Shown: one piece after another, positions 1 through 64,000 of the stretch | Layout of the letters: each line of letters starts with the position of its first letter | How positions within the stretch are numbered: the first letter of the stretch is position 1 | Notes under the pieces: generated by a model | The model's database searches: none | The model's input: the letters and a program-made list of their open reading frames with translations, nothing else | Told to the model about the DNA's origin: nothing | From: Bacteroidota bacterium | GTDB lineage: Bacteria; Bacteroidota; Bacteroidia; Bacteroidales; JAIFNL01 | Assembly: GCA_020047755.1 (NCBI GenBank) | Contig: JAIFNL010000080.1 | Span: 1,297-65,296, forward strand | DNA length: 64,000 nt | Direction of reading: 5' to 3' | Made by a program: the position numbers and the translations under genes

Positions 1-2
1 GC

Positions 3-1451
3 ATTCAAAATTTAGAGCCAAAAGTGGTTTGGAATCACTTTTATTCGCTAACACAAATCCCACGTCCCTCGAAACACGAAGAGGCAATTAGAGCTTTTAT
101 GGTCGATTTTGGCAAAAAGCTAGGATTGGAAACCATTATGGACGAAGTTGGTAATGTGATAATTAAAAAACCTGCTACCGCCGGAATGGAAAACCGCAAA
201 GGAGTTATTTTGCAAGGACACCTTGACATGGTTCCTCAAAAAAATTCGGACACAGCACACGATTTCGTAAAAGACCCGATTACGGCTTACATTGATGGTG
301 AGTGGGTTACAGCACAAGGCACAACCTTGGGCGCAGACAACGGAATGGGCGTAGCGGCTACAATGGCTGTTTTGGAAGCTAAAGACTTAGTACACGGACC
401 AATAGAAGCTTTATTTACTGCCGACGAAGAAACCGGAATGACTGGCGCATTTGGTTTAAAAGCAGGAGTATTGAACGGCGATATTTTGATGAATTTAGAC
501 TCAGAAGACGAAGGCGAACTTTATGTGGGTTGCGCTGGCGGTACTGATGCTAATGCGTCGAGCACTTACACCGAAACAGCTATCCCTCAAGGACATGTAG
601 CTTACAAACTGTCAGTTATCGGGCTAAAAGGTGGACACTCTGGCGTAGATATTCACTTAGGAAGAGCAAACTCAAACAAGTTGATGTTCAGATATTTGAA
701 ACATACACAAAAACATTTCGATTTAAAAATAGCTGAAGTACTTGGCGGCAGTTTGCGCAATGCAATTCCTCGCGAAACATTTGCAAAAGTAGTTGTACCT
801 GAGGCAAAAGCAGCTGATTTTGAAAAATGTGTAAGCCACTACGAAGGTATTTTCAAAGCTGAATTTAAAAGCGTTGAACCTAGCTTAGAGCTAAAAGCCG
901 AGAAGATTGAAATGCCGAAAAATATAATGGATTCAGCTTCGCAAAAAACATTAATCAATGTAGCTTATGTTTGCCCCAATGGCGTAATGCGCATGAGCAA
1001 CGATATGCAAGGTTTGGTGGAAACATCAATGAATATGGCTATTGTAGTAGCAAAAGGCGGCAAAATTAAAATTCAAAGTTTGCTTCGTAGCTCGGTAGAT
1101 TCAGCAAAAGAAGCCTTGGAAGAAAAAGTAGCTAGCTCTTTTGAACTTGCTGGTTATGAGCTTGCTTTGGAAGGTCGCTACCCTGGTTGGAAACCCAACA
1201 TGGATTCGCCTATTTTGAAAACCATGCAAGGTATTTATCAAAATATGTATGGCAATATTCCTAAAATTATGGCTATTCATGCAGGTTTAGAGTGTGGTTT
1301 GCTTGGCGGCGTTTACCCAAACTGGGACATGATTTCGTTCGGTCCTACTATTCGCTTCCCCCACTCGCCCGACGAAAAAGTAAAAATTGATACCGTTGTT
1401 AAATTTTGGGATTTCCTAGTAGAAACCCTAAAAAATGTTCCGGTAAAATAA
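3..1451 (+). CDS. pepD: Aminoacyl-histidine (Xaa-His) dipeptidase PepD, 5' end truncated by window edge
   Basis: The reading frame is open from nt 3, so the GTG at 24 is only the ORF-track start. Collinear with E. coli PepD motifs: KPATAGMENRK, LQGHLDMVPQKN, GTTLGADNGMG, GLKGGHSG, LRNAIPRE, IHAGLECG, GPTIRFPHSPDEKV. Confidence 0.92.
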   Translation: MQNLEPKVVWNHFYSLTQIPRPSKHEEAIRAFMVDFGKKLGLETIMDEVGNVIIKKPATAGMENRKGVILQGHLDMVPQKNSDTAHDFVKDPITAYIDGEWVTAQGTTLGADNGMGVAATMAVLEAKDLVHGPIEALFTADEETGMTGAFGLKAGVLNGDILMNLDSEDEGELYVGCAGGTDANASSTYTETAIPQGHVAYKLSVIGLKGGHSGVDIHLGRANSNKLMFRYLKHTQKHFDLKIAEVLGGSLRNAIPRETFAKVVVPEAKAADFEKCVSHYEGIFKAEFKSVEPSLELKAEKIEMPKNIMDSASQKTLINVAYVCPNGVMRMSNDMQGLVETSMNMAIVVAKGGKIKIQSLLRSSVDSAKEALEEKVASSFELAGYELALEGRYPGWKPNMDSPILKTMQGIYQNMYGNIPKIMAIHAGLECGLLGGVYPNWDMISFGPTIRFPHSPDEKVKIDTVVKFWDFLVETLKNVPVK

Positions 1452-1469
1452 TATATATCAAACTGCGAA

Positions 1470-1500
1470 TTGATACGATGACTTTTAGTCATCGTATCAA
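1470..1500 (+). terminator. Perfect 13-bp stem hairpin downstream of pepD (ttgatacgatgac / gtcatcgtatcaa, 5-nt loop); no clear T-run
   Basis: Inverted repeat read directly from the sequence, 19 nt after the pepD stop. Confidence 0.45.
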
Positions 1501-1527
1501 TAATGCCAAACAATTTAATAATTAGAA

Positions 1528-4455
1528 ATGAATTTAAGGCGAAGATATTCTTTTGTTGTTCGTGTAATGATACTACTGATGGGTATTTTATACGCCTTAA
1601 ATTCATATTCTCAAATAAAGAAAGTAGGTATTCCGCTAGTAATTAACTACGAAAAAAGTAAATACAACGCCGGAACACAATCATGGTGCATTGCTCAGCA
1701 AACCAATGGTATGCTTTATTTTGCTAATAACCAAGGTGTTTTGCAGTTCGATGGCACATTTTGGAATTTATATCCTATGCCCAATGGCTCTGTGGCGCGT
1801 GCCGTAGCGGTCGATTCGCTCGATAACGTATATGTAGGCGCTTCCGATGAATTTGGAGTACTCAAGCCCAATGAATATGGAGTATTGAGCTATTATTCAC
1901 TTTCAAAACTATTGCCCGAAAAAACATTGAACTTCGATGAGATTTGGAAAATACACTCTACCAAAGAAGGCATTTACTTCCAGTCGTATTCGGCGCTTTT
2001 CTTATACAAAAATGAGCAAATTCATACCCTTTTAAAAAATGCAAACATTGATTTTTCGTATTATGTAAACGATACTTTGTTTGTTCGGGATATAAAAAAC
2101 AATAATCTTTTTGCCTTCAAAGGAACTCAATATATTGAAAAACACTTAAATACATGGGATAAAGGACAAAAAATTTGGTCGATGCTTCTGTATGATAAAA
2201 ATAAATATCTATTAGCTGGCGAAAATGGTCTTTTTTTTCTTGAAAATGAAAAACTTAGCAAATGGGAAACTTCTTTTACCGATACTTTGGTAAAACATCG
2301 CATTTTTTCTTCTACTCAAATAGATGAAAACACCTATGTATTTGGAACAGTGCTAAATGGATTGTATGTAATCAACAAAAAAGGTGAAATTTTACAGCAC
2401 ATTAACCGACAAAAAGCCCTTCAAAACAATACCGTATTGAGTGTATTTTTAGATTTTTCAAAAAAACTATGGGTGGGCTTAGACAATGGAATTTCGGCTA
2501 TTGATATTAGTTCGCCTTTTACGGTGTTCAATGAGGGTGTGAATCTGAAAGGCACAGGCTATGCAGCTTGTGTGTTTAACAATAAGCTCTATTTAGGTAC
2601 AAATCAAGGAGTTCAATACACAGATTGGTTGCCGAAACCCTCAAAATTTAAAATACTCGATGAGCTGAAAGGACAAGTTTGGTTTTTGCAAGTTTTTGAC
2701 GGAAAACTTTACTGCGGACACAACGAAGGAATTTTTGTAATCGACGAAAATAATTCGGTATTAAAAGTTTCGCAAGAAAACGGAAGCTGGAATATGGTAA
2801 AAGTTCCGAATAATAAAAATATAATGCTCGGCGGAACTTATAACGGAATTGTTGTACTAAAGAAAGACACAAAAGGCAATTGGGCTTTTTCGCACAAACT
2901 AAAAGGTTTTGATTTATCGAGCAGAACAATAGAATTTGATAAGGATAATTCGGTTTGGATAAGTCATGGATACAAAGGTATTTATCACATCAAAACCGAT
3001 ATTGATTTCACCAAAGTTATTTCAACTAAGTTTTATGATACTACAAAAGGCTTGCCTGCTAATTTTGCAAATACCTTATTTAATTTAAAAAATGAATTGG
3101 CAGTTTCTACGCTCGATGGAATATATTGTTATGATTCAAAGGTGGATAAATTTGTAAAATCTAAAAAACACGAAGATTTATTTAAAAATATTCATGCCTT
3201 TGTACCACAAGAAGACAAACAAGGAAATATTTGGTTTGTAAATGCCGGAAAAATTTCAAAATTAATAAAAGGAAAAACAGGTATTTATACTTTAGACGAT
3301 AAATTTCTAAACCAATTTCAAAATACCTTAGTCAATGGTTTTGATTTTTTGTATATATATGACAAAGAGAATATATTTATTGGTGTAGAAAATGGCTTTT
3401 TGCATTACAACAATAAACAAACTGAAATAGTTCCTAATTTTCCAACTTTTATACGCAAAGTAATTTTCACCAACGCCTTCGATTCATTGGAATACGACTT
3501 GAGTTTGTTAAAACCAACACAAGATAAGAAATATATTTTCGACTACAAATCGAATAGTTTTAAGTTTTTATTTTCAGCACCTTTTTACGATGGAAATTTG
3601 AAAATAAAATACCAAATATTTTTAGAAAATTATGACAAGGAATGGTCGGAATGGACTGAGAATAATCAGAAAGAATACACAAATTTAGAAGCTGGAACTT
3701 ATACATTTAGAGTAAAAGCACAAAATATTTACGGTGTTATCAGTCAAGAAGCAGTGTTTAAATTTACAATTTCTCCTCCTTGGTATCAAAGTATGCTGGC
3801 TATTGCGGTGTATCTCATTTTAGCAGTTATTTTTATTTTTGTGATAGCCGGATATATTGTAAAGCGCATGGAAAAAGAAAAAATCCGTTTGCACCAAAAG
3901 CAAGAAGAAGAGCTATTGCAAAAAGAAAAAGCCTTTCAAGCGCAAAGTTTAATAGCCGAGCGCGAAATTATCAAGCTAAAAAACGAAAAATTAAACTCTG
4001 AAATAGAGCGCAAAAATATAGAGTTTGATTTAAAAAAGAAAGAATTGGCATCGGTAGCCTTTCAAATTACACACAAAAACGAAATACTGAGCGATGTGAA
4101 AGAATCATTGATTGCCATTTCGGAAAAAGTAAATTCCGATGCGCAAAAACACCTCAGAAAACTCATCAAATCAATAGAAGGCGAAACAAAAATAGATGAA
4201 GATTGGGAGCAATTTAAAAAACATTTTGAACAAGTGCATGGCGACTTTTTCAAACGCCTAAAAGAGAATTATCCCGACTTAACCCCCAAAGATTTAAAGC
4301 TTTGCGCTTACTTGCGCATCAATCTAACCACCAAAGAAATAGCTCCTTTGATGAATATTTCGGTACGTGGAGTAGAAATAAGCAGGTATCGGCTTCGTCG
4401 AAAATTAAATTTAGACCTAAGCGACAATTTGATTGATTTTATGATGAATATTTGA
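1528..4455 (+). CDS. Membrane-spanning one-component sensor/regulator: periplasmic beta-propeller repeats plus Y_Y_Y-type domain, one TM helix, coiled coil, C-terminal LuxR/GerE HTH
   Basis: N-terminal signal/TM segment. Propeller-like repeats (GVLQFDG..W, NGLYVINKKG, WVGLDNGI, GIFVIDENN). YTFRVKAQN (triple-tyrosine-type region). TM helix AIAVYLILAVIFIFVIAGYIV. C-terminal LTPKDLKLCAYLRINLTTKEIAPLMNISVRGVEISRYRLRRKL matches a LuxR-type HTH. Confidence 0.8.
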   Translation: MNLRRRYSFVVRVMILLMGILYALNSYSQIKKVGIPLVINYEKSKYNAGTQSWCIAQQTNGMLYFANNQGVLQFDGTFWNLYPMPNGSVARAVAVDSLDNVYVGASDEFGVLKPNEYGVLSYYSLSKLLPEKTLNFDEIWKIHSTKEGIYFQSYSALFLYKNEQIHTLLKNANIDFSYYVNDTLFVRDIKNNNLFAFKGTQYIEKHLNTWDKGQKIWSMLLYDKNKYLLAGENGLFFLENEKLSKWETSFTDTLVKHRIFSSTQIDENTYVFGTVLNGLYVINKKGEILQHINRQKALQNNTVLSVFLDFSKKLWVGLDNGISAIDISSPFTVFNEGVNLKGTGYAACVFNNKLYLGTNQGVQYTDWLPKPSKFKILDELKGQVWFLQVFDGKLYCGHNEGIFVIDENNSVLKVSQENGSWNMVKVPNNKNIMLGGTYNGIVVLKKDTKGNWAFSHKLKGFDLSSRTIEFDKDNSVWISHGYKGIYHIKTDIDFTKVISTKFYDTTKGLPANFANTLFNLKNELAVSTLDGIYCYDSKVDKFVKSKKHEDLFKNIHAFVPQEDKQGNIWFVNAGKISKLIKGKTGIYTLDDKFLNQFQNTLVNGFDFLYIYDKENIFIGVENGFLHYNNKQTEIVPNFPTFIRKVIFTNAFDSLEYDLSLLKPTQDKKYIFDYKSNSFKFLFSAPFYDGNLKIKYQIFLENYDKEWSEWTENNQKEYTNLEAGTYTFRVKAQNIYGVISQEAVFKFTISPPWYQSMLAIAVYLILAVIFIFVIAGYIVKRMEKEKIRLHQKQEEELLQKEKAFQAQSLIAEREIIKLKNEKLNSEIERKNIEFDLKKKELASVAFQITHKNEILSDVKESLIAISEKVNSDAQKHLRKLIKSIEGETKIDEDWEQFKKHFEQVHGDFFKRLKENYPDLTPKDLKLCAYLRINLTTKEIAPLMNISVRGVEISRYRLRRKLNLDLSDNLIDFMMNI

Positions 4456-4625
4456 TACCGTGATTTAATAGCGACCGAAATTCTAAGAAAAGCAAAACTA
4501 CCCGTTTTTTTTCTAAATACTAATAACAAACTGTTCAATTGTTATTTTATCATGAAAAATTGGGAAATTTACTATTTTAGCTCACTTTTTCAAAAAGACA
4601 CCATTTTTTACACTACCCAATTATT
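4453..4625 (+). repeat. Intergenic repeat element A, copy A1
   Basis: Shares blocks with A2/A3/A4: ccgaaattctaagaaaagcaaaa, taataacaaa.tgtt, tgttattttat, aaaaattgggaaatttactattttagc, ctttttcaaaaa..caccatttttta cactacc. Begins with TGATACCG, whose TGA is the stop codon of the upstream regulator. Confidence 0.8.
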
Positions 4626-4983
4626 AAAACTGCCCTGTGCCTAGCATAACAAGGGTGCAGGCTTCAATACATTCAATATTTTTTTCTTCGAGTAGTTGCA
4701 TCAACTCATCATTTTCGGTTTCGGGATTAAAAATAACACGCTTGGGGTTTAGCGCAAGAATGTAATCATAATATTCTTGCTGCGCTTTGTAACCCAAATA
4801 AAGCGTAACGGTATGAATATTTTCTATAATTGGCTTACCATTAATTATTTGAATGCCTTCGATAGAACCCGTTTTTATTCCTACCGGAAAAGTTTCTATT
4901 CCATGTCGTTTGAGCAACGAAACAGCTTTGTAAGCATATCGGCTCGAATTAGGGCTTGCGCCAAGTACCAAAGTTCTTTTCAT
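4624..4983 (-). CDS. CoA-binding domain protein (YccU-like)
   Basis: MKRTLVLGASPNSSRYAYKAVSLLKRHGIETFPVG is the typical CoA-binding (Rossmann-like) N-terminus. I chose the ATG at 4983 over the upstream ORF-track start at 5040. Confidence 0.75.
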   Translation of the reverse strand: MKRTLVLGASPNSSRYAYKAVSLLKRHGIETFPVGIKTGSIEGIQIINGKPIIENIHTVTLYLGYKAQQEYYDYILALNPKRVIFNPETENDELMQLLEEKNIECIEACTLVMLGTGQF

Positions 4984-5100
4984 TTTATCATTTATTATAA
5001 GGTATTTTGCTTTGAGCAAAACCCAAGTTGTAAAAAACAAACTTCCCGAAAAATAGATATTTTCGGGAAGTATGTCTTAATTGTAAAAATTTATTTTTAG

Positions 5101-5176
5101 TGTCTGAAAGAAAACGCATAAACTGCGGTTTTAAAATTTCAAAATGCCTTAAATCTGCTGTTTTCTTTCAAACACT
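5101..5176. repeat. Intergenic repeat element B, copy B1: 16-bp terminal inverted repeat around a 44-nt conserved core
   Basis: gtgtctgaaagaaaac ... gttttctttcaaacac flank the core ggttttaaaatttcaaaatgccttaaatctgct, which recurs at about 20340-20395 and about 34420-34467. Confidence 0.7.
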
Positions 5177-5197
5177 ATTTAATGATTGAAAGAAAAC

Positions 5198-7090
5198 CTA
5201 TTTACGGTTACGTTGCTGTTTTGCAGCATCTTCCAAGCGTTGTTGAAATTTAGATTTCACCACAGGTTTCTTCTTATTTTCTTGAAGTTTCTTCAAAATG
5301 TCATCTTCGTTGATAAAGAATTTGCGAATAGCCATCATTTGTAAGAATGTGATAATGTTTGAGATAAAGTAATAATAACTCAAACCGGAAGAGTAACTAT
5401 TGAACCAAAAAACCATCATAACAGGCATCATGTACATCATCGTTTTCATGCCTGGCATTTGGGTCGAACCTCCCATATCTGCGCTGTTAATCTTGGTAGT
5501 GAGCACAATAGAAGCCGCCATAAGCAAAGTAAACAAACTTACGTGCGCTCCATAAAATGGAATCGTAAATGGCAATTCTAAAATGGAATCGTAAGTAGAT
5601 AAGTCTGTTGCCCAAAGAAACGACTGCTGACGCAATTGAATAGATGCCGGAAAAAATCGGAACATTGCAATCAAAATCGGAAATTGAAGCAACATTGGCA
5701 AGCAGCCTCCCATAGGATTTACGCCGGTTTTTTTGTACAAAGCCATAGTTGCTTGCTGTTTTTCCATTGCCTTGTCGTTGCCAAATTTCTTAGTCAAAGC
5801 ATCAATTTCGGGTTTTAACACACGCATTTTAGCCGACGAAAGATACGATTTGTAAGTTAGCGGAAACAAAACAAGTTTAATTATAATGGTCATAACCAAT
5901 ATAATAAGACCATATCCCCAACCAAACGAACCTAAAAAGTCGAACAACGGAATAAGTGCAAATACGTTTACCCAGCGGAAAATAGCCCAGCCAAGTGGTA
6001 TAAGATTTTGTAATTCAAGATTTTCCGCTTTGCTAATCGACTTTAATGTACTATAATCATTGGGTCCAAAATAAAATTTAGAATTGTATTCGTATTTGCT
6101 ACCCGATTTGTAAGGCAAACGAGCTTCAGCCACAAAGTGCTTTAAATGAGAAGCATCAGTCAAAGTATTTTGCTTTACCTTGCCGCTCGAAATCTCGTCT
6201 TTAGCAATCAAAACCGATGAAAAGAAATGCCCTTTGAAAGCAATCCATTTCACTTTGGTTGAAAGGTCTTCTTCGTCTTCGTCAGAAGTTTCGGAAAGGT
6301 AGTCAATTTCCTCATCTTCACTATATTTGAAATAAACGGTTGAGTTTTGATTTTCCCAATCTCTACCTTTTTCTTGCTGTGGTAAATCAATTTCCCAAAA
6401 CAAATCTAAGTAAGTTACATTTTGAGCAATTAATTTGTCCATATTCGACATTTTAATGTCAAAATTTACCAAATAACTATTAGGTTCTAAGGTATAAACA
6501 AAGTCCACATAACGTCCTTCGCCTGCATCTAAGCGCAAAACAGCCTCTTTTTTGTCTTTCGAAGCATCTATCTTTGCTCCTTTGAGCGATTTAAAAAAGA
6601 AATTATCGGTTGCAACGTTGCGATTTTGAGCAAAGAAATTAAGCGAAAATCTACTTTTTTTGCCTTCAAACAACAATACTTTTTTCCCACCTTTCTCGTA
6701 GCGGTCGTATTGCTTCATCATCACCTCATAAGGACGTCCTCCTTTGGTTGAAATTTTTACTTTAATAAGCTCGTTTTCAATGGTTATGAACTCTTCCTTA
6801 CCTTCGGCTGCTTGCCACAAAGCACCAAACTCTTCATACAATTTTACATTTTTTACTGAATCATTTTGAGCTATATTTTGGCTCAAACTATCGGTTGCAA
6901 CTTCCAGTTTTGTATGTTTTTTCTTTTCTTCTACCAAACGCTTGGTTTCCAACTGTTTTTGAACCAAAGCTATCGAATCGCGTCGTTGCTTTTGTTTTTG
7001 CAATTCTTCTTGGCTTGGCTGATTGAAATAGCTAAAAACCATGATAATTACAAAAATCAAAACCAATCCTATTATTGAATTTTTATCCAT
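5198..7090 (-). CDS. yidC: Membrane protein insertase YidC (long Bacteroidota form)
   Basis: N-terminal TM helix, large periplasmic domain, and a C-terminal 5-TM core with PLTYKSYLSSAKMRVLKPE, YKKTGVNPMGGCLPMLLQFPILIAMF and a basic C-tail. Confidence 0.92.
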   Translation of the reverse strand: MDKNSIIGLVLIFVIIMVFSYFNQPSQEELQKQKQRRDSIALVQKQLETKRLVEEKKKHTKLEVATDSLSQNIAQNDSVKNVKLYEEFGALWQAAEGKEEFITIENELIKVKISTKGGRPYEVMMKQYDRYEKGGKKVLLFEGKKSRFSLNFFAQNRNVATDNFFFKSLKGAKIDASKDKKEAVLRLDAGEGRYVDFVYTLEPNSYLVNFDIKMSNMDKLIAQNVTYLDLFWEIDLPQQEKGRDWENQNSTVYFKYSEDEEIDYLSETSDEDEEDLSTKVKWIAFKGHFFSSVLIAKDEISSGKVKQNTLTDASHLKHFVAEARLPYKSGSKYEYNSKFYFGPNDYSTLKSISKAENLELQNLIPLGWAIFRWVNVFALIPLFDFLGSFGWGYGLIILVMTIIIKLVLFPLTYKSYLSSAKMRVLKPEIDALTKKFGNDKAMEKQQATMALYKKTGVNPMGGCLPMLLQFPILIAMFRFFPASIQLRQQSFLWATDLSTYDSILELPFTIPFYGAHVSLFTLLMAASIVLTTKINSADMGGSTQMPGMKTMMYMMPVMMVFWFNSYSSGLSYYYFISNIITFLQMMAIRKFFINEDDILKKLQENKKKPVVKSKFQQRLEDAAKQQRNRK

Positions 7091-7224
7091 AATTAATTAT
7101 TCCCTCTTTAAAAAATCTTTTTTTTTGAATCGTTAGTTTATTATTATTTTATCGTAAAATTATTTTTTGCATATAATTTTAGTATTTATTTTCTTATTGA
7201 AATGCAAATTTATATTTTCAAGAT

Positions 7225-8871
<1,647 letters not shown>

Positions 8872-9128
8872 TTAAGAAAATTGAAGTTGTACTATTCGCT
8901 CAAATTGGCTTTTATTTCTATTTTCAACGTTTCTAAATAATTTAATTTTTATAGCCTTAAAATATTTTGAATAAATTGAAAATAAGCAACTTCCGAATGC
9001 AATACACAAGCTTTACTATTCCTTGGCAAGCATAAAAAGTTCTGCAAAGAAAATAAATAATTTCCTATCTCACTACTTTTTAACTCTTTTTTTACTTTTT
9101 TTAAGTAAATATATTAATTATCAATGAT

Positions 9129-9695
9129 TTATTGATTGGAAGTGAAACCAAATTTGCCCAAAAACTCACCTTGCGAAAAGTAAGAACCACCTGAATAATG
9201 AATTAAGTGAGCTTTGGATAAATCGAAGCTATTTGTTTCATTATCAATATATTTATCATCTACATTTATTGCCACAATTTCAGCCAAAAACATATCGTGC
9301 GAGCCAAGTTCTTTAATTTCAACTACTTTGCATTCAATATTTACTGGAGCTTCGGCTATCAAAGGAGCTTGTACCTGTTGTGCTATTTCTTTGCAAAGCC
9401 CCATTTCTTTGAATTTGTCCACATTTTTTCCCGATTTCACTCCGCACCAATCCATTGCAAACGTCAAATCTTGGTTTGTCAAATTAATTACAAACTCACC
9501 GTTTTTTTTGATTATCGCATGCGAATGTCGTTCTTTCCTCACTGAAATATAGCACATTAAAGGCACAGAACAAACTATTCCAGTCCACGAAACTGTTATA
9601 ATATTGTGCTCTTGCTCATTTGCTCCACAACTTACCATCACTGCCGGCAAGGGATAAAGCATATTTTTTATTGCCCAACTTTTTTTCATTTTCAA
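9129..9695 (-). CDS. Flavin reductase-like (FMN-binding split-barrel) family protein
   Basis: Size and pattern typical of the Flavin_Reduct family: LYPLPAVMVSCG...NIITVSWTG, HSHAIIKKNGEFVINL, APLIAEAPVNIECKVV. Confidence 0.7.
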   Translation of the reverse strand: MKMKKSWAIKNMLYPLPAVMVSCGANEQEHNIITVSWTGIVCSVPLMCYISVRKERHSHAIIKKNGEFVINLTNQDLTFAMDWCGVKSGKNVDKFKEMGLCKEIAQQVQAPLIAEAPVNIECKVVEIKELGSHDMFLAEIVAINVDDKYIDNETNSFDLSKAHLIHYSGGSYFSQGEFLGKFGFTSNQ

Positions 9696-9954
9696 TAAAA
9701 TTTTAGTGGTTTATTTTTTGCAAATATATCAATAATTTATTTGTAGGAATAAATAACCGCAAAAATTCTAATAAAAAATTGTTAAATGACTAAAAAATTA
9801 CATAATTTTGCTAATTATTGAAATTAAGCACCCGTGCTATTTTATTTTTGAGCAAACCTTTTGCTATTTGCTTATTTTTAAGCACTTAGCAAAACAAAAT
9901 ATACAATTAATTTTGGTTCACTACTTAATATTCCATCATCACAATTTTAATTTT

Positions 9955-10779
9955 ATGGCAAATATTTTAAAAAAGTTTCTTCAAGCTTTTGAGCCTGAAA
10001 AGCAAACGTTAGTAAAAAAGAAATTAGGTTTTTTCTCTGATAGCGAAGGCATATTAAATCGCTATTTGCGCGAAAAAGAAAACTGGGAAAATCATTTGCA
10101 AAATACTAAAAAATTTATCTTGCAAGCCACTGAAAATAAGGATAAAAACATAGCAGTTATTTTGGGTTCGGGTTGGTTGCTCGATATTCCGCTACAAGAA
10201 CTATCGTCTATTTTTCAAAAGGTTTACCTTGTAGATATTGTTCATTCTAAGCAAGTTAAACATAAAATTTCAAAAATTCACAATGTGGAATTGATAGAAC
10301 ACGACATAACAGGCGGCGCACTCGAAGGTGTTTTTGATTTGGTGGCTAAATATAACACCAACAATAGACAGCAATTAGATGAAATTGAACTTATTAATAC
10401 TAATTTTGGCTTGCCCGCCAATGTAAAACCCGATTTTGTAGCCTCTGTAAATTTACTTAGTCAGCTCGATTATTTTGCACTTGCTTACTTAAAAAAGCAC
10501 ACTACTTTTTGCCCTATTTCTTTAGGCGAATTTAAAGAAAAAATTCAAAAAGCGCATCTTTCTTTTCTACCAAAACAAAAATCGTGCATTATAACAGATT
10601 ATAAAGAAACAGTTTACAAAGACAACGACCCAAAGCAATTAATAAGAGAAACTTTTTTGCTAAAAGTAAAATTTTCGGACAAAGAAATTGCCAATAAATG
10701 GAAATGGGATTTTGATACACACAAAAGCTATTACGCCGAAGGGAACACTTTTATGAACGTAATGGCATTAAACTATTGA
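9955..10779 (+). CDS. Hypothetical protein (possible Rossmann-like fold)
   Basis: The ATG at 9955 (MANILKKF) is preferred over the ORF-track TTG at 9808. IAVILGSGWLLDIP...VYLVDIVH vaguely resembles a nucleotide/SAM-binding loop. I recognise no family. Confidence 0.5.
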   Translation: MANILKKFLQAFEPEKQTLVKKKLGFFSDSEGILNRYLREKENWENHLQNTKKFILQATENKDKNIAVILGSGWLLDIPLQELSSIFQKVYLVDIVHSKQVKHKISKIHNVELIEHDITGGALEGVFDLVAKYNTNNRQQLDEIELINTNFGLPANVKPDFVASVNLLSQLDYFALAYLKKHTTFCPISLGEFKEKIQKAHLSFLPKQKSCIITDYKETVYKDNDPKQLIRETFLLKVKFSDKEIANKWKWDFDTHKSYYAEGNTFMNVMALNY

Positions 10780-10965
10780 TAGCGTAACTTGATAGTGACC
10801 GAAATTCTAAGGAAAGTAAAATTACGCAAATTTCCCCAAATTCTAATAACAAATTGTTATATTGTTAAATTGTTCAATTGTTATTTTATATCGAAAAATT
10901 GGAAAATTTACTATTTTAGCGAACTTTTTCAAAAAATCACCATTTTTTTATGCTATCAAACTATC
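10777..10965 (+). repeat. Intergenic repeat element A, copy A2
   Basis: Starts TGATAGCGTAACTTGATAGTGACCGAAATTCTAAGG, and its TGA is the stop of the upstream CDS. Ends ...caccatttttttatgctatcaaactatca. The ends form an imperfect terminal inverted repeat (TTGATAG...). Confidence 0.8.
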
Positions 10966-10976
10966 AATAGAGCAAT

Positions 10977-13328
10977 TTATCTAAAAAGGTAAAAACTGCC
11001 TTTTAAATTATAGTTTTTATTATCCATTCCTACTGCATTTATTATATAAAAATATACACCATCGCTAGCTTCGTTTGAGTTGATAGTGCCGTCCCATGTT
11101 TCATACGGATTGTTCCATTGATAAACCTTTCTCCCCCAACGATTTACGATAATGCACGAAAAACTTTTCAAACCATAAGCTTTTGCTCCAAAAAAATCGT
11201 TTGCACCATCTGAATTGGGAGTAAAAACATTGGGAACTTCGATGATAGAATTATTAATGTAAGCTGTAAGTGTAATAGTATCAGATATTTGACAATTATT
11301 TTGGTCGGTAACTGTTATTGTATAAAAATCGCTAAAAAGAGCATTCAAATTGTAAGGTGGAGGAATGTTTTGCGCAAGAATTTCAATCAAATAACTTGGT
11401 GTACCTCCTTGAATATCAACATAAATAACACCATCGTTTACTATATTGCTGCTTGCAGAAGTAGCAACTAAACCCAATAACAGCTTTGGTGCTTGTTCGA
11501 TAACCAAACTATCTGACAATGAACAATTATTAGCATCGGCTACGGTTATTTTATATTTTCCCGACATTAAATTTTCTACCTTATAACTTGTGCTACCATT
11601 ACTCCATTTATACGAATATTGAGGAGTACCACCTTTTGCCAAAACACTTGCAAATCCAGTAGCTTCGCCATAGCAAAGTACATTTTTCGATGTTTTCTCT
11701 AAACTCAAAACGGAAGGCTGAGTTAATAAAAATGAAGCATTTTTTTTGCAACCATTAGCATCAAAAACTTCCACTAAATAATTGCCTGATTTTAAACTAT
11801 CTATCAATAAGTTAGACTCACCATTTGACCAGTTTATAGTCGCATTTTCGGGTTTTACTTGTATTTGAATAGAGCCAGTACTATCGCCAAAACAAGCAAC
11901 TTGCTCAATTTTAATTAAACTAACTACTACTTCTTCTGGCTGTGCAATGGTAACAAATTGATTATTAAGACAATTATTTTTATCTTTAGCTATAATTTTA
12001 TAGGTTTTAGCCGAAAGATTCGAAAAAATAAAATTGTCTGAGAAATTAGTTTCACTCCCAAAAGCAAATTTAAAAGGTGAAGTGCCGCCTGTTACCGAAA
12101 TTTCAACACTTCCATTGTTGTCATTAAAGCATGGAAAAATATCAGTTTTTGCAACTGTTATTTTTATCGAATCGGGCTGTGTTAGTTGAAAATTGAAGGT
12201 ATCGGAAATACAACCAAATTTATTTTTAATTGAGACTTGGTAATTTTGTGCAGTCAAATTAGTAAATTTATTTTTATTTATTTCATAATCAACAGAATTA
12301 ATCGAATAAAAGGTAGAATTTTTAGGTGTATTGGTTGTAATAGAGATACTTCCATCTGAAAAAGAATTACATGTAATATTTTGAATATCAATATTTTCAA
12401 TTTTCAAGCTATCTATTTCAAATTTCAAGCTATCGGTAAACGTTTTGTTTCCACAAATATCGCAAAGCGTATCATTGTAAGTAATTGTGTAGTTGCCTGG
12501 TGCAAGCGGTTCTTTAAAATGCAAAGTATAATCGCGCGAATATGTTCCGCCGTTTTTGCACGTAACATTTGTTACCGAATCAACCAAATATTCAGTAAAA
12601 GAATCACTAATTTTGAAAAAATTTGCAGCAACTTTATCGCATAATATATTTTCGCTAAAAAGAACTTTTAAGGTATTTTGCCCGCAAATAGCATCATCAA
12701 GCAAAGCGTTGAATGTTGGTGGTCTTCTGTCCCAAATATCGGCTGTAGATTCTTTAAAATCAATGGAATATCCATATTTAGAACCACTCCAATTTGAAAT
12801 ATAAATTATGTAAATATGGTCTTTAAAAACTGGAATATCATCATTCCATGCTGGTCCGTTGCTAACGCCAGGTCCGTTGCAATTGCCTGAGCCTTTGCTA
12901 ATTTTAGAATTTGCTCCAGTCAAGGCTTGTTGCAAAGTTGTGTTGGTGGCTCCATAAGTATTTGAGCTGATAAGAAACTGTTCTGACCTGTTAGCCAAAT
13001 CATTACATGAGCCATAGGTAACATCAAATACATTCCAATCGTAATCGGTCAAACTGTCGTGAGGTGTAATTGTAAAACGCAACAAACCAGAACTTAAGGA
13101 AGTAAATGTGTACCACATTCCATTTAGTTCGTTCATCATGCAAGGCTTTGCTCTGTAAATTTCGTTGGGATAATTTCCGGTTCCTGTCCAAATATAAGGG
13201 TCTGGCTCGTCGTAAAAGGTTGAGCATATTGGTATTGCGCCCATACAATCTCCTACGGTTGGCAATTGTGCAAAGGAATTTGTTTTTAATAAAAACAAAA
13301 AAAATAGTACCAAATAACTTTTTTTCAT
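10977..13328 (-). CDS. T9SS type B cargo: large surface protein with SprB-like Cys-containing repeats and a gliding-motility-associated C-terminal domain
   Basis: Signal peptide ...NSFAQ. Repeats of the form C(x)GxxxGS(I/V) (ITCNSFSDGSISI, PCFNDNNGSVEISVTGGTSPF, ACFGDSTGSIQIQV, LCYGEATGFASVLAKGGTPQYSYKWSNG). C-terminus VPNVFTPNSDGANDFF...WDG...GVYFYII matches the CHU_C/type B CTD. Confidence 0.85.
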   Translation of the reverse strand: MKKSYLVLFFLFLLKTNSFAQLPTVGDCMGAIPICSTFYDEPDPYIWTGTGNYPNEIYRAKPCMMNELNGMWYTFTSLSSGLLRFTITPHDSLTDYDWNVFDVTYGSCNDLANRSEQFLISSNTYGATNTTLQQALTGANSKISKGSGNCNGPGVSNGPAWNDDIPVFKDHIYIIYISNWSGSKYGYSIDFKESTADIWDRRPPTFNALLDDAICGQNTLKVLFSENILCDKVAANFFKISDSFTEYLVDSVTNVTCKNGGTYSRDYTLHFKEPLAPGNYTITYNDTLCDICGNKTFTDSLKFEIDSLKIENIDIQNITCNSFSDGSISITTNTPKNSTFYSINSVDYEINKNKFTNLTAQNYQVSIKNKFGCISDTFNFQLTQPDSIKITVAKTDIFPCFNDNNGSVEISVTGGTSPFKFAFGSETNFSDNFIFSNLSAKTYKIIAKDKNNCLNNQFVTIAQPEEVVVSLIKIEQVACFGDSTGSIQIQVKPENATINWSNGESNLLIDSLKSGNYLVEVFDANGCKKNASFLLTQPSVLSLEKTSKNVLCYGEATGFASVLAKGGTPQYSYKWSNGSTSYKVENLMSGKYKITVADANNCSLSDSLVIEQAPKLLLGLVATSASSNIVNDGVIYVDIQGGTPSYLIEILAQNIPPPYNLNALFSDFYTITVTDQNNCQISDTITLTAYINNSIIEVPNVFTPNSDGANDFFGAKAYGLKSFSCIIVNRWGRKVYQWNNPYETWDGTINSNEASDGVYFYIINAVGMDNKNYNLKGSFYLFR

Positions 13329-13572
13329 ATCAATAACATAAAGTTTTATTCACAAAAATAAAACGAATTTTCTAAATGATAAAAACATTCAATAAATAAA
13401 TTCGCATTTCTATGCTTTATACAAAATAAATATATGCTTACTTAAAAAAAAATCTAAAAGTAGTCCTACATTAAAAAAAATTGATAATGTGCAGTTTAAA
13501 TAAAATATAGAAAAAAAAATAAATAGTCTGAGCTTGAGAATTTATTTAATTTCAAATTACCAAGTTTAAATA

Positions 13573-14925
13573 TTAAAAAACAACAATTTTTTCGGTAAAA
13601 ATTTGTTTGTTAATTTTAATTTTACAAAAATAAACTCCCCGTGCAAAATTAGTAAATTCAAAGCTAATTTTAGGAGTAGTGCTTGAAAAAAAGACAATGC
13701 CTTTTTCATTGAAAATCTGTACTTTTTCTATTTTTTTTCCATTCAAGCTAAAAAGAGAAAAATTGCCAAAGTTTGGGCTTGGAAAAAGAATATATTCTTC
13801 TATTTTTTTTCCATGAATAATGGTATTAATATCTGATTTATAGGTAATTGCACCAATATCAGTAATGCTTCCATCGCTATCTTTGGCAGATGTAAAATCA
13901 CCTGCATCAATGCAAGGCGAATGTGCATTCAAACTAAAATTTTGAGCAGTGGTATCAATAAAGTTTGGATTTGCCAAAATATTATTGTTACCAAGTAAAT
14001 TTTCCTTGTCGGAAAGGCAGTACGAAATAGTTAATAATGAAGAAGTTTGAATTTGATAATCGTTCTTGTTTCTATTTGAAAAAATGGTATTTTTAACATG
14101 TACATTTCCTCCAGAATTGGCATCGCCTCCGTGGAAGCACTGTACACCAAATGTATTGTTATATAGCGTGTTATGGTCGGCTATCAAGGTAGCACCATAA
14201 TGAGATTGAAATCCGCCATGGTTTTTAATGAAAATATTTCGTTCGGCAAAAGCTTTTGAATTTTCGCCAACCGAGAGTCCATAATCACAGCCTTTTACAA
14301 AATTATAAGCAATGTAGGCATGGCTTGTTTGCATTCCTATATCTATGGCATCATCTCCCCAATTCTCTATTTGGCAATTAGTTACAGTTATGCTATCAGC
14401 TGCATCACAATCAATGGCATCAATTTTTCCTGAATTTTTGATTCCCACTAATTTGCATTTATCTATAAACGCTTTTTTCACCGAGTGAAGTGCGATTCCA
14501 TCAAATCCATTAATATTTGAAAATAAGGAATTTATCAATTTTAAATTTCCATAATTTTGATTAATAATCTTCTTTGAATCCGTTAGTTTTACATATTCAA
14601 ATTCAATGGAACACATTGTTGCCGTAATACCGCTCCAAAGTGTATTTTTATTTGAAGATTTAAAATATATTGTATCAGTCTGGTTTCCAATAGCTTTAAA
14701 TGTTCCATTTACAATTATTTCCACGTTTTCGAGCAAATTAATTTCGCAGCCAGGTTCAATTTCTAAAAAAAAAGCTTGCGGAATTGTTAAATTGCTAGTA
14801 ATCAAATAAGGCGAGTTCGTTTTTGTGAATATTGTATTTTGAGATAAAATACCGCCAATAATAGTTTGAGCTATTATATTTTCAAGTAAAAAAAGAAAAA
14901 AAAAGAATGAGATTATTTTTTTCAT
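13573..14925 (-). CDS. Secreted right-handed parallel beta-helix repeat protein with T9SS type A C-terminal sorting domain
   Basis: Signal peptide. Beta-helix-like repeats (NCQIENWGDDAIDIG, NFVKGCDYGLSVG, NIFIKNHGG). C-terminus ILFPSPNFGNFSL...GVYFCKIKI...KIVVF. Confidence 0.7.
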   Translation of the reverse strand: MKKIISFFFFLFLLENIIAQTIIGGILSQNTIFTKTNSPYLITSNLTIPQAFFLEIEPGCEINLLENVEIIVNGTFKAIGNQTDTIYFKSSNKNTLWSGITATMCSIEFEYVKLTDSKKIINQNYGNLKLINSLFSNINGFDGIALHSVKKAFIDKCKLVGIKNSGKIDAIDCDAADSITVTNCQIENWGDDAIDIGMQTSHAYIAYNFVKGCDYGLSVGENSKAFAERNIFIKNHGGFQSHYGATLIADHNTLYNNTFGVQCFHGGDANSGGNVHVKNTIFSNRNKNDYQIQTSSLLTISYCLSDKENLLGNNNILANPNFIDTTAQNFSLNAHSPCIDAGDFTSAKDSDGSITDIGAITYKSDINTIIHGKKIEEYILFPSPNFGNFSLFSLNGKKIEKVQIFNEKGIVFFSSTTPKISFEFTNFARGVYFCKIKINKQIFTEKIVVF

Positions 14926-15046
14926 AACAGGCTCCCAAAAAAAATAAATAATATTGGATTAACGTCAAAGTTATAAGATTTATTTTCCTACAAAAAATAT
15001 AGATAACTCTCTAATATTTTGTCTCTTGCATTCGTTAAATTGAAAT

Positions 15047-15997
15047 TTAGCGAACAGAATTTATTTCGTCAGCAACTTCTTCTATTTCATTAAAAACTTT
15101 GCGTTTCAGAAATTGAAAATTAGACGTTTTCAATTGCGATAAGAATAAACCGAAAATAACAACAGCAATTCCTAGCGAATTAAAAAAGTTAAGTCTCTCA
15201 CCAATAAAGAAATAAGCAAAAACAGCAGTAAAAACCGGAATGATGTTTGCTAAGGTATTTGCTCTTACAACTCCCAGATTTTGAATACCATAGGTAAAAA
15301 ATAAAAACGCTAGCGAAGATGCAAAAACAGCTAATTCTAATAAAGGCACTACATAATCCCACGAAAATGTTACTGATAAAAAATTATGATATTCAAAGGT
15401 GAAAAAAATAGGAATAAAAAACAAAACGCCAATTGCATTTTGGTAAGTTACGAGCGTATAAACATTATATTTTCCGGCTAAACGAACAAGTACTATTGAA
15501 TAAGCAATAGCAGAAAAAACAGCAAGTAAAAGCAACACAATTCCGATAGGAGAAACCGAAAAACTTAAATCTGGTTTTATGATTACCAAAAAAACACCTA
15601 CAATAGAAATTAAAATACCCAAAAGATTCATTAAGCTAATGCGTTCTTTCAAAAAAAGATAGCTGGCAATGGGACTGAAAAGCGGAATAGTAGCAATAAT
15701 TACAGCTGCAACTGTTGAAGATGTGTAAGTTAACCCAATATTTTCGCCTATAAAATATAAAAAGGGTTGAAAAAGCGCAAGTAAAAAAATAGTTTTCCAA
15801 TCGGAAGGAGTTATCTTTTGTATTTTTTTCAAAAATGAGCTGACAAGATATAATAAAAAAGTGGAAATTATTAATCGAAACAGAATAGTAGTTATTGGAC
15901 CTAAATAGGATAAAACAATTTTTGTCCAAATAAATGAAAAACCCCAAAATAGGGTTGAAATAAATATTGCTAAATAAACTCTTACTAATTTACTCAT
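15047..15997 (-). CDS. DMT superfamily (EamA-like) transporter
   Basis: About 10 predicted TM helices in two EamA-like halves, typical length of 316 aa. Confidence 0.8.
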   Translation of the reverse strand: MSKLVRVYLAIFISTLFWGFSFIWTKIVLSYLGPITTILFRLIISTFLLYLVSSFLKKIQKITPSDWKTIFLLALFQPFLYFIGENIGLTYTSSTVAAVIIATIPLFSPIASYLFLKERISLMNLLGILISIVGVFLVIIKPDLSFSVSPIGIVLLLLAVFSAIAYSIVLVRLAGKYNVYTLVTYQNAIGVLFFIPIFFTFEYHNFLSVTFSWDYVVPLLELAVFASSLAFLFFTYGIQNLGVVRANTLANIIPVFTAVFAYFFIGERLNFFNSLGIAVVIFGLFLSQLKTSNFQFLKRKVFNEIEEVADEINSVR

Positions 15998-16275
15998 TTT
16001 GTTATATTTGAATATATTTTGTGATGTTGAAAATAAAAATTTAGATTTATTTCAAATTTTTATTTCACAAATGTAAATATATTTTTGAAAATTAGAAGAA
16101 AAAAGCTAAATTTGTAGAAGTCTTTTGAGCAAAATTAAAGCAAAATTGAACAAAATAGTATATTTATATAATGAATAACTAGGTTATTGTTTATTTTTAT
16201 CTATTTTATACTATTATTTTATAATAATTTAAGAAAGTAATTTCAGATATATTCAATAGAAATAGCAGTAAAAAC

Positions 16276-17517
16276 ATGAAAACTAAATCATTTCTTTTTA
16301 TTATTTTAAGTATCTTCTATTCATTACATTCTTATTGTCAAGATTTTAATAGAATTGCAACGTTTACAAATACTTATTCGAACGGCTTTGTAAATATTTG
16401 GCTTTCGCCTGAAATAAATTCAAAATTAAGCCAAAATTTTCACGACTTGCGTATTTATGACTCTCAAAACAAAGAAATTCCGTATATTTTACAATCGGAA
16501 AAGGTATTAAATCACTCTGTCTTTTTCAAAGAGTACAAAATTATAGAAAAAAAGCATGTTTCGGCACAAAATTATACCAGGATAGTTATTCACAATCCAG
16601 AAAAAAAGATGATTGATAACATTTCGGTGATAATAAAAAATGCAGAAGTAAAAAAGTGGCTCAAACTCAATGGTAGCGACGATAATAAAACATATTACGT
16701 GTTGAATGACAACTATATATATAATTCAAATCCCAATCCTGATGGCACTTCTGAAATTAAAGTATTACATTTTCCTAGCACCGATTATGAATATTTGGAG
16801 CTTTTGGTAAGCGATTATTTCGACAAACCGATAAACATCTTAACAGTAGGATATTATGATTACAAAACAGAAAACGGCTTGTATTCCGAACTTGAAATAA
16901 AAAGTTTTGAACAATTAGAAGATACTGACAAACAAGAAACTACAATTAATTTTTCTTTCTCAGAAAGCCAATATATCGATAAGTTCGAATTTGTGTTTGA
17001 TGGTCCAACTTACTATTTGCGAAATGCCGAGCTTTTTTATGAAACACAGGTATTAACTAAAAAACAAAAAGTAATAAAGCAATGGCAGTTAATCGAGAAT
17101 TTTGAAATCAACTCATACTCAAAAGCAACTATTTTTTCGGAAAATTTAAAAGCCGAAAAAATTAAGTTAGTAATTAAAAACAATGATAACGAAGCTCTCA
17201 AAATTAAAAGCATAAAAGCAAGACAATTAACCAAATACTTAACAGCAGAGCTTAAAAAAGACGAAAAATACACTATCAAATTTTCAAATAATGAGGCAAA
17301 AAAACCAAATTATGATTTGAAATTTTTTGCCGATAGTATTGACAAAAATCTACCACTTATAAAAATTGATACAATTCAAGCTATTTCACAAACAGAAACA
17401 ACAAAAAAGGAAAGCATTTTTACCTCTATTTATGTTTGGATTGCACTTAGTTTTGTGGTATTTGGCTTAGGATTTATGTCGTTTAAAATGATGAAAGATA
17501 TAAAAAAAGAATCCTAA
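16276..17517 (+). CDS. Hypothetical secreted protein with C-terminal TM anchor
   Basis: N-terminal signal peptide (FLFIILSIFYSLHSYCQ). C-terminal hydrophobic helix IYVWIALSFVVFGLGFMSF followed by a basic tail. No family recognised. Confidence 0.5.
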   Translation: MKTKSFLFIILSIFYSLHSYCQDFNRIATFTNTYSNGFVNIWLSPEINSKLSQNFHDLRIYDSQNKEIPYILQSEKVLNHSVFFKEYKIIEKKHVSAQNYTRIVIHNPEKKMIDNISVIIKNAEVKKWLKLNGSDDNKTYYVLNDNYIYNSNPNPDGTSEIKVLHFPSTDYEYLELLVSDYFDKPINILTVGYYDYKTENGLYSELEIKSFEQLEDTDKQETTINFSFSESQYIDKFEFVFDGPTYYLRNAELFYETQVLTKKQKVIKQWQLIENFEINSYSKATIFSENLKAEKIKLVIKNNDNEALKIKSIKARQLTKYLTAELKKDEKYTIKFSNNEAKKPNYDLKFFADSIDKNLPLIKIDTIQAISQTETTKKESIFTSIYVWIALSFVVFGLGFMSFKMMKDIKKES

Positions 17518-17631
17518 TTTTCAATAATAAAAGCATACTTTATATAATTTTGATTTTCAGACAATTAAAATTTCAAAAAAAATAAGTTACGATACTCCAA
17601 TAAAAAGATTGATAATATAATTAAATAGAAT

Positions 17632-19176
17632 ATGAAATTTACAGATAAAGACTTACAACTATTTGGCACAAAGAATATTAGTGTAGAACAAATAGAGGAA
17701 CAAATTCAAAATTTCAAAACAGGGTTTCCGTTCATGGATATTATAAAAGCGGCAACAGTAGGCGATGGAATTTTGAGGCTAACCGAGCAGCAAAAGCTCG
17801 AATACATTGGCGAATACGAAAAAGCATTAAAAAATATTCAAGTAGCTAAGTTTGTGCCAGCTTCGGGAGCAGCAAGCCGTATGTTCAAAAACTTGTTTGA
17901 ATTTGTGAACAACGAAGAAAATCAATCGATTCAAAATAGCCAAATGCTTAAAAATAAAGGATTTAACTTTATTTACGATTTTTTCAAAAATTTAAGTTAT
18001 TTTGCTTTTTACAATGATTTTATTCAAATTTTAGCAGAAAAACAAGTGGATATTGAAAAAACCTCTATTGCTGCTATCATTGACCTTTTGCTAAGCGAAG
18101 AAGGGCTAAATTATGGAAATTTGCCCAAAGGTTTGCTCAAATTTCACAATTATCCTGAAGATTCGCGTACTTCAATGGAAGAGCATTGGGTAGAAGGCGC
18201 ATTGTATGCAAACGACAAGGACAATGTTGTTCACCTACATTTCACTGTTTCGCCAGAACATAAAGTATTGTTTTCTAAATTGATAGACACAAAAATAGAA
18301 AGCTACGAACAAAAATACGGGGTAAAATTTCGCGTAGAAATGAGCGAGCAAAAGCCATCGACCGACACTTTGGCTGTGGATTTGAAAAATGAGCCCTTCA
18401 GAAAAGATGATGGCTCTATTTTATTTAGACCTGCCGGACACGGTGCACTTATCGAGAATTTGAACGAAATAAATGCCGACCTTATTTTCATCAAAAACAT
18501 TGATAATGTGGTGCCTGATAGGATGAAAACCACTACTATTGAATACAAAAAAGCTCTTGCTGGTGTGTTGTATGTTTATCAGCAAAAAGTGTTCAACTAT
18601 CTGAGAATCATGGAAAAAGAGGCATATGATATTTCCGATGAAATGATAGACGAAATTTTTGAATTTACCGAAAAAGAGCTTTGCATTTTGGCTGCCGAAA
18701 CGTTTGTTCCTGAAAATAGAGCCGAACAAATTTCGATGCTCCTAAAGCGCTTAAACAGACCTATTAGAGTATGCGGAATGGTTAAAAATGAAGGCGAACC
18801 AGGTGGTGGTCCGTTTTGGGCAACCAATCCAAACCAAAGTGTTTCGCTTCAAATAGTAGAAAGTTCGCAAATTGAAGCCAAAAATACCGAAAAAATGGAA
18901 ATTGTAAATAATGCAACTCACTTTAATCCAGTAGATTTAGTATGTGGTGTTAAAAATTATAAAGGCGAAAAATTCAATTTGCCCGATTTTAGAGATATGG
19001 AAACTGGTTTTATTTCAGAAAAATCGCAAGACGGCAAAACTCTTAAAGCTCAGGAACTTCCAGGACTTTGGAATGGAGCAATGTCTGATTGGATAACTAT
19101 TTTCTTAGAAGTTCCTATCGAAACATTTAATCCAGTAAAAACCATCAACGATTTGCTTAGACCACAACACCAGTAA
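17632..19176 (+). CDS. DUF4301-like protein, UDP-sugar pyrophosphorylase-like nucleotidyltransferase fold (function unknown)
   Basis: FVPASGAASRMF (position analogous to the Gly-rich NTP loop of UDPGP enzymes), LFRPAGHGALIENLN (analogous to the P(P/D)GHG motif), IRVCGMVKNEGEPGGGPFW. Confidence 0.6.
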   Translation: MKFTDKDLQLFGTKNISVEQIEEQIQNFKTGFPFMDIIKAATVGDGILRLTEQQKLEYIGEYEKALKNIQVAKFVPASGAASRMFKNLFEFVNNEENQSIQNSQMLKNKGFNFIYDFFKNLSYFAFYNDFIQILAEKQVDIEKTSIAAIIDLLLSEEGLNYGNLPKGLLKFHNYPEDSRTSMEEHWVEGALYANDKDNVVHLHFTVSPEHKVLFSKLIDTKIESYEQKYGVKFRVEMSEQKPSTDTLAVDLKNEPFRKDDGSILFRPAGHGALIENLNEINADLIFIKNIDNVVPDRMKTTTIEYKKALAGVLYVYQQKVFNYLRIMEKEAYDISDEMIDEIFEFTEKELCILAAETFVPENRAEQISMLLKRLNRPIRVCGMVKNEGEPGGGPFWATNPNQSVSLQIVESSQIEAKNTEKMEIVNNATHFNPVDLVCGVKNYKGEKFNLPDFRDMETGFISEKSQDGKTLKAQELPGLWNGAMSDWITIFLEVPIETFNPVKTINDLLRPQHQ

Positions 19177-19448
19177 TTTTTCAGTATTCTGTAAAAAAAA
19201 ACAGGTATTTGTGTTTCAATTTTTATCAAACTTCTAAAAATTGTTTTCATAAAAGAATTTTTAGAAGTTTTCAAACAAAAAAATATAGTTAATTCTTTGA
19301 AAATGAATAGCTATTTTGTGTAATACAAAAATAGTTTTCCCATATTTCATTAAAAATACCATAGTTTAGGTATTGTTTTGCCTTTTTTTTCACTCTTTCT
19401 TTGCACAAAATTTTAAAACGTGTTTTAAAAATTCTGAAAAAAATTAAA

Positions 19449-20240
19449 ATGAGAAATTTTTTTATTATTGTGCTAATTTTTAGCACATTGCAAGTAAATG
19501 CACAAGTAGGTGGAATTTCAGCGTCAAAGTTAGCAACCATTTGTACGCAAACAGTTCCCGCCAAGAAAATAGAGTTCGAACCGTCTTTATCTTTTGCTTT
19601 TGCGAAAAAATATTGGGATAGCAACTCCAATAAGCAGATTATAAATCAAGATAGTACGTTGGTGGCTTCGGGAGCAAGTTTTCGCTTTAGCTATGGAGTA
19701 GCCGAAAATTTGGAAATTGGCGCAGCTATTCCGGTAGATATGAGTACTATAAACTACGGAATTAAATATCAATTTCCTTATTCGGGAAAATTAAGTTTTG
19801 CCGTTTTGGGGGGATTTAATTTGCCGCTTGGTAATCAATTTTACGACAAAAAGCGAAAATTTGAGGACAATACTTCGCAAATAGTTACTGGAATTGTTTC
19901 AAGCTTAGCTTTAAATGACAAAACAAGCATCGATTTTGATGCTCAATTTCAAAAACATACAAAAAAACTCGAAACTGGGCATAAAAACGACCTTTTTCTA
20001 AACTCCGATATTGGATTTTATGCAAAAGAAGGGATTCAGTTTGCTTTTGGTACTAATTATTACGCATCAAAGTATGAAAATGCGCAAAATGACGTGCAGT
20101 TACTAAGCCTAAATGCAGGAATAACAATAGAGCATGCCGAAAATTTTATTGTCGTTTTAAATACTCCAATAGATGTGTGGGGCAAAAATATCGAAAAATT
20201 TATCGGTTTTGGTTTCGCACTTACTATTTTAATCGAATAA
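19449..20240 (+). CDS. Outer-membrane beta-barrel protein (hypothetical)
   Basis: The ATG at 19449 gives the signal peptide MRNFFIIVLIFSTLQVNAQ. Alternating amphipathic beta-strand pattern. The ORF-track start at 19401 is TTG. Confidence 0.6.
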   Translation: MRNFFIIVLIFSTLQVNAQVGGISASKLATICTQTVPAKKIEFEPSLSFAFAKKYWDSNSNKQIINQDSTLVASGASFRFSYGVAENLEIGAAIPVDMSTINYGIKYQFPYSGKLSFAVLGGFNLPLGNQFYDKKRKFEDNTSQIVTGIVSSLALNDKTSIDFDAQFQKHTKKLETGHKNDLFLNSDIGFYAKEGIQFAFGTNYYASKYENAQNDVQLLSLNAGITIEHAENFIVVLNTPIDVWGKNIEKFIGFGFALTILIE

Positions 20241-20278
20241 AATGGCTTTTTTCTCCAATATTCTTCTATAATTAGTCG

Positions 20279-20395
20279 CTAAAAGAAAATGCATATTTTA
20301 TGTTATTTTGAACTTTTAAAATACTAAATTACGGATTTAAACTCCGGTTTTAAAATATCAAAATGCCTTAACTCAGGGGTCTTCTTTCCGGCAGT
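20279..20395. repeat. Intergenic repeat element B, copy B2 (with an insertion relative to B1)
   Basis: ctaaaagaaaatgcata ... ccggttttaaaatatcaaaatgccttaactcaggggtcttctttccggcag, collinear with B1. Confidence 0.6.
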
Positions 20396-20438
20396 ATTTA
20401 CAAAAAATATAATATTTTTTTTGTTTTATTAAAAAAAA

Positions 20439-20672
20439 GTGTAACTTTTTTGTATTAAACTATGTATAACGCAATATTACAGAGAAAAATATTTTAGTAT
20501 TTTTTCAAAAAATTTTGGAAAATTCAAACTATTTGATTAAATTAGCAAAATGTATTTAAAAGCATACAATTATTTTTTTATAGCATAACTTAAAAGTAGC
20601 TAGATTCTCAAAAAAAAATAAAATTACTCTATTTTTTATAACAAATTGTTAAGTTGTTATATTATTAAGCAA
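20439..20672. repeat. Scrambled or fragmentary copies of repeat element A
   Basis: agtgtaactt; tattttagtattttttcaaaaaattttggaaaattcaaactatttgattaaattagc (second-half module, partly duplicated); agattctcaaaaaaaaataaaattac...tataacaaattgttaagttgttatattatta (first-half module). Module order differs from A1-A3. Confidence 0.45.
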
Positions 20673-21009
20673 AACCAGAAAAGATGAATTTTAAGTATCT
20701 TTTTCATAACGCATGTGCTTATAAAGCATTAAATTTTAAACAATTTGAGTTTTTAGAATTAAATTAGATTCTATTTTAAGTTTAAATCAAAACCAACGAA
20801 AAAACATCTAAGCCTCTTTTTCAATATTAAAAAATAATGAAACAGCAAGTATTTTTGTTAAAAAAAATTAAAAGAAATGAGAAGTTAAAATATAATGGTT
20901 AATTTTGCATGAATTTTCAAGTTCAAAAGAAGTCATTAATTGAGCTATTAAAAGAAAAGCAGTTATAATTTACTCAATTGATATTCAACCGAATAAATTT
21001 GAAATGCAC

Positions 21010-21040
21010 ATTGCCACATAACAACAAAAAATTACATTTG
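21010..21040 (+). promoter_or_regulatory. Candidate Bacteroidota sigma-A promoter for rpoD: aTTG-N19-TAcaTTTG
   Basis: TACATTTG at 21033-21040 matches the -7 consensus TAnnTTTG. TTG lies at 21011-21013 with a 19-nt spacer, 25 nt upstream of the ATG. Confidence 0.45.
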
Positions 21041-21064
21041 TTTTCAAATAAAAAGCTATAACTT

Positions 21065-21925
21065 ATGAGACAATTAAAGATTACTAAATCCATAACCAAC
21101 AGAGAAAGTGCGTCATTGGATAAGTATCTTCAAGAAATTGGGAAATACGAATTAATATCAGTAGAAGAAGAAGTAGAATTGGCACAGCGCATTAGAAAAG
21201 GAGACCGCATAGCCATCGAAAAATTAACTCGTGCCAACTTGCGATTTGTAGTGTCGGTTGCCAAACAGTATCAAAATCAAGGACTTAGTTTACCCGATTT
21301 AATTAACGAAGGCAACTTAGGGCTCATAAAAGCAGCAGAAAAATTTGACGAAACACGGGGTTTTAAATTCATTTCGTATGCTGTTTGGTGGATACGACAA
21401 TCCATTATGCAAGCAATCAATGAGCAGTCGCGTATTGTTCGCCTGCCCTTAAATCAAGTAAGTTCGTTGAGTAAATACAAGAAAGCGGTATCGAAATTTG
21501 AACAAGAAAATGAACGCAAACCTACGCCTGAAGAAATTGCTAAAATTTTAGAACTTCCTGAAAATAAAATACTTGATACAATGAAAGTGTCAGGAAGACA
21601 CTTATCGGTTGATGCTCCTTTTGTAGCAGGCGAAGACAATAGCTTACTCGATGTAATCGAAAACGATGACTCTCCCATTGCTGACGGAAAATTGATGAAC
21701 GAATCACTTTCGCGTGAGATAGACCGTGCGTTTGCTACCCTAACCGAAAGAGAGCGTACTATTTTGCGCCTTGCTTTTGGAATTGGCGCGCCCGAAATGT
21801 CGCTCGAAGAAATTGGCGACCAATTTGGATTAACTCGCGAAAGAGTTAGACAGATTAAAGAAAAAGCAATCAGACGCTTACGCCATACTTCGCGTAGTAA
21901 CTTATTAAAAACATATTTAGGTTAA
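21065..21925 (+). CDS. rpoD: Primary RNA polymerase sigma factor (short Bacteroidota sigma-A/RpoD type)
   Basis: Regions 1.2-4.2 are present: [79 protein letters not shown]. 286 aa. Confidence 0.92.
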
Positions 21926-22095
21926 TTTTCTTTTTTTGAAAACGGCAAAATTCTTACTTGTCTTTGTATTTTAAACTCTCGCAGGGCAGTTTGAAACAAA
22001 AACAGATAAGAAATTTTGCTTGTTTATTCTACAAAAAAAAATTACTTTTACTTTCCGTATGAATTACATCGCTTATTATCCTTTTATTTGATAAA

Positions 22096-23313
22096 ATGAA
22101 ATTCAAAGATTTTAATTTTAAGTCTTCAGTTCTTGATGGAATTGAAGCAATTGGTTTTCAAACTCCTACGCCTATTCAAGAAGAAACAATTCCAATTATT
22201 CAATCTGGAAAAGATTTGATAGGAATTGCTCAAACCGGAACCGGAAAAACTGCTGCTTTTGTGCTACCTATTATAGATCAAATAATTAGAAAAGACTATC
22301 AATATGTTAGTACTCTTATACTTGCACCAACTCGCGAACTAGTAATGCAAATAGACCGGCAGATAGAAGGCTTGGCTTATTTTGTTGATATTTCGTCGAT
22401 TGCAGTGTACGGTGGTGGCGATGGTGCTGCATGGGATTCGCAAAAAAATGCGTTCACGCAAGGAGCTGATATTATTGTGGCAACCCCAGGACGCTTGCTT
22501 TCACACTTGGCATTCAATTACTTAGACTTGTCGCAATTGAAGCACTTAGTGCTCGATGAAGCCGATAAAATGCTGGACATGGGTTTTTACGACGACATTA
22601 AAAAGATTTTGACTTACACTCCCAAAGAGCGTCAAAGTTTGCTTTTTTCGGCTACCATGCCCGAAAAAATAAACAAATTGGCAAGCGAAATATTAGTAAA
22701 TCCTGAGCGTATTAGTTTTTCGGGGTCAAAACCAGCCGAAGGCGTAATACAAGCGGCTTATGTGCTTTACGACGACCAAAAAAATGATTTGATTGCATAT
22801 TTGCTCAAAGACAAAGAAGATTTGAAAAATATACTCGTATTTACTTCAACCAAAAAAAATTGCAAATCGCTTTACAGCGACCTTACACGCAAGGGTTTTT
22901 TGGCAAAAGATATACATTCAGATTTAGAACAAAATGAACGAATAGAGGTACTAAGGGAATTTAAAAATCACTCGTTTCAAATACTGATAGCTACCGACAT
23001 TTTGTCGCGAGGCATTGATATTGAGAATATTGACTTGGTCATAAATTATGATATTCCGGCAGATGCCGAAGATTATGTGCACCGAATTGGGCGCACGGCA
23101 AGGGCAAAATCGGAAGGTTTGGCAATAAGCTTAATAAACGAAAAAGACCAGCAAAATTTTGGCAAAATAGAGAAATTAATAGAAACAGATATATTTAAAA
23201 TACCTTTACCTCCATTTTTAGGAAAAGCACCGGAATACAGCCCGAAAAAAAATAATGGAGGGAAATATAAAAAATTTTCTCATAAGAAAAAGAATTTTTC
23301 AAAAAATAAATAA
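22096..23313 (+). CDS. DEAD-box ATP-dependent RNA helicase
   Basis: Q-motif region, AQTGTGKTAAF, PTRELV, DEADKML, SAT, HRIGRTARA. Basic Lys-rich C-terminal tail. Confidence 0.92.
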   Translation: MKFKDFNFKSSVLDGIEAIGFQTPTPIQEETIPIIQSGKDLIGIAQTGTGKTAAFVLPIIDQIIRKDYQYVSTLILAPTRELVMQIDRQIEGLAYFVDISSIAVYGGGDGAAWDSQKNAFTQGADIIVATPGRLLSHLAFNYLDLSQLKHLVLDEADKMLDMGFYDDIKKILTYTPKERQSLLFSATMPEKINKLASEILVNPERISFSGSKPAEGVIQAAYVLYDDQKNDLIAYLLKDKEDLKNILVFTSTKKNCKSLYSDLTRKGFLAKDIHSDLEQNERIEVLREFKNHSFQILIATDILSRGIDIENIDLVINYDIPADAEDYVHRIGRTARAKSEGLAISLINEKDQQNFGKIEKLIETDIFKIPLPPFLGKAPEYSPKKNNGGKYKKFSHKKKNFSKNK

Positions 23314-23622
23314 TTGATTTTTAATACAATACAATTTTATATTTTTTTTAGTTGCCCTTTAAATAAATAGGTATGTGTGCATTTGGGCATTAAAAATAAA
23401 CTAATTATTTGTAAATTGCGGAATTGAAATTTCTTTTTCGAGGTAAATCAATATAACAAAACATAGCTAACTTTTTAGAGGCAGATAAAATTAAAAACAG
23501 AGATTACTTAATTGTAAACGAAGATTTTAGCCTGCAAAAAAAGAGCAAAGAAAAAGTAATTTATAGCAGAACTCAAAGAAAAAAAACAAATTATTTTAAA
23601 ACTATAAAAGTAAAACGCTCAA

Positions 23623-23937
23623 ATGAGAAAAAAAATTCTTTATTCCACTTTAGCAATCACTTCTTTATTTGCTATGGTAAGCCTTTATTTCTCTATCAAT
23701 CACCCCGTTTCGATTTGGAAAGATGACGTAAAAACATGGGAGACAATAACTTATAATGTTTTTGAATTTATTGGTAGTACCTCCGATATTTTGCATTTAA
23801 TAACGGGCTTACCCACTTTTATTTTCATAGTTTTGCTTTTTCTTACCTTGTGGGTTATACTATATATTGTTTTCTTGCTTATTTCGCTTTTATTTTCAGA
23901 AAAAACAACTAAGCATGAAAACAATTTAGCGGTATAA
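23623..23937 (+). CDS. Small membrane protein (hypothetical)
   Basis: Two clearly hydrophobic helices (YSTLAITSLFAMVSLYF; PTFIFIVLLFLTLWVILYIVFLLISLLF). No family recognised. Confidence 0.45.
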   Translation: MRKKILYSTLAITSLFAMVSLYFSINHPVSIWKDDVKTWETITYNVFEFIGSTSDILHLITGLPTFIFIVLLFLTLWVILYIVFLLISLLFSEKTTKHENNLAV

Positions 23938-23941
23938 TTTT

Positions 23942-24889
23942 TTAAAAGTTTTCAGGTCTTTTAAAAACAACTAAAACGGGTCTATTTGTTTTATCTAAAC
24001 CCAATTTTTGTCCGTATATTGATGTTTTTTCTCCGTTATTATCTATTCCTACCCAAATTTCGTTTTTGGTAAGTAAAAGCGATTCGGCAGTTCCGTACTC
24101 GGGATTTTCGGTTTCGTAAAGTCTCTGCTTGTTTGGATTAAAAATATTTTTAAACGAAACAGAATCTAAAGCATTGGTTTTTAAGTCTATTCTGAATATT
24201 TGGCTTTCATTTCTTTCTAATAAATACAACTTTCCGTCTTCTATTTTAGCGTCGGTAAAATCATCGGTTTGGGTATTAAATAGTTTAGTAAATGGTTCGT
24301 ACAATTCATTGGTTTTCAGATTGAAAGCATAAATATTTCGGGGTTCGCGTTCTTTGAGCAAATACAAAATTTCATGCTCTGGGTCAAATGCAACTCCTTC
24401 CAAACCTTTGTTGTTCCATTCCGAAATATCGAGCTTTAGTTTGCTCCAATCAATGGGCAATATTTTGATAAAACAATTGTCGAAATCGATGCTATACACT
24501 TGGCTAAGCCGCTCATTGATAATAAAAAAGCCGTTATGAGATGCTTCAATTCCCTCAAAATCAATATCTTCGTAAACACAGATTTTACGTTCGTCCACTA
24601 TTTTTATTTTATTTTTGAGTGTATCAATTTGATAAATTGACTTGTTCCAAACTTTGTCGGCTACCACAAAAACCTTCTCTCCTACTTGCACTATTCCGCT
24701 TAAATCGAAGCGCACATCTCCTTCTATTTCAAACTGTTTTACACCATCTTTATTTAATTCCAACTCCAGTGTTTGCGTTTTTGATACCGTATTTTGGTTT
24801 AATGAATTCTTATCAGAATCAACATTTTGGCAAGAAAAAAAACTCAACATTAGGCTTAATGCTAAAAAAATAGTTAATCTCATATTCAT
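23942..24889 (-). CDS. Lipoprotein, beta-propeller-like, tentatively SdiA-regulated/YjiK-like family
   Basis: Lipoprotein signal ...LSFFSCQN. GLEGVAFDPEHEILYLLKEREPRNIYAFNL resembles that family. Tentative. Confidence 0.45.
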   Translation of the reverse strand: MNMRLTIFLALSLMLSFFSCQNVDSDKNSLNQNTVSKTQTLELELNKDGVKQFEIEGDVRFDLSGIVQVGEKVFVVADKVWNKSIYQIDTLKNKIKIVDERKICVYEDIDFEGIEASHNGFFIINERLSQVYSIDFDNCFIKILPIDWSKLKLDISEWNNKGLEGVAFDPEHEILYLLKEREPRNIYAFNLKTNELYEPFTKLFNTQTDDFTDAKIEDGKLYLLERNESQIFRIDLKTNALDSVSFKNIFNPNKQRLYETENPEYGTAESLLLTKNEIWVGIDNNGEKTSIYGQKLGLDKTNRPVLVVFKRPENF

Positions 24890-24923
24890 TTTAAGGTTAA
24901 ATTATTGTGTTTTTGTTATAAAA

Positions 24924-25916
24924 TTAGCGATAAAAGTTGGTCGCAAATGCTTTAAATTCGCCTTTGTTGAGAACAATTCGTTTGAAAAATGCCACCATAA
25001 AGCCTGAACCATAAGCCCAAAGTTGTATAAATGAAGCTATTACCGATAAAAAAGCAATCGAGAGATTTTTGGTTTTTGCCAACGAATCTACAAAAAATGC
25101 CAAAGCGATAACTAACAAAGGCGCTAAAAACCAAAAAGATAGCAACGAAAGCAAGACAAGAAAAATACTACCTTCAAAAAAAACGGCTGGTAAAAAATGT
25201 ACTAATTTCAGCGACTTTGGGTGTCGCTTGTATAAATTGATGCGAGCAATTCCAGAGTTATAAACTTGCTTAAAAAATTGCTTGAAATTTGTTCTACGTT
25301 TATGATAAACAGCTGCTTGACTAATTAATTTGGTGGTAAAATCAGCTTGAATAATACGCAAACTCATGTCCACATCTTCGCCAAAACGCATTTCGGAAAA
25401 ACCTTTTGTAACAGCAAAAACGTCCTTTGAAAAACCCATATTGAAGCTGCGCGGGTGAAACTTGTCCATGCGTTCTTTTCCGCCACGAATGCCGCCTGTG
25501 GTGAGTGTAGAAGTCATTGAATACGAAATGGCTTTTTGAATATTGGTAAAACTGCTATGTGCCATATCTGGTCCACCATAAGCATCAATTTTTTCACTTT
25601 CGAGTGTATTTTTTACTATTTCGAAGTACTTTTCGGGAATAATACAATCGGAATCGAAAAAAACGATGTAATTGCCTTTTGCATAGTTAGCACCATAATT
25701 TCGGCTAAGTCCTGGTCCTGTATTTTCTTTTGTAAGATATTGAATAGTAAGCTTTTCAATATAATTATTCACCACTTTTCGGCATGGAATTTGCGAGCCG
25801 TCTTCCACTATAATAACCTCAAAATTTTTATAGGTTTGATGGGTTAAACTTTCCAACAATTCATCTACTTCATCGGAGCGATTATATACAGGAATTACTA
25901 CACTAAAATATGTCAT
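24924..25916 (-). CDS. Family 2 glycosyltransferase with C-terminal TM segments
   Basis: FSVVIPVYNRSDEVDELLESLTHQTYKNFEVIIVEDGS, FFDSDC (DxD-like), hydrophobic C-terminus. Confidence 0.85.
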   Translation of the reverse strand: MTYFSVVIPVYNRSDEVDELLESLTHQTYKNFEVIIVEDGSQIPCRKVVNNYIEKLTIQYLTKENTGPGLSRNYGANYAKGNYIVFFDSDCIIPEKYFEIVKNTLESEKIDAYGGPDMAHSSFTNIQKAISYSMTSTLTTGGIRGGKERMDKFHPRSFNMGFSKDVFAVTKGFSEMRFGEDVDMSLRIIQADFTTKLISQAAVYHKRRTNFKQFFKQVYNSGIARINLYKRHPKSLKLVHFLPAVFFEGSIFLVLLSLLSFWFLAPLLVIALAFFVDSLAKTKNLSIAFLSVIASFIQLWAYGSGFMVAFFKRIVLNKGEFKAFATNFYR

Positions 25917-25949
25917 TTATCAAAAATATAGTTAAAATATTATGCGATT

Positions 25950-26411
25950 TTAAGCAAATTTTGCCTTTAATAAATTAATTACTTTTTTTTCAATAGGAAA
26001 AAGAAAATCGTCTTGAGTCAATTCTTCAATTTTAGCAAATCGAAACGACTGAAAATCCTCGAATGCTCCAGGAAAATCGAATGCTACCTTAGATATTTTG
26101 AACTCAATAGGCTGCACAAAACGTGCAAAATAATATACATTAACGACTTGTACATCGTCCCAAAACATGGCTCGCTGAAAAAAGTCGGTAGTATAAAAAT
26201 GTTCTAAAACCTCTATTTCTTGCCGAAATTCTTCTACGGCTTCGCGCTTCAAGCAATCGATTATACCTTCGCCAAATTCTAAACCGCCGCCAGGAAACTT
26301 GGTCATATTCACGCCTTTGTGAACCTCATCGCTCAATAAAACTTCATTGCTTTCGTTAAGTATTAAATGATAAGCTCTGATGGTAAACCTTTTTATTATA
26401 TTCATTTTCAA
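25950..26411 (-). CDS. NUDIX hydrolase
   Basis: Nudix box GGGLEFGEGIIDCLKREAVEEFRQEI (Gx5Ex7REUxEExGU pattern). Confidence 0.85.
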   Translation of the reverse strand: MKMNIIKRFTIRAYHLILNESNEVLLSDEVHKGVNMTKFPGGGLEFGEGIIDCLKREAVEEFRQEIEVLEHFYTTDFFQRAMFWDDVQVVNVYYFARFVQPIEFKISKVAFDFPGAFEDFQSFRFAKIEELTQDDFLFPIEKKVINLLKAKFA

Positions 26412-26558
26412 ATTATTAGACAGCGTGAGATAACTTTTAATTGTTACTTATATATAACAGACAAAATTACTAATTGTTAATTCCTAATTTCAACGATTCC
26501 TAAATCTGGGTGCAAAAATACAAAACTTTATTTTTGTTGAAACATTTCTGCAATTATT

Positions 26559-26589
26559 CTTGCAAAGCCAAAGCTTTTCTCTAACTTTG
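26559..26589 (+). promoter_or_regulatory. Candidate promoter cTTG-N19-TAacTTTG, about 195 nt upstream of mqnA
   Basis: TAACTTTG at 26582-26589 and TTG ending at 26562 with a 19-nt spacer. This implies an unusually long leader if it drives mqnA. Confidence 0.35.
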
Positions 26590-26785
26590 AATTTCAAATC
26601 TATTTAAAATTTGGAGTCTTTCCTTCATGAGTTAAAGCATTATTTTTCAAATAGATAATTCAATATATTTAAAATTGAATTAGCATAAGTTTCTATTTTA
26701 CAGCAAATTTATAGCCAAATAAATTCAATAAATAATTTACTTTTTAAGAATATTTATAAAATTTTAGAAAACAAAATTCATTCAA

Positions 26786-27538
26786 ATGCTCAAAAAAATA
26801 AAAATATCGGCTGTTTCATACCAAAATACAATTCCTTTTTTGTACGGCATCGAAAATTCAGAGTTCATCGACAGAAATACCTGCGTTTCGTTAGATATTC
26901 CTTCGGAATGTGCACGTAAACTTCTTGATAATGAAGTAGATATAGGTTTAATTCCCATAGCAATTTTGCCTTTGCTCGAAAAATATACAATTATTTCGGA
27001 CTATTGCATTGGTGCCGAAGGAGATGTAAAAACAGTTTTGTTACTTAGCGAGGTTCCTCTCAATGAAATAGAGCGAGTTTATCTTGATTATCAATCACGT
27101 ACATCGGTTAATTTATTGATTGTTTTAGCCAAGCATTTTTGGCAAATCAACCCTGTTTTCAAACACGCTCGCCCAGGTTACGAAGACGAAATCAGTGGCA
27201 CAACGGCGGGAGTTGTAATTGGCGATAGATGTTTTTCGCTCAAAAACAAGTACAAATATGTATATGACCTTTCGGGCGAATGGACAAAATTCACTAATTT
27301 ACCGTTTGTTTTTGCGTGCTGGGTTGCAAACAAAGAGTTAGATGCTACATTTGTAGAGCAATTCAACTCTGCCTTAAAGTTTGGTATTGAGCATATTACC
27401 GAAAGTATTGCAAATTACTCAAACCACCTTTTGAACGATGAAGAGTTATCGAGTTATCTAAAAAACGACATAAAATTTCTCTTCGACGATAAAAAACGCC
27501 AAGGCTTAAATCTTTTTTTAGATTATTTGAATAAATAA
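26786..27538 (+). CDS. mqnA: Chorismate dehydratase MqnA (futalosine menaquinone pathway)
   Basis: KISAVSYQNTIPFLYGI, DIGLIPIA, PFVFACWVA. Length and periplasmic-binding-protein-like pattern fit the MqnA/DUF178 family. Confidence 0.7.
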   Translation: MLKKIKISAVSYQNTIPFLYGIENSEFIDRNTCVSLDIPSECARKLLDNEVDIGLIPIAILPLLEKYTIISDYCIGAEGDVKTVLLLSEVPLNEIERVYLDYQSRTSVNLLIVLAKHFWQINPVFKHARPGYEDEISGTTAGVVIGDRCFSLKNKYKYVYDLSGEWTKFTNLPFVFACWVANKELDATFVEQFNSALKFGIEHITESIANYSNHLLNDEELSSYLKNDIKFLFDDKKRQGLNLFLDYLNK

Positions 27539-27568
27539 CAACACAATTTTCAAAAATAAAAACCAAAA

Positions 27569-27601
27569 AACTTTCCGAAAATGAAAAACTTTCGGAAAGT
27601 T
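27569..27601 (-). terminator. Rho-independent terminator for the minus-strand gene ending at 27605
   Basis: aactttccgaaa / tttcggaaagtt 12-bp stem. On the minus strand it is followed by ttttttggttttt. Confidence 0.65.
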
Positions 27602-27604
27602 AAA

Positions 27605-27979
27605 TTAATCTAAAATTAGCCATTCAAACGCCTCTTCTTCAGTAGAAAAAGCACGCATATCGCCGCCTATTATTTTATTGTATAAATTCAAAAATACCTG
27701 TTTAGTTCCTGATATACCAAAAACCGCTTGTTTTTTAAGATAAGGCTTAGCTTCATTTCCAGCTTCTTTTAATCGGGCAAAAGCTTCACCAATTATAAAA
27801 CTATTTTCCAAATTTATCAGCATCAATTGCGTTTTTTGTTCTTTCGTTTCTATATGCTTCTTTCTAAAGGCATTAGTAATATCTAATACAGTTAAAAAAT
27901 TTTGTTCGCTTTTCAAGTTAGAATAATCCACATAATAAATTTCTTTTCCTTTGTATTCTCTAAAATAAACTCTTTCCAT
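27605..27979 (-). CDS. Small STAS/SEC14-like (SpoIIAA-like fold) protein, hypothetical
   Basis: The ATG at 27979 (MERVYF...) is preferred. C-terminal pattern KKQAVFGISG...RAFSTEEEAFEWL is typical of STAS/SEC14-like small proteins. Confidence 0.5.
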   Translation of the reverse strand: MERVYFREYKGKEIYYVDYSNLKSEQNFLTVLDITNAFRKKHIETKEQKTQLMLINLENSFIIGEAFARLKEAGNEAKPYLKKQAVFGISGTKQVFLNLYNKIIGGDMRAFSTEEEAFEWLILD

Positions 27980-28110
27980 TCTTTTAATATAAAAACATAT
28001 AAAAACTGATTTAAGCAATTATAATAAAAAAAACTACATATATTTGTATATAAGCATTTTAAATAATTGCAAAAACAAAACAACAAACCATTTTCCTTAT
28101 ATCCTAAAAA

Positions 28111-28683
28111 CTAATTCTCTTCTTTAACATTCTCAAAATAAGGTACAAACGGGCTATAATTGCGTTTTGTAAACTGCACGCCTACTTCTATGTTTTTTGT
28201 TACTTTGTACTTTGCTCCTACCGAGTAATCTAAATTATCAAAGGCATTCGGATTCATTTGTCCCGAAAAAACATTGTTACGATAAAGCACAGAACCCACT
28301 ATTTGTAATTTTTCGGTTACTTGATAAGCTCCCGACAAATACACATAACTATTTATAAACGAATTGTTTAACTTATTACCTTCAGCATCGTAGCTTTGCG
28401 ACAAAAGCTGATTATTGCTCAAAATAAAACCAGCTGTAAGCGAAAACCTAGAAGTAAACCGGTAATTAAGATTGGGGTTTGCATACGTTGAAAACATAGA
28501 ACCACCTTTCCAAGCTGTAAAAGCTGTGCCTAAATTAAAATTGCTGCTCCAGCGTTGCAATTTGATAGGAGTTGCTGGTTCAAACGTATTTCCTTGATTT
28601 ATAATGTACTCTTCTTCTGCACTTTGTGCAAAAGACGACATTGAAAAAACAAGAAGCCAAAAGCTAAAAATATATTTCTTCAT
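28111..28683 (-). CDS. Small outer-membrane beta-barrel (porin-like) protein
   Basis: Signal peptide ...MSSFAQS, alternating beta-strand pattern, aromatic-rich strands (YSVGAKYKVTKNIEVGVQF). Confidence 0.65.
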   Translation of the reverse strand: MKKYIFSFWLLVFSMSSFAQSAEEEYIINQGNTFEPATPIKLQRWSSNFNLGTAFTAWKGGSMFSTYANPNLNYRFTSRFSLTAGFILSNNQLLSQSYDAEGNKLNNSFINSYVYLSGAYQVTEKLQIVGSVLYRNNVFSGQMNPNAFDNLDYSVGAKYKVTKNIEVGVQFTKRNYSPFVPYFENVKEEN

Positions 28684-28724
28684 TTGCTCTTTCTGTTTTA
28701 ATTATAATTACTTTTTTTTGAAAA

Positions 28725-28958
28725 CTACCAACTGTCATGTTGCCCAACAGGTTCTTTTCCAACAATAACGTCGTGAGTTTTCTCGCTAAGGTAGCAATTT
28801 TTTTCGTTTCTCAAAATTTCTACCAGCGTATTCATTTCTACGATATTTTTAAAATTAAGTTCGTATGTTTTTTCAGCCTCCAAATTCAAACGCATTTTGT
28901 AAGTTTCGTTTACCGGATTTGCTATTATTACATAAGTTTCTATCTTAATGAGTGCCAT
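28725..28958 (-). CDS. Small hypothetical protein (77 aa)
   Basis: ATG-initiated ORF in the same orientation as its neighbours. No family recognised, and coding status is uncertain. Confidence 0.35.
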   Translation of the reverse strand: MALIKIETYVIIANPVNETYKMRLNLEAEKTYELNFKNIVEMNTLVEILRNEKNCYLSEKTHDVIVGKEPVGQHDSW

Positions 28959-29008
28959 AATATTATATTTATATATTTTGTTTATACTAATTAAAGCCTA
29001 ATAAAAAA

Positions 29009-30493
29009 TCAATGTTCTTCCCAATTCAAAGAGCGATTCACTGCTTTTTTCCAATTCGAAAGGTACGCAATTCTTTGGTCATTATCAATAATTGGGTCAA
29101 ATTTTTTATCCACACTCCATTGCGTGCTTATTTCGTCAATGTTTTTCCAATATTTCACTGCCAAACCTGCCAAATAAGCTGCTCCCAAAGCGGTTGTTTC
29201 CAATATTTTGGGACGAACCACCGGAAAGTTGAGCAAGTCGGCTTGAAATTGCATTAAAAAGTCATTGGCAACTGCTCCTCCGTCAACTCTAAGTTCCGAA
29301 ACCGAAAGGCTTGCATCGAAAAGCATGGAATTTAGCACATCGTTCGACTGGAAAGCAATGGATTCTAAGGCTGCACGTGCAATGTGCGAAGCGGTTGTGG
29401 CGCGTGTGATTCCCAAAATGGCTCCACGTGCGTACTGATCCCAATGAGGTGCGCCAAGCCCCGTAAGTGCTGGCACAAAGTACACTCCACCATTATTTTC
29501 GACCTGCAAAGCCATTTGCTCGCTTTCTTTTGCCGACGAAATTATTTGCAAACCATCTCTAAGCCATTGAATGGCTGCACCACCAATAAATACGCTACCT
29601 TCGAGTGCATAATTTACGGTTTCGCCTATTTTCCAAGCTATGGTAGTGAGTAAATTATTTTTCGACAAAATGGGTTTTTCGCCCGTGTTGAGCATCATAA
29701 AACAGCCCGTTCCGTAAGTATTTTTAAGCATTCCTTCTTTTACACACATCTGACCAAAAAGTGAGGCTTGTTGATCGCCTGCAATGCCTGCAATAGCTAT
29801 GGGTTTGGTGAAAATAGAAGTATCGGTATAGCCATAAACCTCGCTCGACGATTTTACTTCGGGCAACAAGCCTTTGGGAATATCGAAGAGTTGAAGCAAT
29901 TCATCGTCCCATTGCAATGTATTGATATTAAAGAGCATAGTTCTACTTGCGTTGCTTACATCTGTTACGTGAATTTTTCCTCCGGTTAGTTTCCAAACAA
30001 GCCAAGAATCGACCGTTCCGAAAGCCAATTCGCCATTTTCGGCTTGTAAACGTGCGCCTTCCACGTTGTCGAGTATCCATTTTATCTTAGTTGCCGAAAA
30101 ATAAGCATCTATCACCAAGCCGGTTTTGTTTTGGATAAGTTCAATGTGATGCTGCTTCAATGTATCGCAAAAGGCAGCAGTTCGGCGGTCTTGCCAAACG
30201 ATGGCGTTGTAAATAGGTCGTCCGGTTTTTCTGTTCCAAACGAGCGTTGTTTCGCGCTGGTTGGTAATGCCAATGGCGGCTATATCTTTAGATTGTAAAT
30301 TACTGTTAATGAGCACTTCGGCAGCAACAGCAGCTTGCGTATTCCATATTTCGTCGGGGTTGTGTTCTACCCAAGCCGATTGTGGATAAATTTGCGTAAA
30401 TTCTTTTTGTTCAATAGCAACTATCTCGCCTTTTTTATCGAACAAAATAGCCCGCGAGCTGGTTGTTCCTTGGTCTAATGAAAGAATATACAT
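29009..30493 (-). CDS. glpK: Glycerol kinase
   Basis: [41 protein letters not shown]-like ([12 protein letters not shown]), full-length FGGY kinase. Confidence 0.97.
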
Positions 30494-30580
30494 AGTTTTG
30501 TTTTTTTAAATTATTTTGTCGAAAAACACGCTACTTCAATTTTCCAAAATTACATTTTTTTTCATTTTTTACAAAAAATT

Positions 30581-30665
30581 TGATAACGAAACTTGAGAAT
30601 AACCAAATAAAAAAAATGAATTACGCAACTTTCTTAAAATTCCATAACAAATTCAATAAGAATGA
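30581..30665 (+). repeat. Partial, degenerate copy of repeat element A (A5)
   Basis: tgataacgaaacttgagaataacc...aattacgcaactttcttaaaattccataacaaattc is collinear with the 5' half of A2. Confidence 0.45.
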
Positions 30666-30878
30666 CAAAAAAATACCACGAATTTACGAATTATAAACGA
30701 TTTCCATAATTTAAAAATATAAAAAATAATTTATTAGTAATAAAATGATAAAATAAACTCTGTCAAACATATTGCAAATTTGCTTTGTTATTAAATTGTT
30801 TAAAAAAAAAAATGTTATAATTTTAAATTGCTTTTTTTCTATAAAACAACCAAAATTTATTTTTTTGTCAATTTCTTT

Positions 30879-31685
30879 TTATTCGGCTGCTGCGCCCATA
30901 AAAATAGCAACAACTTTATCGTTTTCGAGGTCAAAGAAAATTCCACCAAACGCGCTTCCTACTATAATAGGCGTATTTTCTTTATTTCTTGGGTCTATTT
31001 CTTTTTTATAAGCTTCCGAAACTTGTGCGCGAGAGCTTCCAATTTTTATTTTTCGAGAAGTTTCGAGTTTGCAGCCTTCGAAAATACTTATTCGGAAAAG
31101 AGTTTTCTGGTTTGAATTTTCCCAACATACATTCAACTCTATGCCTTGATTTTTGTAAAACCAATCTTGATGCACCAAACCGTCGGTATCCCAAACGATG
31201 GCTTGCGAAACCTGGTCGGGCTTGCCTATATTTTTAAGTATCGCCTCTTCGGTCATTTCTATTTTTAAGTTGCCAATTTGCTCTGTTTGTAAAAGGTTCA
31301 TTCCTAATTGAGTATAAATGCTATCGTAACGAATATCGCGCCATTCGCTAAGCGATTGGCTGGCAGCATTTTCAATATTTTGAACCCAAATCTCTTTCGT
31401 TGAAGGGTTTACAAAGAAATGGAAATACGTTTCAAAACGCTCCTTTCCATTGTACCCAACTTGAACTGTCCACACATCGGCACTTTCGGTAGAAGGCTCG
31501 ATAATGAGCGAAATTTGTTGTTGTTTTTTAGTAATAGAATCTACCAACTGGTTCATTTCCTGCACTTCGGGCAAAGACAAAATGGTGTCTTGAATAAATT
31601 TTTCGGTAGAAGAAATTTGTTTTTCTTTTGGGTTACAACTTGTTACAAAAAAGAAAATAATTAAAACAGGAATTAAATTTTTCAT
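30879..31685 (-). CDS. Hypothetical lipoprotein
   Basis: Lipobox IIFFFVTSCNPKE. No family recognised. Confidence 0.55.
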   Translation of the reverse strand: MKNLIPVLIIFFFVTSCNPKEKQISSTEKFIQDTILSLPEVQEMNQLVDSITKKQQQISLIIEPSTESADVWTVQVGYNGKERFETYFHFFVNPSTKEIWVQNIENAASQSLSEWRDIRYDSIYTQLGMNLLQTEQIGNLKIEMTEEAILKNIGKPDQVSQAIVWDTDGLVHQDWFYKNQGIELNVCWENSNQKTLFRISIFEGCKLETSRKIKIGSSRAQVSEAYKKEIDPRNKENTPIIVGSAFGGIFFDLENDKVVAIFMGAAAE

Positions 31686-31731
31686 CTCCTATAAAGTTAA
31701 AAGTTATTTTGTAAAGTCTATACTAATAATT

Positions 31732-31920
31732 TGATAGCGCAACTTGATAATAGCCGAAATTCTAAGAAAAGCAAAATTACGTAATTTTTTCAAAATTATA
31801 ATAATAAATTATTATATTATTAAATTTTCCTACTGTTATTTTATCATTAAAATTAAAAAAATTACAACTTTAGCTTACTTTTTTAAAAAGCCACCATTTT
31901 TTTACACTACCAATTATTTA
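31732..31920 (+). repeat. Intergenic repeat element A, copy A3
   Basis: tgatagcgcaacttgataatagccgaaattctaagaaaagcaaaattacg ... ctgttattttatc ... ccaccatttttttacactaccaattattta. Confidence 0.8.
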
Positions 31921-31959
31921 GAAATTCTCTAATATTTTCCGTTTTTTTTAGGATTAAAT

Positions 31960-32292
31960 TTACGAAAAAAGCATTTCGTAAGGTCTTTCCATTAACTCTT
32001 CAAGCTCATTTAACCCAATATTGCGGCTTTTACGCACATATTCTCTACCGTCAACAAAAATAAGTAAGCTAGGCACAGCAAACACGCGCTGCTGTGCCGA
32101 TAACTCTGGGCTTTCCTTGGTATTTACATAAAAAAGCCCTGTTTTGGGAAATTCTTCTGTAAAAAGCTCTTCTATCTTAGGCTTCAAAACCTTACACACA
32201 TTGCACTCATTGTGCGAGAAATAAAACAAAGCAGCAGCATTTTGGGTTATTGCAGCCTCATATTCAGCTATCGAAGTTATTGTTTGATACAT
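31960..32292 (-). CDS. Thioredoxin-family protein
   Basis: CxxC motif (SHNECNVCKVLKP), followed by VPSLLIF (cis-Pro loop region). 110 aa. Confidence 0.7.
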   Translation of the reverse strand: MYQTITSIAEYEAAITQNAAALFYFSHNECNVCKVLKPKIEELFTEEFPKTGLFYVNTKESPELSAQQRVFAVPSLLIFVDGREYVRKSRNIGLNELEELMERPYEMLFS

Positions 32293-32509
32293 TTTTAGTT
32301 ACTTATAGTTTGGTTTGAAAAAACATCACAAAAGTAAAAAGATTTTAGGATTATTTATAAAAAAGAACTTAGATTCTTTTTTTGACCAAACAAATCAATT
32401 TAGAAAAAAAGTAAAAAAAAATTGTATCGTTAATGAAAAAAATATATATTTACGCTCCGAAAAAATCAAAGTATTTACATACAAACATAACTAAATAAAA
32501 ATGATAACT

Positions 32510-33754
32510 ATGGCAAAAATTAAAGTTCAAAATCCTGTAGTTGAACTAGATGGCGATGAAATGACCAGAGTAATTTGGCAATTTATCAAAGACAAACTTA
32601 TTCTTCCTTATCTCGATTTGGATATTAAATATTACGATTTGGGCATTGAAAAACGCGACGAAACGAATGACAAAATAACTGTTGAAGCTGCCGAGGCTAT
32701 AAAAAAATATGGGGTTGGCATAAAATGTGCCACAATTACTCCCGACGAATACCGAGTAGAAGAGTTTGGGCTCAAAGAAATGTGGAAGTCGCCAAACGGA
32801 ACTATTCGCAACATTTTGGGAGGAACCGTTTTTCGCGAACCTATTGTAATTAAGAACATTCCAAAGCTAGTTCCGGGTTGGACTATGCCAATAGTTATTG
32901 GACGTCATGCCTTTGGCGACCAATATCGAGCTACCGATTTTTTAGCCAAAGGAAAAGGCAAATTGACCATCACATTTACGCCCGAAGATGGACGTCCTGT
33001 GCAATCGTATGAAGTGTATAACTTTAAAGATGACGGAGTTGCAATGGCAATGTACAACACCGACGAGTCTATCACAGGCTTTGCACATTCATGCTTTCAA
33101 ATGTCGTTAGATAAAAAATGGCCTCTCTATTTATCGACAAAAAATACCATTCTAAAAAAATATGACGGTAGATTTAAAGATATTTTTGAAGAAATTTACC
33201 AAAAAGATTACAAAGCCGCATTTGATGCAGCTGGAATTATTTACGAGCACCGTTTAATCGACGACATGGTAGCTTCTGCCTTGAAATGGGAAGGCGGATT
33301 TATCTGGGCTTGCAAAAACTACGATGGCGATGTACAATCAGATACACTTGCTCAAGGCTTTGGTTCTCTGGGACTTATGACATCAGTTTTGGTAACCCCA
33401 GACGGGAAAACCGTTGAAGCCGAAGCTGCTCACGGAACAGTAACTCGCCACTATCGTATGCACCAGCAAGGCAAAAAAACCTCTACAAACCCTATTGCGT
33501 CTATCTTTGCGTGGACTCGTGGGCTTGCTTACAGAGGTAAATTTGATGACAACCAGGAGTTAATCAATTTTGCTACAACCTTGGAAGATGTTTGCATCAA
33601 AACCGTAGAATCTGGCAAAATGACCAAAGACTTAGCTCTTTTGATTCACGACAAAAATCTAACCGAAAAAGATTATCTAAGCACCGAAGATTTCTTGGAA
33701 GCCTTGAACCAAAATTTGCAAGCTCGCTTCAATTTCAAAACCGGCATTATTTAA
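32510..33754 (+). CDS. icd: NADP-dependent isocitrate dehydrogenase (eukaryote-like homodimeric type)
   Basis: [71 protein letters not shown]. An alternative ATG lies 9 nt upstream at 32501. Confidence 0.95.
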
Positions 33755-33797
33755 TCTAAAAAAAAACCAGTTTTAGAAATTTTCAAAAATAATTTTA

Positions 33798-33833
33798 AAC
33801 CCGTAAAAATATTAAAATTTTACGGGTTTTTTT
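33798..33833. terminator. Bidirectional rho-independent terminator between icd (+) and the CAP-domain gene (-)
   Basis: aaacccgtaaaa / ttttacgggttt stem followed by a T-run on the + strand. The A-run on the other side gives a T-run on the - strand. Confidence 0.75.
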
Positions 33834-33845
33834 CTATTTTCTGTT

Positions 33846-34316
33846 CTACTTTGCCAAAACCATCACCCAATAATCTCCCTTTCTAGACACAGCAATGTGA
33901 GTAAAAGCACCATTCATCATATTTAGGCAATGCCCTTCGCTATCCTTCCAACTTTGAATTACTTCAGCATTTGTTTTTTGCCCAAACGCAATATTTTCGC
34001 CACAATTACTCCACACATAACCAGCCTCTGTAATCCGCTGGCTAAAAGTAGAATTATCGGTACCCACATGCGAAAAGTGCGCGTTTTTTTCCATGTCTTC
34101 GGCATGTCGTTTGGCGGCAGCTTCGAGTTTCGTGTCCCAAGCTAGCGTTCCTACAATGGGTTTGTTTGTTGCTCCGCAGAGGCAACCACTTGTTCTTAAA
34201 TCATTTACCAAGCTCAAAATTTCTGTTTGGTCTTGGTTATCAATCGGTGTTTCTGTTTTTTCGCAGCTAAACATCAAAAAGCCAATAACTAAAATTTGAA
34301 TTAAATACTTTCTCAT
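33846..34316 (-). CDS. CAP/SCP/PR-1-like domain protein (secreted or lipoprotein)
   Basis: Signal with Cys (FLMFSCEK). LAWDTKLEAAAKRHAEDM, HFSHVG, GENIAFG, W..SEGHCLNMM are typical CAP-domain blocks. Confidence 0.8.
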   Translation of the reverse strand: MRKYLIQILVIGFLMFSCEKTETPIDNQDQTEILSLVNDLRTSGCLCGATNKPIVGTLAWDTKLEAAAKRHAEDMEKNAHFSHVGTDNSTFSQRITEAGYVWSNCGENIAFGQKTNAEVIQSWKDSEGHCLNMMNGAFTHIAVSRKGDYWVMVLAK

Positions 34317-34380
34317 AGCCTAAAAATTAAATTATGTTTTTTGAAATTAAATAATATCTGAAAAAAAATACATTTTTGTG

Positions 34381-34467
34381 GCTTTCAAAAACCTTAGTTA
34401 TTCGAAATAAACTGTGACTTTTAAAATTTCAAAATACCTAAAATCTGCTGTTTTTTTTCCAAACACG
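34381..34467. repeat. Intergenic repeat element B, copy B3
   Basis: aaactgtgacttttaaaatttcaaaatacctaaaatctgctgttttttttccaaacacg is collinear with B1. Confidence 0.65.
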
Positions 34468-34624
34468 AACTATGTAAAAATAATGAATATAATTCGTTTC
34501 AGTATAAAAATATCTGTATTTTTATTTTTATTTTTGAAAAAAAATTAGTACTTTGTGTGTTTAAATTCGATTAGAACTTCTATACTATTAGCTTTTATGT
34601 TGTGAATAGTGAATAACGTTTTAA

Positions 34625-34894
34625 TTAATTGATTTATAATAGTGTAAAAAAATATCGCCTCTTTTTTAAGAATTAGCTAAAATAAAAAAACAAGTTTTAG
34701 TGATAAAAAAATAATGTAACAATGTAACAATTTAACAATTTGTCATTAGAATTTCTCCAAAATTGCTTAATTTCGCAATTTGTAGAATTTCTGTTACTAT
34801 AAATTTACGCAATCAATTTGTCCTTAGAATATAGAAAAAGTTGCGTAATTTCACTTTTTTTTCAGAGTTTCGATTGTTTGCAAGTTACACTATC
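34625..34894 (-). repeat. Intergenic repeat element A, copy A4: inverted orientation, with an internally duplicated 5' module
   Basis: The reverse complement reads gatagtgtaacttg...gaaattacgcaactttttctatattctaaggacaaattg...gaaattctacaaattgcgaaattaagcaattttggagaaattctaatgacaaattgttaaattgttacattgttac...attttagctaattcttaaaaaagaggcgatatttttttacac. Confidence 0.75.
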
Positions 34895-34951
34895 CAATAT
34901 TTTGGCTTTTACTACGTTCAACAAAAAGATAAAATTTTATAAAAAACGAGA

Positions 34952-37162
34952 ATGAAAAAACAAGTGCTTTATTTATTAATTTTTACTTTTTTTTCAGGGT
35001 TTTCTTTTTCACAAACCAGCGAAAAAGAAGAGCCTTATTCATTTAAAAATTTCAAAAAACAAGAAATACCGTTTCTCGAATTAGCAAAACCCGATTTAAC
35101 GCAAATAAAATTAGAGGATAATAAAAAATTGCAATTTGCAAAAAAGATAGAAATAACTATTCCGGTAAAAAACAAGAAAAATATTTATCTCAAAAATGAT
35201 GAATTTTCTATTTGGAGATTTGGTATTTGTGCAAAAGATGCAATTTCATTAAATCTTACATTTTCCGAATTTAAAATACCCAAAGGGTCAAAACTATTTG
35301 TTTATAGCGCCAATAAAATGTCTATTTTAGGCGACTTTTCGTCAAAAAACAATACCGGAAGTGGTATTTTTCCTGTTTTACCAATTTACTCCGATTCGAT
35401 AATTATAGAGTATTTTGAGTTGAATAACTCTGAATTTAGCTCCAAACTAGCTATAAAATCGGTAGGTTATGGCTTTATAGATTTAAGAGAAAATAGTTCA
35501 AAATCAGGCTCTTGCAACGTTGATATTCGATGCGAACTTGGTTTACCATGGTATTTAGAAAAAAGAGGCATAGCTAAAATGTTTATCGACAACGAGTTTT
35601 TTTGTACAGGTAGTTTAGTGAATAACACCCGAAATGATGAAACACCTTATTTTTTAACAGCAAACCATTGTGTATCAAGAGAAAGTTCGGCAAACAACAC
35701 TGTTTTTTATTTTAATTACGAAAATTTAGAATGTGGCAATGCCAGTGTAGGTCTTTTTCAAACTATTTCAGGAGCAAACTTAGTAGCAACACCTGAAAAA
35801 GACAACCAACTTGATTTTTCTTTGCTAAAACTTTCAGAAAAAGTACCTGACACTTTTTTGCCTTATTATGCAGGCTGGGATTTGAGTAATTCGGCTGTAA
35901 ATAAATCAGTTAGCATACATCACCCCGATGGCGATACAAAAAAAATATCGTTCGCAAATACAGCTTTACAAACAGCTTCCTATACGGGTTATATAGCTTC
36001 AACTCATTGGAAAATAAATAAATGGGATATTGGAACTACCGAAAGCGGTTCGTCAGGAGCTCCTCTATTCGACGAAAACCGGCGCATTGTGGGGATTTTA
36101 ACTGGCGGCACGGCTTCATGTACAGCCCTAAATGAATCCGATTACTTTGCCAAATTCGCAACCGCATGGAGTTATTATTCCGAACCCAATAGACAATTAA
36201 AAAAGTGGTTAAACCCAGATAATGAGAACATTACTACATTAAATGCGTTTGAACCTTTTCCCTTGACTTCAGAAAATAATGCAGGAATTGTAGAATTTAT
36301 TTTGCCACAGCAAGTTGTTTGCTTTGGCAAAAATATTACCGCAAAAGTTTTAATTAGAAATTTTAGTTTTACCGACTTAACTACGTTAAAATTAAAGTTA
36401 AAAATAAATGATAACCTTATTGATTCTATAGCTTGGACAGGAAATTTGAACTCGTATGAAACTGATTTTGTTGAGTTTAAAAAATTCCAAATGCCCGAAG
36501 GGAATCATAAATTGACGATATTAATTTCCAACCCCAATAATACAACTGATGCTGTGATGGCAAACGATACTTTATCTTGTTTTTTTTCGGTAAGCGAAGC
36601 AAATTATTTTAAATTGAAAATAAAAACAGACAATTATGGCTACGAAACAACTTGGAAAATAGTAAATAAAGCCAAAGAAACGATTTTTTCGGGCGGTCCG
36701 TATGCTAGCAATTCTACGTTTAATTACGATATTTGTTTAGAAGATTCGTGTGCTACACTTATAATTTACGATGCAGCAGCAGACGGAGTTTGTTGCAAAT
36801 ACGGAAATGGATTGTTTGAAATTACAAACAATTCAAATTCAATCATTTATGAAAGCCCACCCTTTACTGATTCTATTTCTTTTTCATTTTGCAGCAAAAT
36901 AATAGAACAAGATACTACCCAAAATATTTTCATCTACCCCAATCCTATGTTTGAAAATATAAACGTAACATACTCAAATTTAAGTAATTTGAAATATGAA
37001 CTTTACACATTAACGGGTACTCTTTTACAAGTAGGAATTGTTTCGGAAAACAATGCAAGCATTACATTAAATGATTTTAATTCAGGTGCTTACATTATTC
37101 GTTTTTTTGATAACGATTTGTATGAAAAATTTTTTAAAATAATAAAAATAAACCGAAAATAA
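34952..37162 (+). CDS. Secreted trypsin-fold (lysyl-endopeptidase-like) serine protease with T9SS type A C-terminal sorting domain
   Basis: Signal peptide. His motif LTANHC, Ser motif GTTESGSSGAPLF, GILTGG. C-terminus IFIYPNPMFENINV...GAYIIRFF...KIIKI. Confidence 0.8.
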   Translation: MKKQVLYLLIFTFFSGFSFSQTSEKEEPYSFKNFKKQEIPFLELAKPDLTQIKLEDNKKLQFAKKIEITIPVKNKKNIYLKNDEFSIWRFGICAKDAISLNLTFSEFKIPKGSKLFVYSANKMSILGDFSSKNNTGSGIFPVLPIYSDSIIIEYFELNNSEFSSKLAIKSVGYGFIDLRENSSKSGSCNVDIRCELGLPWYLEKRGIAKMFIDNEFFCTGSLVNNTRNDETPYFLTANHCVSRESSANNTVFYFNYENLECGNASVGLFQTISGANLVATPEKDNQLDFSLLKLSEKVPDTFLPYYAGWDLSNSAVNKSVSIHHPDGDTKKISFANTALQTASYTGYIASTHWKINKWDIGTTESGSSGAPLFDENRRIVGILTGGTASCTALNESDYFAKFATAWSYYSEPNRQLKKWLNPDNENITTLNAFEPFPLTSENNAGIVEFILPQQVVCFGKNITAKVLIRNFSFTDLTTLKLKLKINDNLIDSIAWTGNLNSYETDFVEFKKFQMPEGNHKLTILISNPNNTTDAVMANDTLSCFFSVSEANYFKLKIKTDNYGYETTWKIVNKAKETIFSGGPYASNSTFNYDICLEDSCATLIIYDAAADGVCCKYGNGLFEITNNSNSIIYESPPFTDSISFSFCSKIIEQDTTQNIFIYPNPMFENINVTYSNLSNLKYELYTLTGTLLQVGIVSENNASITLNDFNSGAYIIRFFDNDLYEKFFKIIKINRK

Positions 37163-37235
37163 ATAAGCTTTATTTATCTGACCTTAAAACAAATTTTAAA
37201 TAAAAAAGTACAAAAAAATAAATTTTTCGTTGTAT

Positions 37236-38744
37236 TTACTCTGATTTAATTTCGATAAATTCAAAGTTCAAATTTACAAGTCTTTGGAAACGAAGCCCCA
37301 AAGAAAGCATATCTTCATCAATATCTTTGTATTTCCAAATAATTTTAACATTACTTTTGTTCGAAAATCGTTCCAATTCCAGAATAATTTTCATAATCTG
37401 CTTTGAAGATGCTGTATTAAAATATTCAAAATCAAAACTAAAAGTTGTTTCTGTATTAGGCTGTTTGCCATAATTTCTTATCCAACTAATGATTACATCA
37501 TAAAAATCAATAGCATTTTCGGGATACGAACGCTTTGCAATGGAAAAAAATCCTTTTTCCGCATCTAGCATTACTTCCGGAGTATCATCAGTTGGTTTTA
37601 TATTCAAAGTTTCAATCTTATTCACACTTTTTTTTATTTTAATCGTTAGCGTATAGAAATACTGCTCAGAATCTATTTTATAAAATTTAAAACCTAATTT
37701 ATTTTCGCTTTTTATACGCATGTCAATCAAACCAAGTCCAGTTTTTTTTGCGTTTCCAGAACCTTCATCGAGCAACACCCTGTCATAAGCATCGTCAAGT
37801 TCCTCATATTCAAGCAAATTTACGTAATTAATTTTATCTTCAAGTTTCTGATAATTTTCCGCTAAAATATAGTTTCCTGATGTAATAATAAAATTTTTTT
37901 CATTTTTACTTATAAAAAATATTCCGGGCTTCCCAAGTTGCTCTTTATTAGTCAGTTCACCATGTTTTACTATATTTTGAAGAAGTTCCATAATTACATT
38001 AAAAACCTTGATGGAAATTAACGATGCATTCATTTGGCTTTCAATCATAGAAAGCAAATTAAGCATATTTTCTTGGTCAAAAATACCTTTAAATGTTAAA
38101 ATAATATTTTCTTTGTTAAGAATTTTATGAAAATCAATGATTTTATCAAGTGATTGTTCTTTAATTTTCAACTCGTTCACTATTTTTTTATCATCTATTT
38201 GAGATGGAACCTTAGTGTTAAAATAAAAGTATGAAATTTTATCATTAATTTTACGAAAATTATAAAATAATTTATTTCCTGATTTTCGGCACATTTCAAT
38301 TAAACCCAATCCAGCACCACCTTTTTTTGATAATTCTCCATTTTCGAGAACTTCGAGGTAGTATTTTTTCAAAGAAGCAGCATCTAAGCTATTTACAATT
38401 TCCAATTTTTCTTGCAAATCGGGTACTTTATCGTTTTCTACCACATTGCCGGTTGTAATAAAAAAATGCCCATCACGCATCTGAATTAAAAAAATGCCAA
38501 CTGTTTCGTCATTATCTGGATTTAATTCTTGGTGTCGAGTTATATTTTGAAGTCCCTCAACCATAATAAAATACACACGTCGTTTAACAGACAAAAAGCG
38601 TTTTTCTTTTTCAAGATTCGTTTCAGCTAACGACAAAATATTCTCTGTTATGCTACGGTTAAAAACACCACGATAACAATACTCTAATGTTCCTTGTTGA
38701 ATATCCTGAAATAATTGATAGGCTAAATCATTGGTCTCGTTCAT
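37236..38744 (-). CDS. Fusion protein: two tandem SiaB-like (GHKL/anti-sigma-kinase-like) modules plus a C-terminal SiaC-like DUF1987 domain
   Basis: Internal duplication of aa ~20-178 versus ~213-370. Each half has an N-box-like motif (VEGLQNITRH / MELLQNIVKH) and a G-box-like motif (KGGAGLGLIEM / KKTGLGLIDM). The C-terminal ~120 aa carry YPENAIDFYDVIISWIRNY and FSFDFEYFNTASSKQIMKII, typical of DUF1987. Confidence 0.65.
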   Translation of the reverse strand: MNETNDLAYQLFQDIQQGTLEYCYRGVFNRSITENILSLAETNLEKEKRFLSVKRRVYFIMVEGLQNITRHQELNPDNDETVGIFLIQMRDGHFFITTGNVVENDKVPDLQEKLEIVNSLDAASLKKYYLEVLENGELSKKGGAGLGLIEMCRKSGNKLFYNFRKINDKISYFYFNTKVPSQIDDKKIVNELKIKEQSLDKIIDFHKILNKENIILTFKGIFDQENMLNLLSMIESQMNASLISIKVFNVIMELLQNIVKHGELTNKEQLGKPGIFFISKNEKNFIITSGNYILAENYQKLEDKINYVNLLEYEELDDAYDRVLLDEGSGNAKKTGLGLIDMRIKSENKLGFKFYKIDSEQYFYTLTIKIKKSVNKIETLNIKPTDDTPEVMLDAEKGFFSIAKRSYPENAIDFYDVIISWIRNYGKQPNTETTFSFDFEYFNTASSKQIMKIILELERFSNKSNVKIIWKYKDIDEDMLSLGLRFQRLVNLNFEFIEIKSE

Positions 38745-39003
38745 AATATTTAATGCTTTTTAGCTTATGTTAAACTACATTTCGATTTAAAACACAATAA
38801 AATTAAAACAGCGAAAAAAAATTTTAAAAATTTCATCTATTTGAGTAATTCCTGTCTGAAATAATAATTAGAATATACTGTAAAACAGAGAATTAAATAC
38901 AAATACACTATTTTTTCTAAAATATAAATATACGATTTAATTTTATAATTAACAAAAAAAGATTTTTTTTGTTTTATTTAAAGTTATTTTCCGTAAATAT
39001 CAT

Positions 39004-39011
39004 TAACTTTG
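39004..39011 (+). promoter_or_regulatory. Candidate -7 box (TAacTTTG) for rnpB
   Basis: Matches TAnnTTTG immediately upstream of the P1 5' strand. No well-spaced -33 TTTG was found. Confidence 0.35.
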
Positions 39012-39012
39012 C

Positions 39013-39383
39013 CGAGCAGTAAGTTGCTCTATCGCTGTTACATTTATCTGTAAGAGAGGAAAGTCCGGGCAACGCAGAGCGGCATACTTCTTAACGAGAA
39101 GATTCTTGCGAAAGAATAGTAGCGCAACAGAAAAATACCGCCTTTTTTTCGGAAAAGGTAAGGGTGAAAAGGTGGGGTAAGAGCCTACCGGTGCGGCAAG
39201 TAATTGTTGCAGCCGTGCGCCTTATGTGTTGAAAGTTCATGTATATCAGTATTTAAGGTTTGCTCGACCTATATTGAGGGGTAGAACGATTGAGTACGAA
39301 AGTAATTTCGTGCCTAGATAAATGATAGGGGATTTGGCAGAAATGCCAAATTACAGAATCCGGCTTATAGACTTACTGCTTTT
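39013..39383 (+). ncRNA. rnpB: RNase P RNA, bacterial type A
   Basis: P1 pairing agcagtaagt (39015-39024) with acttactgct (39371-39380). Universally conserved P4 strands GAGGAAAGTCCGGGC and ACAGAATCCGGCTTAT. GGTAAGGGTGAAAAGGTGGGGTAAGAGCCTACC (J11/12-P12 region). Ends are accurate to about 5 nt. Confidence 0.95.
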
Positions 39384-39417
39384 TATTTTTTTTTTGTAAA
39401 TATTCTTAGGGTTTTTT

Positions 39418-42279
39418 ATGAAGTTTGTTTCTATAATAATTGCTCTGCTTTTTATTTTTAGTAATATAAAAATATCTTATTCACAGGTAGTTATTAATGA
39501 ATTTTTAGCTTCAAACGAAAAAAATATCATCAACTCTTCTACACAAACCTATGATGACTGGATAGAGTTACACAATATATCTTCTACCGATTTCGATTTA
39601 AGCTCATGCTATCTTACTGATAATCTTACAAATCCCACAAAATGGAAATTTCCGGCAAACACAATTATAAAAGCAAATGGCTTTTTAGTTGTTTGGGCAA
39701 ATAGTGTTAATAATCAATTAAATACAAATTTTAACCTTTCTGCTTCTGGCGAAGAAATTGGGCTTTTTTCGGCTACGCTTTCATTGATAGATAGTGTACG
39801 TTTTGGGCAACAATTATCCGATATTTCTTTTGGCAGGTGGAGCGAAGAAAAAGGGCAAAAAGTTTTTTTTAAAATACCTACCTTTGAAAAAGCGAACTCT
39901 GCATCACAATATTTTTGGGGAATCGCACAAAAACCTTCTTTTGTTTCAAAATCAGGATTTTATAATTCTTTGTCTGTTGAAATTATCCCCAACACTTCGG
40001 GCGATAGCATATATTATACCACCGACAATTCTACGCCTACTAGAACCTCCAATTTGTACAAAGCACCATTTCTTATTTCTAAAAATACAAACGTTAGAGC
40101 AGTTAGTGTTAGACAAAAATACCTGAATAGTTTCACCATTTCTGCTAGTTATTTTATTAACGAGCCTCAAAGCAAATTGCCAATTTGGTCGATAACAACC
40201 GATTCTGTTAATTTATATGGAAATACCGGTATTTATTCTCACCCTTGGACAGATGGATTAGAATGTGAGGTGGACAATATTTTCATTAAAAATAATTTAG
40301 AGGATTTTAATATAAAATCTGGACTTAGAATACAAGGAAGTAGTTCGGTAGGAATGCCTAAAAAGTCATTTCGCGAATTTTACAAAAGTAGTTTGGGCAA
40401 TGAATATTTGAATTATAATTTATTTTCATTAAATAATCTGGCATATTTTAAAAATACAGTTTTGCGTGCAGGCTACGATGACGACTTGACCGATGGGCTT
40501 GGCACACTTTTAAGAGACCCACTATCTTCTGATTTATGGCGTAAAACGGGAGGTTTAACATCTCTTTCAGAATGGTCTGTTCTTTATTTGAATTCAAAAT
40601 ACTGGGGTATTTATAATGTAAGAGAAAGTATTAATGAATATTTTATAGAGCATCATACGGGATCAACTAATTTTGAATTAGTTCGTTATCAAAAAGAAGG
40701 TGCCGAAATTAAATATGGAAATGGAAGCGAATGGCAAAAACTCGTAAGCTTTTTTAATACAACCGATTTTTCAAAAGAAAATAGCTTTTATGCCGCTTCT
40801 GAATTTATTGATATGGCTAATTTTATAAATCTTCTGGCATTTGTGCATTGCACTCAATACCGAAGTTGGACTTGGGGAAGTTTTGCCTACAAAGAATACT
40901 CGCCAAATGGAAGATGGCGTTGGACTATTTGGGATACAGATAGATCATATAGCACTTTAAGCTGGAATGGCTTTACCGAATATCAATATTTAACTGCCGA
41001 GAAATGGTCTAATTTTATGCCACAAAAATTGATTCAAAATGAAATTTTTAAGCATAAGTTAGTAAATAGAATTGCCGATTTACTTAATTCAGAATTTTTA
41101 CCAGATAAAGCAATTGCTTCGCTCGATTCTGTTCAAAGTATTATTGAACCCGAAATCAGAAGAGAAATAACTCGTTGGACTACAATTTCTTATACAACTT
41201 GGCTCACACGAGTTGAAAATTTACGGACTTTTTTTAAACAGCGACCTACTTATTTGCGCAATCAAATTTTGAGCTATTTTTCGCTTGCTGCAACTAAGCA
41301 AATTACATTAAATATTGAAGGCAAAGGCTACATTCAAATTAATACAATTAAACCCACTCAATATCCTTGGCAAGGTATTTATTTTCAAGGTGTAGCAATT
41401 GAATTAACAGCTGTTCCTGCACAAGGTTTTAAATTTCTGAAATGGTCGAATGATGCAAGCGGTATTACAATTAAAATAATGCCAGAAAACTTTTCGGAAC
41501 TGACGGCTTTTTTTGTCGAAGATACTGCTGCTAATAATAACAAACCCTTAGTTATTAATGAAATAAACTACAATTCTGCGCCTATTTTTGATACCGAAGA
41601 TTGGATAGAGATTTATAACCCAAATCTAAGTTCTGTGAATTTAGCGAATTGGACTTTGAATGATAACAATGAATTTAACCGGTTTATTTTTCCTGAAAAG
41701 ACTACAATTCTAACAGAAAGTTTTTTGGTAGTTTGCAAAGATACAAATCAATTTAAAATTCGCTTTCCCGAAATTTCAAATTACATAGGTAATATTAATT
41801 TTGGTTTTGGAACATCAGACGAAGTAAAGATTTATAATTCAGATAATTTGCTAGTCGATTTTGTAAGTTATACTTCTTCAGCACCTTGGAGTCCTATTGC
41901 TAATGGAAGCGGAGCTAGTTTAGAGCTTGTTTCGCCAGATAAGAACAACGAATTAGCCGAAAATTGGATAGCTATTTTAAACTATTATGGCACGCCAGGT
42001 AAAAAAAATAGGGTGCTATTAAATAATATTGATGTATCGATAAATGACGAAATGTGTGTGTTTCCAAACCCTGCAACCGATTTTGTTCATGTAAATATAC
42101 CAGCAAACCAATCGGGAAAACTCAGACTTTTCGATTTGAGTGGAAAATTGCAACTACAAACGGATTTGAAGCAGCAAAATAATCAGGTTGATATACAATC
42201 ATTGACTAATGGATTTTATATGCTTCAGATTGTTGTAAAAGAAGGTGTTTTCAATTATAAAATATTAAAAATAAACTAG
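39418..42279 (+). CDS. Secreted CotH-kinase-family protein flanked by two lamin-tail (LTD) domains, with T9SS type A C-terminal sorting domain
   Basis: Signal peptide. LTD-like VINEFLASN...DDWIELHN and LVINEINYNS...EDWIEIYNP. CotH-like core (LRIQGSSS..PKKSFR, LRDPLS, YLNSKYWGIYNVRE, WTIWDTDRSY). C-terminus VFPNPATDFVHVNI...GFYMLQIV. Confidence 0.8.
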   Translation: MKFVSIIIALLFIFSNIKISYSQVVINEFLASNEKNIINSSTQTYDDWIELHNISSTDFDLSSCYLTDNLTNPTKWKFPANTIIKANGFLVVWANSVNNQLNTNFNLSASGEEIGLFSATLSLIDSVRFGQQLSDISFGRWSEEKGQKVFFKIPTFEKANSASQYFWGIAQKPSFVSKSGFYNSLSVEIIPNTSGDSIYYTTDNSTPTRTSNLYKAPFLISKNTNVRAVSVRQKYLNSFTISASYFINEPQSKLPIWSITTDSVNLYGNTGIYSHPWTDGLECEVDNIFIKNNLEDFNIKSGLRIQGSSSVGMPKKSFREFYKSSLGNEYLNYNLFSLNNLAYFKNTVLRAGYDDDLTDGLGTLLRDPLSSDLWRKTGGLTSLSEWSVLYLNSKYWGIYNVRESINEYFIEHHTGSTNFELVRYQKEGAEIKYGNGSEWQKLVSFFNTTDFSKENSFYAASEFIDMANFINLLAFVHCTQYRSWTWGSFAYKEYSPNGRWRWTIWDTDRSYSTLSWNGFTEYQYLTAEKWSNFMPQKLIQNEIFKHKLVNRIADLLNSEFLPDKAIASLDSVQSIIEPEIRREITRWTTISYTTWLTRVENLRTFFKQRPTYLRNQILSYFSLAATKQITLNIEGKGYIQINTIKPTQYPWQGIYFQGVAIELTAVPAQGFKFLKWSNDASGITIKIMPENFSELTAFFVEDTAANNNKPLVINEINYNSAPIFDTEDWIEIYNPNLSSVNLANWTLNDNNEFNRFIFPEKTTILTESFLVVCKDTNQFKIRFPEISNYIGNINFGFGTSDEVKIYNSDNLLVDFVSYTSSAPWSPIANGSGASLELVSPDKNNELAENWIAILNYYGTPGKKNRVLLNNIDVSINDEMCVFPNPATDFVHVNIPANQSGKLRLFDLSGKLQLQTDLKQQNNQVDIQSLTNGFYMLQIVVKEGVFNYKILKIN

Positions 42280-42354
42280 TATTTTTTTTTAGTATTTTTA
42301 TACTTGGCATTGAAAATTAATATGTATTTTTTTTAACAAATTTAATTTTATTTG

Positions 42355-42933
42355 ATGGATATTCAAGCAATAACAGACTCGGTATATTATTCGTATGTAA
42401 TATTGCCTATTTTGATATTTTTCGCTCGTATTTTTGACCAATCTATTGGTATTCTGCGTATTATAGTTGCTACCAAAGGACTTAAACATGTTGCGTTTAT
42501 TGCTGGTTTTTTTGAATCGTTGGTTTGGCTTTTGGCTATAAGTCAGATTTTAAAAGAAGTTGATAATATTGTAGGCTACATAGCTTTTGCTGCCGGATTT
42601 GCTACCGGAAATTTTGTGGGAATTTATCTCGAACAGCGCATTTCTATTGGCTTTGTGGTTGTTAGAGTTGTATTTAGGAAAAATTCTGACGAAACGATAC
42701 GCTTACTCCGCGAAACAAATTTTACGATAACCATAGTAGATGCCCTAGGCTCGGAAGGTGCTGTAAAAATGATTTTTAGTAGCATAAAACGCAGAGAGTT
42801 AAATACTTTCATTAGTATTTTAAACAAAAATAATCCTACTGCTTATTATACTGTGGAAGATGCAAAATTAATCAAAGACGGAGTAATCACAAAGCGCAAA
42901 CCTTTTCTGCGAAAAACATCTGTACGGAAATAA
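42355..42933 (+). CDS. UPF0316/DUF2179-family membrane protein
   Basis: ILIFFARIFDQSIGILRIIVATKG plus two further TM helices and a C-terminal soluble DUF2179-like domain. The ATG at 42355 is preferred over the TTG at 42352. Confidence 0.7.
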   Translation: MDIQAITDSVYYSYVILPILIFFARIFDQSIGILRIIVATKGLKHVAFIAGFFESLVWLLAISQILKEVDNIVGYIAFAAGFATGNFVGIYLEQRISIGFVVVRVVFRKNSDETIRLLRETNFTITIVDALGSEGAVKMIFSSIKRRELNTFISILNKNNPTAYYTVEDAKLIKDGVITKRKPFLRKTSVRK

Positions 42934-42939
42934 TTTTGC

Positions 42940-42979
42940 CTATTTACTTTTGATGATTCAATTTATCAAAAGTAAATAG
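42940..42979. terminator. Perfect 15-bp inverted repeat between the convergent UPF0316 and purL-like genes
   Basis: ctatttacttttgat (42940-42954) / atcaaaagtaaatag (42965-42979), 10-nt loop. AT-rich stem without a strong T-run. Confidence 0.45.
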
Positions 42980-43017
42980 ATTTACCGAAATATTTATTTT
43001 GCATCGGAAAGATTTTT

Positions 43018-45216
43018 CTAAATTTTAAAACTTTTCTCGATACTATTTTCATACAAATCTTTGATTTCGAGTATATTGCCCCACGACACGTCGTCTATTC
43101 GCAAATCGCCTCGTGTGATGTGCCCAAGTGTTAGAAATGGAAATTCTTTTTCCATCATAAAATCAATAAAATCAGTTTCATATTTAGGGCTAACAGTAAC
43201 AACTATACGGTTTTGCGCTTCGCCAAACAAGAAAGCATCGTTGCGGTTTTCGGCATCGGTTGTGATATCAAAACCTAAATTATTGAAAAGTGCTGCTTCT
43301 ACTAAGGTAACAATTAACCCTCCGTTTGAGATGTCGTGAGCGGAGTTAATATATTCATTGTCAAAAAGTTCGCTAACTATTAATTGTAGCTTGTGCGCTG
43401 TTTTTAAACAAAAGAATGGAGGTGGCGAATTTTTTACCTTGTGATACGATTTTAGATAAAGCGATGATGAAATACTATTTTTCGTTTCGCCCAATAGGAA
43501 AATCATGTCGCCTTTTTGCTTGAAACTCAAACTTAAAGGCTGCCTACTTTTGCGAATTGTGCCTAACATTCCGATGGTGGGAGTGGGATAAATATTTAAT
43601 TCTTTTCCATCTACATTGGTGTAGTTTTCAAAATTTGCTTTTATGTTGATTATGGGCAAGTTATATTCTCTGCTTACTTTATTTATACCTTTTATTATTT
43701 CGGTAAATTGCCAAAAAATTTCAGGGTTTTTGTAATTGCCTATGTTGATGCAAGCACTTATTGCAATGGGGCGACCGCCACTGCAAACTATATTTCGTGC
43801 CGCTTCGGCTACCGCAATAGCTGCACCTGTTTGAGGGTGCGCATTTACGTAGCGTGAGTTGCAATCTACGCCAACTACTAGCGAGTATTCATCGTTGAAT
43901 GGCACAATTGCTGCATCGGAACGCTGCTCTTCGCTTTTAAATTCGTTATTTTCGAGATTAAAGTGCTTTGTTAAATACCTTTTGGAGGCGATATTTTTGT
44001 GGGAAAGTAAAAATTTTCCTACTTCCTTCAAATCTTCTGGCAAAGGAATATCTTTTATAGAATACTCTTTTACTTTTGACATGTCGGGAGCTTTATACTC
44101 TATATCTCGTTCGGGAATACTTTGATTTTCGAGTATTTCAGATGGAATTTCAGCTATTTTTGTTCCATTTTCAAATATTCTAATCGAATTTAGGTCGTTA
44201 ATCTCGCCTATACTCTGGCAATTTAAACCTGATTTTTCAATTATCTGAGTAAATTTTTCGGTATTTTTTTTATTTACAACAAATAGCGCACGTGCTGGGC
44301 TTTCTGAAAACAAAATTTGCAGATTATTTAATTTTTGTATAGACGTTTTTATTTTATCAATGTATAAATCAACCCCTTTTTTTCCTTTTACAATTTTATG
44401 AATAGCCTTGATTATGCCGCCTTTTTCTATGCTTTTCATTACCGCAAAATGGCGTTCGGCTTGGCTATTTTTGCAAAGGTCAATCAATAATTTTTCTTGC
44501 AAATTTTCGGCAGAATACGATGTAATATCTTCGTTGTTAGATAATTGATTGAACGAATGTTCTCCTTCGTAGTTTGCTGTACTTTCTAAGTTAGTGTGTG
44601 CACCTACCAAAAAAATTAAATAACCAGGTAAAATTATTTTCTTCCGTTTCAATTCTTCTGCATCAATGCTTGCCACTGAAAATGCGTTGATAATTGGAAT
44701 CTCATTGAACGAATGGTTGGAAAATATTTCGCCTCCTACTACCGGAATATTTACAGCTTTTGAAAATTCTGAAATTGCTTTTATTATGCCTATGAGTTTG
44801 TTTTGATTTTCTTTTTCTTCAAAATCGCCAACTCTAAGCGAATCGAGAAGGGCAATGGGCTTGAAATCGTTTGATATTGCACTTTTAATTACATTTTGTA
44901 CGGCAGCTGAAGCTGCGCTAAAAGGATATTTGTGAGCAAAACCATTTTGTGATGAAACGCTAAATTTTACAACTTTATCTTCGCCAATTTTTATGTACGA
45001 TTCGTTTTTATTATTGGTTTTTATAATATTATCTCCGTTTTTCAATAATTTTCTAAACCATTTTTCGAGTCCTTTTTTCGATATTTTTTCTTGCCAAATT
45101 CCGGCAATAATTTCTTTTTCGAGAAAATTGGCATCACGCTGAAGCAAAGATTGTATTTGATTTTTCTCTTCTTGCGTTAAAGAATCGTAAGTATTTTGAG
45201 TAACTTCTTTTTTCAT
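43018..45216 (-). CDS. PurL-like (FGAM synthase II / PurM-superfamily) protein with a degenerate catalytic half
   Basis: Collinear with the ~740-aa PurL. The C-terminal half is well conserved (VDCNSRYV, AIAVAEAARNIVCSGGRPIAIS, NPEIFWQ, IYPTPTIGMLG, SAHDISNGGL, LFGEAQNRIVV). N-half signatures are replaced: WSEHCSYK to WQEKISKK, ESHNHPS to SSQNGFAHKYP, GAATGVGGIIRD to SAASAAVQNVIKS, and GRDGIHGATFAS and QDMGAAGL are absent. Confidence 0.7.
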   Translation of the reverse strand: MKKEVTQNTYDSLTQEEKNQIQSLLQRDANFLEKEIIAGIWQEKISKKGLEKWFRKLLKNGDNIIKTNNKNESYIKIGEDKVVKFSVSSQNGFAHKYPFSAASAAVQNVIKSAISNDFKPIALLDSLRVGDFEEKENQNKLIGIIKAISEFSKAVNIPVVGGEIFSNHSFNEIPIINAFSVASIDAEELKRKKIILPGYLIFLVGAHTNLESTANYEGEHSFNQLSNNEDITSYSAENLQEKLLIDLCKNSQAERHFAVMKSIEKGGIIKAIHKIVKGKKGVDLYIDKIKTSIQKLNNLQILFSESPARALFVVNKKNTEKFTQIIEKSGLNCQSIGEINDLNSIRIFENGTKIAEIPSEILENQSIPERDIEYKAPDMSKVKEYSIKDIPLPEDLKEVGKFLLSHKNIASKRYLTKHFNLENNEFKSEEQRSDAAIVPFNDEYSLVVGVDCNSRYVNAHPQTGAAIAVAEAARNIVCSGGRPIAISACINIGNYKNPEIFWQFTEIIKGINKVSREYNLPIINIKANFENYTNVDGKELNIYPTPTIGMLGTIRKSRQPLSLSFKQKGDMIFLLGETKNSISSSLYLKSYHKVKNSPPPFFCLKTAHKLQLIVSELFDNEYINSAHDISNGGLIVTLVEAALFNNLGFDITTDAENRNDAFLFGEAQNRIVVTVSPKYETDFIDFMMEKEFPFLTLGHITRGDLRIDDVSWGNILEIKDLYENSIEKSFKI

Positions 45217-45236
45217 AGCTAGTTCTTGTTCTGTTT

Positions 45237-45281
45237 CCGGTGTTTTCTTTCAGCAGAAACCTCCGGCTTTTTGTTTTTTCC
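45237..45281 (+). terminator. Terminator-like hairpin plus T-run on the + strand, inside the 5' leader region of the minus-strand purL-like gene; also resembles an arm of repeat B
   Basis: ccggtgttttctttcagcagaaacctccgg (9 of 11 outer pairs plus an inner stem) followed by ctttttgttttttcc. The reverse complement contains ctgaaagaaaac, identical to 12 nt of the B1 left arm. Confidence 0.35.
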
Positions 45282-45571
45282 TTGGCACGAAATTATATAA
45301 AAAAAAGAAAATAGAAAATTAAAACGGAAACTTCTATAAATAAAAAGATAGAATAATATTTAATAGATAGATAATCAATGTTTTATAGATTACCTGTCTT
45401 TGCTTTATTTTATAATTTCTATAATTATTTTTAGGTCTCAAATTGTTTGTCTATTTTTTATTTTGGGTCGAAAAAAATATTTTAACTCTGTAATTACTTT
45501 ATTTTTTGATTGTTACAAGAACTATATCTGCAAAGTTTCGATGCAGGAATACTTACTTAGAATGTTTTATT

Positions 45572-45579
45572 TATCTTTG
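45572..45579 (+). promoter_or_regulatory. Candidate -7 box (TAtcTTTG) for the ABC-F gene
   Basis: Matches TAnnTTTG 34 nt upstream of the ATG at 45613. No clear -33 element. Confidence 0.35.
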
Positions 45580-45612
45580 CGCAAAATTTAAAAAAAAATA
45601 GACGATAAACGA

Positions 45613-47247
45613 ATGATTTCAATTGACGGACTTTCAGTAGAATTTGGTGGAACTTCACTGTTCAAAGATGTTTCCTTTGTGGTAAACGACAAAGATAGAA
45701 TTGCTTTGATGGGCAAAAATGGTGCAGGAAAATCGACTTTGTTAAAAATTATAGCAGGAGCGCAAAAGGCAAGTTCTGGTAGAATTTCAGCTCCCAAAGA
45801 AGCTGTAATTGCCTATTTGCCACAACATTTGATGACTGAGAATAACAGAACTGTCTTTGCCGAAGCTTCGCAGGCTTTTGCGCAAATGCACCTTATGAAA
45901 GCTGAATTGGAGGAACTCAACGAACAATTGACCATTAGAACGGATTATGAATCGGCTGAATATTATGAAATTATAGAAAAAGTTTCGGCATTGAGTGAGA
46001 AAGTATATAGCACTGAGGAAATAAATTATGATGCCGAAATTGAAAAAACGCTTTTGGGTTTGGGTTTTGTACGTTCTGATTTTCAGAGACCTACTGGCGA
46101 ATTTAGTGGAGGTTGGCGTATGCGTATCGAATTAGCAAAAATTTTGCTTCAAAATCCCGATTTAATTTTACTCGATGAACCTACAAATCATCTTGATATT
46201 GAGTCGATTCAGTGGTTAGAAACCTTTCTTATTAAGAATGCAAAAGCCGTAATTATTATTTCGCACGATAGAGCTTTTGTAGATAATATTACTACTCGCA
46301 CCATTGAGGTTACAATGGGGCGAATTTATGACTACAAAGTAAACTATTCCAGATACTTAGAGCTTAGAAAAGAACGCCGCGAAAAGCAACAAAAAGCTTA
46401 CGACGAACAGCAAAAAATGATAGCCGAAACTCAAGAATTTATCGAGCGTTTTAAAGGCACTTATTCTAAAACCTTGCAAGTGCAGTCGAGAGTGAAAATG
46501 CTTGAAAAACTTGAAATAGTGGAGATTGACGAAGTCGATAACTCACGTTTGCGCCTTAAATTTCCGCCTTCTCCTCGTTCGGGAAGCTACCCTTTGATAA
46601 CTCAAGATTTGAGTAAATCGTATGGCGAGCATTTGGTATTTTCTGATGTTTCTGTTTCTATTCAACGTGGTGAAAAAGTGGCATTTGTGGGCAAAAATGG
46701 CGAAGGTAAATCTACTTTGGTGAAAGCGATTATGGGAGAGATTGATTTTGACGGAAATCTGACCATAGGGCACAATAGTCAAATTGGTTACTTTGCCCAA
46801 AACGAAGCGTCTTTGCTCGATGAAGAATTGACTGTTTTTCAAACAATTGACGATATTGCTAAGGGCGAAATTCGTACAAAAATAAAAGACATTTTGGGTG
46901 CTTTCATGTTTGGCGGCGACGATTGGGACAAGAAAGTGAAAGTACTTTCGGGTGGCGAGCGTACTCGTTTGGCTATGGTTAAGTTACTCCTCACGCCCGT
47001 CAATTTGCTTATTCTCGATGAGCCAACCAATCATTTGGATATGAGAACCAAAGATATTCTAAAACAAGCTCTTATGGATTTTGATGGCACTTTGGTTTTG
47101 ATTTCGCACGACCGTGATTTTCTTGAAGGCATGGTTACAAAGGTGTACGAATTTGGTAACAAACGAGTGAAAGAACATTTGGAAGGAATTACTGAGTTTT
47201 TGCAACGCAAAAAAATGGAAACTCTTCGACAATTGGAAGCTAAATAA
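45613..47247 (+). CDS. ABC-F family ATPase (two ABC cassettes, no TM domain)
   Basis: Walker A twice (GKNGAGKST, GKNGEGKST), signature twice (FSGGWRMR, LSGGERTR), Walker B twice (LILLDEPTNHLD, LLILDEPTNHLD), charged inter-domain linker. Confidence 0.92.
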   Translation: MISIDGLSVEFGGTSLFKDVSFVVNDKDRIALMGKNGAGKSTLLKIIAGAQKASSGRISAPKEAVIAYLPQHLMTENNRTVFAEASQAFAQMHLMKAELEELNEQLTIRTDYESAEYYEIIEKVSALSEKVYSTEEINYDAEIEKTLLGLGFVRSDFQRPTGEFSGGWRMRIELAKILLQNPDLILLDEPTNHLDIESIQWLETFLIKNAKAVIIISHDRAFVDNITTRTIEVTMGRIYDYKVNYSRYLELRKERREKQQKAYDEQQKMIAETQEFIERFKGTYSKTLQVQSRVKMLEKLEIVEIDEVDNSRLRLKFPPSPRSGSYPLITQDLSKSYGEHLVFSDVSVSIQRGEKVAFVGKNGEGKSTLVKAIMGEIDFDGNLTIGHNSQIGYFAQNEASLLDEELTVFQTIDDIAKGEIRTKIKDILGAFMFGGDDWDKKVKVLSGGERTRLAMVKLLLTPVNLLILDEPTNHLDMRTKDILKQALMDFDGTLVLISHDRDFLEGMVTKVYEFGNKRVKEHLEGITEFLQRKKMETLRQLEAK

Positions 47248-47377
47248 TCTATTACTCGGGTATTTTATAAAATATTGTTTCCGTTTTTTGATTAAAAGGT
47301 GTTTTAAAATTTATATAATAATTTACTGAAAAAACTATTTTGCAAACTATTTATCGTTGTTTATTTTTTTGAAATTT

Positions 47378-48241
47378 ATGAAACATTTTTTTTACGTTAT
47401 TATTATATTTGTTTCTATATTATTCGTTTATTTTATTATAACAGGATTCGTAAATAAGTATATTATATTAGAAACAAATCCACAAATAAAAAAAGCAAAT
47501 GTTTTAATTATTGGTGATTCTCATACGCAAAGAGCCATTAACCCCGATTATTTTAGCAGTGCTAGTAATATTTCACAATTGGCAGAGCCTTATGTAGTTA
47601 GTTATTGGAAATTGAAGAAAATTTTAAATTTTTATCACCCCGATAGTGTTATTTTGGGTTTTGGACCTCACAATCTTTCAGAGTTAGATGACTTTAGGTT
47701 TTCAACAGAGCGTTGGTCAACGGAAATGTTTTATAGAGCATACCCAATCGGAAATTTTGAAAATTTAAGAACAATACCTATTGATTATAAGCTTCTTTAT
47801 ACAACTTTATTTAAAAATTTATGCCTTTTTCCTAAACTTCACCACAATAATTACATCGGTGAATATTTTCCAGAAACACTTAATAAATTGACAAATAATA
47901 AGGAAACAATAAAGAAGCATTTTTTTATTAGCGATAAAAAATTGTATGGTATTTCAAATACAGCTGTTTCTTATTTAGATTCAATTATGATTTTGTGTAA
48001 AAATAAAAATGTCGAACTAATTTTAATTAATTGCCCTGTTCATTATACTTATAAGCAAAATATACCTTCTTTTTTTAGTGCATATTTTGAAAAACAAAAA
48101 AAACACTATACCGATAAAGAAATTAGAATCATCGATTTTTCAGATTTACAATTAGCTGATAGCTGCTATTCCGACGCAGATCACTTAAATTTTAGAGGGG
48201 CTAATATTTTTACAAAGCATTTAATTGAACAACTTCGGTAA
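47378..48241 (+). CDS. Membrane-anchored SGNH/GDSL-hydrolase-like protein (hypothetical)
   Basis: N-terminal TM helix. Block I-like VLIIGDSHTQ and block V-like SDADHLNFRGA. The ATG at 47378 is preferred over the TTG at 47357. Confidence 0.5.
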   Translation: MKHFFYVIIIFVSILFVYFIITGFVNKYIILETNPQIKKANVLIIGDSHTQRAINPDYFSSASNISQLAEPYVVSYWKLKKILNFYHPDSVILGFGPHNLSELDDFRFSTERWSTEMFYRAYPIGNFENLRTIPIDYKLLYTTLFKNLCLFPKLHHNNYIGEYFPETLNKLTNNKETIKKHFFISDKKLYGISNTAVSYLDSIMILCKNKNVELILINCPVHYTYKQNIPSFFSAYFEKQKKHYTDKEIRIIDFSDLQLADSCYSDADHLNFRGANIFTKHLIEQLR

Positions 48242-48367
48242 TAATTAGCTAGAATCTAAAAAAAAATTTGGTTTTTCAAAATGTAAGATTATTACGAATA
48301 AAAAACGTATAACTACTAAATTATCTGTATTTTAGTGTATTAAAAAGATCATGTTGAAGTGAAAAAC

Positions 48368-48763
48368 CTATTCTTCTCTATTTTTTATCAATTGGTCTGC
48401 CCATTTTTCAGCGTCTTCGATGGAAGAGCAGATTTTATTAGGCCACTCGGGGCTTTTTATCAAAAATATTCCTTTCAAAACAATGTTTGATAAAATATTT
48501 TTAGAGACATAGGCAACTCCAAGTGCAGCTATTTTTATTGTTGGCGCATTTTCTTTTAGCCATGTGCCTATTTTTATGCGGTTTGTTGCCATCATATATT
48601 TTATTTTGTCGGAGGTATAAATAACTACTATATTTTTATAAGATTTATACACCAAGGTCATATCCGATAAGTATTGGTTTACGTCTTCCTCACTTGGATT
48701 GTCGGAGTTGAAATTGACATAAATTTTGGGGTATTTAGTTGTATTTATTTCGCAAAATTTCAT
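48368..48763 (-). CDS. Small STAS/SEC14-like (SpoIIAA-like fold) protein, hypothetical
   Basis: Pattern ...IGTWLKENAPTIKIAALGVAYVSKNILSNIVLKGIF...SSIEDAEKWA resembles STAS/SEC14-like small proteins. It is the second such gene in the window. Confidence 0.45.
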   Translation of the reverse strand: MKFCEINTTKYPKIYVNFNSDNPSEEDVNQYLSDMTLVYKSYKNIVVIYTSDKIKYMMATNRIKIGTWLKENAPTIKIAALGVAYVSKNILSNIVLKGIFLIKSPEWPNKICSSIEDAEKWADQLIKNREE

Positions 48764-48898
48764 AGTATTTTTTTTCTTTAGTAAAAAGTTTTAATAGTTG
48801 CAAAAATAACTTTTTTTTCAAAAAAAAACACTTTTAATCAAATTTTCTTTCTATTTTTTTTAAAGCTACTTTGTTGTTGCTTTTTTTTGATAAAAAAA

Positions 48899-48920
48899 GC
48901 AGCAAGGTGTATCTTGCTGC
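48899..48920 (-). terminator. Rho-independent terminator downstream of the TonB-dependent receptor gene (also T-run on the + strand)
   Basis: gcagcaag / cttgctgc stem with a 6-nt loop, flanked by an A7 run (48892-48898) and a T5 run (48921-48925). Confidence 0.7.
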
Positions 48921-48949
48921 TTTTTAGTTGTTTTTTGAATGGAAGGGTG

Positions 48950-51400
48950 TTAGTTTTCGCCTCCACCTTGCGAGTTTCCGCCTTTGTTGAGGTCATCGTT
49001 GTTAATTCCGCGATTTGCTTTTTTTACTTGCGTGTGCATTTGTCCAAAACGGTAGCTAATATTTAAGCGAAAGCTTCTACCTGGGCGAAACATCTCGCTT
49101 TTTTGATAATAACTAGTGGTGGTTGTTTCCGATTCCCAACTCATTGTTTTCCAGAAGATATTTTGTGCACTCAAAGAAATATTTAAGCGTTTTTCAAAGA
49201 ACTCTTTCGATGCAGAAATGCCTGAATAATAGAAGGGTGCATTTTCTGTTTCTAAGCCACCTGCCGACAGAAAATAGCCTCCAAATGCTGATAATCGGAA
49301 GTCTTTTTTGAACGAATACTGAACTCGCAAGTAGCTATTAAATCCCCAAGTTTGATTCTTTTTGTTGGCATCGGTTGCATTTTCTAGTTGATTGAAATTC
49401 AAAGAGCTATTATTGTTTACACTAAATTTTTTGCTAAAATTATAGTTCAAACTGATAGAACCACCAAGTGTTTTGATTTTCTTTACGTTTTCGTAAGTTG
49501 AATAGGCAACATCTTCGGACTCAATCCACGAAATACGGTCTATTCCGTTGCTCGAAAACGAGTAAAATGCACTCAAATTGATGTTGCCTTTTTTCATAAA
49601 CTTGTTGTAATTCAAGTTCAAAGAGTGATAATGTTCGGGTTTGAGCAGTGGGTTTCCGTAGCTTACATTTTTGGGGTTCAAATCATCTACATACGGATTC
49701 AAATACCAAATGCCTGGACGTTGAATGCGCTTATTGTAAGCTAGTTGAAGGCTATTTTGTGGATTAAATTGATACGATAAGCTTGCCGAAGGAACATATT
49801 CAAAATTTGAATTGTTGAAATTATCTCCATTATTGGAGTTAAAAACAGCATCGGTAGATGAGTTTTCGACACGAAGCCCAGCTTTGTACCCAAAGTTTTT
49901 AAACTTCTGATTGAGTGAGAAATAAGCAGCAATAATGTTTTGAGAATACTCAAAATCGATGTAACGAGCCTCATCATTTATAAATTGGTTTTGGATAAAA
50001 TCGAATAGCAACGCATCGGAATTGCTAGTGTTGAAACGGTAAATATCTTTGGCACCAATTTCGAGGGTTCCATTTTTAAGTGGCTGAACATAATCAACTT
50101 GAAAGGTATGTTCGCTGTTCATTTCTTCTTTGTCGATGATGTTTCGCGATTGATAAAAATCAAGCTGTGGTACAATGCTTTGCTCGTTGTCTTGATTTGC
50201 TAACTCAAAATCGAATTTATACGACAAGGTCAGCATTTGCTTTTTATTTTTCTTGAATGTATGCTGATAATCAATATTTCCTTCGGGCGCACCAAAATAA
50301 TAACTGTTGCTGCTGTTGCTCAAATAAGCTTGCGCAAGTTGCTTGTTGATGTCGGTTATAGAAGTTTCGCTTTCGCTTTCCGATTTGTTGTTGCCCGAAT
50401 GAAAACTAAATGAAGCACTTAGCAAGTTGAGTGAATCTATTTCGTAGCTCACTTCGCCACTTCCCCACGAAAACAAACCCGAGTTGGCATTGATACCCTC
50501 GGTATTCATGAAATGCTGATTTTCACTTAAATAGTTTTCTCTATATGAAATATTTTCCATATCTAGTGGGCTGCGATAATGGCTAGATAGATTTACCGAA
50601 AAAGAAAATTTCTTGATGGTAGCAGCATAATAAGTGCCTAAGTTGTACATGCCTAAATTATCGATACCTCCACGCAAAGTGCAAGTGTAGCCACCGAGTA
50701 GCTTTTTGAAGGTAACTATATTGATAATTCCACCAATCCCTTCGGCATCGTATTTTGCTCCAGGCGATGTAATTACCTCAATATTTTTGATATTACTTGC
50801 CGGAAAATTTTTTAAGAAGTCGGACGGATTGTTGGTTAGCATAATCGATGGTTTTCCGTCTAAAAATACCTTGAAATTACTATTGCCTTTGAGCTGAATT
50901 TTGTCGTCGCCATCGACAGTAACCATTGGCACACGGCGCAGCATTTCCAATGCGGTAGAAGTTTTTGAATCGGGGTCAGCCTCAGAGTTGTATGAAATCT
51001 TATCGGCTTCTACGGTGATGAGTTTTTTTAGTTCTACTACATTTACTTCGCCTATTTCGGTAACTAATTCAGTGAGCTTAATTTTATCTAAATCGATGTT
51101 TTTTTGTAAATTATCGATTGTGATTTTTTGTTCTAAGCTATTGAATCCTACGGCACTAATTCGCAAAATAAACTTACCTGTTTTAGTTAAATTGAAACTA
51201 AATTTACCAGTATTGTCTGCCGATAGTTGGCTTTCTACATTTTGGCTGCTTTCATGCACTACTACAATGGTAGCAAATGGAATACTTACGCCTTTTGAAT
51301 CAGTAATTTGTGCTTTTACAACTAATGAGGAAGATTGATTTTGTGCATATATCGATACAATGCAAAGTTGCATCAATAAAAAGAATAAAGCTTTTTTCAT
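48950..51400 (-). CDS. TonB-dependent receptor-like outer-membrane beta-barrel protein with N-terminal CarboxypepD_reg-like domain
   Basis: Signal peptide ...IYAQN. Carboxypeptidase-regulatory-like N-domain (VKAQITDSKGVSIPFATIVV). Plug-like region (ALEMLRRVPMVTVDGDD, GIGGIINIVT). Long beta-barrel ending ...LNISYRFG plus a Gly-rich tail. Confidence 0.8.
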   Translation of the reverse strand: MKKALFFLLMQLCIVSIYAQNQSSSLVVKAQITDSKGVSIPFATIVVVHESSQNVESQLSADNTGKFSFNLTKTGKFILRISAVGFNSLEQKITIDNLQKNIDLDKIKLTELVTEIGEVNVVELKKLITVEADKISYNSEADPDSKTSTALEMLRRVPMVTVDGDDKIQLKGNSNFKVFLDGKPSIMLTNNPSDFLKNFPASNIKNIEVITSPGAKYDAEGIGGIINIVTFKKLLGGYTCTLRGGIDNLGMYNLGTYYAATIKKFSFSVNLSSHYRSPLDMENISYRENYLSENQHFMNTEGINANSGLFSWGSGEVSYEIDSLNLLSASFSFHSGNNKSESESETSITDINKQLAQAYLSNSSNSYYFGAPEGNIDYQHTFKKNKKQMLTLSYKFDFELANQDNEQSIVPQLDFYQSRNIIDKEEMNSEHTFQVDYVQPLKNGTLEIGAKDIYRFNTSNSDALLFDFIQNQFINDEARYIDFEYSQNIIAAYFSLNQKFKNFGYKAGLRVENSSTDAVFNSNNGDNFNNSNFEYVPSASLSYQFNPQNSLQLAYNKRIQRPGIWYLNPYVDDLNPKNVSYGNPLLKPEHYHSLNLNYNKFMKKGNINLSAFYSFSSNGIDRISWIESEDVAYSTYENVKKIKTLGGSISLNYNFSKKFSVNNNSSLNFNQLENATDANKKNQTWGFNSYLRVQYSFKKDFRLSAFGGYFLSAGGLETENAPFYYSGISASKEFFEKRLNISLSAQNIFWKTMSWESETTTTSYYQKSEMFRPGRSFRLNISYRFGQMHTQVKKANRGINNDDLNKGGNSQGGGEN

Positions 51401-51707
51401 TTTTAATCGTTGTTTTAATTTTGACTGAATAAAGTTAGAACTTGGGTAGTTGGTAGCAGAAGGTAAACATGGTTTGTTTGGATTGCAAAAATATGCACTT
51501 TTTATGCAACATAAAATTATTTGCAGGTAAGTTTTGTAGTAAAGTTGTTAAGAATTATTAAAATCTGCGTTTTGTAAAATTCCTAAATGTACTGACTTGA
51601 AAATGAATAGGCTTATGGTAGATTACTGGTTGATAGTAAAAAAACATTGCAAACAGCTTTATTTAAACATAAAATATTAAAATAAAGCTATTTACACGTT
51701 TTTAATC

Positions 51708-54700
51708 CTATTTCAGTATCAATAATTTTTCTATTTTTTCAACCTCATCATCGTTTTCATTTTTTACTTTGAGCTTGTAAAAATAAACGCCTCTTCCAAT
51801 TTTGTCGCCAAAATCGTCTAAGCCGTCCCAGAAAATCCCTTCCGATAGAAAGCTCTGTACGTTAATGGTTTGCTCAATATTCTTAACCAATTTGCCCGAA
51901 ACGGTAAAAATTTGAATGGATACATCGAGGTTTGAGTTCGCCTGATTGTGAGTAAAATAAAACCAAGTGGTATTGGTAAATGGATTTGGATAATTGAATA
52001 GTTTATCGATGGTTAGTTCGCTGTCTTCAATTACCAAAAACTCTATGTCGGCAGTGGTGGAATTGTTGAGAACGTCCCAAACTTTGAGGTTCAAACTATG
52101 ATTTCCAGCAGCAACATTGGTAAAAGGATATTCTATTCGTCCTTTTTTGTAAGTGTCTTTTTCTGATTGATAAAAATCGTTGAGAATAAAACTGTTGCGG
52201 GTATCGTTGTCCAACACAGCCGTTATGTCGTGCCCTATTCCATTTCCCACGGTGTTTATTCCGGTATTTGAATTGATGTAAACAAGCAGTTTGGGGCTTT
52301 GGTTGGTAATGCCTCCAGATACAAAGGTAGAATCGTTCATATACAATTCTAAATCAATATTCTCGTTACTCGAAACCGGATTTTGAGAAAAACCACCTAT
52401 AACTATTTGGTTGCTGTAACCGGTTGCAGGAAAATCGTCGAAAAGAGCATAATAGCTAAACTTTCCAAAACCAAACTTGTACGAAATATCTTTGGGAACA
52501 ATAAAAGCGATGGAAAATTCTCCGTTTTTAACGGTAGCAATTCCGTTGTAAAGAACATTTTTTTGTACCTGAAAATCGACAATGGGCGCACCGTCTTGCC
52601 CAAGAGTTTGTTGGGTCATAAATTTATCGAAAACCGTTAAGTTTAGTGTTCCATTCAAACTTGTCAATTTTAGGTTTTGAGAATTGACAATCTCGCCGCT
52701 AATTCTGACTTCTTCAGCGGCTTTGAGCGTGTCTTGTCCTACTGTTTTTTCATTTATCGAAGTTGTTAATACTTTGTACTTTGGAATTGCAATTTGCAAA
52801 GCGGGGTCGCCCAAAAGTGTAAAATTGAGTTTGTTGATGCCCGAACCCGAAGTATTTTTGGTACGCTGCATTACTTCACCTAGCCTATATTGCTCATTGT
52901 TGTCATCGTTTTCAAAAATAAAGTCGTAAAATTTGTTGTTGAGCGTATAATTTGGCGAGGCATACACCAAACGAGTAGTTGAAAATAAGGCAACTCCTCC
53001 TCCATCGGGGTTCAATAAAATCTCCTCACCTGCGGTAACAATTTCCCAATCGTCGAAGCGTGAAAATTCGCAAGTTGCGGTCATAAAAACAGCCAGTTTG
53101 TCTTTATTTTTCCACGACCGAATAATACCAATATCAATTACTTTTTCGTGCGCAAGGGTGGATTCGTTGCCGTGCCCATTGTAGTTAAAAATAAGCGTTC
53201 CTTTGTTCAAAGCATCTTCTACCCCTTGGTTGATGCCCACCGAAGTAGAACCTCCGGCGGTACTTTCTTGATTGTAAGCACCTATATATAGTTTTGTGAT
53301 GTTGTATTCGGGGTGTAAAAGTCGTACTTTGTCCGACAAGCCTTCGCCGTGGTTTAAATGAATATTGCCGTTGTTATCATCGCCATCGTCGGCTACAAAA
53401 GTGATATTGTTTTGCCAGCTTCCAAAAGAAGCCGCGCTGTTGTAATGCTTTGTTTTGCTTACTAATAGCTCGGCTTGTTGGGTAGTTTCTACCGGAAAAC
53501 GCCCAATTCCAATATCCAAAAGCCCCGTATAATCGCCTTCGTTTTCGTCTAACAACCCAAAGAAGTCGTCGGAAACAAAAGAGCTAGTTGGCGAAACAGA
53601 ATTTTCTGATTGATAAGTAAGTATGTAATTAGAATTTGTACTTCCAGCTATTCGCCCCACATTGTCATACGAGCCATTACCAAAAAGCAACAAGTAGCGT
53701 GGGTATTTGCCTTGCGTTTGAGCTCTGTTGTAAAACATTCGTACAAAATCTCTTAGAGCAGAAACATCAACTGCCCCCGACGAAAATTCATTGTAAATTT
53801 GCTCGGGTTTTACTAGCGTAACGTGTAGATTTGTAGTTTGTTGATAATAATTTTTCAAATCATTGGCTTGCGCATAAAATTTAGGATTGGCTATAATAAT
53901 GTAATCTGTTTGTTCAAGAGCATGCAAATTTTGGTTTTCTACTTTGCCAAGCCCAGTGCCTTGAGTAATAGGCGTTAAAAAAGAACTTCCATTAAAAGCA
54001 ACAAACTCTAAGGTTTTATTGTTTTTTTGTTTAAAATACGATTTTCCACCATTGAAATTAGTTGCTATTGCTTGCACATTGTGCATATCGGTAACGTTCC
54101 AAACAGACATCGTTTCGGTTGTATTTCCAACTATCAGCTCGCAAATTTTTTCTTGTGCAGTAACATTCAAATAGCGAAAAGGCATTTGGCTACCCGAAAA
54201 AATCAATTCTCGCCTGGCATTGAGCACAAAATTATCGAGCCATGCTTCGCTCGATGCGCTTGACTTTGTATATTTTAAATTTAAGTTTAAATTGCTATTG
54301 CCTGACGAAGCAAAAGTATGTATTTTGGTTAAAGCCTGAGCATAAGGTGCCGTTTCGGAAACCGAAGTAGCTGGCACCGACATGAGCGAGGTGTAATTGT
54401 CGATGGAAAGAGTAAACGACGAAACAGCAAAAGAGCGAGCCGCAACAACTGATTTTAATTTAATTTCGCTAGCATTTACAATGTTCGGAAAATTGATATT
54501 GAAATCGTATTCTAGTTGAGCATCAAACTTTTCGCCAACCCAACTACTCCCCGACTCTATTAGGTTTTCGAGCTCGCGTTCGTGAAAATAGTAATCGGTA
54601 AATTGCTGTATGGTTTCGCTAGCAGGATCTGTAATTTGTGGCATTGTAGCTATTTGATTATCAAAACCTGAATTGTAGTCCGATGTGATGAAATAATACG

Positions 54701-55508
54701 CATAATCGCTAAATTTGTGCAAAGTAGGCAAAAACATTTGAATTGTAGAGCTGTAATCCCAGCGAGTTGGTCCTTTGGCATAAAACAAAATATGGTCGCT
54801 GTTTTTCTTTATTTTAAGTTCTTTGAGGTCGTCGATGCGCTCAGTTGCGTTTTGAGTCGAAAGTAAACCTTCTCCGTTGCCAAAAACCCGCACATTTTGT
54901 GGGTTTGCTATTCCTAAAGCAGTCAGCTGTTCAAATGTTAGTTTGTAAATGCCCGTTTGGTTAATTGCTATTTTGTACCAATTACCTGAGCTAAGTACCG
55001 AGTTTTGTGCATATTTCTTTGCCAACTTTTTAGCTGTTCGTTTTAGCGTGCTTTTTACTAACTGATAATCAAAACTCACAAGCCGTTCTAATTCATTGGT
55101 TTGGGCATTGCGCCTAATGGGCACAAACGAAAATTGCAAATACAGTTTTTGTTGCGAGAAGTATTCTTCAGCCACTACGTTGATGTTTTGCTTAATTAGG
55201 TTTAGATTCGCTACACCTTGAAGTTTACTTTTATTGATAGGTTCAAAAACCATATTGGTAAGTTGCACGTCGTATTTATAATTGTCTGCTTGTAGATGGT
55301 TTATATCTATCAAATTAGAATAAAAAGGCAAGAAACTCTGGTCATCGAGATTTGCATTTTCAAAATACAGAAATTCTTGAACCTCCTGGTTTTCGTTTGT
55401 TTTAGAAAGGTTCTCTTTCCAGCTAAGTTTATCAGAGTAGGTTTCTTGCGAGAATAAGGCACTCGAAAGTAGTAAAACAAGTATGGTTGCAGCAATTAAC
55501 TTATACAT
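51708..55508 (-). CDS. porU: Type IX secretion system C-terminal signal peptidase/sortase PorU (C25 gingipain-like)
   Basis: About 1266 aa. C25-like catalytic region NYNGHGNESTLAHEKV (His) and FMTATCEFSRFDD (Cys). LLFGNGSYDN. C-terminal CTD-like FNYPNPFTNTTWFYF...GVYFYKLKV. The ATG at 55508 is preferred over the TTG at 55517. Confidence 0.8.
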   Translation of the reverse strand: MYKLIAATILVLLLSSALFSQETYSDKLSWKENLSKTNENQEVQEFLYFENANLDDQSFLPFYSNLIDINHLQADNYKYDVQLTNMVFEPINKSKLQGVANLNLIKQNINVVAEEYFSQQKLYLQFSFVPIRRNAQTNELERLVSFDYQLVKSTLKRTAKKLAKKYAQNSVLSSGNWYKIAINQTGIYKLTFEQLTALGIANPQNVRVFGNGEGLLSTQNATERIDDLKELKIKKNSDHILFYAKGPTRWDYSSTIQMFLPTLHKFSDYAYYFITSDYNSGFDNQIATMPQITDPASETIQQFTDYYFHERELENLIESGSSWVGEKFDAQLEYDFNINFPNIVNASEIKLKSVVAARSFAVSSFTLSIDNYTSLMSVPATSVSETAPYAQALTKIHTFASSGNSNLNLNLKYTKSSASSEAWLDNFVLNARRELIFSGSQMPFRYLNVTAQEKICELIVGNTTETMSVWNVTDMHNVQAIATNFNGGKSYFKQKNNKTLEFVAFNGSSFLTPITQGTGLGKVENQNLHALEQTDYIIIANPKFYAQANDLKNYYQQTTNLHVTLVKPEQIYNEFSSGAVDVSALRDFVRMFYNRAQTQGKYPRYLLLFGNGSYDNVGRIAGSTNSNYILTYQSENSVSPTSSFVSDDFFGLLDENEGDYTGLLDIGIGRFPVETTQQAELLVSKTKHYNSAASFGSWQNNITFVADDGDDNNGNIHLNHGEGLSDKVRLLHPEYNITKLYIGAYNQESTAGGSTSVGINQGVEDALNKGTLIFNYNGHGNESTLAHEKVIDIGIIRSWKNKDKLAVFMTATCEFSRFDDWEIVTAGEEILLNPDGGGVALFSTTRLVYASPNYTLNNKFYDFIFENDDNNEQYRLGEVMQRTKNTSGSGINKLNFTLLGDPALQIAIPKYKVLTTSINEKTVGQDTLKAAEEVRISGEIVNSQNLKLTSLNGTLNLTVFDKFMTQQTLGQDGAPIVDFQVQKNVLYNGIATVKNGEFSIAFIVPKDISYKFGFGKFSYYALFDDFPATGYSNQIVIGGFSQNPVSSNENIDLELYMNDSTFVSGGITNQSPKLLVYINSNTGINTVGNGIGHDITAVLDNDTRNSFILNDFYQSEKDTYKKGRIEYPFTNVAAGNHSLNLKVWDVLNNSTTADIEFLVIEDSELTIDKLFNYPNPFTNTTWFYFTHNQANSNLDVSIQIFTVSGKLVKNIEQTINVQSFLSEGIFWDGLDDFGDKIGRGVYFYKLKVKNENDDEVEKIEKLLILK

Positions 55509-55587
55509 AAAAATCAAATTATTATTTTATTACAAATGGGCATTGAAATAATAAACAAATGAAACTAAGGGACATTTAAAATTTTCA

Positions 55588-55595
55588 CAAATATA
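55588..55595 (-). promoter_or_regulatory. Candidate -7 box (TAtaTTTG on the minus strand) upstream of porU
   Basis: Plus-strand caaatata is the reverse complement of TATATTTG, about 70-80 nt upstream of the porU start. It lies within a 17-nt block repeated upstream of the next gene. Confidence 0.3.
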
Positions 55596-55675
55596 ATTCT
55601 TTTATCAAAAGGCGTGTGTATTTTGTGGAAACTTTTTTAGAATCCTTGCCAAAGCTGTTGTTTTTCTATTCACGT

Positions 55676-56098
55676 TTAGCTGTGCTTTGCTTGAAGATAT
55701 TTAATGGTCGATTCTATGATTTTTAGTAGAGCTTCTTGGTGAATGTCAGATAGTTTTTTAATGTAAATGCAGCCTTTGCCCATCTTAAACTTGCCCAAAT
55801 CACTTAGCAAGTCTTCTTGCCCCGAACAACCAGAATAAACATAAAGTGATATTGCGGCTTTTCGAGGCGAAAAACCTACCAAGAGCCAATCGCCTTCTTG
55901 CCTACTTTTTTCGGATTTATAGTGATACTGTCCAAATCCGATGATAGAATTGCCCCACATTTTGGGTTGGTATCCCGTAAAATCTTGCATAAGTTTTAAA
56001 ATTGCAAAGCTATCTTCTTTTTTTTGTTGCGTGTCGGCAAAAGAATTGATAAATTCTTCTACATTTGAGTCATTCTGTTTTGTTTTTAATTCAGCCAT
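55676..56098 (-). CDS. DUF1801 (YdhG-like) domain protein
   Basis: VEEFINSFADTQQKKEDSFAILKLMQDFTGYQPKMWGNSIIGFGQYHYK...VGFSPRKAAISLYV is the typical DUF1801 pattern. Confidence 0.75.
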   Translation of the reverse strand: MAELKTKQNDSNVEEFINSFADTQQKKEDSFAILKLMQDFTGYQPKMWGNSIIGFGQYHYKSEKSRQEGDWLLVGFSPRKAAISLYVYSGCSGQEDLLSDLGKFKMGKGCIYIKKLSDIHQEALLKIIESTIKYLQAKHS

Positions 56099-56191
56099 TT
56101 TAGTTATATTTTAGAAAGTTATTGTGTTACGCGTATCAATTTGTAAACCTAGCGTTTAGATTGTAATTTATCTACGCAATTATTTTTTTTA

Positions 56192-56199
56192 CAAATATA
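56192..56199 (-). promoter_or_regulatory. Candidate -7 box (TAtaTTTG on the minus strand) upstream of the DUF1801 gene
   Basis: Same 17-nt block (acaaatataattctttt) as upstream of porU, about 94 nt upstream of the ATG at 56098. Confidence 0.3.
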
Positions 56200-56282
56200 A
56201 TTCTTTTTTAGAATAGTTCGTATTTGATGTTTGTTTTATTGTTTTTCCATAACATAATACCGTTTGGTTTGCACATACAAAA

Positions 56283-56317
56283 AAAAGCTGTTCTTTTTTT
56301 GTGAAAGAACAGCTTTT
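56283..56317 (-). terminator. Rho-independent terminator ending the SusC/SusD/lipoprotein operon
   Basis: aaaagctgttcttt / aaagaacagctttt 14-bp stem with a 7-nt loop. T-run on the minus strand (plus-strand A-run at 56279-56286). Confidence 0.75.
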
Positions 56318-56459
56318 AAATAATATCAAATTACGCTAAGATTATCTTTTAATTTTAATAACTTTAGGCAATTTAGTTTTTACACTTTTCATATCTCCAC
56401 CACCTAATTGAATTTCGGAAGTAAAATAGTGTGTAGTGTTTGATTACAATAATACCTAT

Positions 56460-57437
56460 TTAACGTTTAATACGAACGTAATTATTATTCTTAGTCCAGC
56501 CCATAGATTTATTAGCAACCGGATTCAATGTCAATGTAGCAGTCATCACGGTAGCACCTGCAAAATAAGAAGAATAAGTTGCAGCTAAGCCTTTTGCATC
56601 ACCCGGATAATAAATATCGTATTTCAAAATCAAGGTAGGATTTGCACCACAATTATTCCATGTTCCGGTACCTGCTACTTCATAATCGTAAAGGTCGCCT
56701 TTATAGTCAGTAGTATAGATATATTGACGAGGAATAGTTACAGTGTTATTGGTCAAATCAACGTCCATTTTAAACGAACCACCATCAACAACTGTTTCAC
56801 CCCACCAATCTTCCATAAATCCAAAACTTAAACCATCAACAACGGCTTTATCACCATCGGCAGTTATCGAAACTTGGCTATTGTAACCGAAGTCATCGCC
56901 TTTCCATGAACCAACAAGCTCACTAACACCATCTGAAAGAGCGCAAAACGTTTTTTCGTAAAGCTCGATAGTAGCAGTAGTACTAGCAGTAGCAAGTGCT
57001 ACATCGGGGCTAGTAATTTCAAGAACCAATTTCTTTTTTTCCTCGGCAACGAAACCCGAATTTAACACCTTAACACTAACGGCAGCAGAAAAACTCCCCG
57101 CAGGTATAGTAACGCTGGTAGTAGGCAATGTAACATGAGTTCCTAATTTAGCTTCGGAAGAGGCAGCTACGGCTATAGTAACAGTAATTGCTTTATCCAA
57201 AGGTTGCCCTATCATTTTTACTTTCAAATTGACAGTAGCATCTAATTCTTCGCCTAAATAACTTTGCGAGAACCAGTTTACCGAAGCAGGAACGTTCGAT
57301 AACAATACCGAATTTTTCAACTCACCTTTTACATCATCAAATTGCTCAAAAAGCACTTCTTTTTCATCACAAGCCGATAGTATAATAGCACTTGCAATGA
57401 ATAGGCTAATTATTTTAAATATTTTTTTCATATTCAT
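56460..57437 (-). CDS. PUL-associated surface lipoprotein (hypothetical)
   Basis: Lipobox AIILSACDEK, located immediately downstream of the SusD-like gene. No catalytic family recognised. Confidence 0.55.
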   Translation of the reverse strand: MNMKKIFKIISLFIASAIILSACDEKEVLFEQFDDVKGELKNSVLLSNVPASVNWFSQSYLGEELDATVNLKVKMIGQPLDKAITVTIAVAASSEAKLGTHVTLPTTSVTIPAGSFSAAVSVKVLNSGFVAEEKKKLVLEITSPDVALATASTTATIELYEKTFCALSDGVSELVGSWKGDDFGYNSQVSITADGDKAVVDGLSFGFMEDWWGETVVDGGSFKMDVDLTNNTVTIPRQYIYTTDYKGDLYDYEVAGTGTWNNCGANPTLILKYDIYYPGDAKGLAATYSSYFAGATVMTATLTLNPVANKSMGWTKNNNYVRIKR

Positions 57438-57468
57438 TTTATTTTAAAAATTTTAAATACACACCAGA

Positions 57469-58866
57469 CTACTTATCCCACCAATTTTTAGAATTGATTG
57501 TCAAATCCTTAGGAGTATTCTCATTGTAAGTAACCTCCTCTTGTGGATAAGGGTATCTACGTGGAATTTGCCCAATAGCACTAGCCGGAGCAGACAAAGC
57601 AGGAATACCTGTACGTCTCCAGTCGTTGTAAGCTTGAACTGTTGCAATGCTCGAAATATACTTTTGGGTCATTACATCAGTCAATGAAACCGAGGCTTTG
57701 TTGTTGATGTTAGCATCTAACCATGTTGTATTAGCAGCTCCGGTTTGTTGTAATACCGAAGCAGCAGTAGCTGCTTTGAAAGCTGCAAGAGCAGGAGCTG
57801 CATTTCCCAACATCAAATTGGCTTCAGCTTCAATAAATTTCAACTCAGCATACGACATCAATATCACGGAAGTACTTTTACCGGCAATAGCAGTTCCCAT
57901 TAGAGAAACACCACTAGTTTCAGTAGCTTGAGGAGCTCCTACAGCAACTCCTCCAATAAGAGTAGCAGTAAAATTAATACGAGGGTCAGATGCAGTATTT
58001 AGCATATTAACGTAAGTCTCAGACATATTAGCATCGGCACGTTCTAAATTGAATTGATACAATGGATTAGCTGCACGGTCGCCTACGCCAAAAGGAATAA
58101 TGAAGTTATCGTCGTTAGAAGCCAATGCATTTGATATATAACCTAAAGCTTCGGTAGCCGCAGCATTACCATTTACTTTAGAAAGATTCATTGCATAGCG
58201 AGCTTTTAAAGCATAAGCCACCTTAGTCCATTTTGCAGCATTTCCATTAAAAACCATATCGCCTTTTACAACATCGGTAGGGTCAGCCGCTACAGCTAAC
58301 AATGTAATAGCATCAGACAATAGAGTTTGGATAGTAGTATAAATAGACTGTTGTGTGTCAAAAGTAGCATTATACTCTCCATTTTCACCGCCAAAAGCAT
58401 TAGAATAAGGAATATCGCCCCATAAGTCGGTAGTAATACCTAAGGTTACGGCAATGTGAATATTGGCAATAGCCTCATAATGCCCATTAGGTTTAAGGTC
58501 TGAGAATTGACCTTCAGATTTAGCCATTTGTTTCAACACCAAAGCATCTTTTAAAATACCAGCATAAATAGCATTCCAAAGGTTATTGCAATCTGATGGT
58601 AAAAACTGATGTTTGCTAATAGTGTATTGCTGACGGGCAAAGCCGTTAAAATATTGCATCCAGTTGTTGGTAGTCAATACTGCATCATTCCCACCTAAGC
58701 TATAGCCCATTCGAGCCTGAATAGCAGGCAAGATTAGAGCTTTAGGAACAATAGTGGGAGAATCTGGATCAACATTCAAATCGGTATTAATCCATTTTTC
58801 GCACGAGCCTAATATCAGAACAGACATCAAAATCAGTGCTAATGATTTTATTTTATATATTTTCAT
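57469..58866 (-). CDS. SusD/RagB-family nutrient-binding outer-membrane lipoprotein (SusD-like_2 type)
   Basis: Lipobox VLILGSCEKW. Helical TPR-like body. Ends ...INSKNWWDK, typical of this subfamily. Directly follows susC. The ATG at 58866 is preferred over the GTG at 58890. Confidence 0.8.
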   Translation of the reverse strand: MKIYKIKSLALILMSVLILGSCEKWINTDLNVDPDSPTIVPKALILPAIQARMGYSLGGNDAVLTTNNWMQYFNGFARQQYTISKHQFLPSDCNNLWNAIYAGILKDALVLKQMAKSEGQFSDLKPNGHYEAIANIHIAVTLGITTDLWGDIPYSNAFGGENGEYNATFDTQQSIYTTIQTLLSDAITLLAVAADPTDVVKGDMVFNGNAAKWTKVAYALKARYAMNLSKVNGNAAATEALGYISNALASNDDNFIIPFGVGDRAANPLYQFNLERADANMSETYVNMLNTASDPRINFTATLIGGVAVGAPQATETSGVSLMGTAIAGKSTSVILMSYAELKFIEAEANLMLGNAAPALAAFKAATAASVLQQTGAANTTWLDANINNKASVSLTDVMTQKYISSIATVQAYNDWRRTGIPALSAPASAIGQIPRRYPYPQEEVTYNENTPKDLTINSKNWWDK

Positions 58867-58900
58867 AAATCTTTTTTTTAAAATTTTCACAAACTACAAA

Positions 58901-61900
58901 TTAGAAATTAAGTTTAAGACCAAAAGTGTAAGATTTTGTTCCCGGCATGTTGAAATAATCCATACCCTGCGCGTTGTCAGCACCTAATAAACTTGTTTCA
59001 GGGTCAATACCTGTGTAATTAGTTTTCAACCAAAGATTTCTTCCGGTAGCATACACTTCAAGACCTTTAATAAAGTTCAAACCAATAACCTGTGGCTTCA
59101 ATCTGTACGACAATGAAACTTCGCGTAAACGCACCCAACCAGCATCTTCAACACCAGGAGAAGTAGCACCACCACCAAAGTTAGAACCTTGTCCTGTGAA
59201 CCAAGCTTGTCCGTTTACTACAGGGATATTATTGCTAACTCCACTAGAAACTGGTTTTCCGTTGGCATCAACGTGCCCTAAAACACCTGAATAAACTACA
59301 ATATTTCCTGAAGGAGTCTTTGTGAAGTCGATAGAGCCATCAGCCATATAATAAACTTCACGGTTTTCAGTTTCGATAGAAGTACCGAAGTTGTTCATTG
59401 CTAAACGAGTTCCATTGTACATTTTACCACCATGTTTCACATCAATCAAGAAAGAGAAAGTGATACCTTTGTAGCTAAATGTATTGGTCATATTTGCAGT
59501 CCAGTCTGGATTTACAGAACCAAGCGCAACCATTTCACGGTCATCTGTCATAGGGAATCCATCAGGATAAGAATCGTTGGGGTCATCGTTAATAAGCACA
59601 TTACCCTCAGCATCGCGATACCAATCGTATCCAAAAATAGAACGATATTCCATTCCGGCAACTGCACGAATTTGTGGGTCAGTAAAACCACCTAAAAATA
59701 CGTTGTCGATGCCTGGAGCAAGTTTAGTTACCGTATTTTTAATCTTAGTAAAATTCACATGAATATCCCAAGAAAAATCATCGGTTTTAATAGGTGAACC
59801 ATAAGCCATAACCTCAAAACCTTCGGAAGTCATTTCTCCAGCATTCATATAGGCTTCGGTATAACCCGAAGAGGCAGCAACAGGAACAGCCATTAACAAG
59901 TCAGTATTGGTATTCTGGAAAACAGCAAGGTCTAAACCTAATCTATTTTTTAAGAATTTCAATTCCACACCTGTTTCAAGTGTTTTCATCGTTTCGTGTT
60001 TCAAATCTGGATTACCTTGCACATCGCCCCAGCTATAGCCGTTGAATGTACCGGTAGTAGCTACCATTGGGAAGGTTAAACCGCCAGTCCAACCATCACC
60101 AGGAGCTGCTGAAGCAAAAGAGCTAGACAAAGAATAAGCTGGAGCAATATTTGCTGTTTTAGCATACGAAGCGCGAAGTTTACCAAACGAAAGGATTGCA
60201 TTATCTTTCAACATACCCAACTCTGTAAATATAAAAGCCAAGTTAGTAGAAGGGTAAAATTCTGATAAATTATCGGCAGGCATGGTAGTTGACCAATCGT
60301 TACGACCAGTAACTCCCAAATACAACATGTTTTTATAATCTATTTGAGCATCGAAAAACAAAGCGGCTGTACGATAAGTAGAAGTACCTGTGCTTGTTTT
60401 TTGGTCGGTTGTATTCGATAATTGATAAAATTCTACAATTGACAATCCGTTAGCAGAGCCATACAAATTTTTACCATAACTTTGATACATATTTTGTCCT
60501 AAAGTCAAACGTGCACTCAAATCATCAGAAAAACTCTTAGTCATGTTAATCAAAAAGTCAGAGTTAATAATTTGACCGGTATATTGATATTCGCCAACAA
60601 GACCTGTAGGAGTAGTACGAGAACCAATAGCCAACACATTTTTATACCTGCGGTTGTACCAGTCAGTACCTACTTTGTATGAAAAATTTAACCAATCAGT
60701 AGCTTCGTAATTTACATATACATTACCCATAAAACGATTGGTTACATCTTGCCATGAGTTCTCATTAGCAGTCCAATATGGGTTGTCATATCCGCCACCG
60801 TTACGGTAGTTGCGTTGCGAAAGGTCAGAAAACTGCCAACCTATTTTTTCGCCAAAAACGTCAGTATCGTAGCCACGACCTTGATTATCAAAGGTAGGAG
60901 GAGTACGCAACAAACCTAACATAACACCTGAGGTGTTTGAACCTTGTTGTATAAAATTTCCATTTGAATTAACATAAGTCATACTCGAACCGGTAGTAAT
61001 TTTGCTAGTCAGTTTAGTTTCTGAATTTAACTTGAACGAACTACGTTCAAATGTATTGTTGGGAACAATACCTTCTTGAGTCATATTACCCACAGAGAAA
61101 TAATATGTTGTGGTTTCACTACCTCCTGAAACACTCAAGTTATTATTTAGAGTCAAACCTGTTTGGAAAAAATCGAATTGGTCATATACATTAACCGGTC
61201 CGCCACTGGTAATAGCAGTACCTTTAGGAACAATTTTACCGTAAGGATCCCACTTGTAGTAGGTAGCTTTTGTAGGATCGGTAGTAGAAGCATCATACTC
61301 TAAATCTGAAATTTTTGCACCCCAAGAACTAGCATTTCCACCAACCCAAACACCACCTGTTCCTTGCGAATACATTTGTTGCATACCCGGAGTTTTAGAA
61401 ATTTGTTCAAAACTTGCCGAAGAAGAGAAAAGAACATCAAATTTTTTACTTTTTCCTTTGTGAGTAGTAATAACAATAGCACCGTTAGCAGCCTGAATAC
61501 CATAAAGAGCTGTAGCAGCACCACCTTTCAAAACGTTCATAGTAGCAATATCCTCTGGGTTAATGTCGATAGAACGACCCGAAGTTGCAACACCATCAAC
61601 AGCACCACCACCACCACCAGTGATAATAGGAATACCATCGACAATAAATAACGGTTGATTATTTCCTGTAATAGACGCAGCACCACGTATAGTAATGTAA
61701 GCAGAAGCACCAGCAGTACCTCCAGAGCTATTTACTTGTACACCAGCGGCACGACCCGAAATAGAGTTAATTAAGTCCGCATTGTTGGCACGCCCAAGTT
61801 CATCGGAATTAATATCCTGAACCGAATACCCCAATGCTTTCTTATCTCTCTTTATTCCTAAAGCAGTAATAACAACCTCGTCGGTAATTACATCGGTTGA

Positions 61901-62188
61901 TAGCATTACTACGTCAACAGAACTTTGTCCATTAATCGCCACTCGTTGAGTTTCCATTCCGATAAACGAAAAGATTAAAGACTCTACTCCGGCTGGTACA
62001 TCTAACCTGTAAGTTCCATCGGCTTCTGTTAAAGAACCAAATTGCGGTTGCCCCTCTGGAATCACAGTTGCGCCCGGTATTGGAGAACCACTCTTATCGG
62101 TAACAGTACCGGTAACAGTAGTTTGAGCAAAAACAGCTTGCATTCCTATAAAAGCTAGAAACGCCAGCATTAACGTAATTTTCTTCAT
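58901..62188 (-). CDS. SusC/RagA-family TonB-linked outer-membrane transporter
   Basis: Signal peptide. CarboxypepD_reg N-domain (VTGTVTDKSGSPIPGATV). TonB-box-like region VVITALGIKRDKKALGYSV. Plug (GRAAGVQV, PLFIVDGIPI, IATMNVLKGGAATALYG). 1095 aa ending ...FGLKLNF. Confidence 0.93.
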   Translation of the reverse strand: MKKITLMLAFLAFIGMQAVFAQTTVTGTVTDKSGSPIPGATVIPEGQPQFGSLTEADGTYRLDVPAGVESLIFSFIGMETQRVAINGQSSVDVVMLSTDVITDEVVITALGIKRDKKALGYSVQDINSDELGRANNADLINSISGRAAGVQVNSSGGTAGASAYITIRGAASITGNNQPLFIVDGIPIITGGGGGAVDGVATSGRSIDINPEDIATMNVLKGGAATALYGIQAANGAIVITTHKGKSKKFDVLFSSSASFEQISKTPGMQQMYSQGTGGVWVGGNASSWGAKISDLEYDASTTDPTKATYYKWDPYGKIVPKGTAITSGGPVNVYDQFDFFQTGLTLNNNLSVSGGSETTTYYFSVGNMTQEGIVPNNTFERSSFKLNSETKLTSKITTGSSMTYVNSNGNFIQQGSNTSGVMLGLLRTPPTFDNQGRGYDTDVFGEKIGWQFSDLSQRNYRNGGGYDNPYWTANENSWQDVTNRFMGNVYVNYEATDWLNFSYKVGTDWYNRRYKNVLAIGSRTTPTGLVGEYQYTGQIINSDFLINMTKSFSDDLSARLTLGQNMYQSYGKNLYGSANGLSIVEFYQLSNTTDQKTSTGTSTYRTAALFFDAQIDYKNMLYLGVTGRNDWSTTMPADNLSEFYPSTNLAFIFTELGMLKDNAILSFGKLRASYAKTANIAPAYSLSSSFASAAPGDGWTGGLTFPMVATTGTFNGYSWGDVQGNPDLKHETMKTLETGVELKFLKNRLGLDLAVFQNTNTDLLMAVPVAASSGYTEAYMNAGEMTSEGFEVMAYGSPIKTDDFSWDIHVNFTKIKNTVTKLAPGIDNVFLGGFTDPQIRAVAGMEYRSIFGYDWYRDAEGNVLINDDPNDSYPDGFPMTDDREMVALGSVNPDWTANMTNTFSYKGITFSFLIDVKHGGKMYNGTRLAMNNFGTSIETENREVYYMADGSIDFTKTPSGNIVVYSGVLGHVDANGKPVSSGVSNNIPVVNGQAWFTGQGSNFGGGATSPGVEDAGWVRLREVSLSYRLKPQVIGLNFIKGLEVYATGRNLWLKTNYTGIDPETSLLGADNAQGMDYFNMPGTKSYTFGLKLNF

Positions 62189-62232
62189 AAAATTTGTAAA
62201 TTAGGTTAAAAATTTATTTAAATAATCAACTG

Positions 62233-62263
62233 CAAAAATAATAAATCTATTAAACTATGCAAA
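62233..62263 (-). promoter_or_regulatory. Candidate full-consensus Bacteroidota promoter for susC: TTTG-N19-TAttTTTG (minus strand)
   Basis: Plus-strand caaaaata (62233-62240) and caaa (62260-62263) are separated by 19 nt. The -7 box lies about 45 nt upstream of the susC ATG. Confidence 0.5.
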
Positions 62264-62554
62264 TAAAATTTAATTTTTGTTAAAAAACAAGTCTTCTTTT
62301 ATCTAATTTGAAAGATTATCAAATAATTAGATTTATGTTATTTAATTATTAAAAGAAACAATGCTCTGCTATAATTTCACTTTAAAGCATTTTTTAGGTT
62401 GTTTTTAATTAAAAAGTATTCGTTAAGTGGCAAGGTAATTAACTGACGGCATTTATGCAGTAGTTCAAGAATAAGCCACTTTTATTAGGTTTTAGGGCTT
62501 ATTCTAAGTAATTCTGTTCTTTTGAGAGCAAGAAAGAATTACTAAAAAACAAAA

Positions 62555-62579
62555 AAGGCTGCCCGATGCGGGCAGCCTT
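62555..62579 (-). terminator. Rho-independent terminator after the upstream SusD gene
   Basis: GC-rich stem aaggctgcccg / cgggcagcctt with a 3-nt loop. On the minus strand it is followed by ttttttgtttttt. Confidence 0.85.
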
Positions 62580-62603
62580 TTGGATTATTTTAAAAGCGAA
62601 ATA

Positions 62604-63992
62604 CTAGTATCCTTCGTTTTGAGTCATGTTAGGGTTAGCATTCAATTCCACTTTTGGAATAGGAAGTGCGTATTTATAACTTCCATAAGCAGGTCCTCCA
62701 TGAGATTGTTTTAAGGCATCAACCACAGGTATATTTTGTCCTGTTCGAGCAAGGTCATCAAATCTGAAACCTTCAAAACAAAGCTCTTTTCTTCTTTCTA
62801 ATAAAATATTATCTTTAGAAATAGCAGAATAAGCACTAGCACCTCTTTCGGCAGGAATTTTGTTAAGCCAAGTAAGAGCATTAGCATCAGACAAACCAAA
62901 TAAAGCCTCAGCATAGTTCAAAATAACTTCTTCGTATCTGAATACAGGAATATTATCTGAATAATCAGTAGCAGGATATTTAGCTAAGTTAGTCAAATAA
63001 GTAGGAGCAGCAGGGTCATAGCCAATACCAGCTCTTCTTACATCAGTAGCTTCAAAAATATTGTACAAATTATCAAGAGCTCTCACATCGCCGTAGCTAG
63101 AACCTCTGTAAATTTGTTGGATACCGTCAATGTTTGCGTTATCTACACTAGAGTAAGCTAATTCGAAAATAGAGTTCGAGTTTTGCTTTGCAGTCCAAGA
63201 GTTAATGTAACTAGCAGCAGGCATAATAGAGTAGTAACTAGAATTAATAACAGCTTCGCAAGCAGTTTTAGCAGCAGCCCAGTCGGCAAAATAAACAGCT
63301 ACTCTAGCTTTCAAAGCATGAGCAGCATACGCAGTGATAAATTCTTTGCTGTCATTTCCGTTATCTGCACTTACTACAGTATAAAGTAGCGAAATAGCAG
63401 AAGCAATGTCAGCATAAATTAAATCTTTTACTTCGCTTACTGTTTTGCGAGCAGGAGCTACTTCTTCACCTTTGTATTCAGTGATATAAGGAATACCTTC
63501 GGTTGTTCTGCCAGTAACATGTTGCTGACCGTAAAGTCTAAGTAAATCGAAATGAGCTAAAGCTCTAATTACATAAGCTTGTCCAATTACTTGGTTAATT
63601 GCATTTTGGTCGCCTTCGATACCTGCATCGGATTTAGAAATAACAATATTAGCAGAAGCAATAGCAGCATAAATTTGAGTCCAAGTATCAGTAGCATTAG
63701 CATTAGTTTCGAGCATATCCATTGAAGCAGAAGTCAAGTAACGACCTGATTTACCGTTAGCATAACAGTTATCACTTCTTACCTCACCGTAAACAATTAC
63801 ACTTCTACCATAGTAGTTAGTACTAGTCATGCGGTTGAAAGCACCAGCCAAAACCCCTTGAAGATCTTCGGCAGTTTGAATACTGGTTTCAACGTCTTTC
63901 TGTTGCTCTAAAGTAGGCTCCAAATCTTCTTCGTTGCAAGAAATAGTGCCCATTATAAATAGAGCAAAAAAGATATAAATTAATTTTTTCAT
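62604..63992 (-). CDS. SusD/RagB-family nutrient-binding lipoprotein (classical RagB/SusD type); its cognate SusC is presumably upstream beyond the window end
   Basis: Lipobox MGTISCNEED. YAIRALAHFDLLRLYG-like block (AYVIRALAHFDLLRLYG). RYEEVILNYAEA, RRKELCFEGFRFDDLAR, PIPKVELNANPNMTQNEGY. Confidence 0.9.
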   Translation of the reverse strand: MKKLIYIFFALFIMGTISCNEEDLEPTLEQQKDVETSIQTAEDLQGVLAGAFNRMTSTNYYGRSVIVYGEVRSDNCYANGKSGRYLTSASMDMLETNANATDTWTQIYAAIASANIVISKSDAGIEGDQNAINQVIGQAYVIRALAHFDLLRLYGQQHVTGRTTEGIPYITEYKGEEVAPARKTVSEVKDLIYADIASAISLLYTVVSADNGNDSKEFITAYAAHALKARVAVYFADWAAAKTACEAVINSSYYSIMPAASYINSWTAKQNSNSIFELAYSSVDNANIDGIQQIYRGSSYGDVRALDNLYNIFEATDVRRAGIGYDPAAPTYLTNLAKYPATDYSDNIPVFRYEEVILNYAEALFGLSDANALTWLNKIPAERGASAYSAISKDNILLERRKELCFEGFRFDDLARTGQNIPVVDALKQSHGGPAYGSYKYALPIPKVELNANPNMTQNEGY

Positions 63993-64000
63993 GTTCTTAG

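Follow-up and report, generated by a model that had tools for sequence, protein, structure and literature searches.

The stretch of DNA analysed here, 64 kb in length and referred to as the window, contains a minus-strand gene for a protein of 502 amino acids with ATG as the start codon (Table 1). This ORF was borne out as originally predicted, and the plus strand across the same region contains stop codons throughout. The gene is flanked, as had also been claimed, by rnpB and by a convergent gene for a trypsin-like protease that bears a T9SS sorting domain. The claim that the window lacks a sigma gene was found to be wrong, as a primary sigma factor of the sigma-70 family is encoded about 15 kb from the fused gene. 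The scan for promoters and terminators around the fused gene gave matches at or below the level of shuffled sequence, and the consensus used is ill-suited to Bacteroidota. The source DNA is of low GC content (33.5%) and of Bacteroidota type, with T9SS genes. The fused gene already carries a routine database annotation.

Table 1. Positions of the fused gene, its parts and other genes of the window discussed in the text.
Feature	Positions	Strand	Basis
Fused gene, complete ORF of 502 aa plus stop (SiaB-like module 1, SiaB-like module 2, SiaC-like domain)	37236..38744	-	ORF list, translation
Putative kinase module 1 (aa 10-180), more canonical SiaB copy	38205..38717	-	Pfam DUF6272, PDB SiaB match
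N-box core of module 1, E63-G-L-Q-N67	38544..38558	-	Alignment with SiaB YIEMTQNI
Inter-module linker (aa 181-199)	38148..38204	-	Variable, gapped alignment columns; low model confidence
Putative kinase module 2 (aa 200-372), diverged SiaB copy	37629..38147	-	Pfam DUF6272, PDB SiaB match
N-box core of module 2, E253-L-L-Q-N257	37974..37988	-	Alignment with the same SiaB motif
SiaC/DUF1987 domain (aa 379-499)	37248..37610	-	Pfam SiaC; PDB SiaC; Foldseek
Codon of Thr444, predicted phospho-acceptor equivalent to SiaC Thr68	37413..37415	-	HMMER alignment; codon checked
Trypsin-like protease gene with T9SS sorting domain	34952-37162	+	
rnpB	39016-39383	+	
Primary sigma factor gene (sigma-70 family)	21065-21925		

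The domain make-up of the protein was examined by profile searches. The whole protein matched two copies of DUF6272 (E 4.3e-66) and one SiaC domain (PF09345, E 2.4e-32) in Pfam, and no other domain was detected. When the three segments were searched singly, strong matches were obtained to DUF6272 for module 1 (E 1.5e-37) and module 2 (5e-29), and to SiaC for the C-terminal domain (6e-34). The bit scores of the DUF6272 profile PF19788 (221.1 against a cut-off of 26.6, in two stretches), of PF09345 (SiaC/DUF1987; 111.6 against 24.5) and of the NCBIfam family SiaB_fam_kinase (NF038262; 248.9 against 85, in two matched stretches) were all above threshold, and each module alone also exceeded the PF19788 cut-off with 128.7 and 101.1 bits, respectively. 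The modules and the domain are nevertheless not orthologues of SiaB and SiaC, because the scores were under both NCBIfam equivalog cut-offs, namely NF038264 for SiaB proper (PA0171 orthologues; 111.7 bits, cut-off 225) and NF038265 for SiaC proper (68.1 bits, cut-off 150). The internal duplication noticed in the original prediction proved to be real, with 35% identity over 153 residues between aa 1-190 and aa 191-375 (BLASTP, E = 3e-21). The motifs quoted there were likewise all present in the translation. These are the N-boxes EGLQN...H (aa 63-71) and ELLQN...H (253-261), the G-boxes KGGAGLGL (141-148) and KKTGLGL (333-339), and the SiaC-type signatures SYPENAIDFY...W and FSFDFEYFNTASSK.

The AF2 model of the 502-aa protein had a mean pLDDT of 84.8 and a pTM of only 0.68; the pLDDT was about 91-97 in the SiaC domain and below 50 at aa 184-193 in the linker between the modules. 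Foldseek matched the SiaC domain to the solved structures 6kko_D, 6k4f and 7e6g (target TM 0.89-0.91, rmsd 1.4-1.8; 6kko_D itself 0.89 and 1.4) and the SiaB fold to 6kko_A/B (target TM 0.84-0.85, E 2.6e-8). The next-best matches after SiaB were SpoIIAB anti-sigma kinases (E 1e-3), and the match to 3KE6 was weak (E 0.13-0.24). Thus, the profiles, the solved structures and the predicted fold agree that two SiaB-like modules and one SiaC-like domain are present in a single polypeptide, as the original prediction had it.

The two SiaB-like modules were compared with each other and among 120 fused homologues. The residues E63, Q66, N67 and H71, the TTGN stretch at 97-100 and KGGAGLGL at 141-148 of module 1 were invariant or nearly so. 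Module 2 retains E253, Q256, N257, H261, N291 and the G-L-G of 336-338, but variable residues, NAKKT in this protein, stand in place of its Gly-rich KGGAG stretch. The E-x-x-Q-N-x-x-x-H pattern is invariant in both the modules (E, Q and N of the N-box in 120/120), whereas only module 1 has an invariant KGGAGLGL, and its pattern GGxGLGL was found in 88/88 tandem proteins. The Gly-rich lid is missing from module 2 in most family members, fused and unfused. Module 1 aligned with SiaB of 6kko_A across aa 18-174 with 58.8 bits (E 3.9e-15) and module 2 with only 32 bits (E 8.8e-7). The glutamate at position 61 of SiaB has been named as the predicted catalytic residue (PMC7647112). The suggestion of one degenerate kinase copy could be retained in so far as module 2 lacks the KGGAG lid, but not for the remaining motif residues, since E, Q, N, H and GLG are kept. 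Module 1 is more likely than module 2 to be the catalyst. As module 2 keeps all the N-box residues, it is only the conserved lid and the closer similarity to SiaB that point to module 1, and module 2 may either contribute a second active site or serve chiefly for docking and dimer mimicry.

Only about 6-8 residues, and no additional linker, separate the SiaC domain from module 2, and this junction contains no internal Met and is gap-free in the alignment of homologues. The domain is highly conserved and matched the PDB entries of SiaC (6kko_C/6k4f) with E about 1e-7. In the HMMER alignment, FNTASS of the query lies against LNTSS of SiaC, which places T444 opposite T68, the residue phosphorylated on P. 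aeruginosa SiaC (PMC7647112; PMC7278518). Of the 120 fused homologues, 116 have Thr in this column and the other 4 have Ser. The significant profile matches of all three segments, together with the conserved Glu and Asn of the N-boxes and the conserved acceptor Thr, leave the domain assignment of the original prediction intact.

The relationship of the fused gene with its relatives was investigated in 84 related loci. In 55 of these, the SiaB-SiaB tandem and SiaC are encoded by two separate, adjacent genes, and 14 are fused. The tandem SiaB family comprises 331 clusters at 50% identity (E ≤ 1e-30), from Bacteroidota and some MAGs labelled Chlorobi. Only about 8 fused proteins were found among the best 150 representatives after 50% clustering, and fused proteins of ~500 aa with both domains form at least 120 clusters at 90% identity across NCBI, JGI, ENA and Logan. 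In the usual split form, a tandem kinase of about 375 aa is followed by a SiaC substrate of about 124 aa, whose gene overlaps the tandem gene or begins no further than about 90 nt from its stop codon. The unfused units (e.g. L052, L027 and L036) are direct homologues, being 40-50% identical, with the same asymmetry of modules and the same SiaC Thr. Readthrough or recoding of the stop codon in the split loci was excluded, as the SiaC genes are distributed over frames 0/1/2 of the tandem gene as 19/15/21 and have an ATG start at nearly all the displayed junctions. A 502-aa ORF, in the same synteny as in the window, is also present in the relatives with 90% and 69% identity. In the NJ tree, most of the fused genes formed one clade, and the window gene and L005 were placed elsewhere; the deep nodes were poorly resolved, and the tree is compatible with one or two fusion events. 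These results together showed that the fusion is genuine and stable, that it is the minority, single-gene form of a common two-gene unit and that it joins real partners.

The genes for a phosphatase or for c-di-GMP synthesis were searched around these loci. The ORFs of at least 100 aa in the window contain no PP2C/SpoIIE or GGDEF domain by Pfam, and a locally iterated profile found no SpoIIE in the 64 kb; the window copy is thus an orphan with regard to PP2C and GGDEF genes, as had been predicted. No PP2C was found beside the 90% and 69% identical relatives or among the called neighbours of a further fused homologue (P0015). In contrast, a SpoIIE domain is encoded within 3 kb in 24/55 split loci, where in about 20 cases its gene is convergent and directly follows SiaC, and 10/10 such neighbours tested by Pfam were confirmed and carried TPR, PAS or Reg_prop/Y_Y_Y sensor domains. 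Several SpoIIE genes also lie 2-8 kb away in one fused clade (L001/L002/L012/L014/L015), and L001 and L002 contain single-module operons of SiaB, SiaC and PAS-SpoIIE. The GG[DE]EF motif was present in 0 of the 1244 ORFs from 88 loci. The survey of neighbours therefore gave a divided answer to the idea of a self-contained switch working without a phosphatase, which agrees with the window copy and its closest relatives but not with the family at large.

The reading we favour, to which we assign a probability of roughly 60%, is that the gene encodes a single-chain Bacteroidota kinase-substrate unit of partner-switch type that is reset by a PP2C encoded elsewhere. The usual form of this unit is a tandem SiaB-type GHKL Ser/Thr kinase gene tightly coupled to a SiaC gene, often with a sensor-SpoIIE/PP2C gene adjacent. 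Here, kinase and substrate are covalently joined at 1:1 because the stop codon between them is absent. The two SiaB modules may form the intramolecular equivalent of the SiaB dimer, in which module 1 with its intact Gly-rich lid would be the probable catalyst, and module 2 would provide a second active site or serve mainly for docking and as a dimer mimic. The presumed kinase would phosphorylate Thr444 on the tethered SiaC domain, in cis or in trans. Upon a signal, a PP2C phosphatase from elsewhere in the genome would strip the phosphate, and the unphosphorylated SiaC domain would then engage a downstream target, probably other than a SiaD-type diguanylate cyclase. Since the split units often adjoin a sensor-SpoIIE/PP2C gene, a PP2C acting in trans and encoded outside the window is the expected partner. 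For the window copy, this phosphatase is assumed and not seen, because PP2C genes are absent from the 64 kb and from the surroundings of the closest relatives.

The output could instead run through the kinase moiety, by sequestration of the kind known for Rv1364c or RsbW/RsbV. The tandem kinase would then hold a target such as a sigma factor, and the unphosphorylated fused SiaC domain would be an intramolecular antagonist that displaces this target, leaving the output to the partner of the kinase moiety. We consider it unlikely, although the nearest structural relatives of the modules after SiaB are anti-sigma kinases, and Rv1364c offers the precedent of a GHKL kinase that shares a chain with its antagonist domain, autophosphorylates and binds SigF (PMC7693655). 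In 8 loci, the primary sigma-70 gene was also found no more than 3 kb from the tandem gene, and 2 of these loci have it immediately upstream in the same orientation. However, this gene is that of the housekeeping sigma factor, because its product is 81-100% identical across these genomes, and its proximity, which is confined to a pair of related clades, may reflect nothing more than synteny. Among the conserved neighbours, neither an ECF nor an alternative sigma gene was found. Furthermore, two-hybrid and pull-down assays on the characterised Sia system detected binding of SiaB to SiaC but not to SiaD, and it is SiaC that carries the output (PMC7278518).

The switch or scaffold of the original prediction would dispense with a dedicated phosphatase: module 2 as a pseudokinase would dock SiaC, the cis phosphorylation of T444 would fall to module 1 and the resetting would occur by turnover or reversal. 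The orphan position of the window gene and of its close relatives, the lid-less module 2 that is farther from SiaB and the ~8-residue linker tying SiaC straight to this module are all consistent with it. We nevertheless regard this arrangement as rather improbable, given that the fused clade described above has several SpoIIE genes in its vicinity and that the invariant E, Q, N and H of module 2 are unexpected in a dead site. The asymmetry of the modules is not a result of fusion or autonomy, because it is also seen in the unfused two-gene form, which is often beside a PP2C gene. It is also doubtful, though conceivable, that the family forms a Bacteroidota-specific switch without c-di-GMP whose fused form is autonomous, such that module 2 would serve as a pseudokinase-like dock for the SiaC domain in its unphosphorylated state, phosphorylation of T444 in cis would come from module 1 and the released domain or a kinase surface would control an unexpected target. 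The candidates for such a target may include a pentapeptide-repeat K+ channel and Ppk1, both encoded beside the main fused clade, and the primary sigma factor, which neighbours the tandem unit in two clades. That the fusion is an assembly or sequencing artefact with a lost stop codon, or a decaying pseudogene, is effectively refuted: the junction bears a stop codon in most relatives and a few loci (L009 and L038) look truncated, but the at least 120 independent clusters, the 502-aa ORF shared by close relatives, the gap-free junction and a highly conserved SiaC domain whose Thr is invariant apart from the four Ser all speak against it.

To our knowledge, Pseudomonas is the only genus in which SiaB/SiaC signalling has been characterised, and a diguanylate cyclase is under its control there. 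The Bacteroidota contain a large family of tandem SiaB kinases paired with SiaC, often together with a sensor-PP2C, and the output appears to be different because no cyclase was present in the neighbourhoods examined. The literature searched contained no mention of DUF6272, and no publication or experimental data were found on the tandem, fused or unfused units. The fused form is a natural 1:1 kinase-substrate construct that would be handy for biochemistry and structure determination, and a route to learning how the SiaB dimer handles its substrate and whether the modules have divided their labour. Because single-chain partner switches have a precedent in Rv1364c, which shows that such modules exist and function, and because the database annotation is routine, the fused gene is useful rather than startling.

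Among the known systems, SiaABCD of P. aeruginosa is the nearest in both families, DUF6272/SiaB and SiaC/DUF1987. It comprises the kinase SiaB (PA0171), the DUF1987 phosphoprotein SiaC (PA0170), the PP2C phosphatase SiaA and the diguanylate cyclase SiaD (PDB 6KKO, 6K4F and 7E6G). There, SiaB dimerises and phosphorylates SiaC at T68, and SiaA removes the phosphate (PMC7278518; PMC7647112). The window protein shares with it the folds (target TM 0.84 and 0.89-0.91), the Glu/Asn motif of catalytic type and an acceptor equivalent to Thr68; its tandem modules can mimic the SiaB dimer, and its relatives adjoin SpoIIE/PP2C genes as SiaB and SiaC adjoin SiaA. It differs in that the kinase is tandem-duplicated in one chain and here also fused to the substrate, that neither the window nor the 88 neighbourhoods contain a GGDEF/SiaD-type gene, that the window lacks a PP2C gene, and that the PP2C partners of its relatives bear TPR, PAS or Reg_prop-Y_Y_Y sensors. 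The SpoIIAB/SpoIIAA and RsbW/RsbV pairs of Bacillus similarly combine a GHKL Ser/Thr kinase with a small alpha/beta partner, one Ser/Thr and reversal by PP2C, and SpoIIAB likewise acts as a dimer. Those kinases, however, sequester a sigma factor, whereas here there is no linkage to an alternative sigma gene, and the sequence similarity is ~10%. Rv1364c resembles the window protein in the covalent linkage of a kinase and a phospho-substrate domain, with documented autophosphorylation of its antagonist domain (PMC7693655), but in place of DUF6272 and DUF1987 it has a kinase of RsbW type and an antagonist of STAS type (RsbV), and carries one kinase module with the phosphatase and sensor on the same chain. 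The weak Foldseek match to 3KE6 is a further difference. In the unfused Bacteroidota units, unlike in the window gene, the kinase and the substrate are separate polypeptides and a PP2C gene is often adjacent.

The window gene encodes two SiaB-like modules (aa 10-180 and 200-372) and a SiaC-like domain (aa 379-499) on one polypeptide, and the profile searches confirmed this architecture proposed in the original prediction. The plus strand of the ORF was closed by stop codons. The kinase and DUF1987 motifs quoted earlier were all found at their positions in the product, and the internal duplication was recovered: within the first 375 residues, one half is homologous to the other at 35% identity over 153 residues (E = 3e-21). 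Pfam returned DUF6272 twice (E 4.3e-66) and a SiaC family domain (E 2.4e-32) for the whole protein, and the three parts scanned singly gave matches at E 1.5e-37, 5e-29 and 6e-34. The NCBIfam SiaB_fam_kinase subfamily model matched two stretches with 248.9 bits (cut-off 85), whereas the equivalogs for SiaB proper (111.7 bits; cut-off 225) and SiaC proper (68.1 bits; cut-off 150) stayed below threshold. Because the subfamily and Pfam models pass and the equivalog cut-offs are missed, the protein belongs to both families yet is no orthologue of the Pseudomonas proteins.

In P. aeruginosa, Thr68 of SiaC is phosphorylated by the dimer-forming SiaB, the phosphate is taken off by the PP2C phosphatase SiaA, and the cyclase SiaD is activated by unphosphorylated SiaC (PMC7278518, PMC7647112, PMC8457831). 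Module 1 matched SiaB of PDB 6KKO (E 3.9e-15, 58.8 bits), module 2 alone matched it more weakly (32 bits, E 8.8e-7), and the C-terminal domain matched SiaC (6KKO, 6K4F) at E about 1e-7. The AlphaFold2 model, with an alignment of 120 homologues as input, showed a mean pLDDT of 84.8 and pTM of 0.68, and low confidence was confined to the N-terminus and the inter-module linker (aa 184-193). Foldseek against the PDB returned SiaC chains first (target TM 0.89-0.91, rmsd 1.4-1.8), SiaB chains second (target TM 0.84-0.85) and SpoIIAB anti-sigma kinases next. Thr444 aligned on SiaC Thr68 (FNTASS versus LNTSS), and both E63-x-x-Q-N67 and E253-x-x-Q-N257 aligned on the E-x-x-Q-N motif of SiaB. The predicted catalytic residue of SiaB is Glu61 (PMC7647112); the Glu of its motif has index 62 in the deposited chain and is the sole Glu within one residue of that position.

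Conservation was counted over 120 full-length fused homologues. In module 1, E63, Q66, N67, H71, T97, T98, N100, G142, G143, A144, G145 and G147 were invariant and G99, K141, L146 and L148 were at least 98% conserved, while the invariant residues of module 2 were E253, Q256, N257, H261, N291, L337 and G338. The five residues preceding G-L-G in module 2 were variable (NAKKT in the window protein), and position 444 was Thr in 116 homologues and Ser in the remaining 4. GGxGLGL was present in module 1 of all 88 tandem proteins, module 2 mostly lacked the Gly-rich stretch, and the same asymmetry was seen in unfused relatives. The suggestion of one degenerate kinase copy thus held for the Gly-rich stretch but not for E253, Q256, N257 and H261. 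By its sequence, module 2 is a diverged copy in which the residues linked to Mg/ATP binding in GHKL proteins are still present, and it cannot be called dead from these features alone.

Features of the window and of related loci (L numbers denote fetched loci of related genes, with coordinates within each locus)
Feature	Position	Strand	Remarks
Reg_prop/Y_Y_Y protein, 975 aa	1528-4455	plus	C-terminal LuxR-type GerE match weak, below threshold
T9SS-related genes	10977-13328, 13573-14925, 51708-55517		
Primary-type sigma-70 gene	21065-21925	plus	286 aa, regions 1.2-4
DEAD-box helicase gene	22096-23313	plus	after sigma-70 gene
Trypsin-like T9SS protease	34952-37162		convergent to fused gene; also in its relatives
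Fused gene	37236-38744	minus	single uninterrupted ORF, 502 aa, ATG start
rnpB, RNase P RNA	39016-39383	plus	class A, 252 bits; divergent from fused gene
CotH-kinase/lamin-tail-domain protein, 953 aa	39418-42279	plus	T9SS sorting signal; after rnpB
DUF5698/DUF2179 membrane-protein gene	42352-42933	plus	3.6 kb from fused gene
Two SusC/SusD-like pairs	57469-63992		
Pentapeptide/Ion_trans_2 gene	L002:11567-13579, L012:11530-13545, L016:6735-8729, L021:6185-8065, L025:11540-13528, L057:5832-7802		
Two successive SiaC genes	L074:11098-11505, 11508-11882		split locus

Neither PP2C nor GGDEF was found among the ORFs of at least 100 aa in the 64 kb, as had been predicted, and the GG[DE]EF motif was absent from every ORF of 88 loci. 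The claim that the window holds no sigma gene was wrong. The window sigma is 81-100% identical to sigma genes that 8 other loci carry within 3 kb of their tandem SiaB gene, which identifies it as the primary sigma factor; in L060 and L070 the sigma gene lies directly upstream of the tandem gene on the same strand. This proximity may be mere synteny or a functional link. A switch that works by anti-sigma-like sequestration, as in the Rv1364c/RsbW type, is unlikely. The T9SS-related genes, which also include the protease and the CotH-type protein and comprise a SprB-repeat/CHU_C protein, a beta-helix protein with a Por tail and a 1269-aa Peptidase_C25 protein, together with the SusC/SusD-like pairs and a GC content of 33.5%, indicate a low-GC Bacteroidota genome as the source. 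In L001 and L039, SpoIIE phosphatases beside Sia-like units carry the Reg_prop/Y_Y_Y sensor architecture as a fused part. An HtrA-like protease (Trypsin_2 and PDZ) lies about 180-1020 nt upstream of the tandem gene, divergent on the opposite strand, in L039, L066, L068, L074, L076, L086 and L041, and forms a sequence cluster separate from the window's T9SS protease. The DUF5698/DUF2179 gene keeps its 3.6-kb distance in the 90% identical relative (L088), and in four split loci of another clade (L041, L068, L076, L086) such a gene, at about 11480-12100, follows SiaC directly in the same orientation.

A survey of 84 non-redundant loci from species-representative genomes and metagenomes, classed by local HMM searches, gave 14 fused loci, 55 split loci (a tandem SiaB-SiaB gene with a separate SiaC gene) and 15 tandem-only loci. 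Clustering of 1244 neighbouring ORFs revealed a SpoIIE-domain (PP2C) protein as the commonest conserved neighbour. It occurred within 3 kb in 24 of the 55 split loci (iterated local profile), in about 20 of them convergent and starting about 370-560 nt past the kinase gene, directly after SiaC, and Pfam confirmed SpoIIE in 10/10 tested, with TPR, PAS/DUF4154 or Reg_prop/Y_Y_Y sensor regions. Among the fused loci, SpoIIE lay within 10 kb in 5/14 and directly adjacent in none, and the genomes of those five carry single-module SiaB, SiaC and PAS-SpoIIE operons close by. The unit is common and usually made of two genes, with fusion as the minority form. The earlier view of a switch that acts autonomously, with a pseudokinase module and no phosphatase, was right that kinase and substrate families are fused, but this minority status and the SpoIIE genes beside split relatives speak against it, making it quite improbable.

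Eight of the 14 fused genes are followed immediately, on the same strand and after 0-118 nt, by a gene whose product of about 665 aa combines pentapeptide repeats with a K+ channel-like pore (Ion_trans_2), and polyphosphate kinase (Ppk1) is nearby in 7/14; no other neighbours are as conserved in the fused group. Both are possible outputs or co-regulated functions of the main fused clade; the window contains neither, nor the SpoIIE gene of relatives. A subgroup of loci (L065, L077, L079, L082, L083, L085) has a tandem gene (about 10001-11140 in full-length loci) with no adjoining SiaC and no PP2C in the locus. This gene directly follows thrA (aspartokinase/homoserine dehydrogenase) and thrC (threonine synthase) in the same orientation.

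The protein search returned 2493 relatives at E <= 1e-5, and the best 120 were of 489-626 aa, nearly all about 500, with both Pfam domains in all; those with a named source came from Bacteroidales, Bacteroidota and 'Chlorobi' MAGs and were labelled 'DUF1987 domain-containing protein' or 'SiaB family protein kinase'. When the 50%-identity representatives were searched exhaustively, 331 proteins reached E <= 1e-30, and the best 150 included about 8 fused proteins (about 500 aa), the rest being mostly tandem SiaB-SiaB of about 360-390 aa. In the split loci, SiaC overlaps the tandem gene or starts within about 90 nt of its stop. Relative to the kinase gene, the three possible frames are used evenly (19/15/21) and nearly all junctions displayed have an ATG start, so that readthrough or recoding was rejected and these loci are real, tightly coupled gene pairs. 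With its two SiaC genes behind the tandem gene, L074 would again have two substrates for two kinase modules (2:2). The fused junction has no added linker and no internal Met, and the fusion looks like plain stop-codon loss between two partner genes. An artefact has a negligible probability, since relatives at 90% and 69% identity also encode 502 aa and share the window synteny, and the fusion is thus stable in this lineage. In a rough NJ tree most fused genes form one clade with the window lineage elsewhere; given its weak deep nodes, the tree is compatible with either one fusion event or two.

We therefore favour, with a probability of roughly 0.6, a SiaABC-like partner switch in which this protein unites kinase and substrate on one chain, with PP2C reset in trans and a non-cyclase target. 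The pair of SiaB modules would take the place of the SiaB dimer, with module 1 as the better candidate catalytic site because its lid is invariant and it is closer to SiaB. Thr444 of the tethered SiaC domain may be phosphorylated, in cis or in trans, and reset by a PP2C encoded elsewhere, and the unphosphorylated domain would act on a target other than a diguanylate cyclase. Domain identities, residue conservation, the link between split and fused genes and the PP2C genes near relatives are results of the analysis; kinase activity, the sharing of work between the modules, the mode of phosphorylation, the phosphatase of this copy and the output are inferences.

In the literature searched, DUF6272 was mentioned nowhere and DUF1987 in a single paper, so that the tandem/fused Bacteroidota family, although present in database catalogues, seems not to have been described; the family at large merits study, as does its output. 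SiaABCD is the closest characterised system and shares the kinase family, substrate family, folds and acceptor Thr with the window gene, which differs in its tandem kinase duplication, its covalent fusion and a locus without SiaA- and SiaD-type genes. The closest architectural precedent is M. tuberculosis Rv1364c, which carries a sensor, PP2C, GHKL kinase and antagonist domain on one chain, the last being autophosphorylated and autodephosphorylated (PMC7693655); unlike the window protein, it has other domain families and a single kinase module. As a Rosetta-stone event the fusion is routine and has a functional precedent, and this kind of phospho-switch is known; what is new is a tandem kinase fused to its substrate, in an orphan locus and with a putative non-cyclase output.
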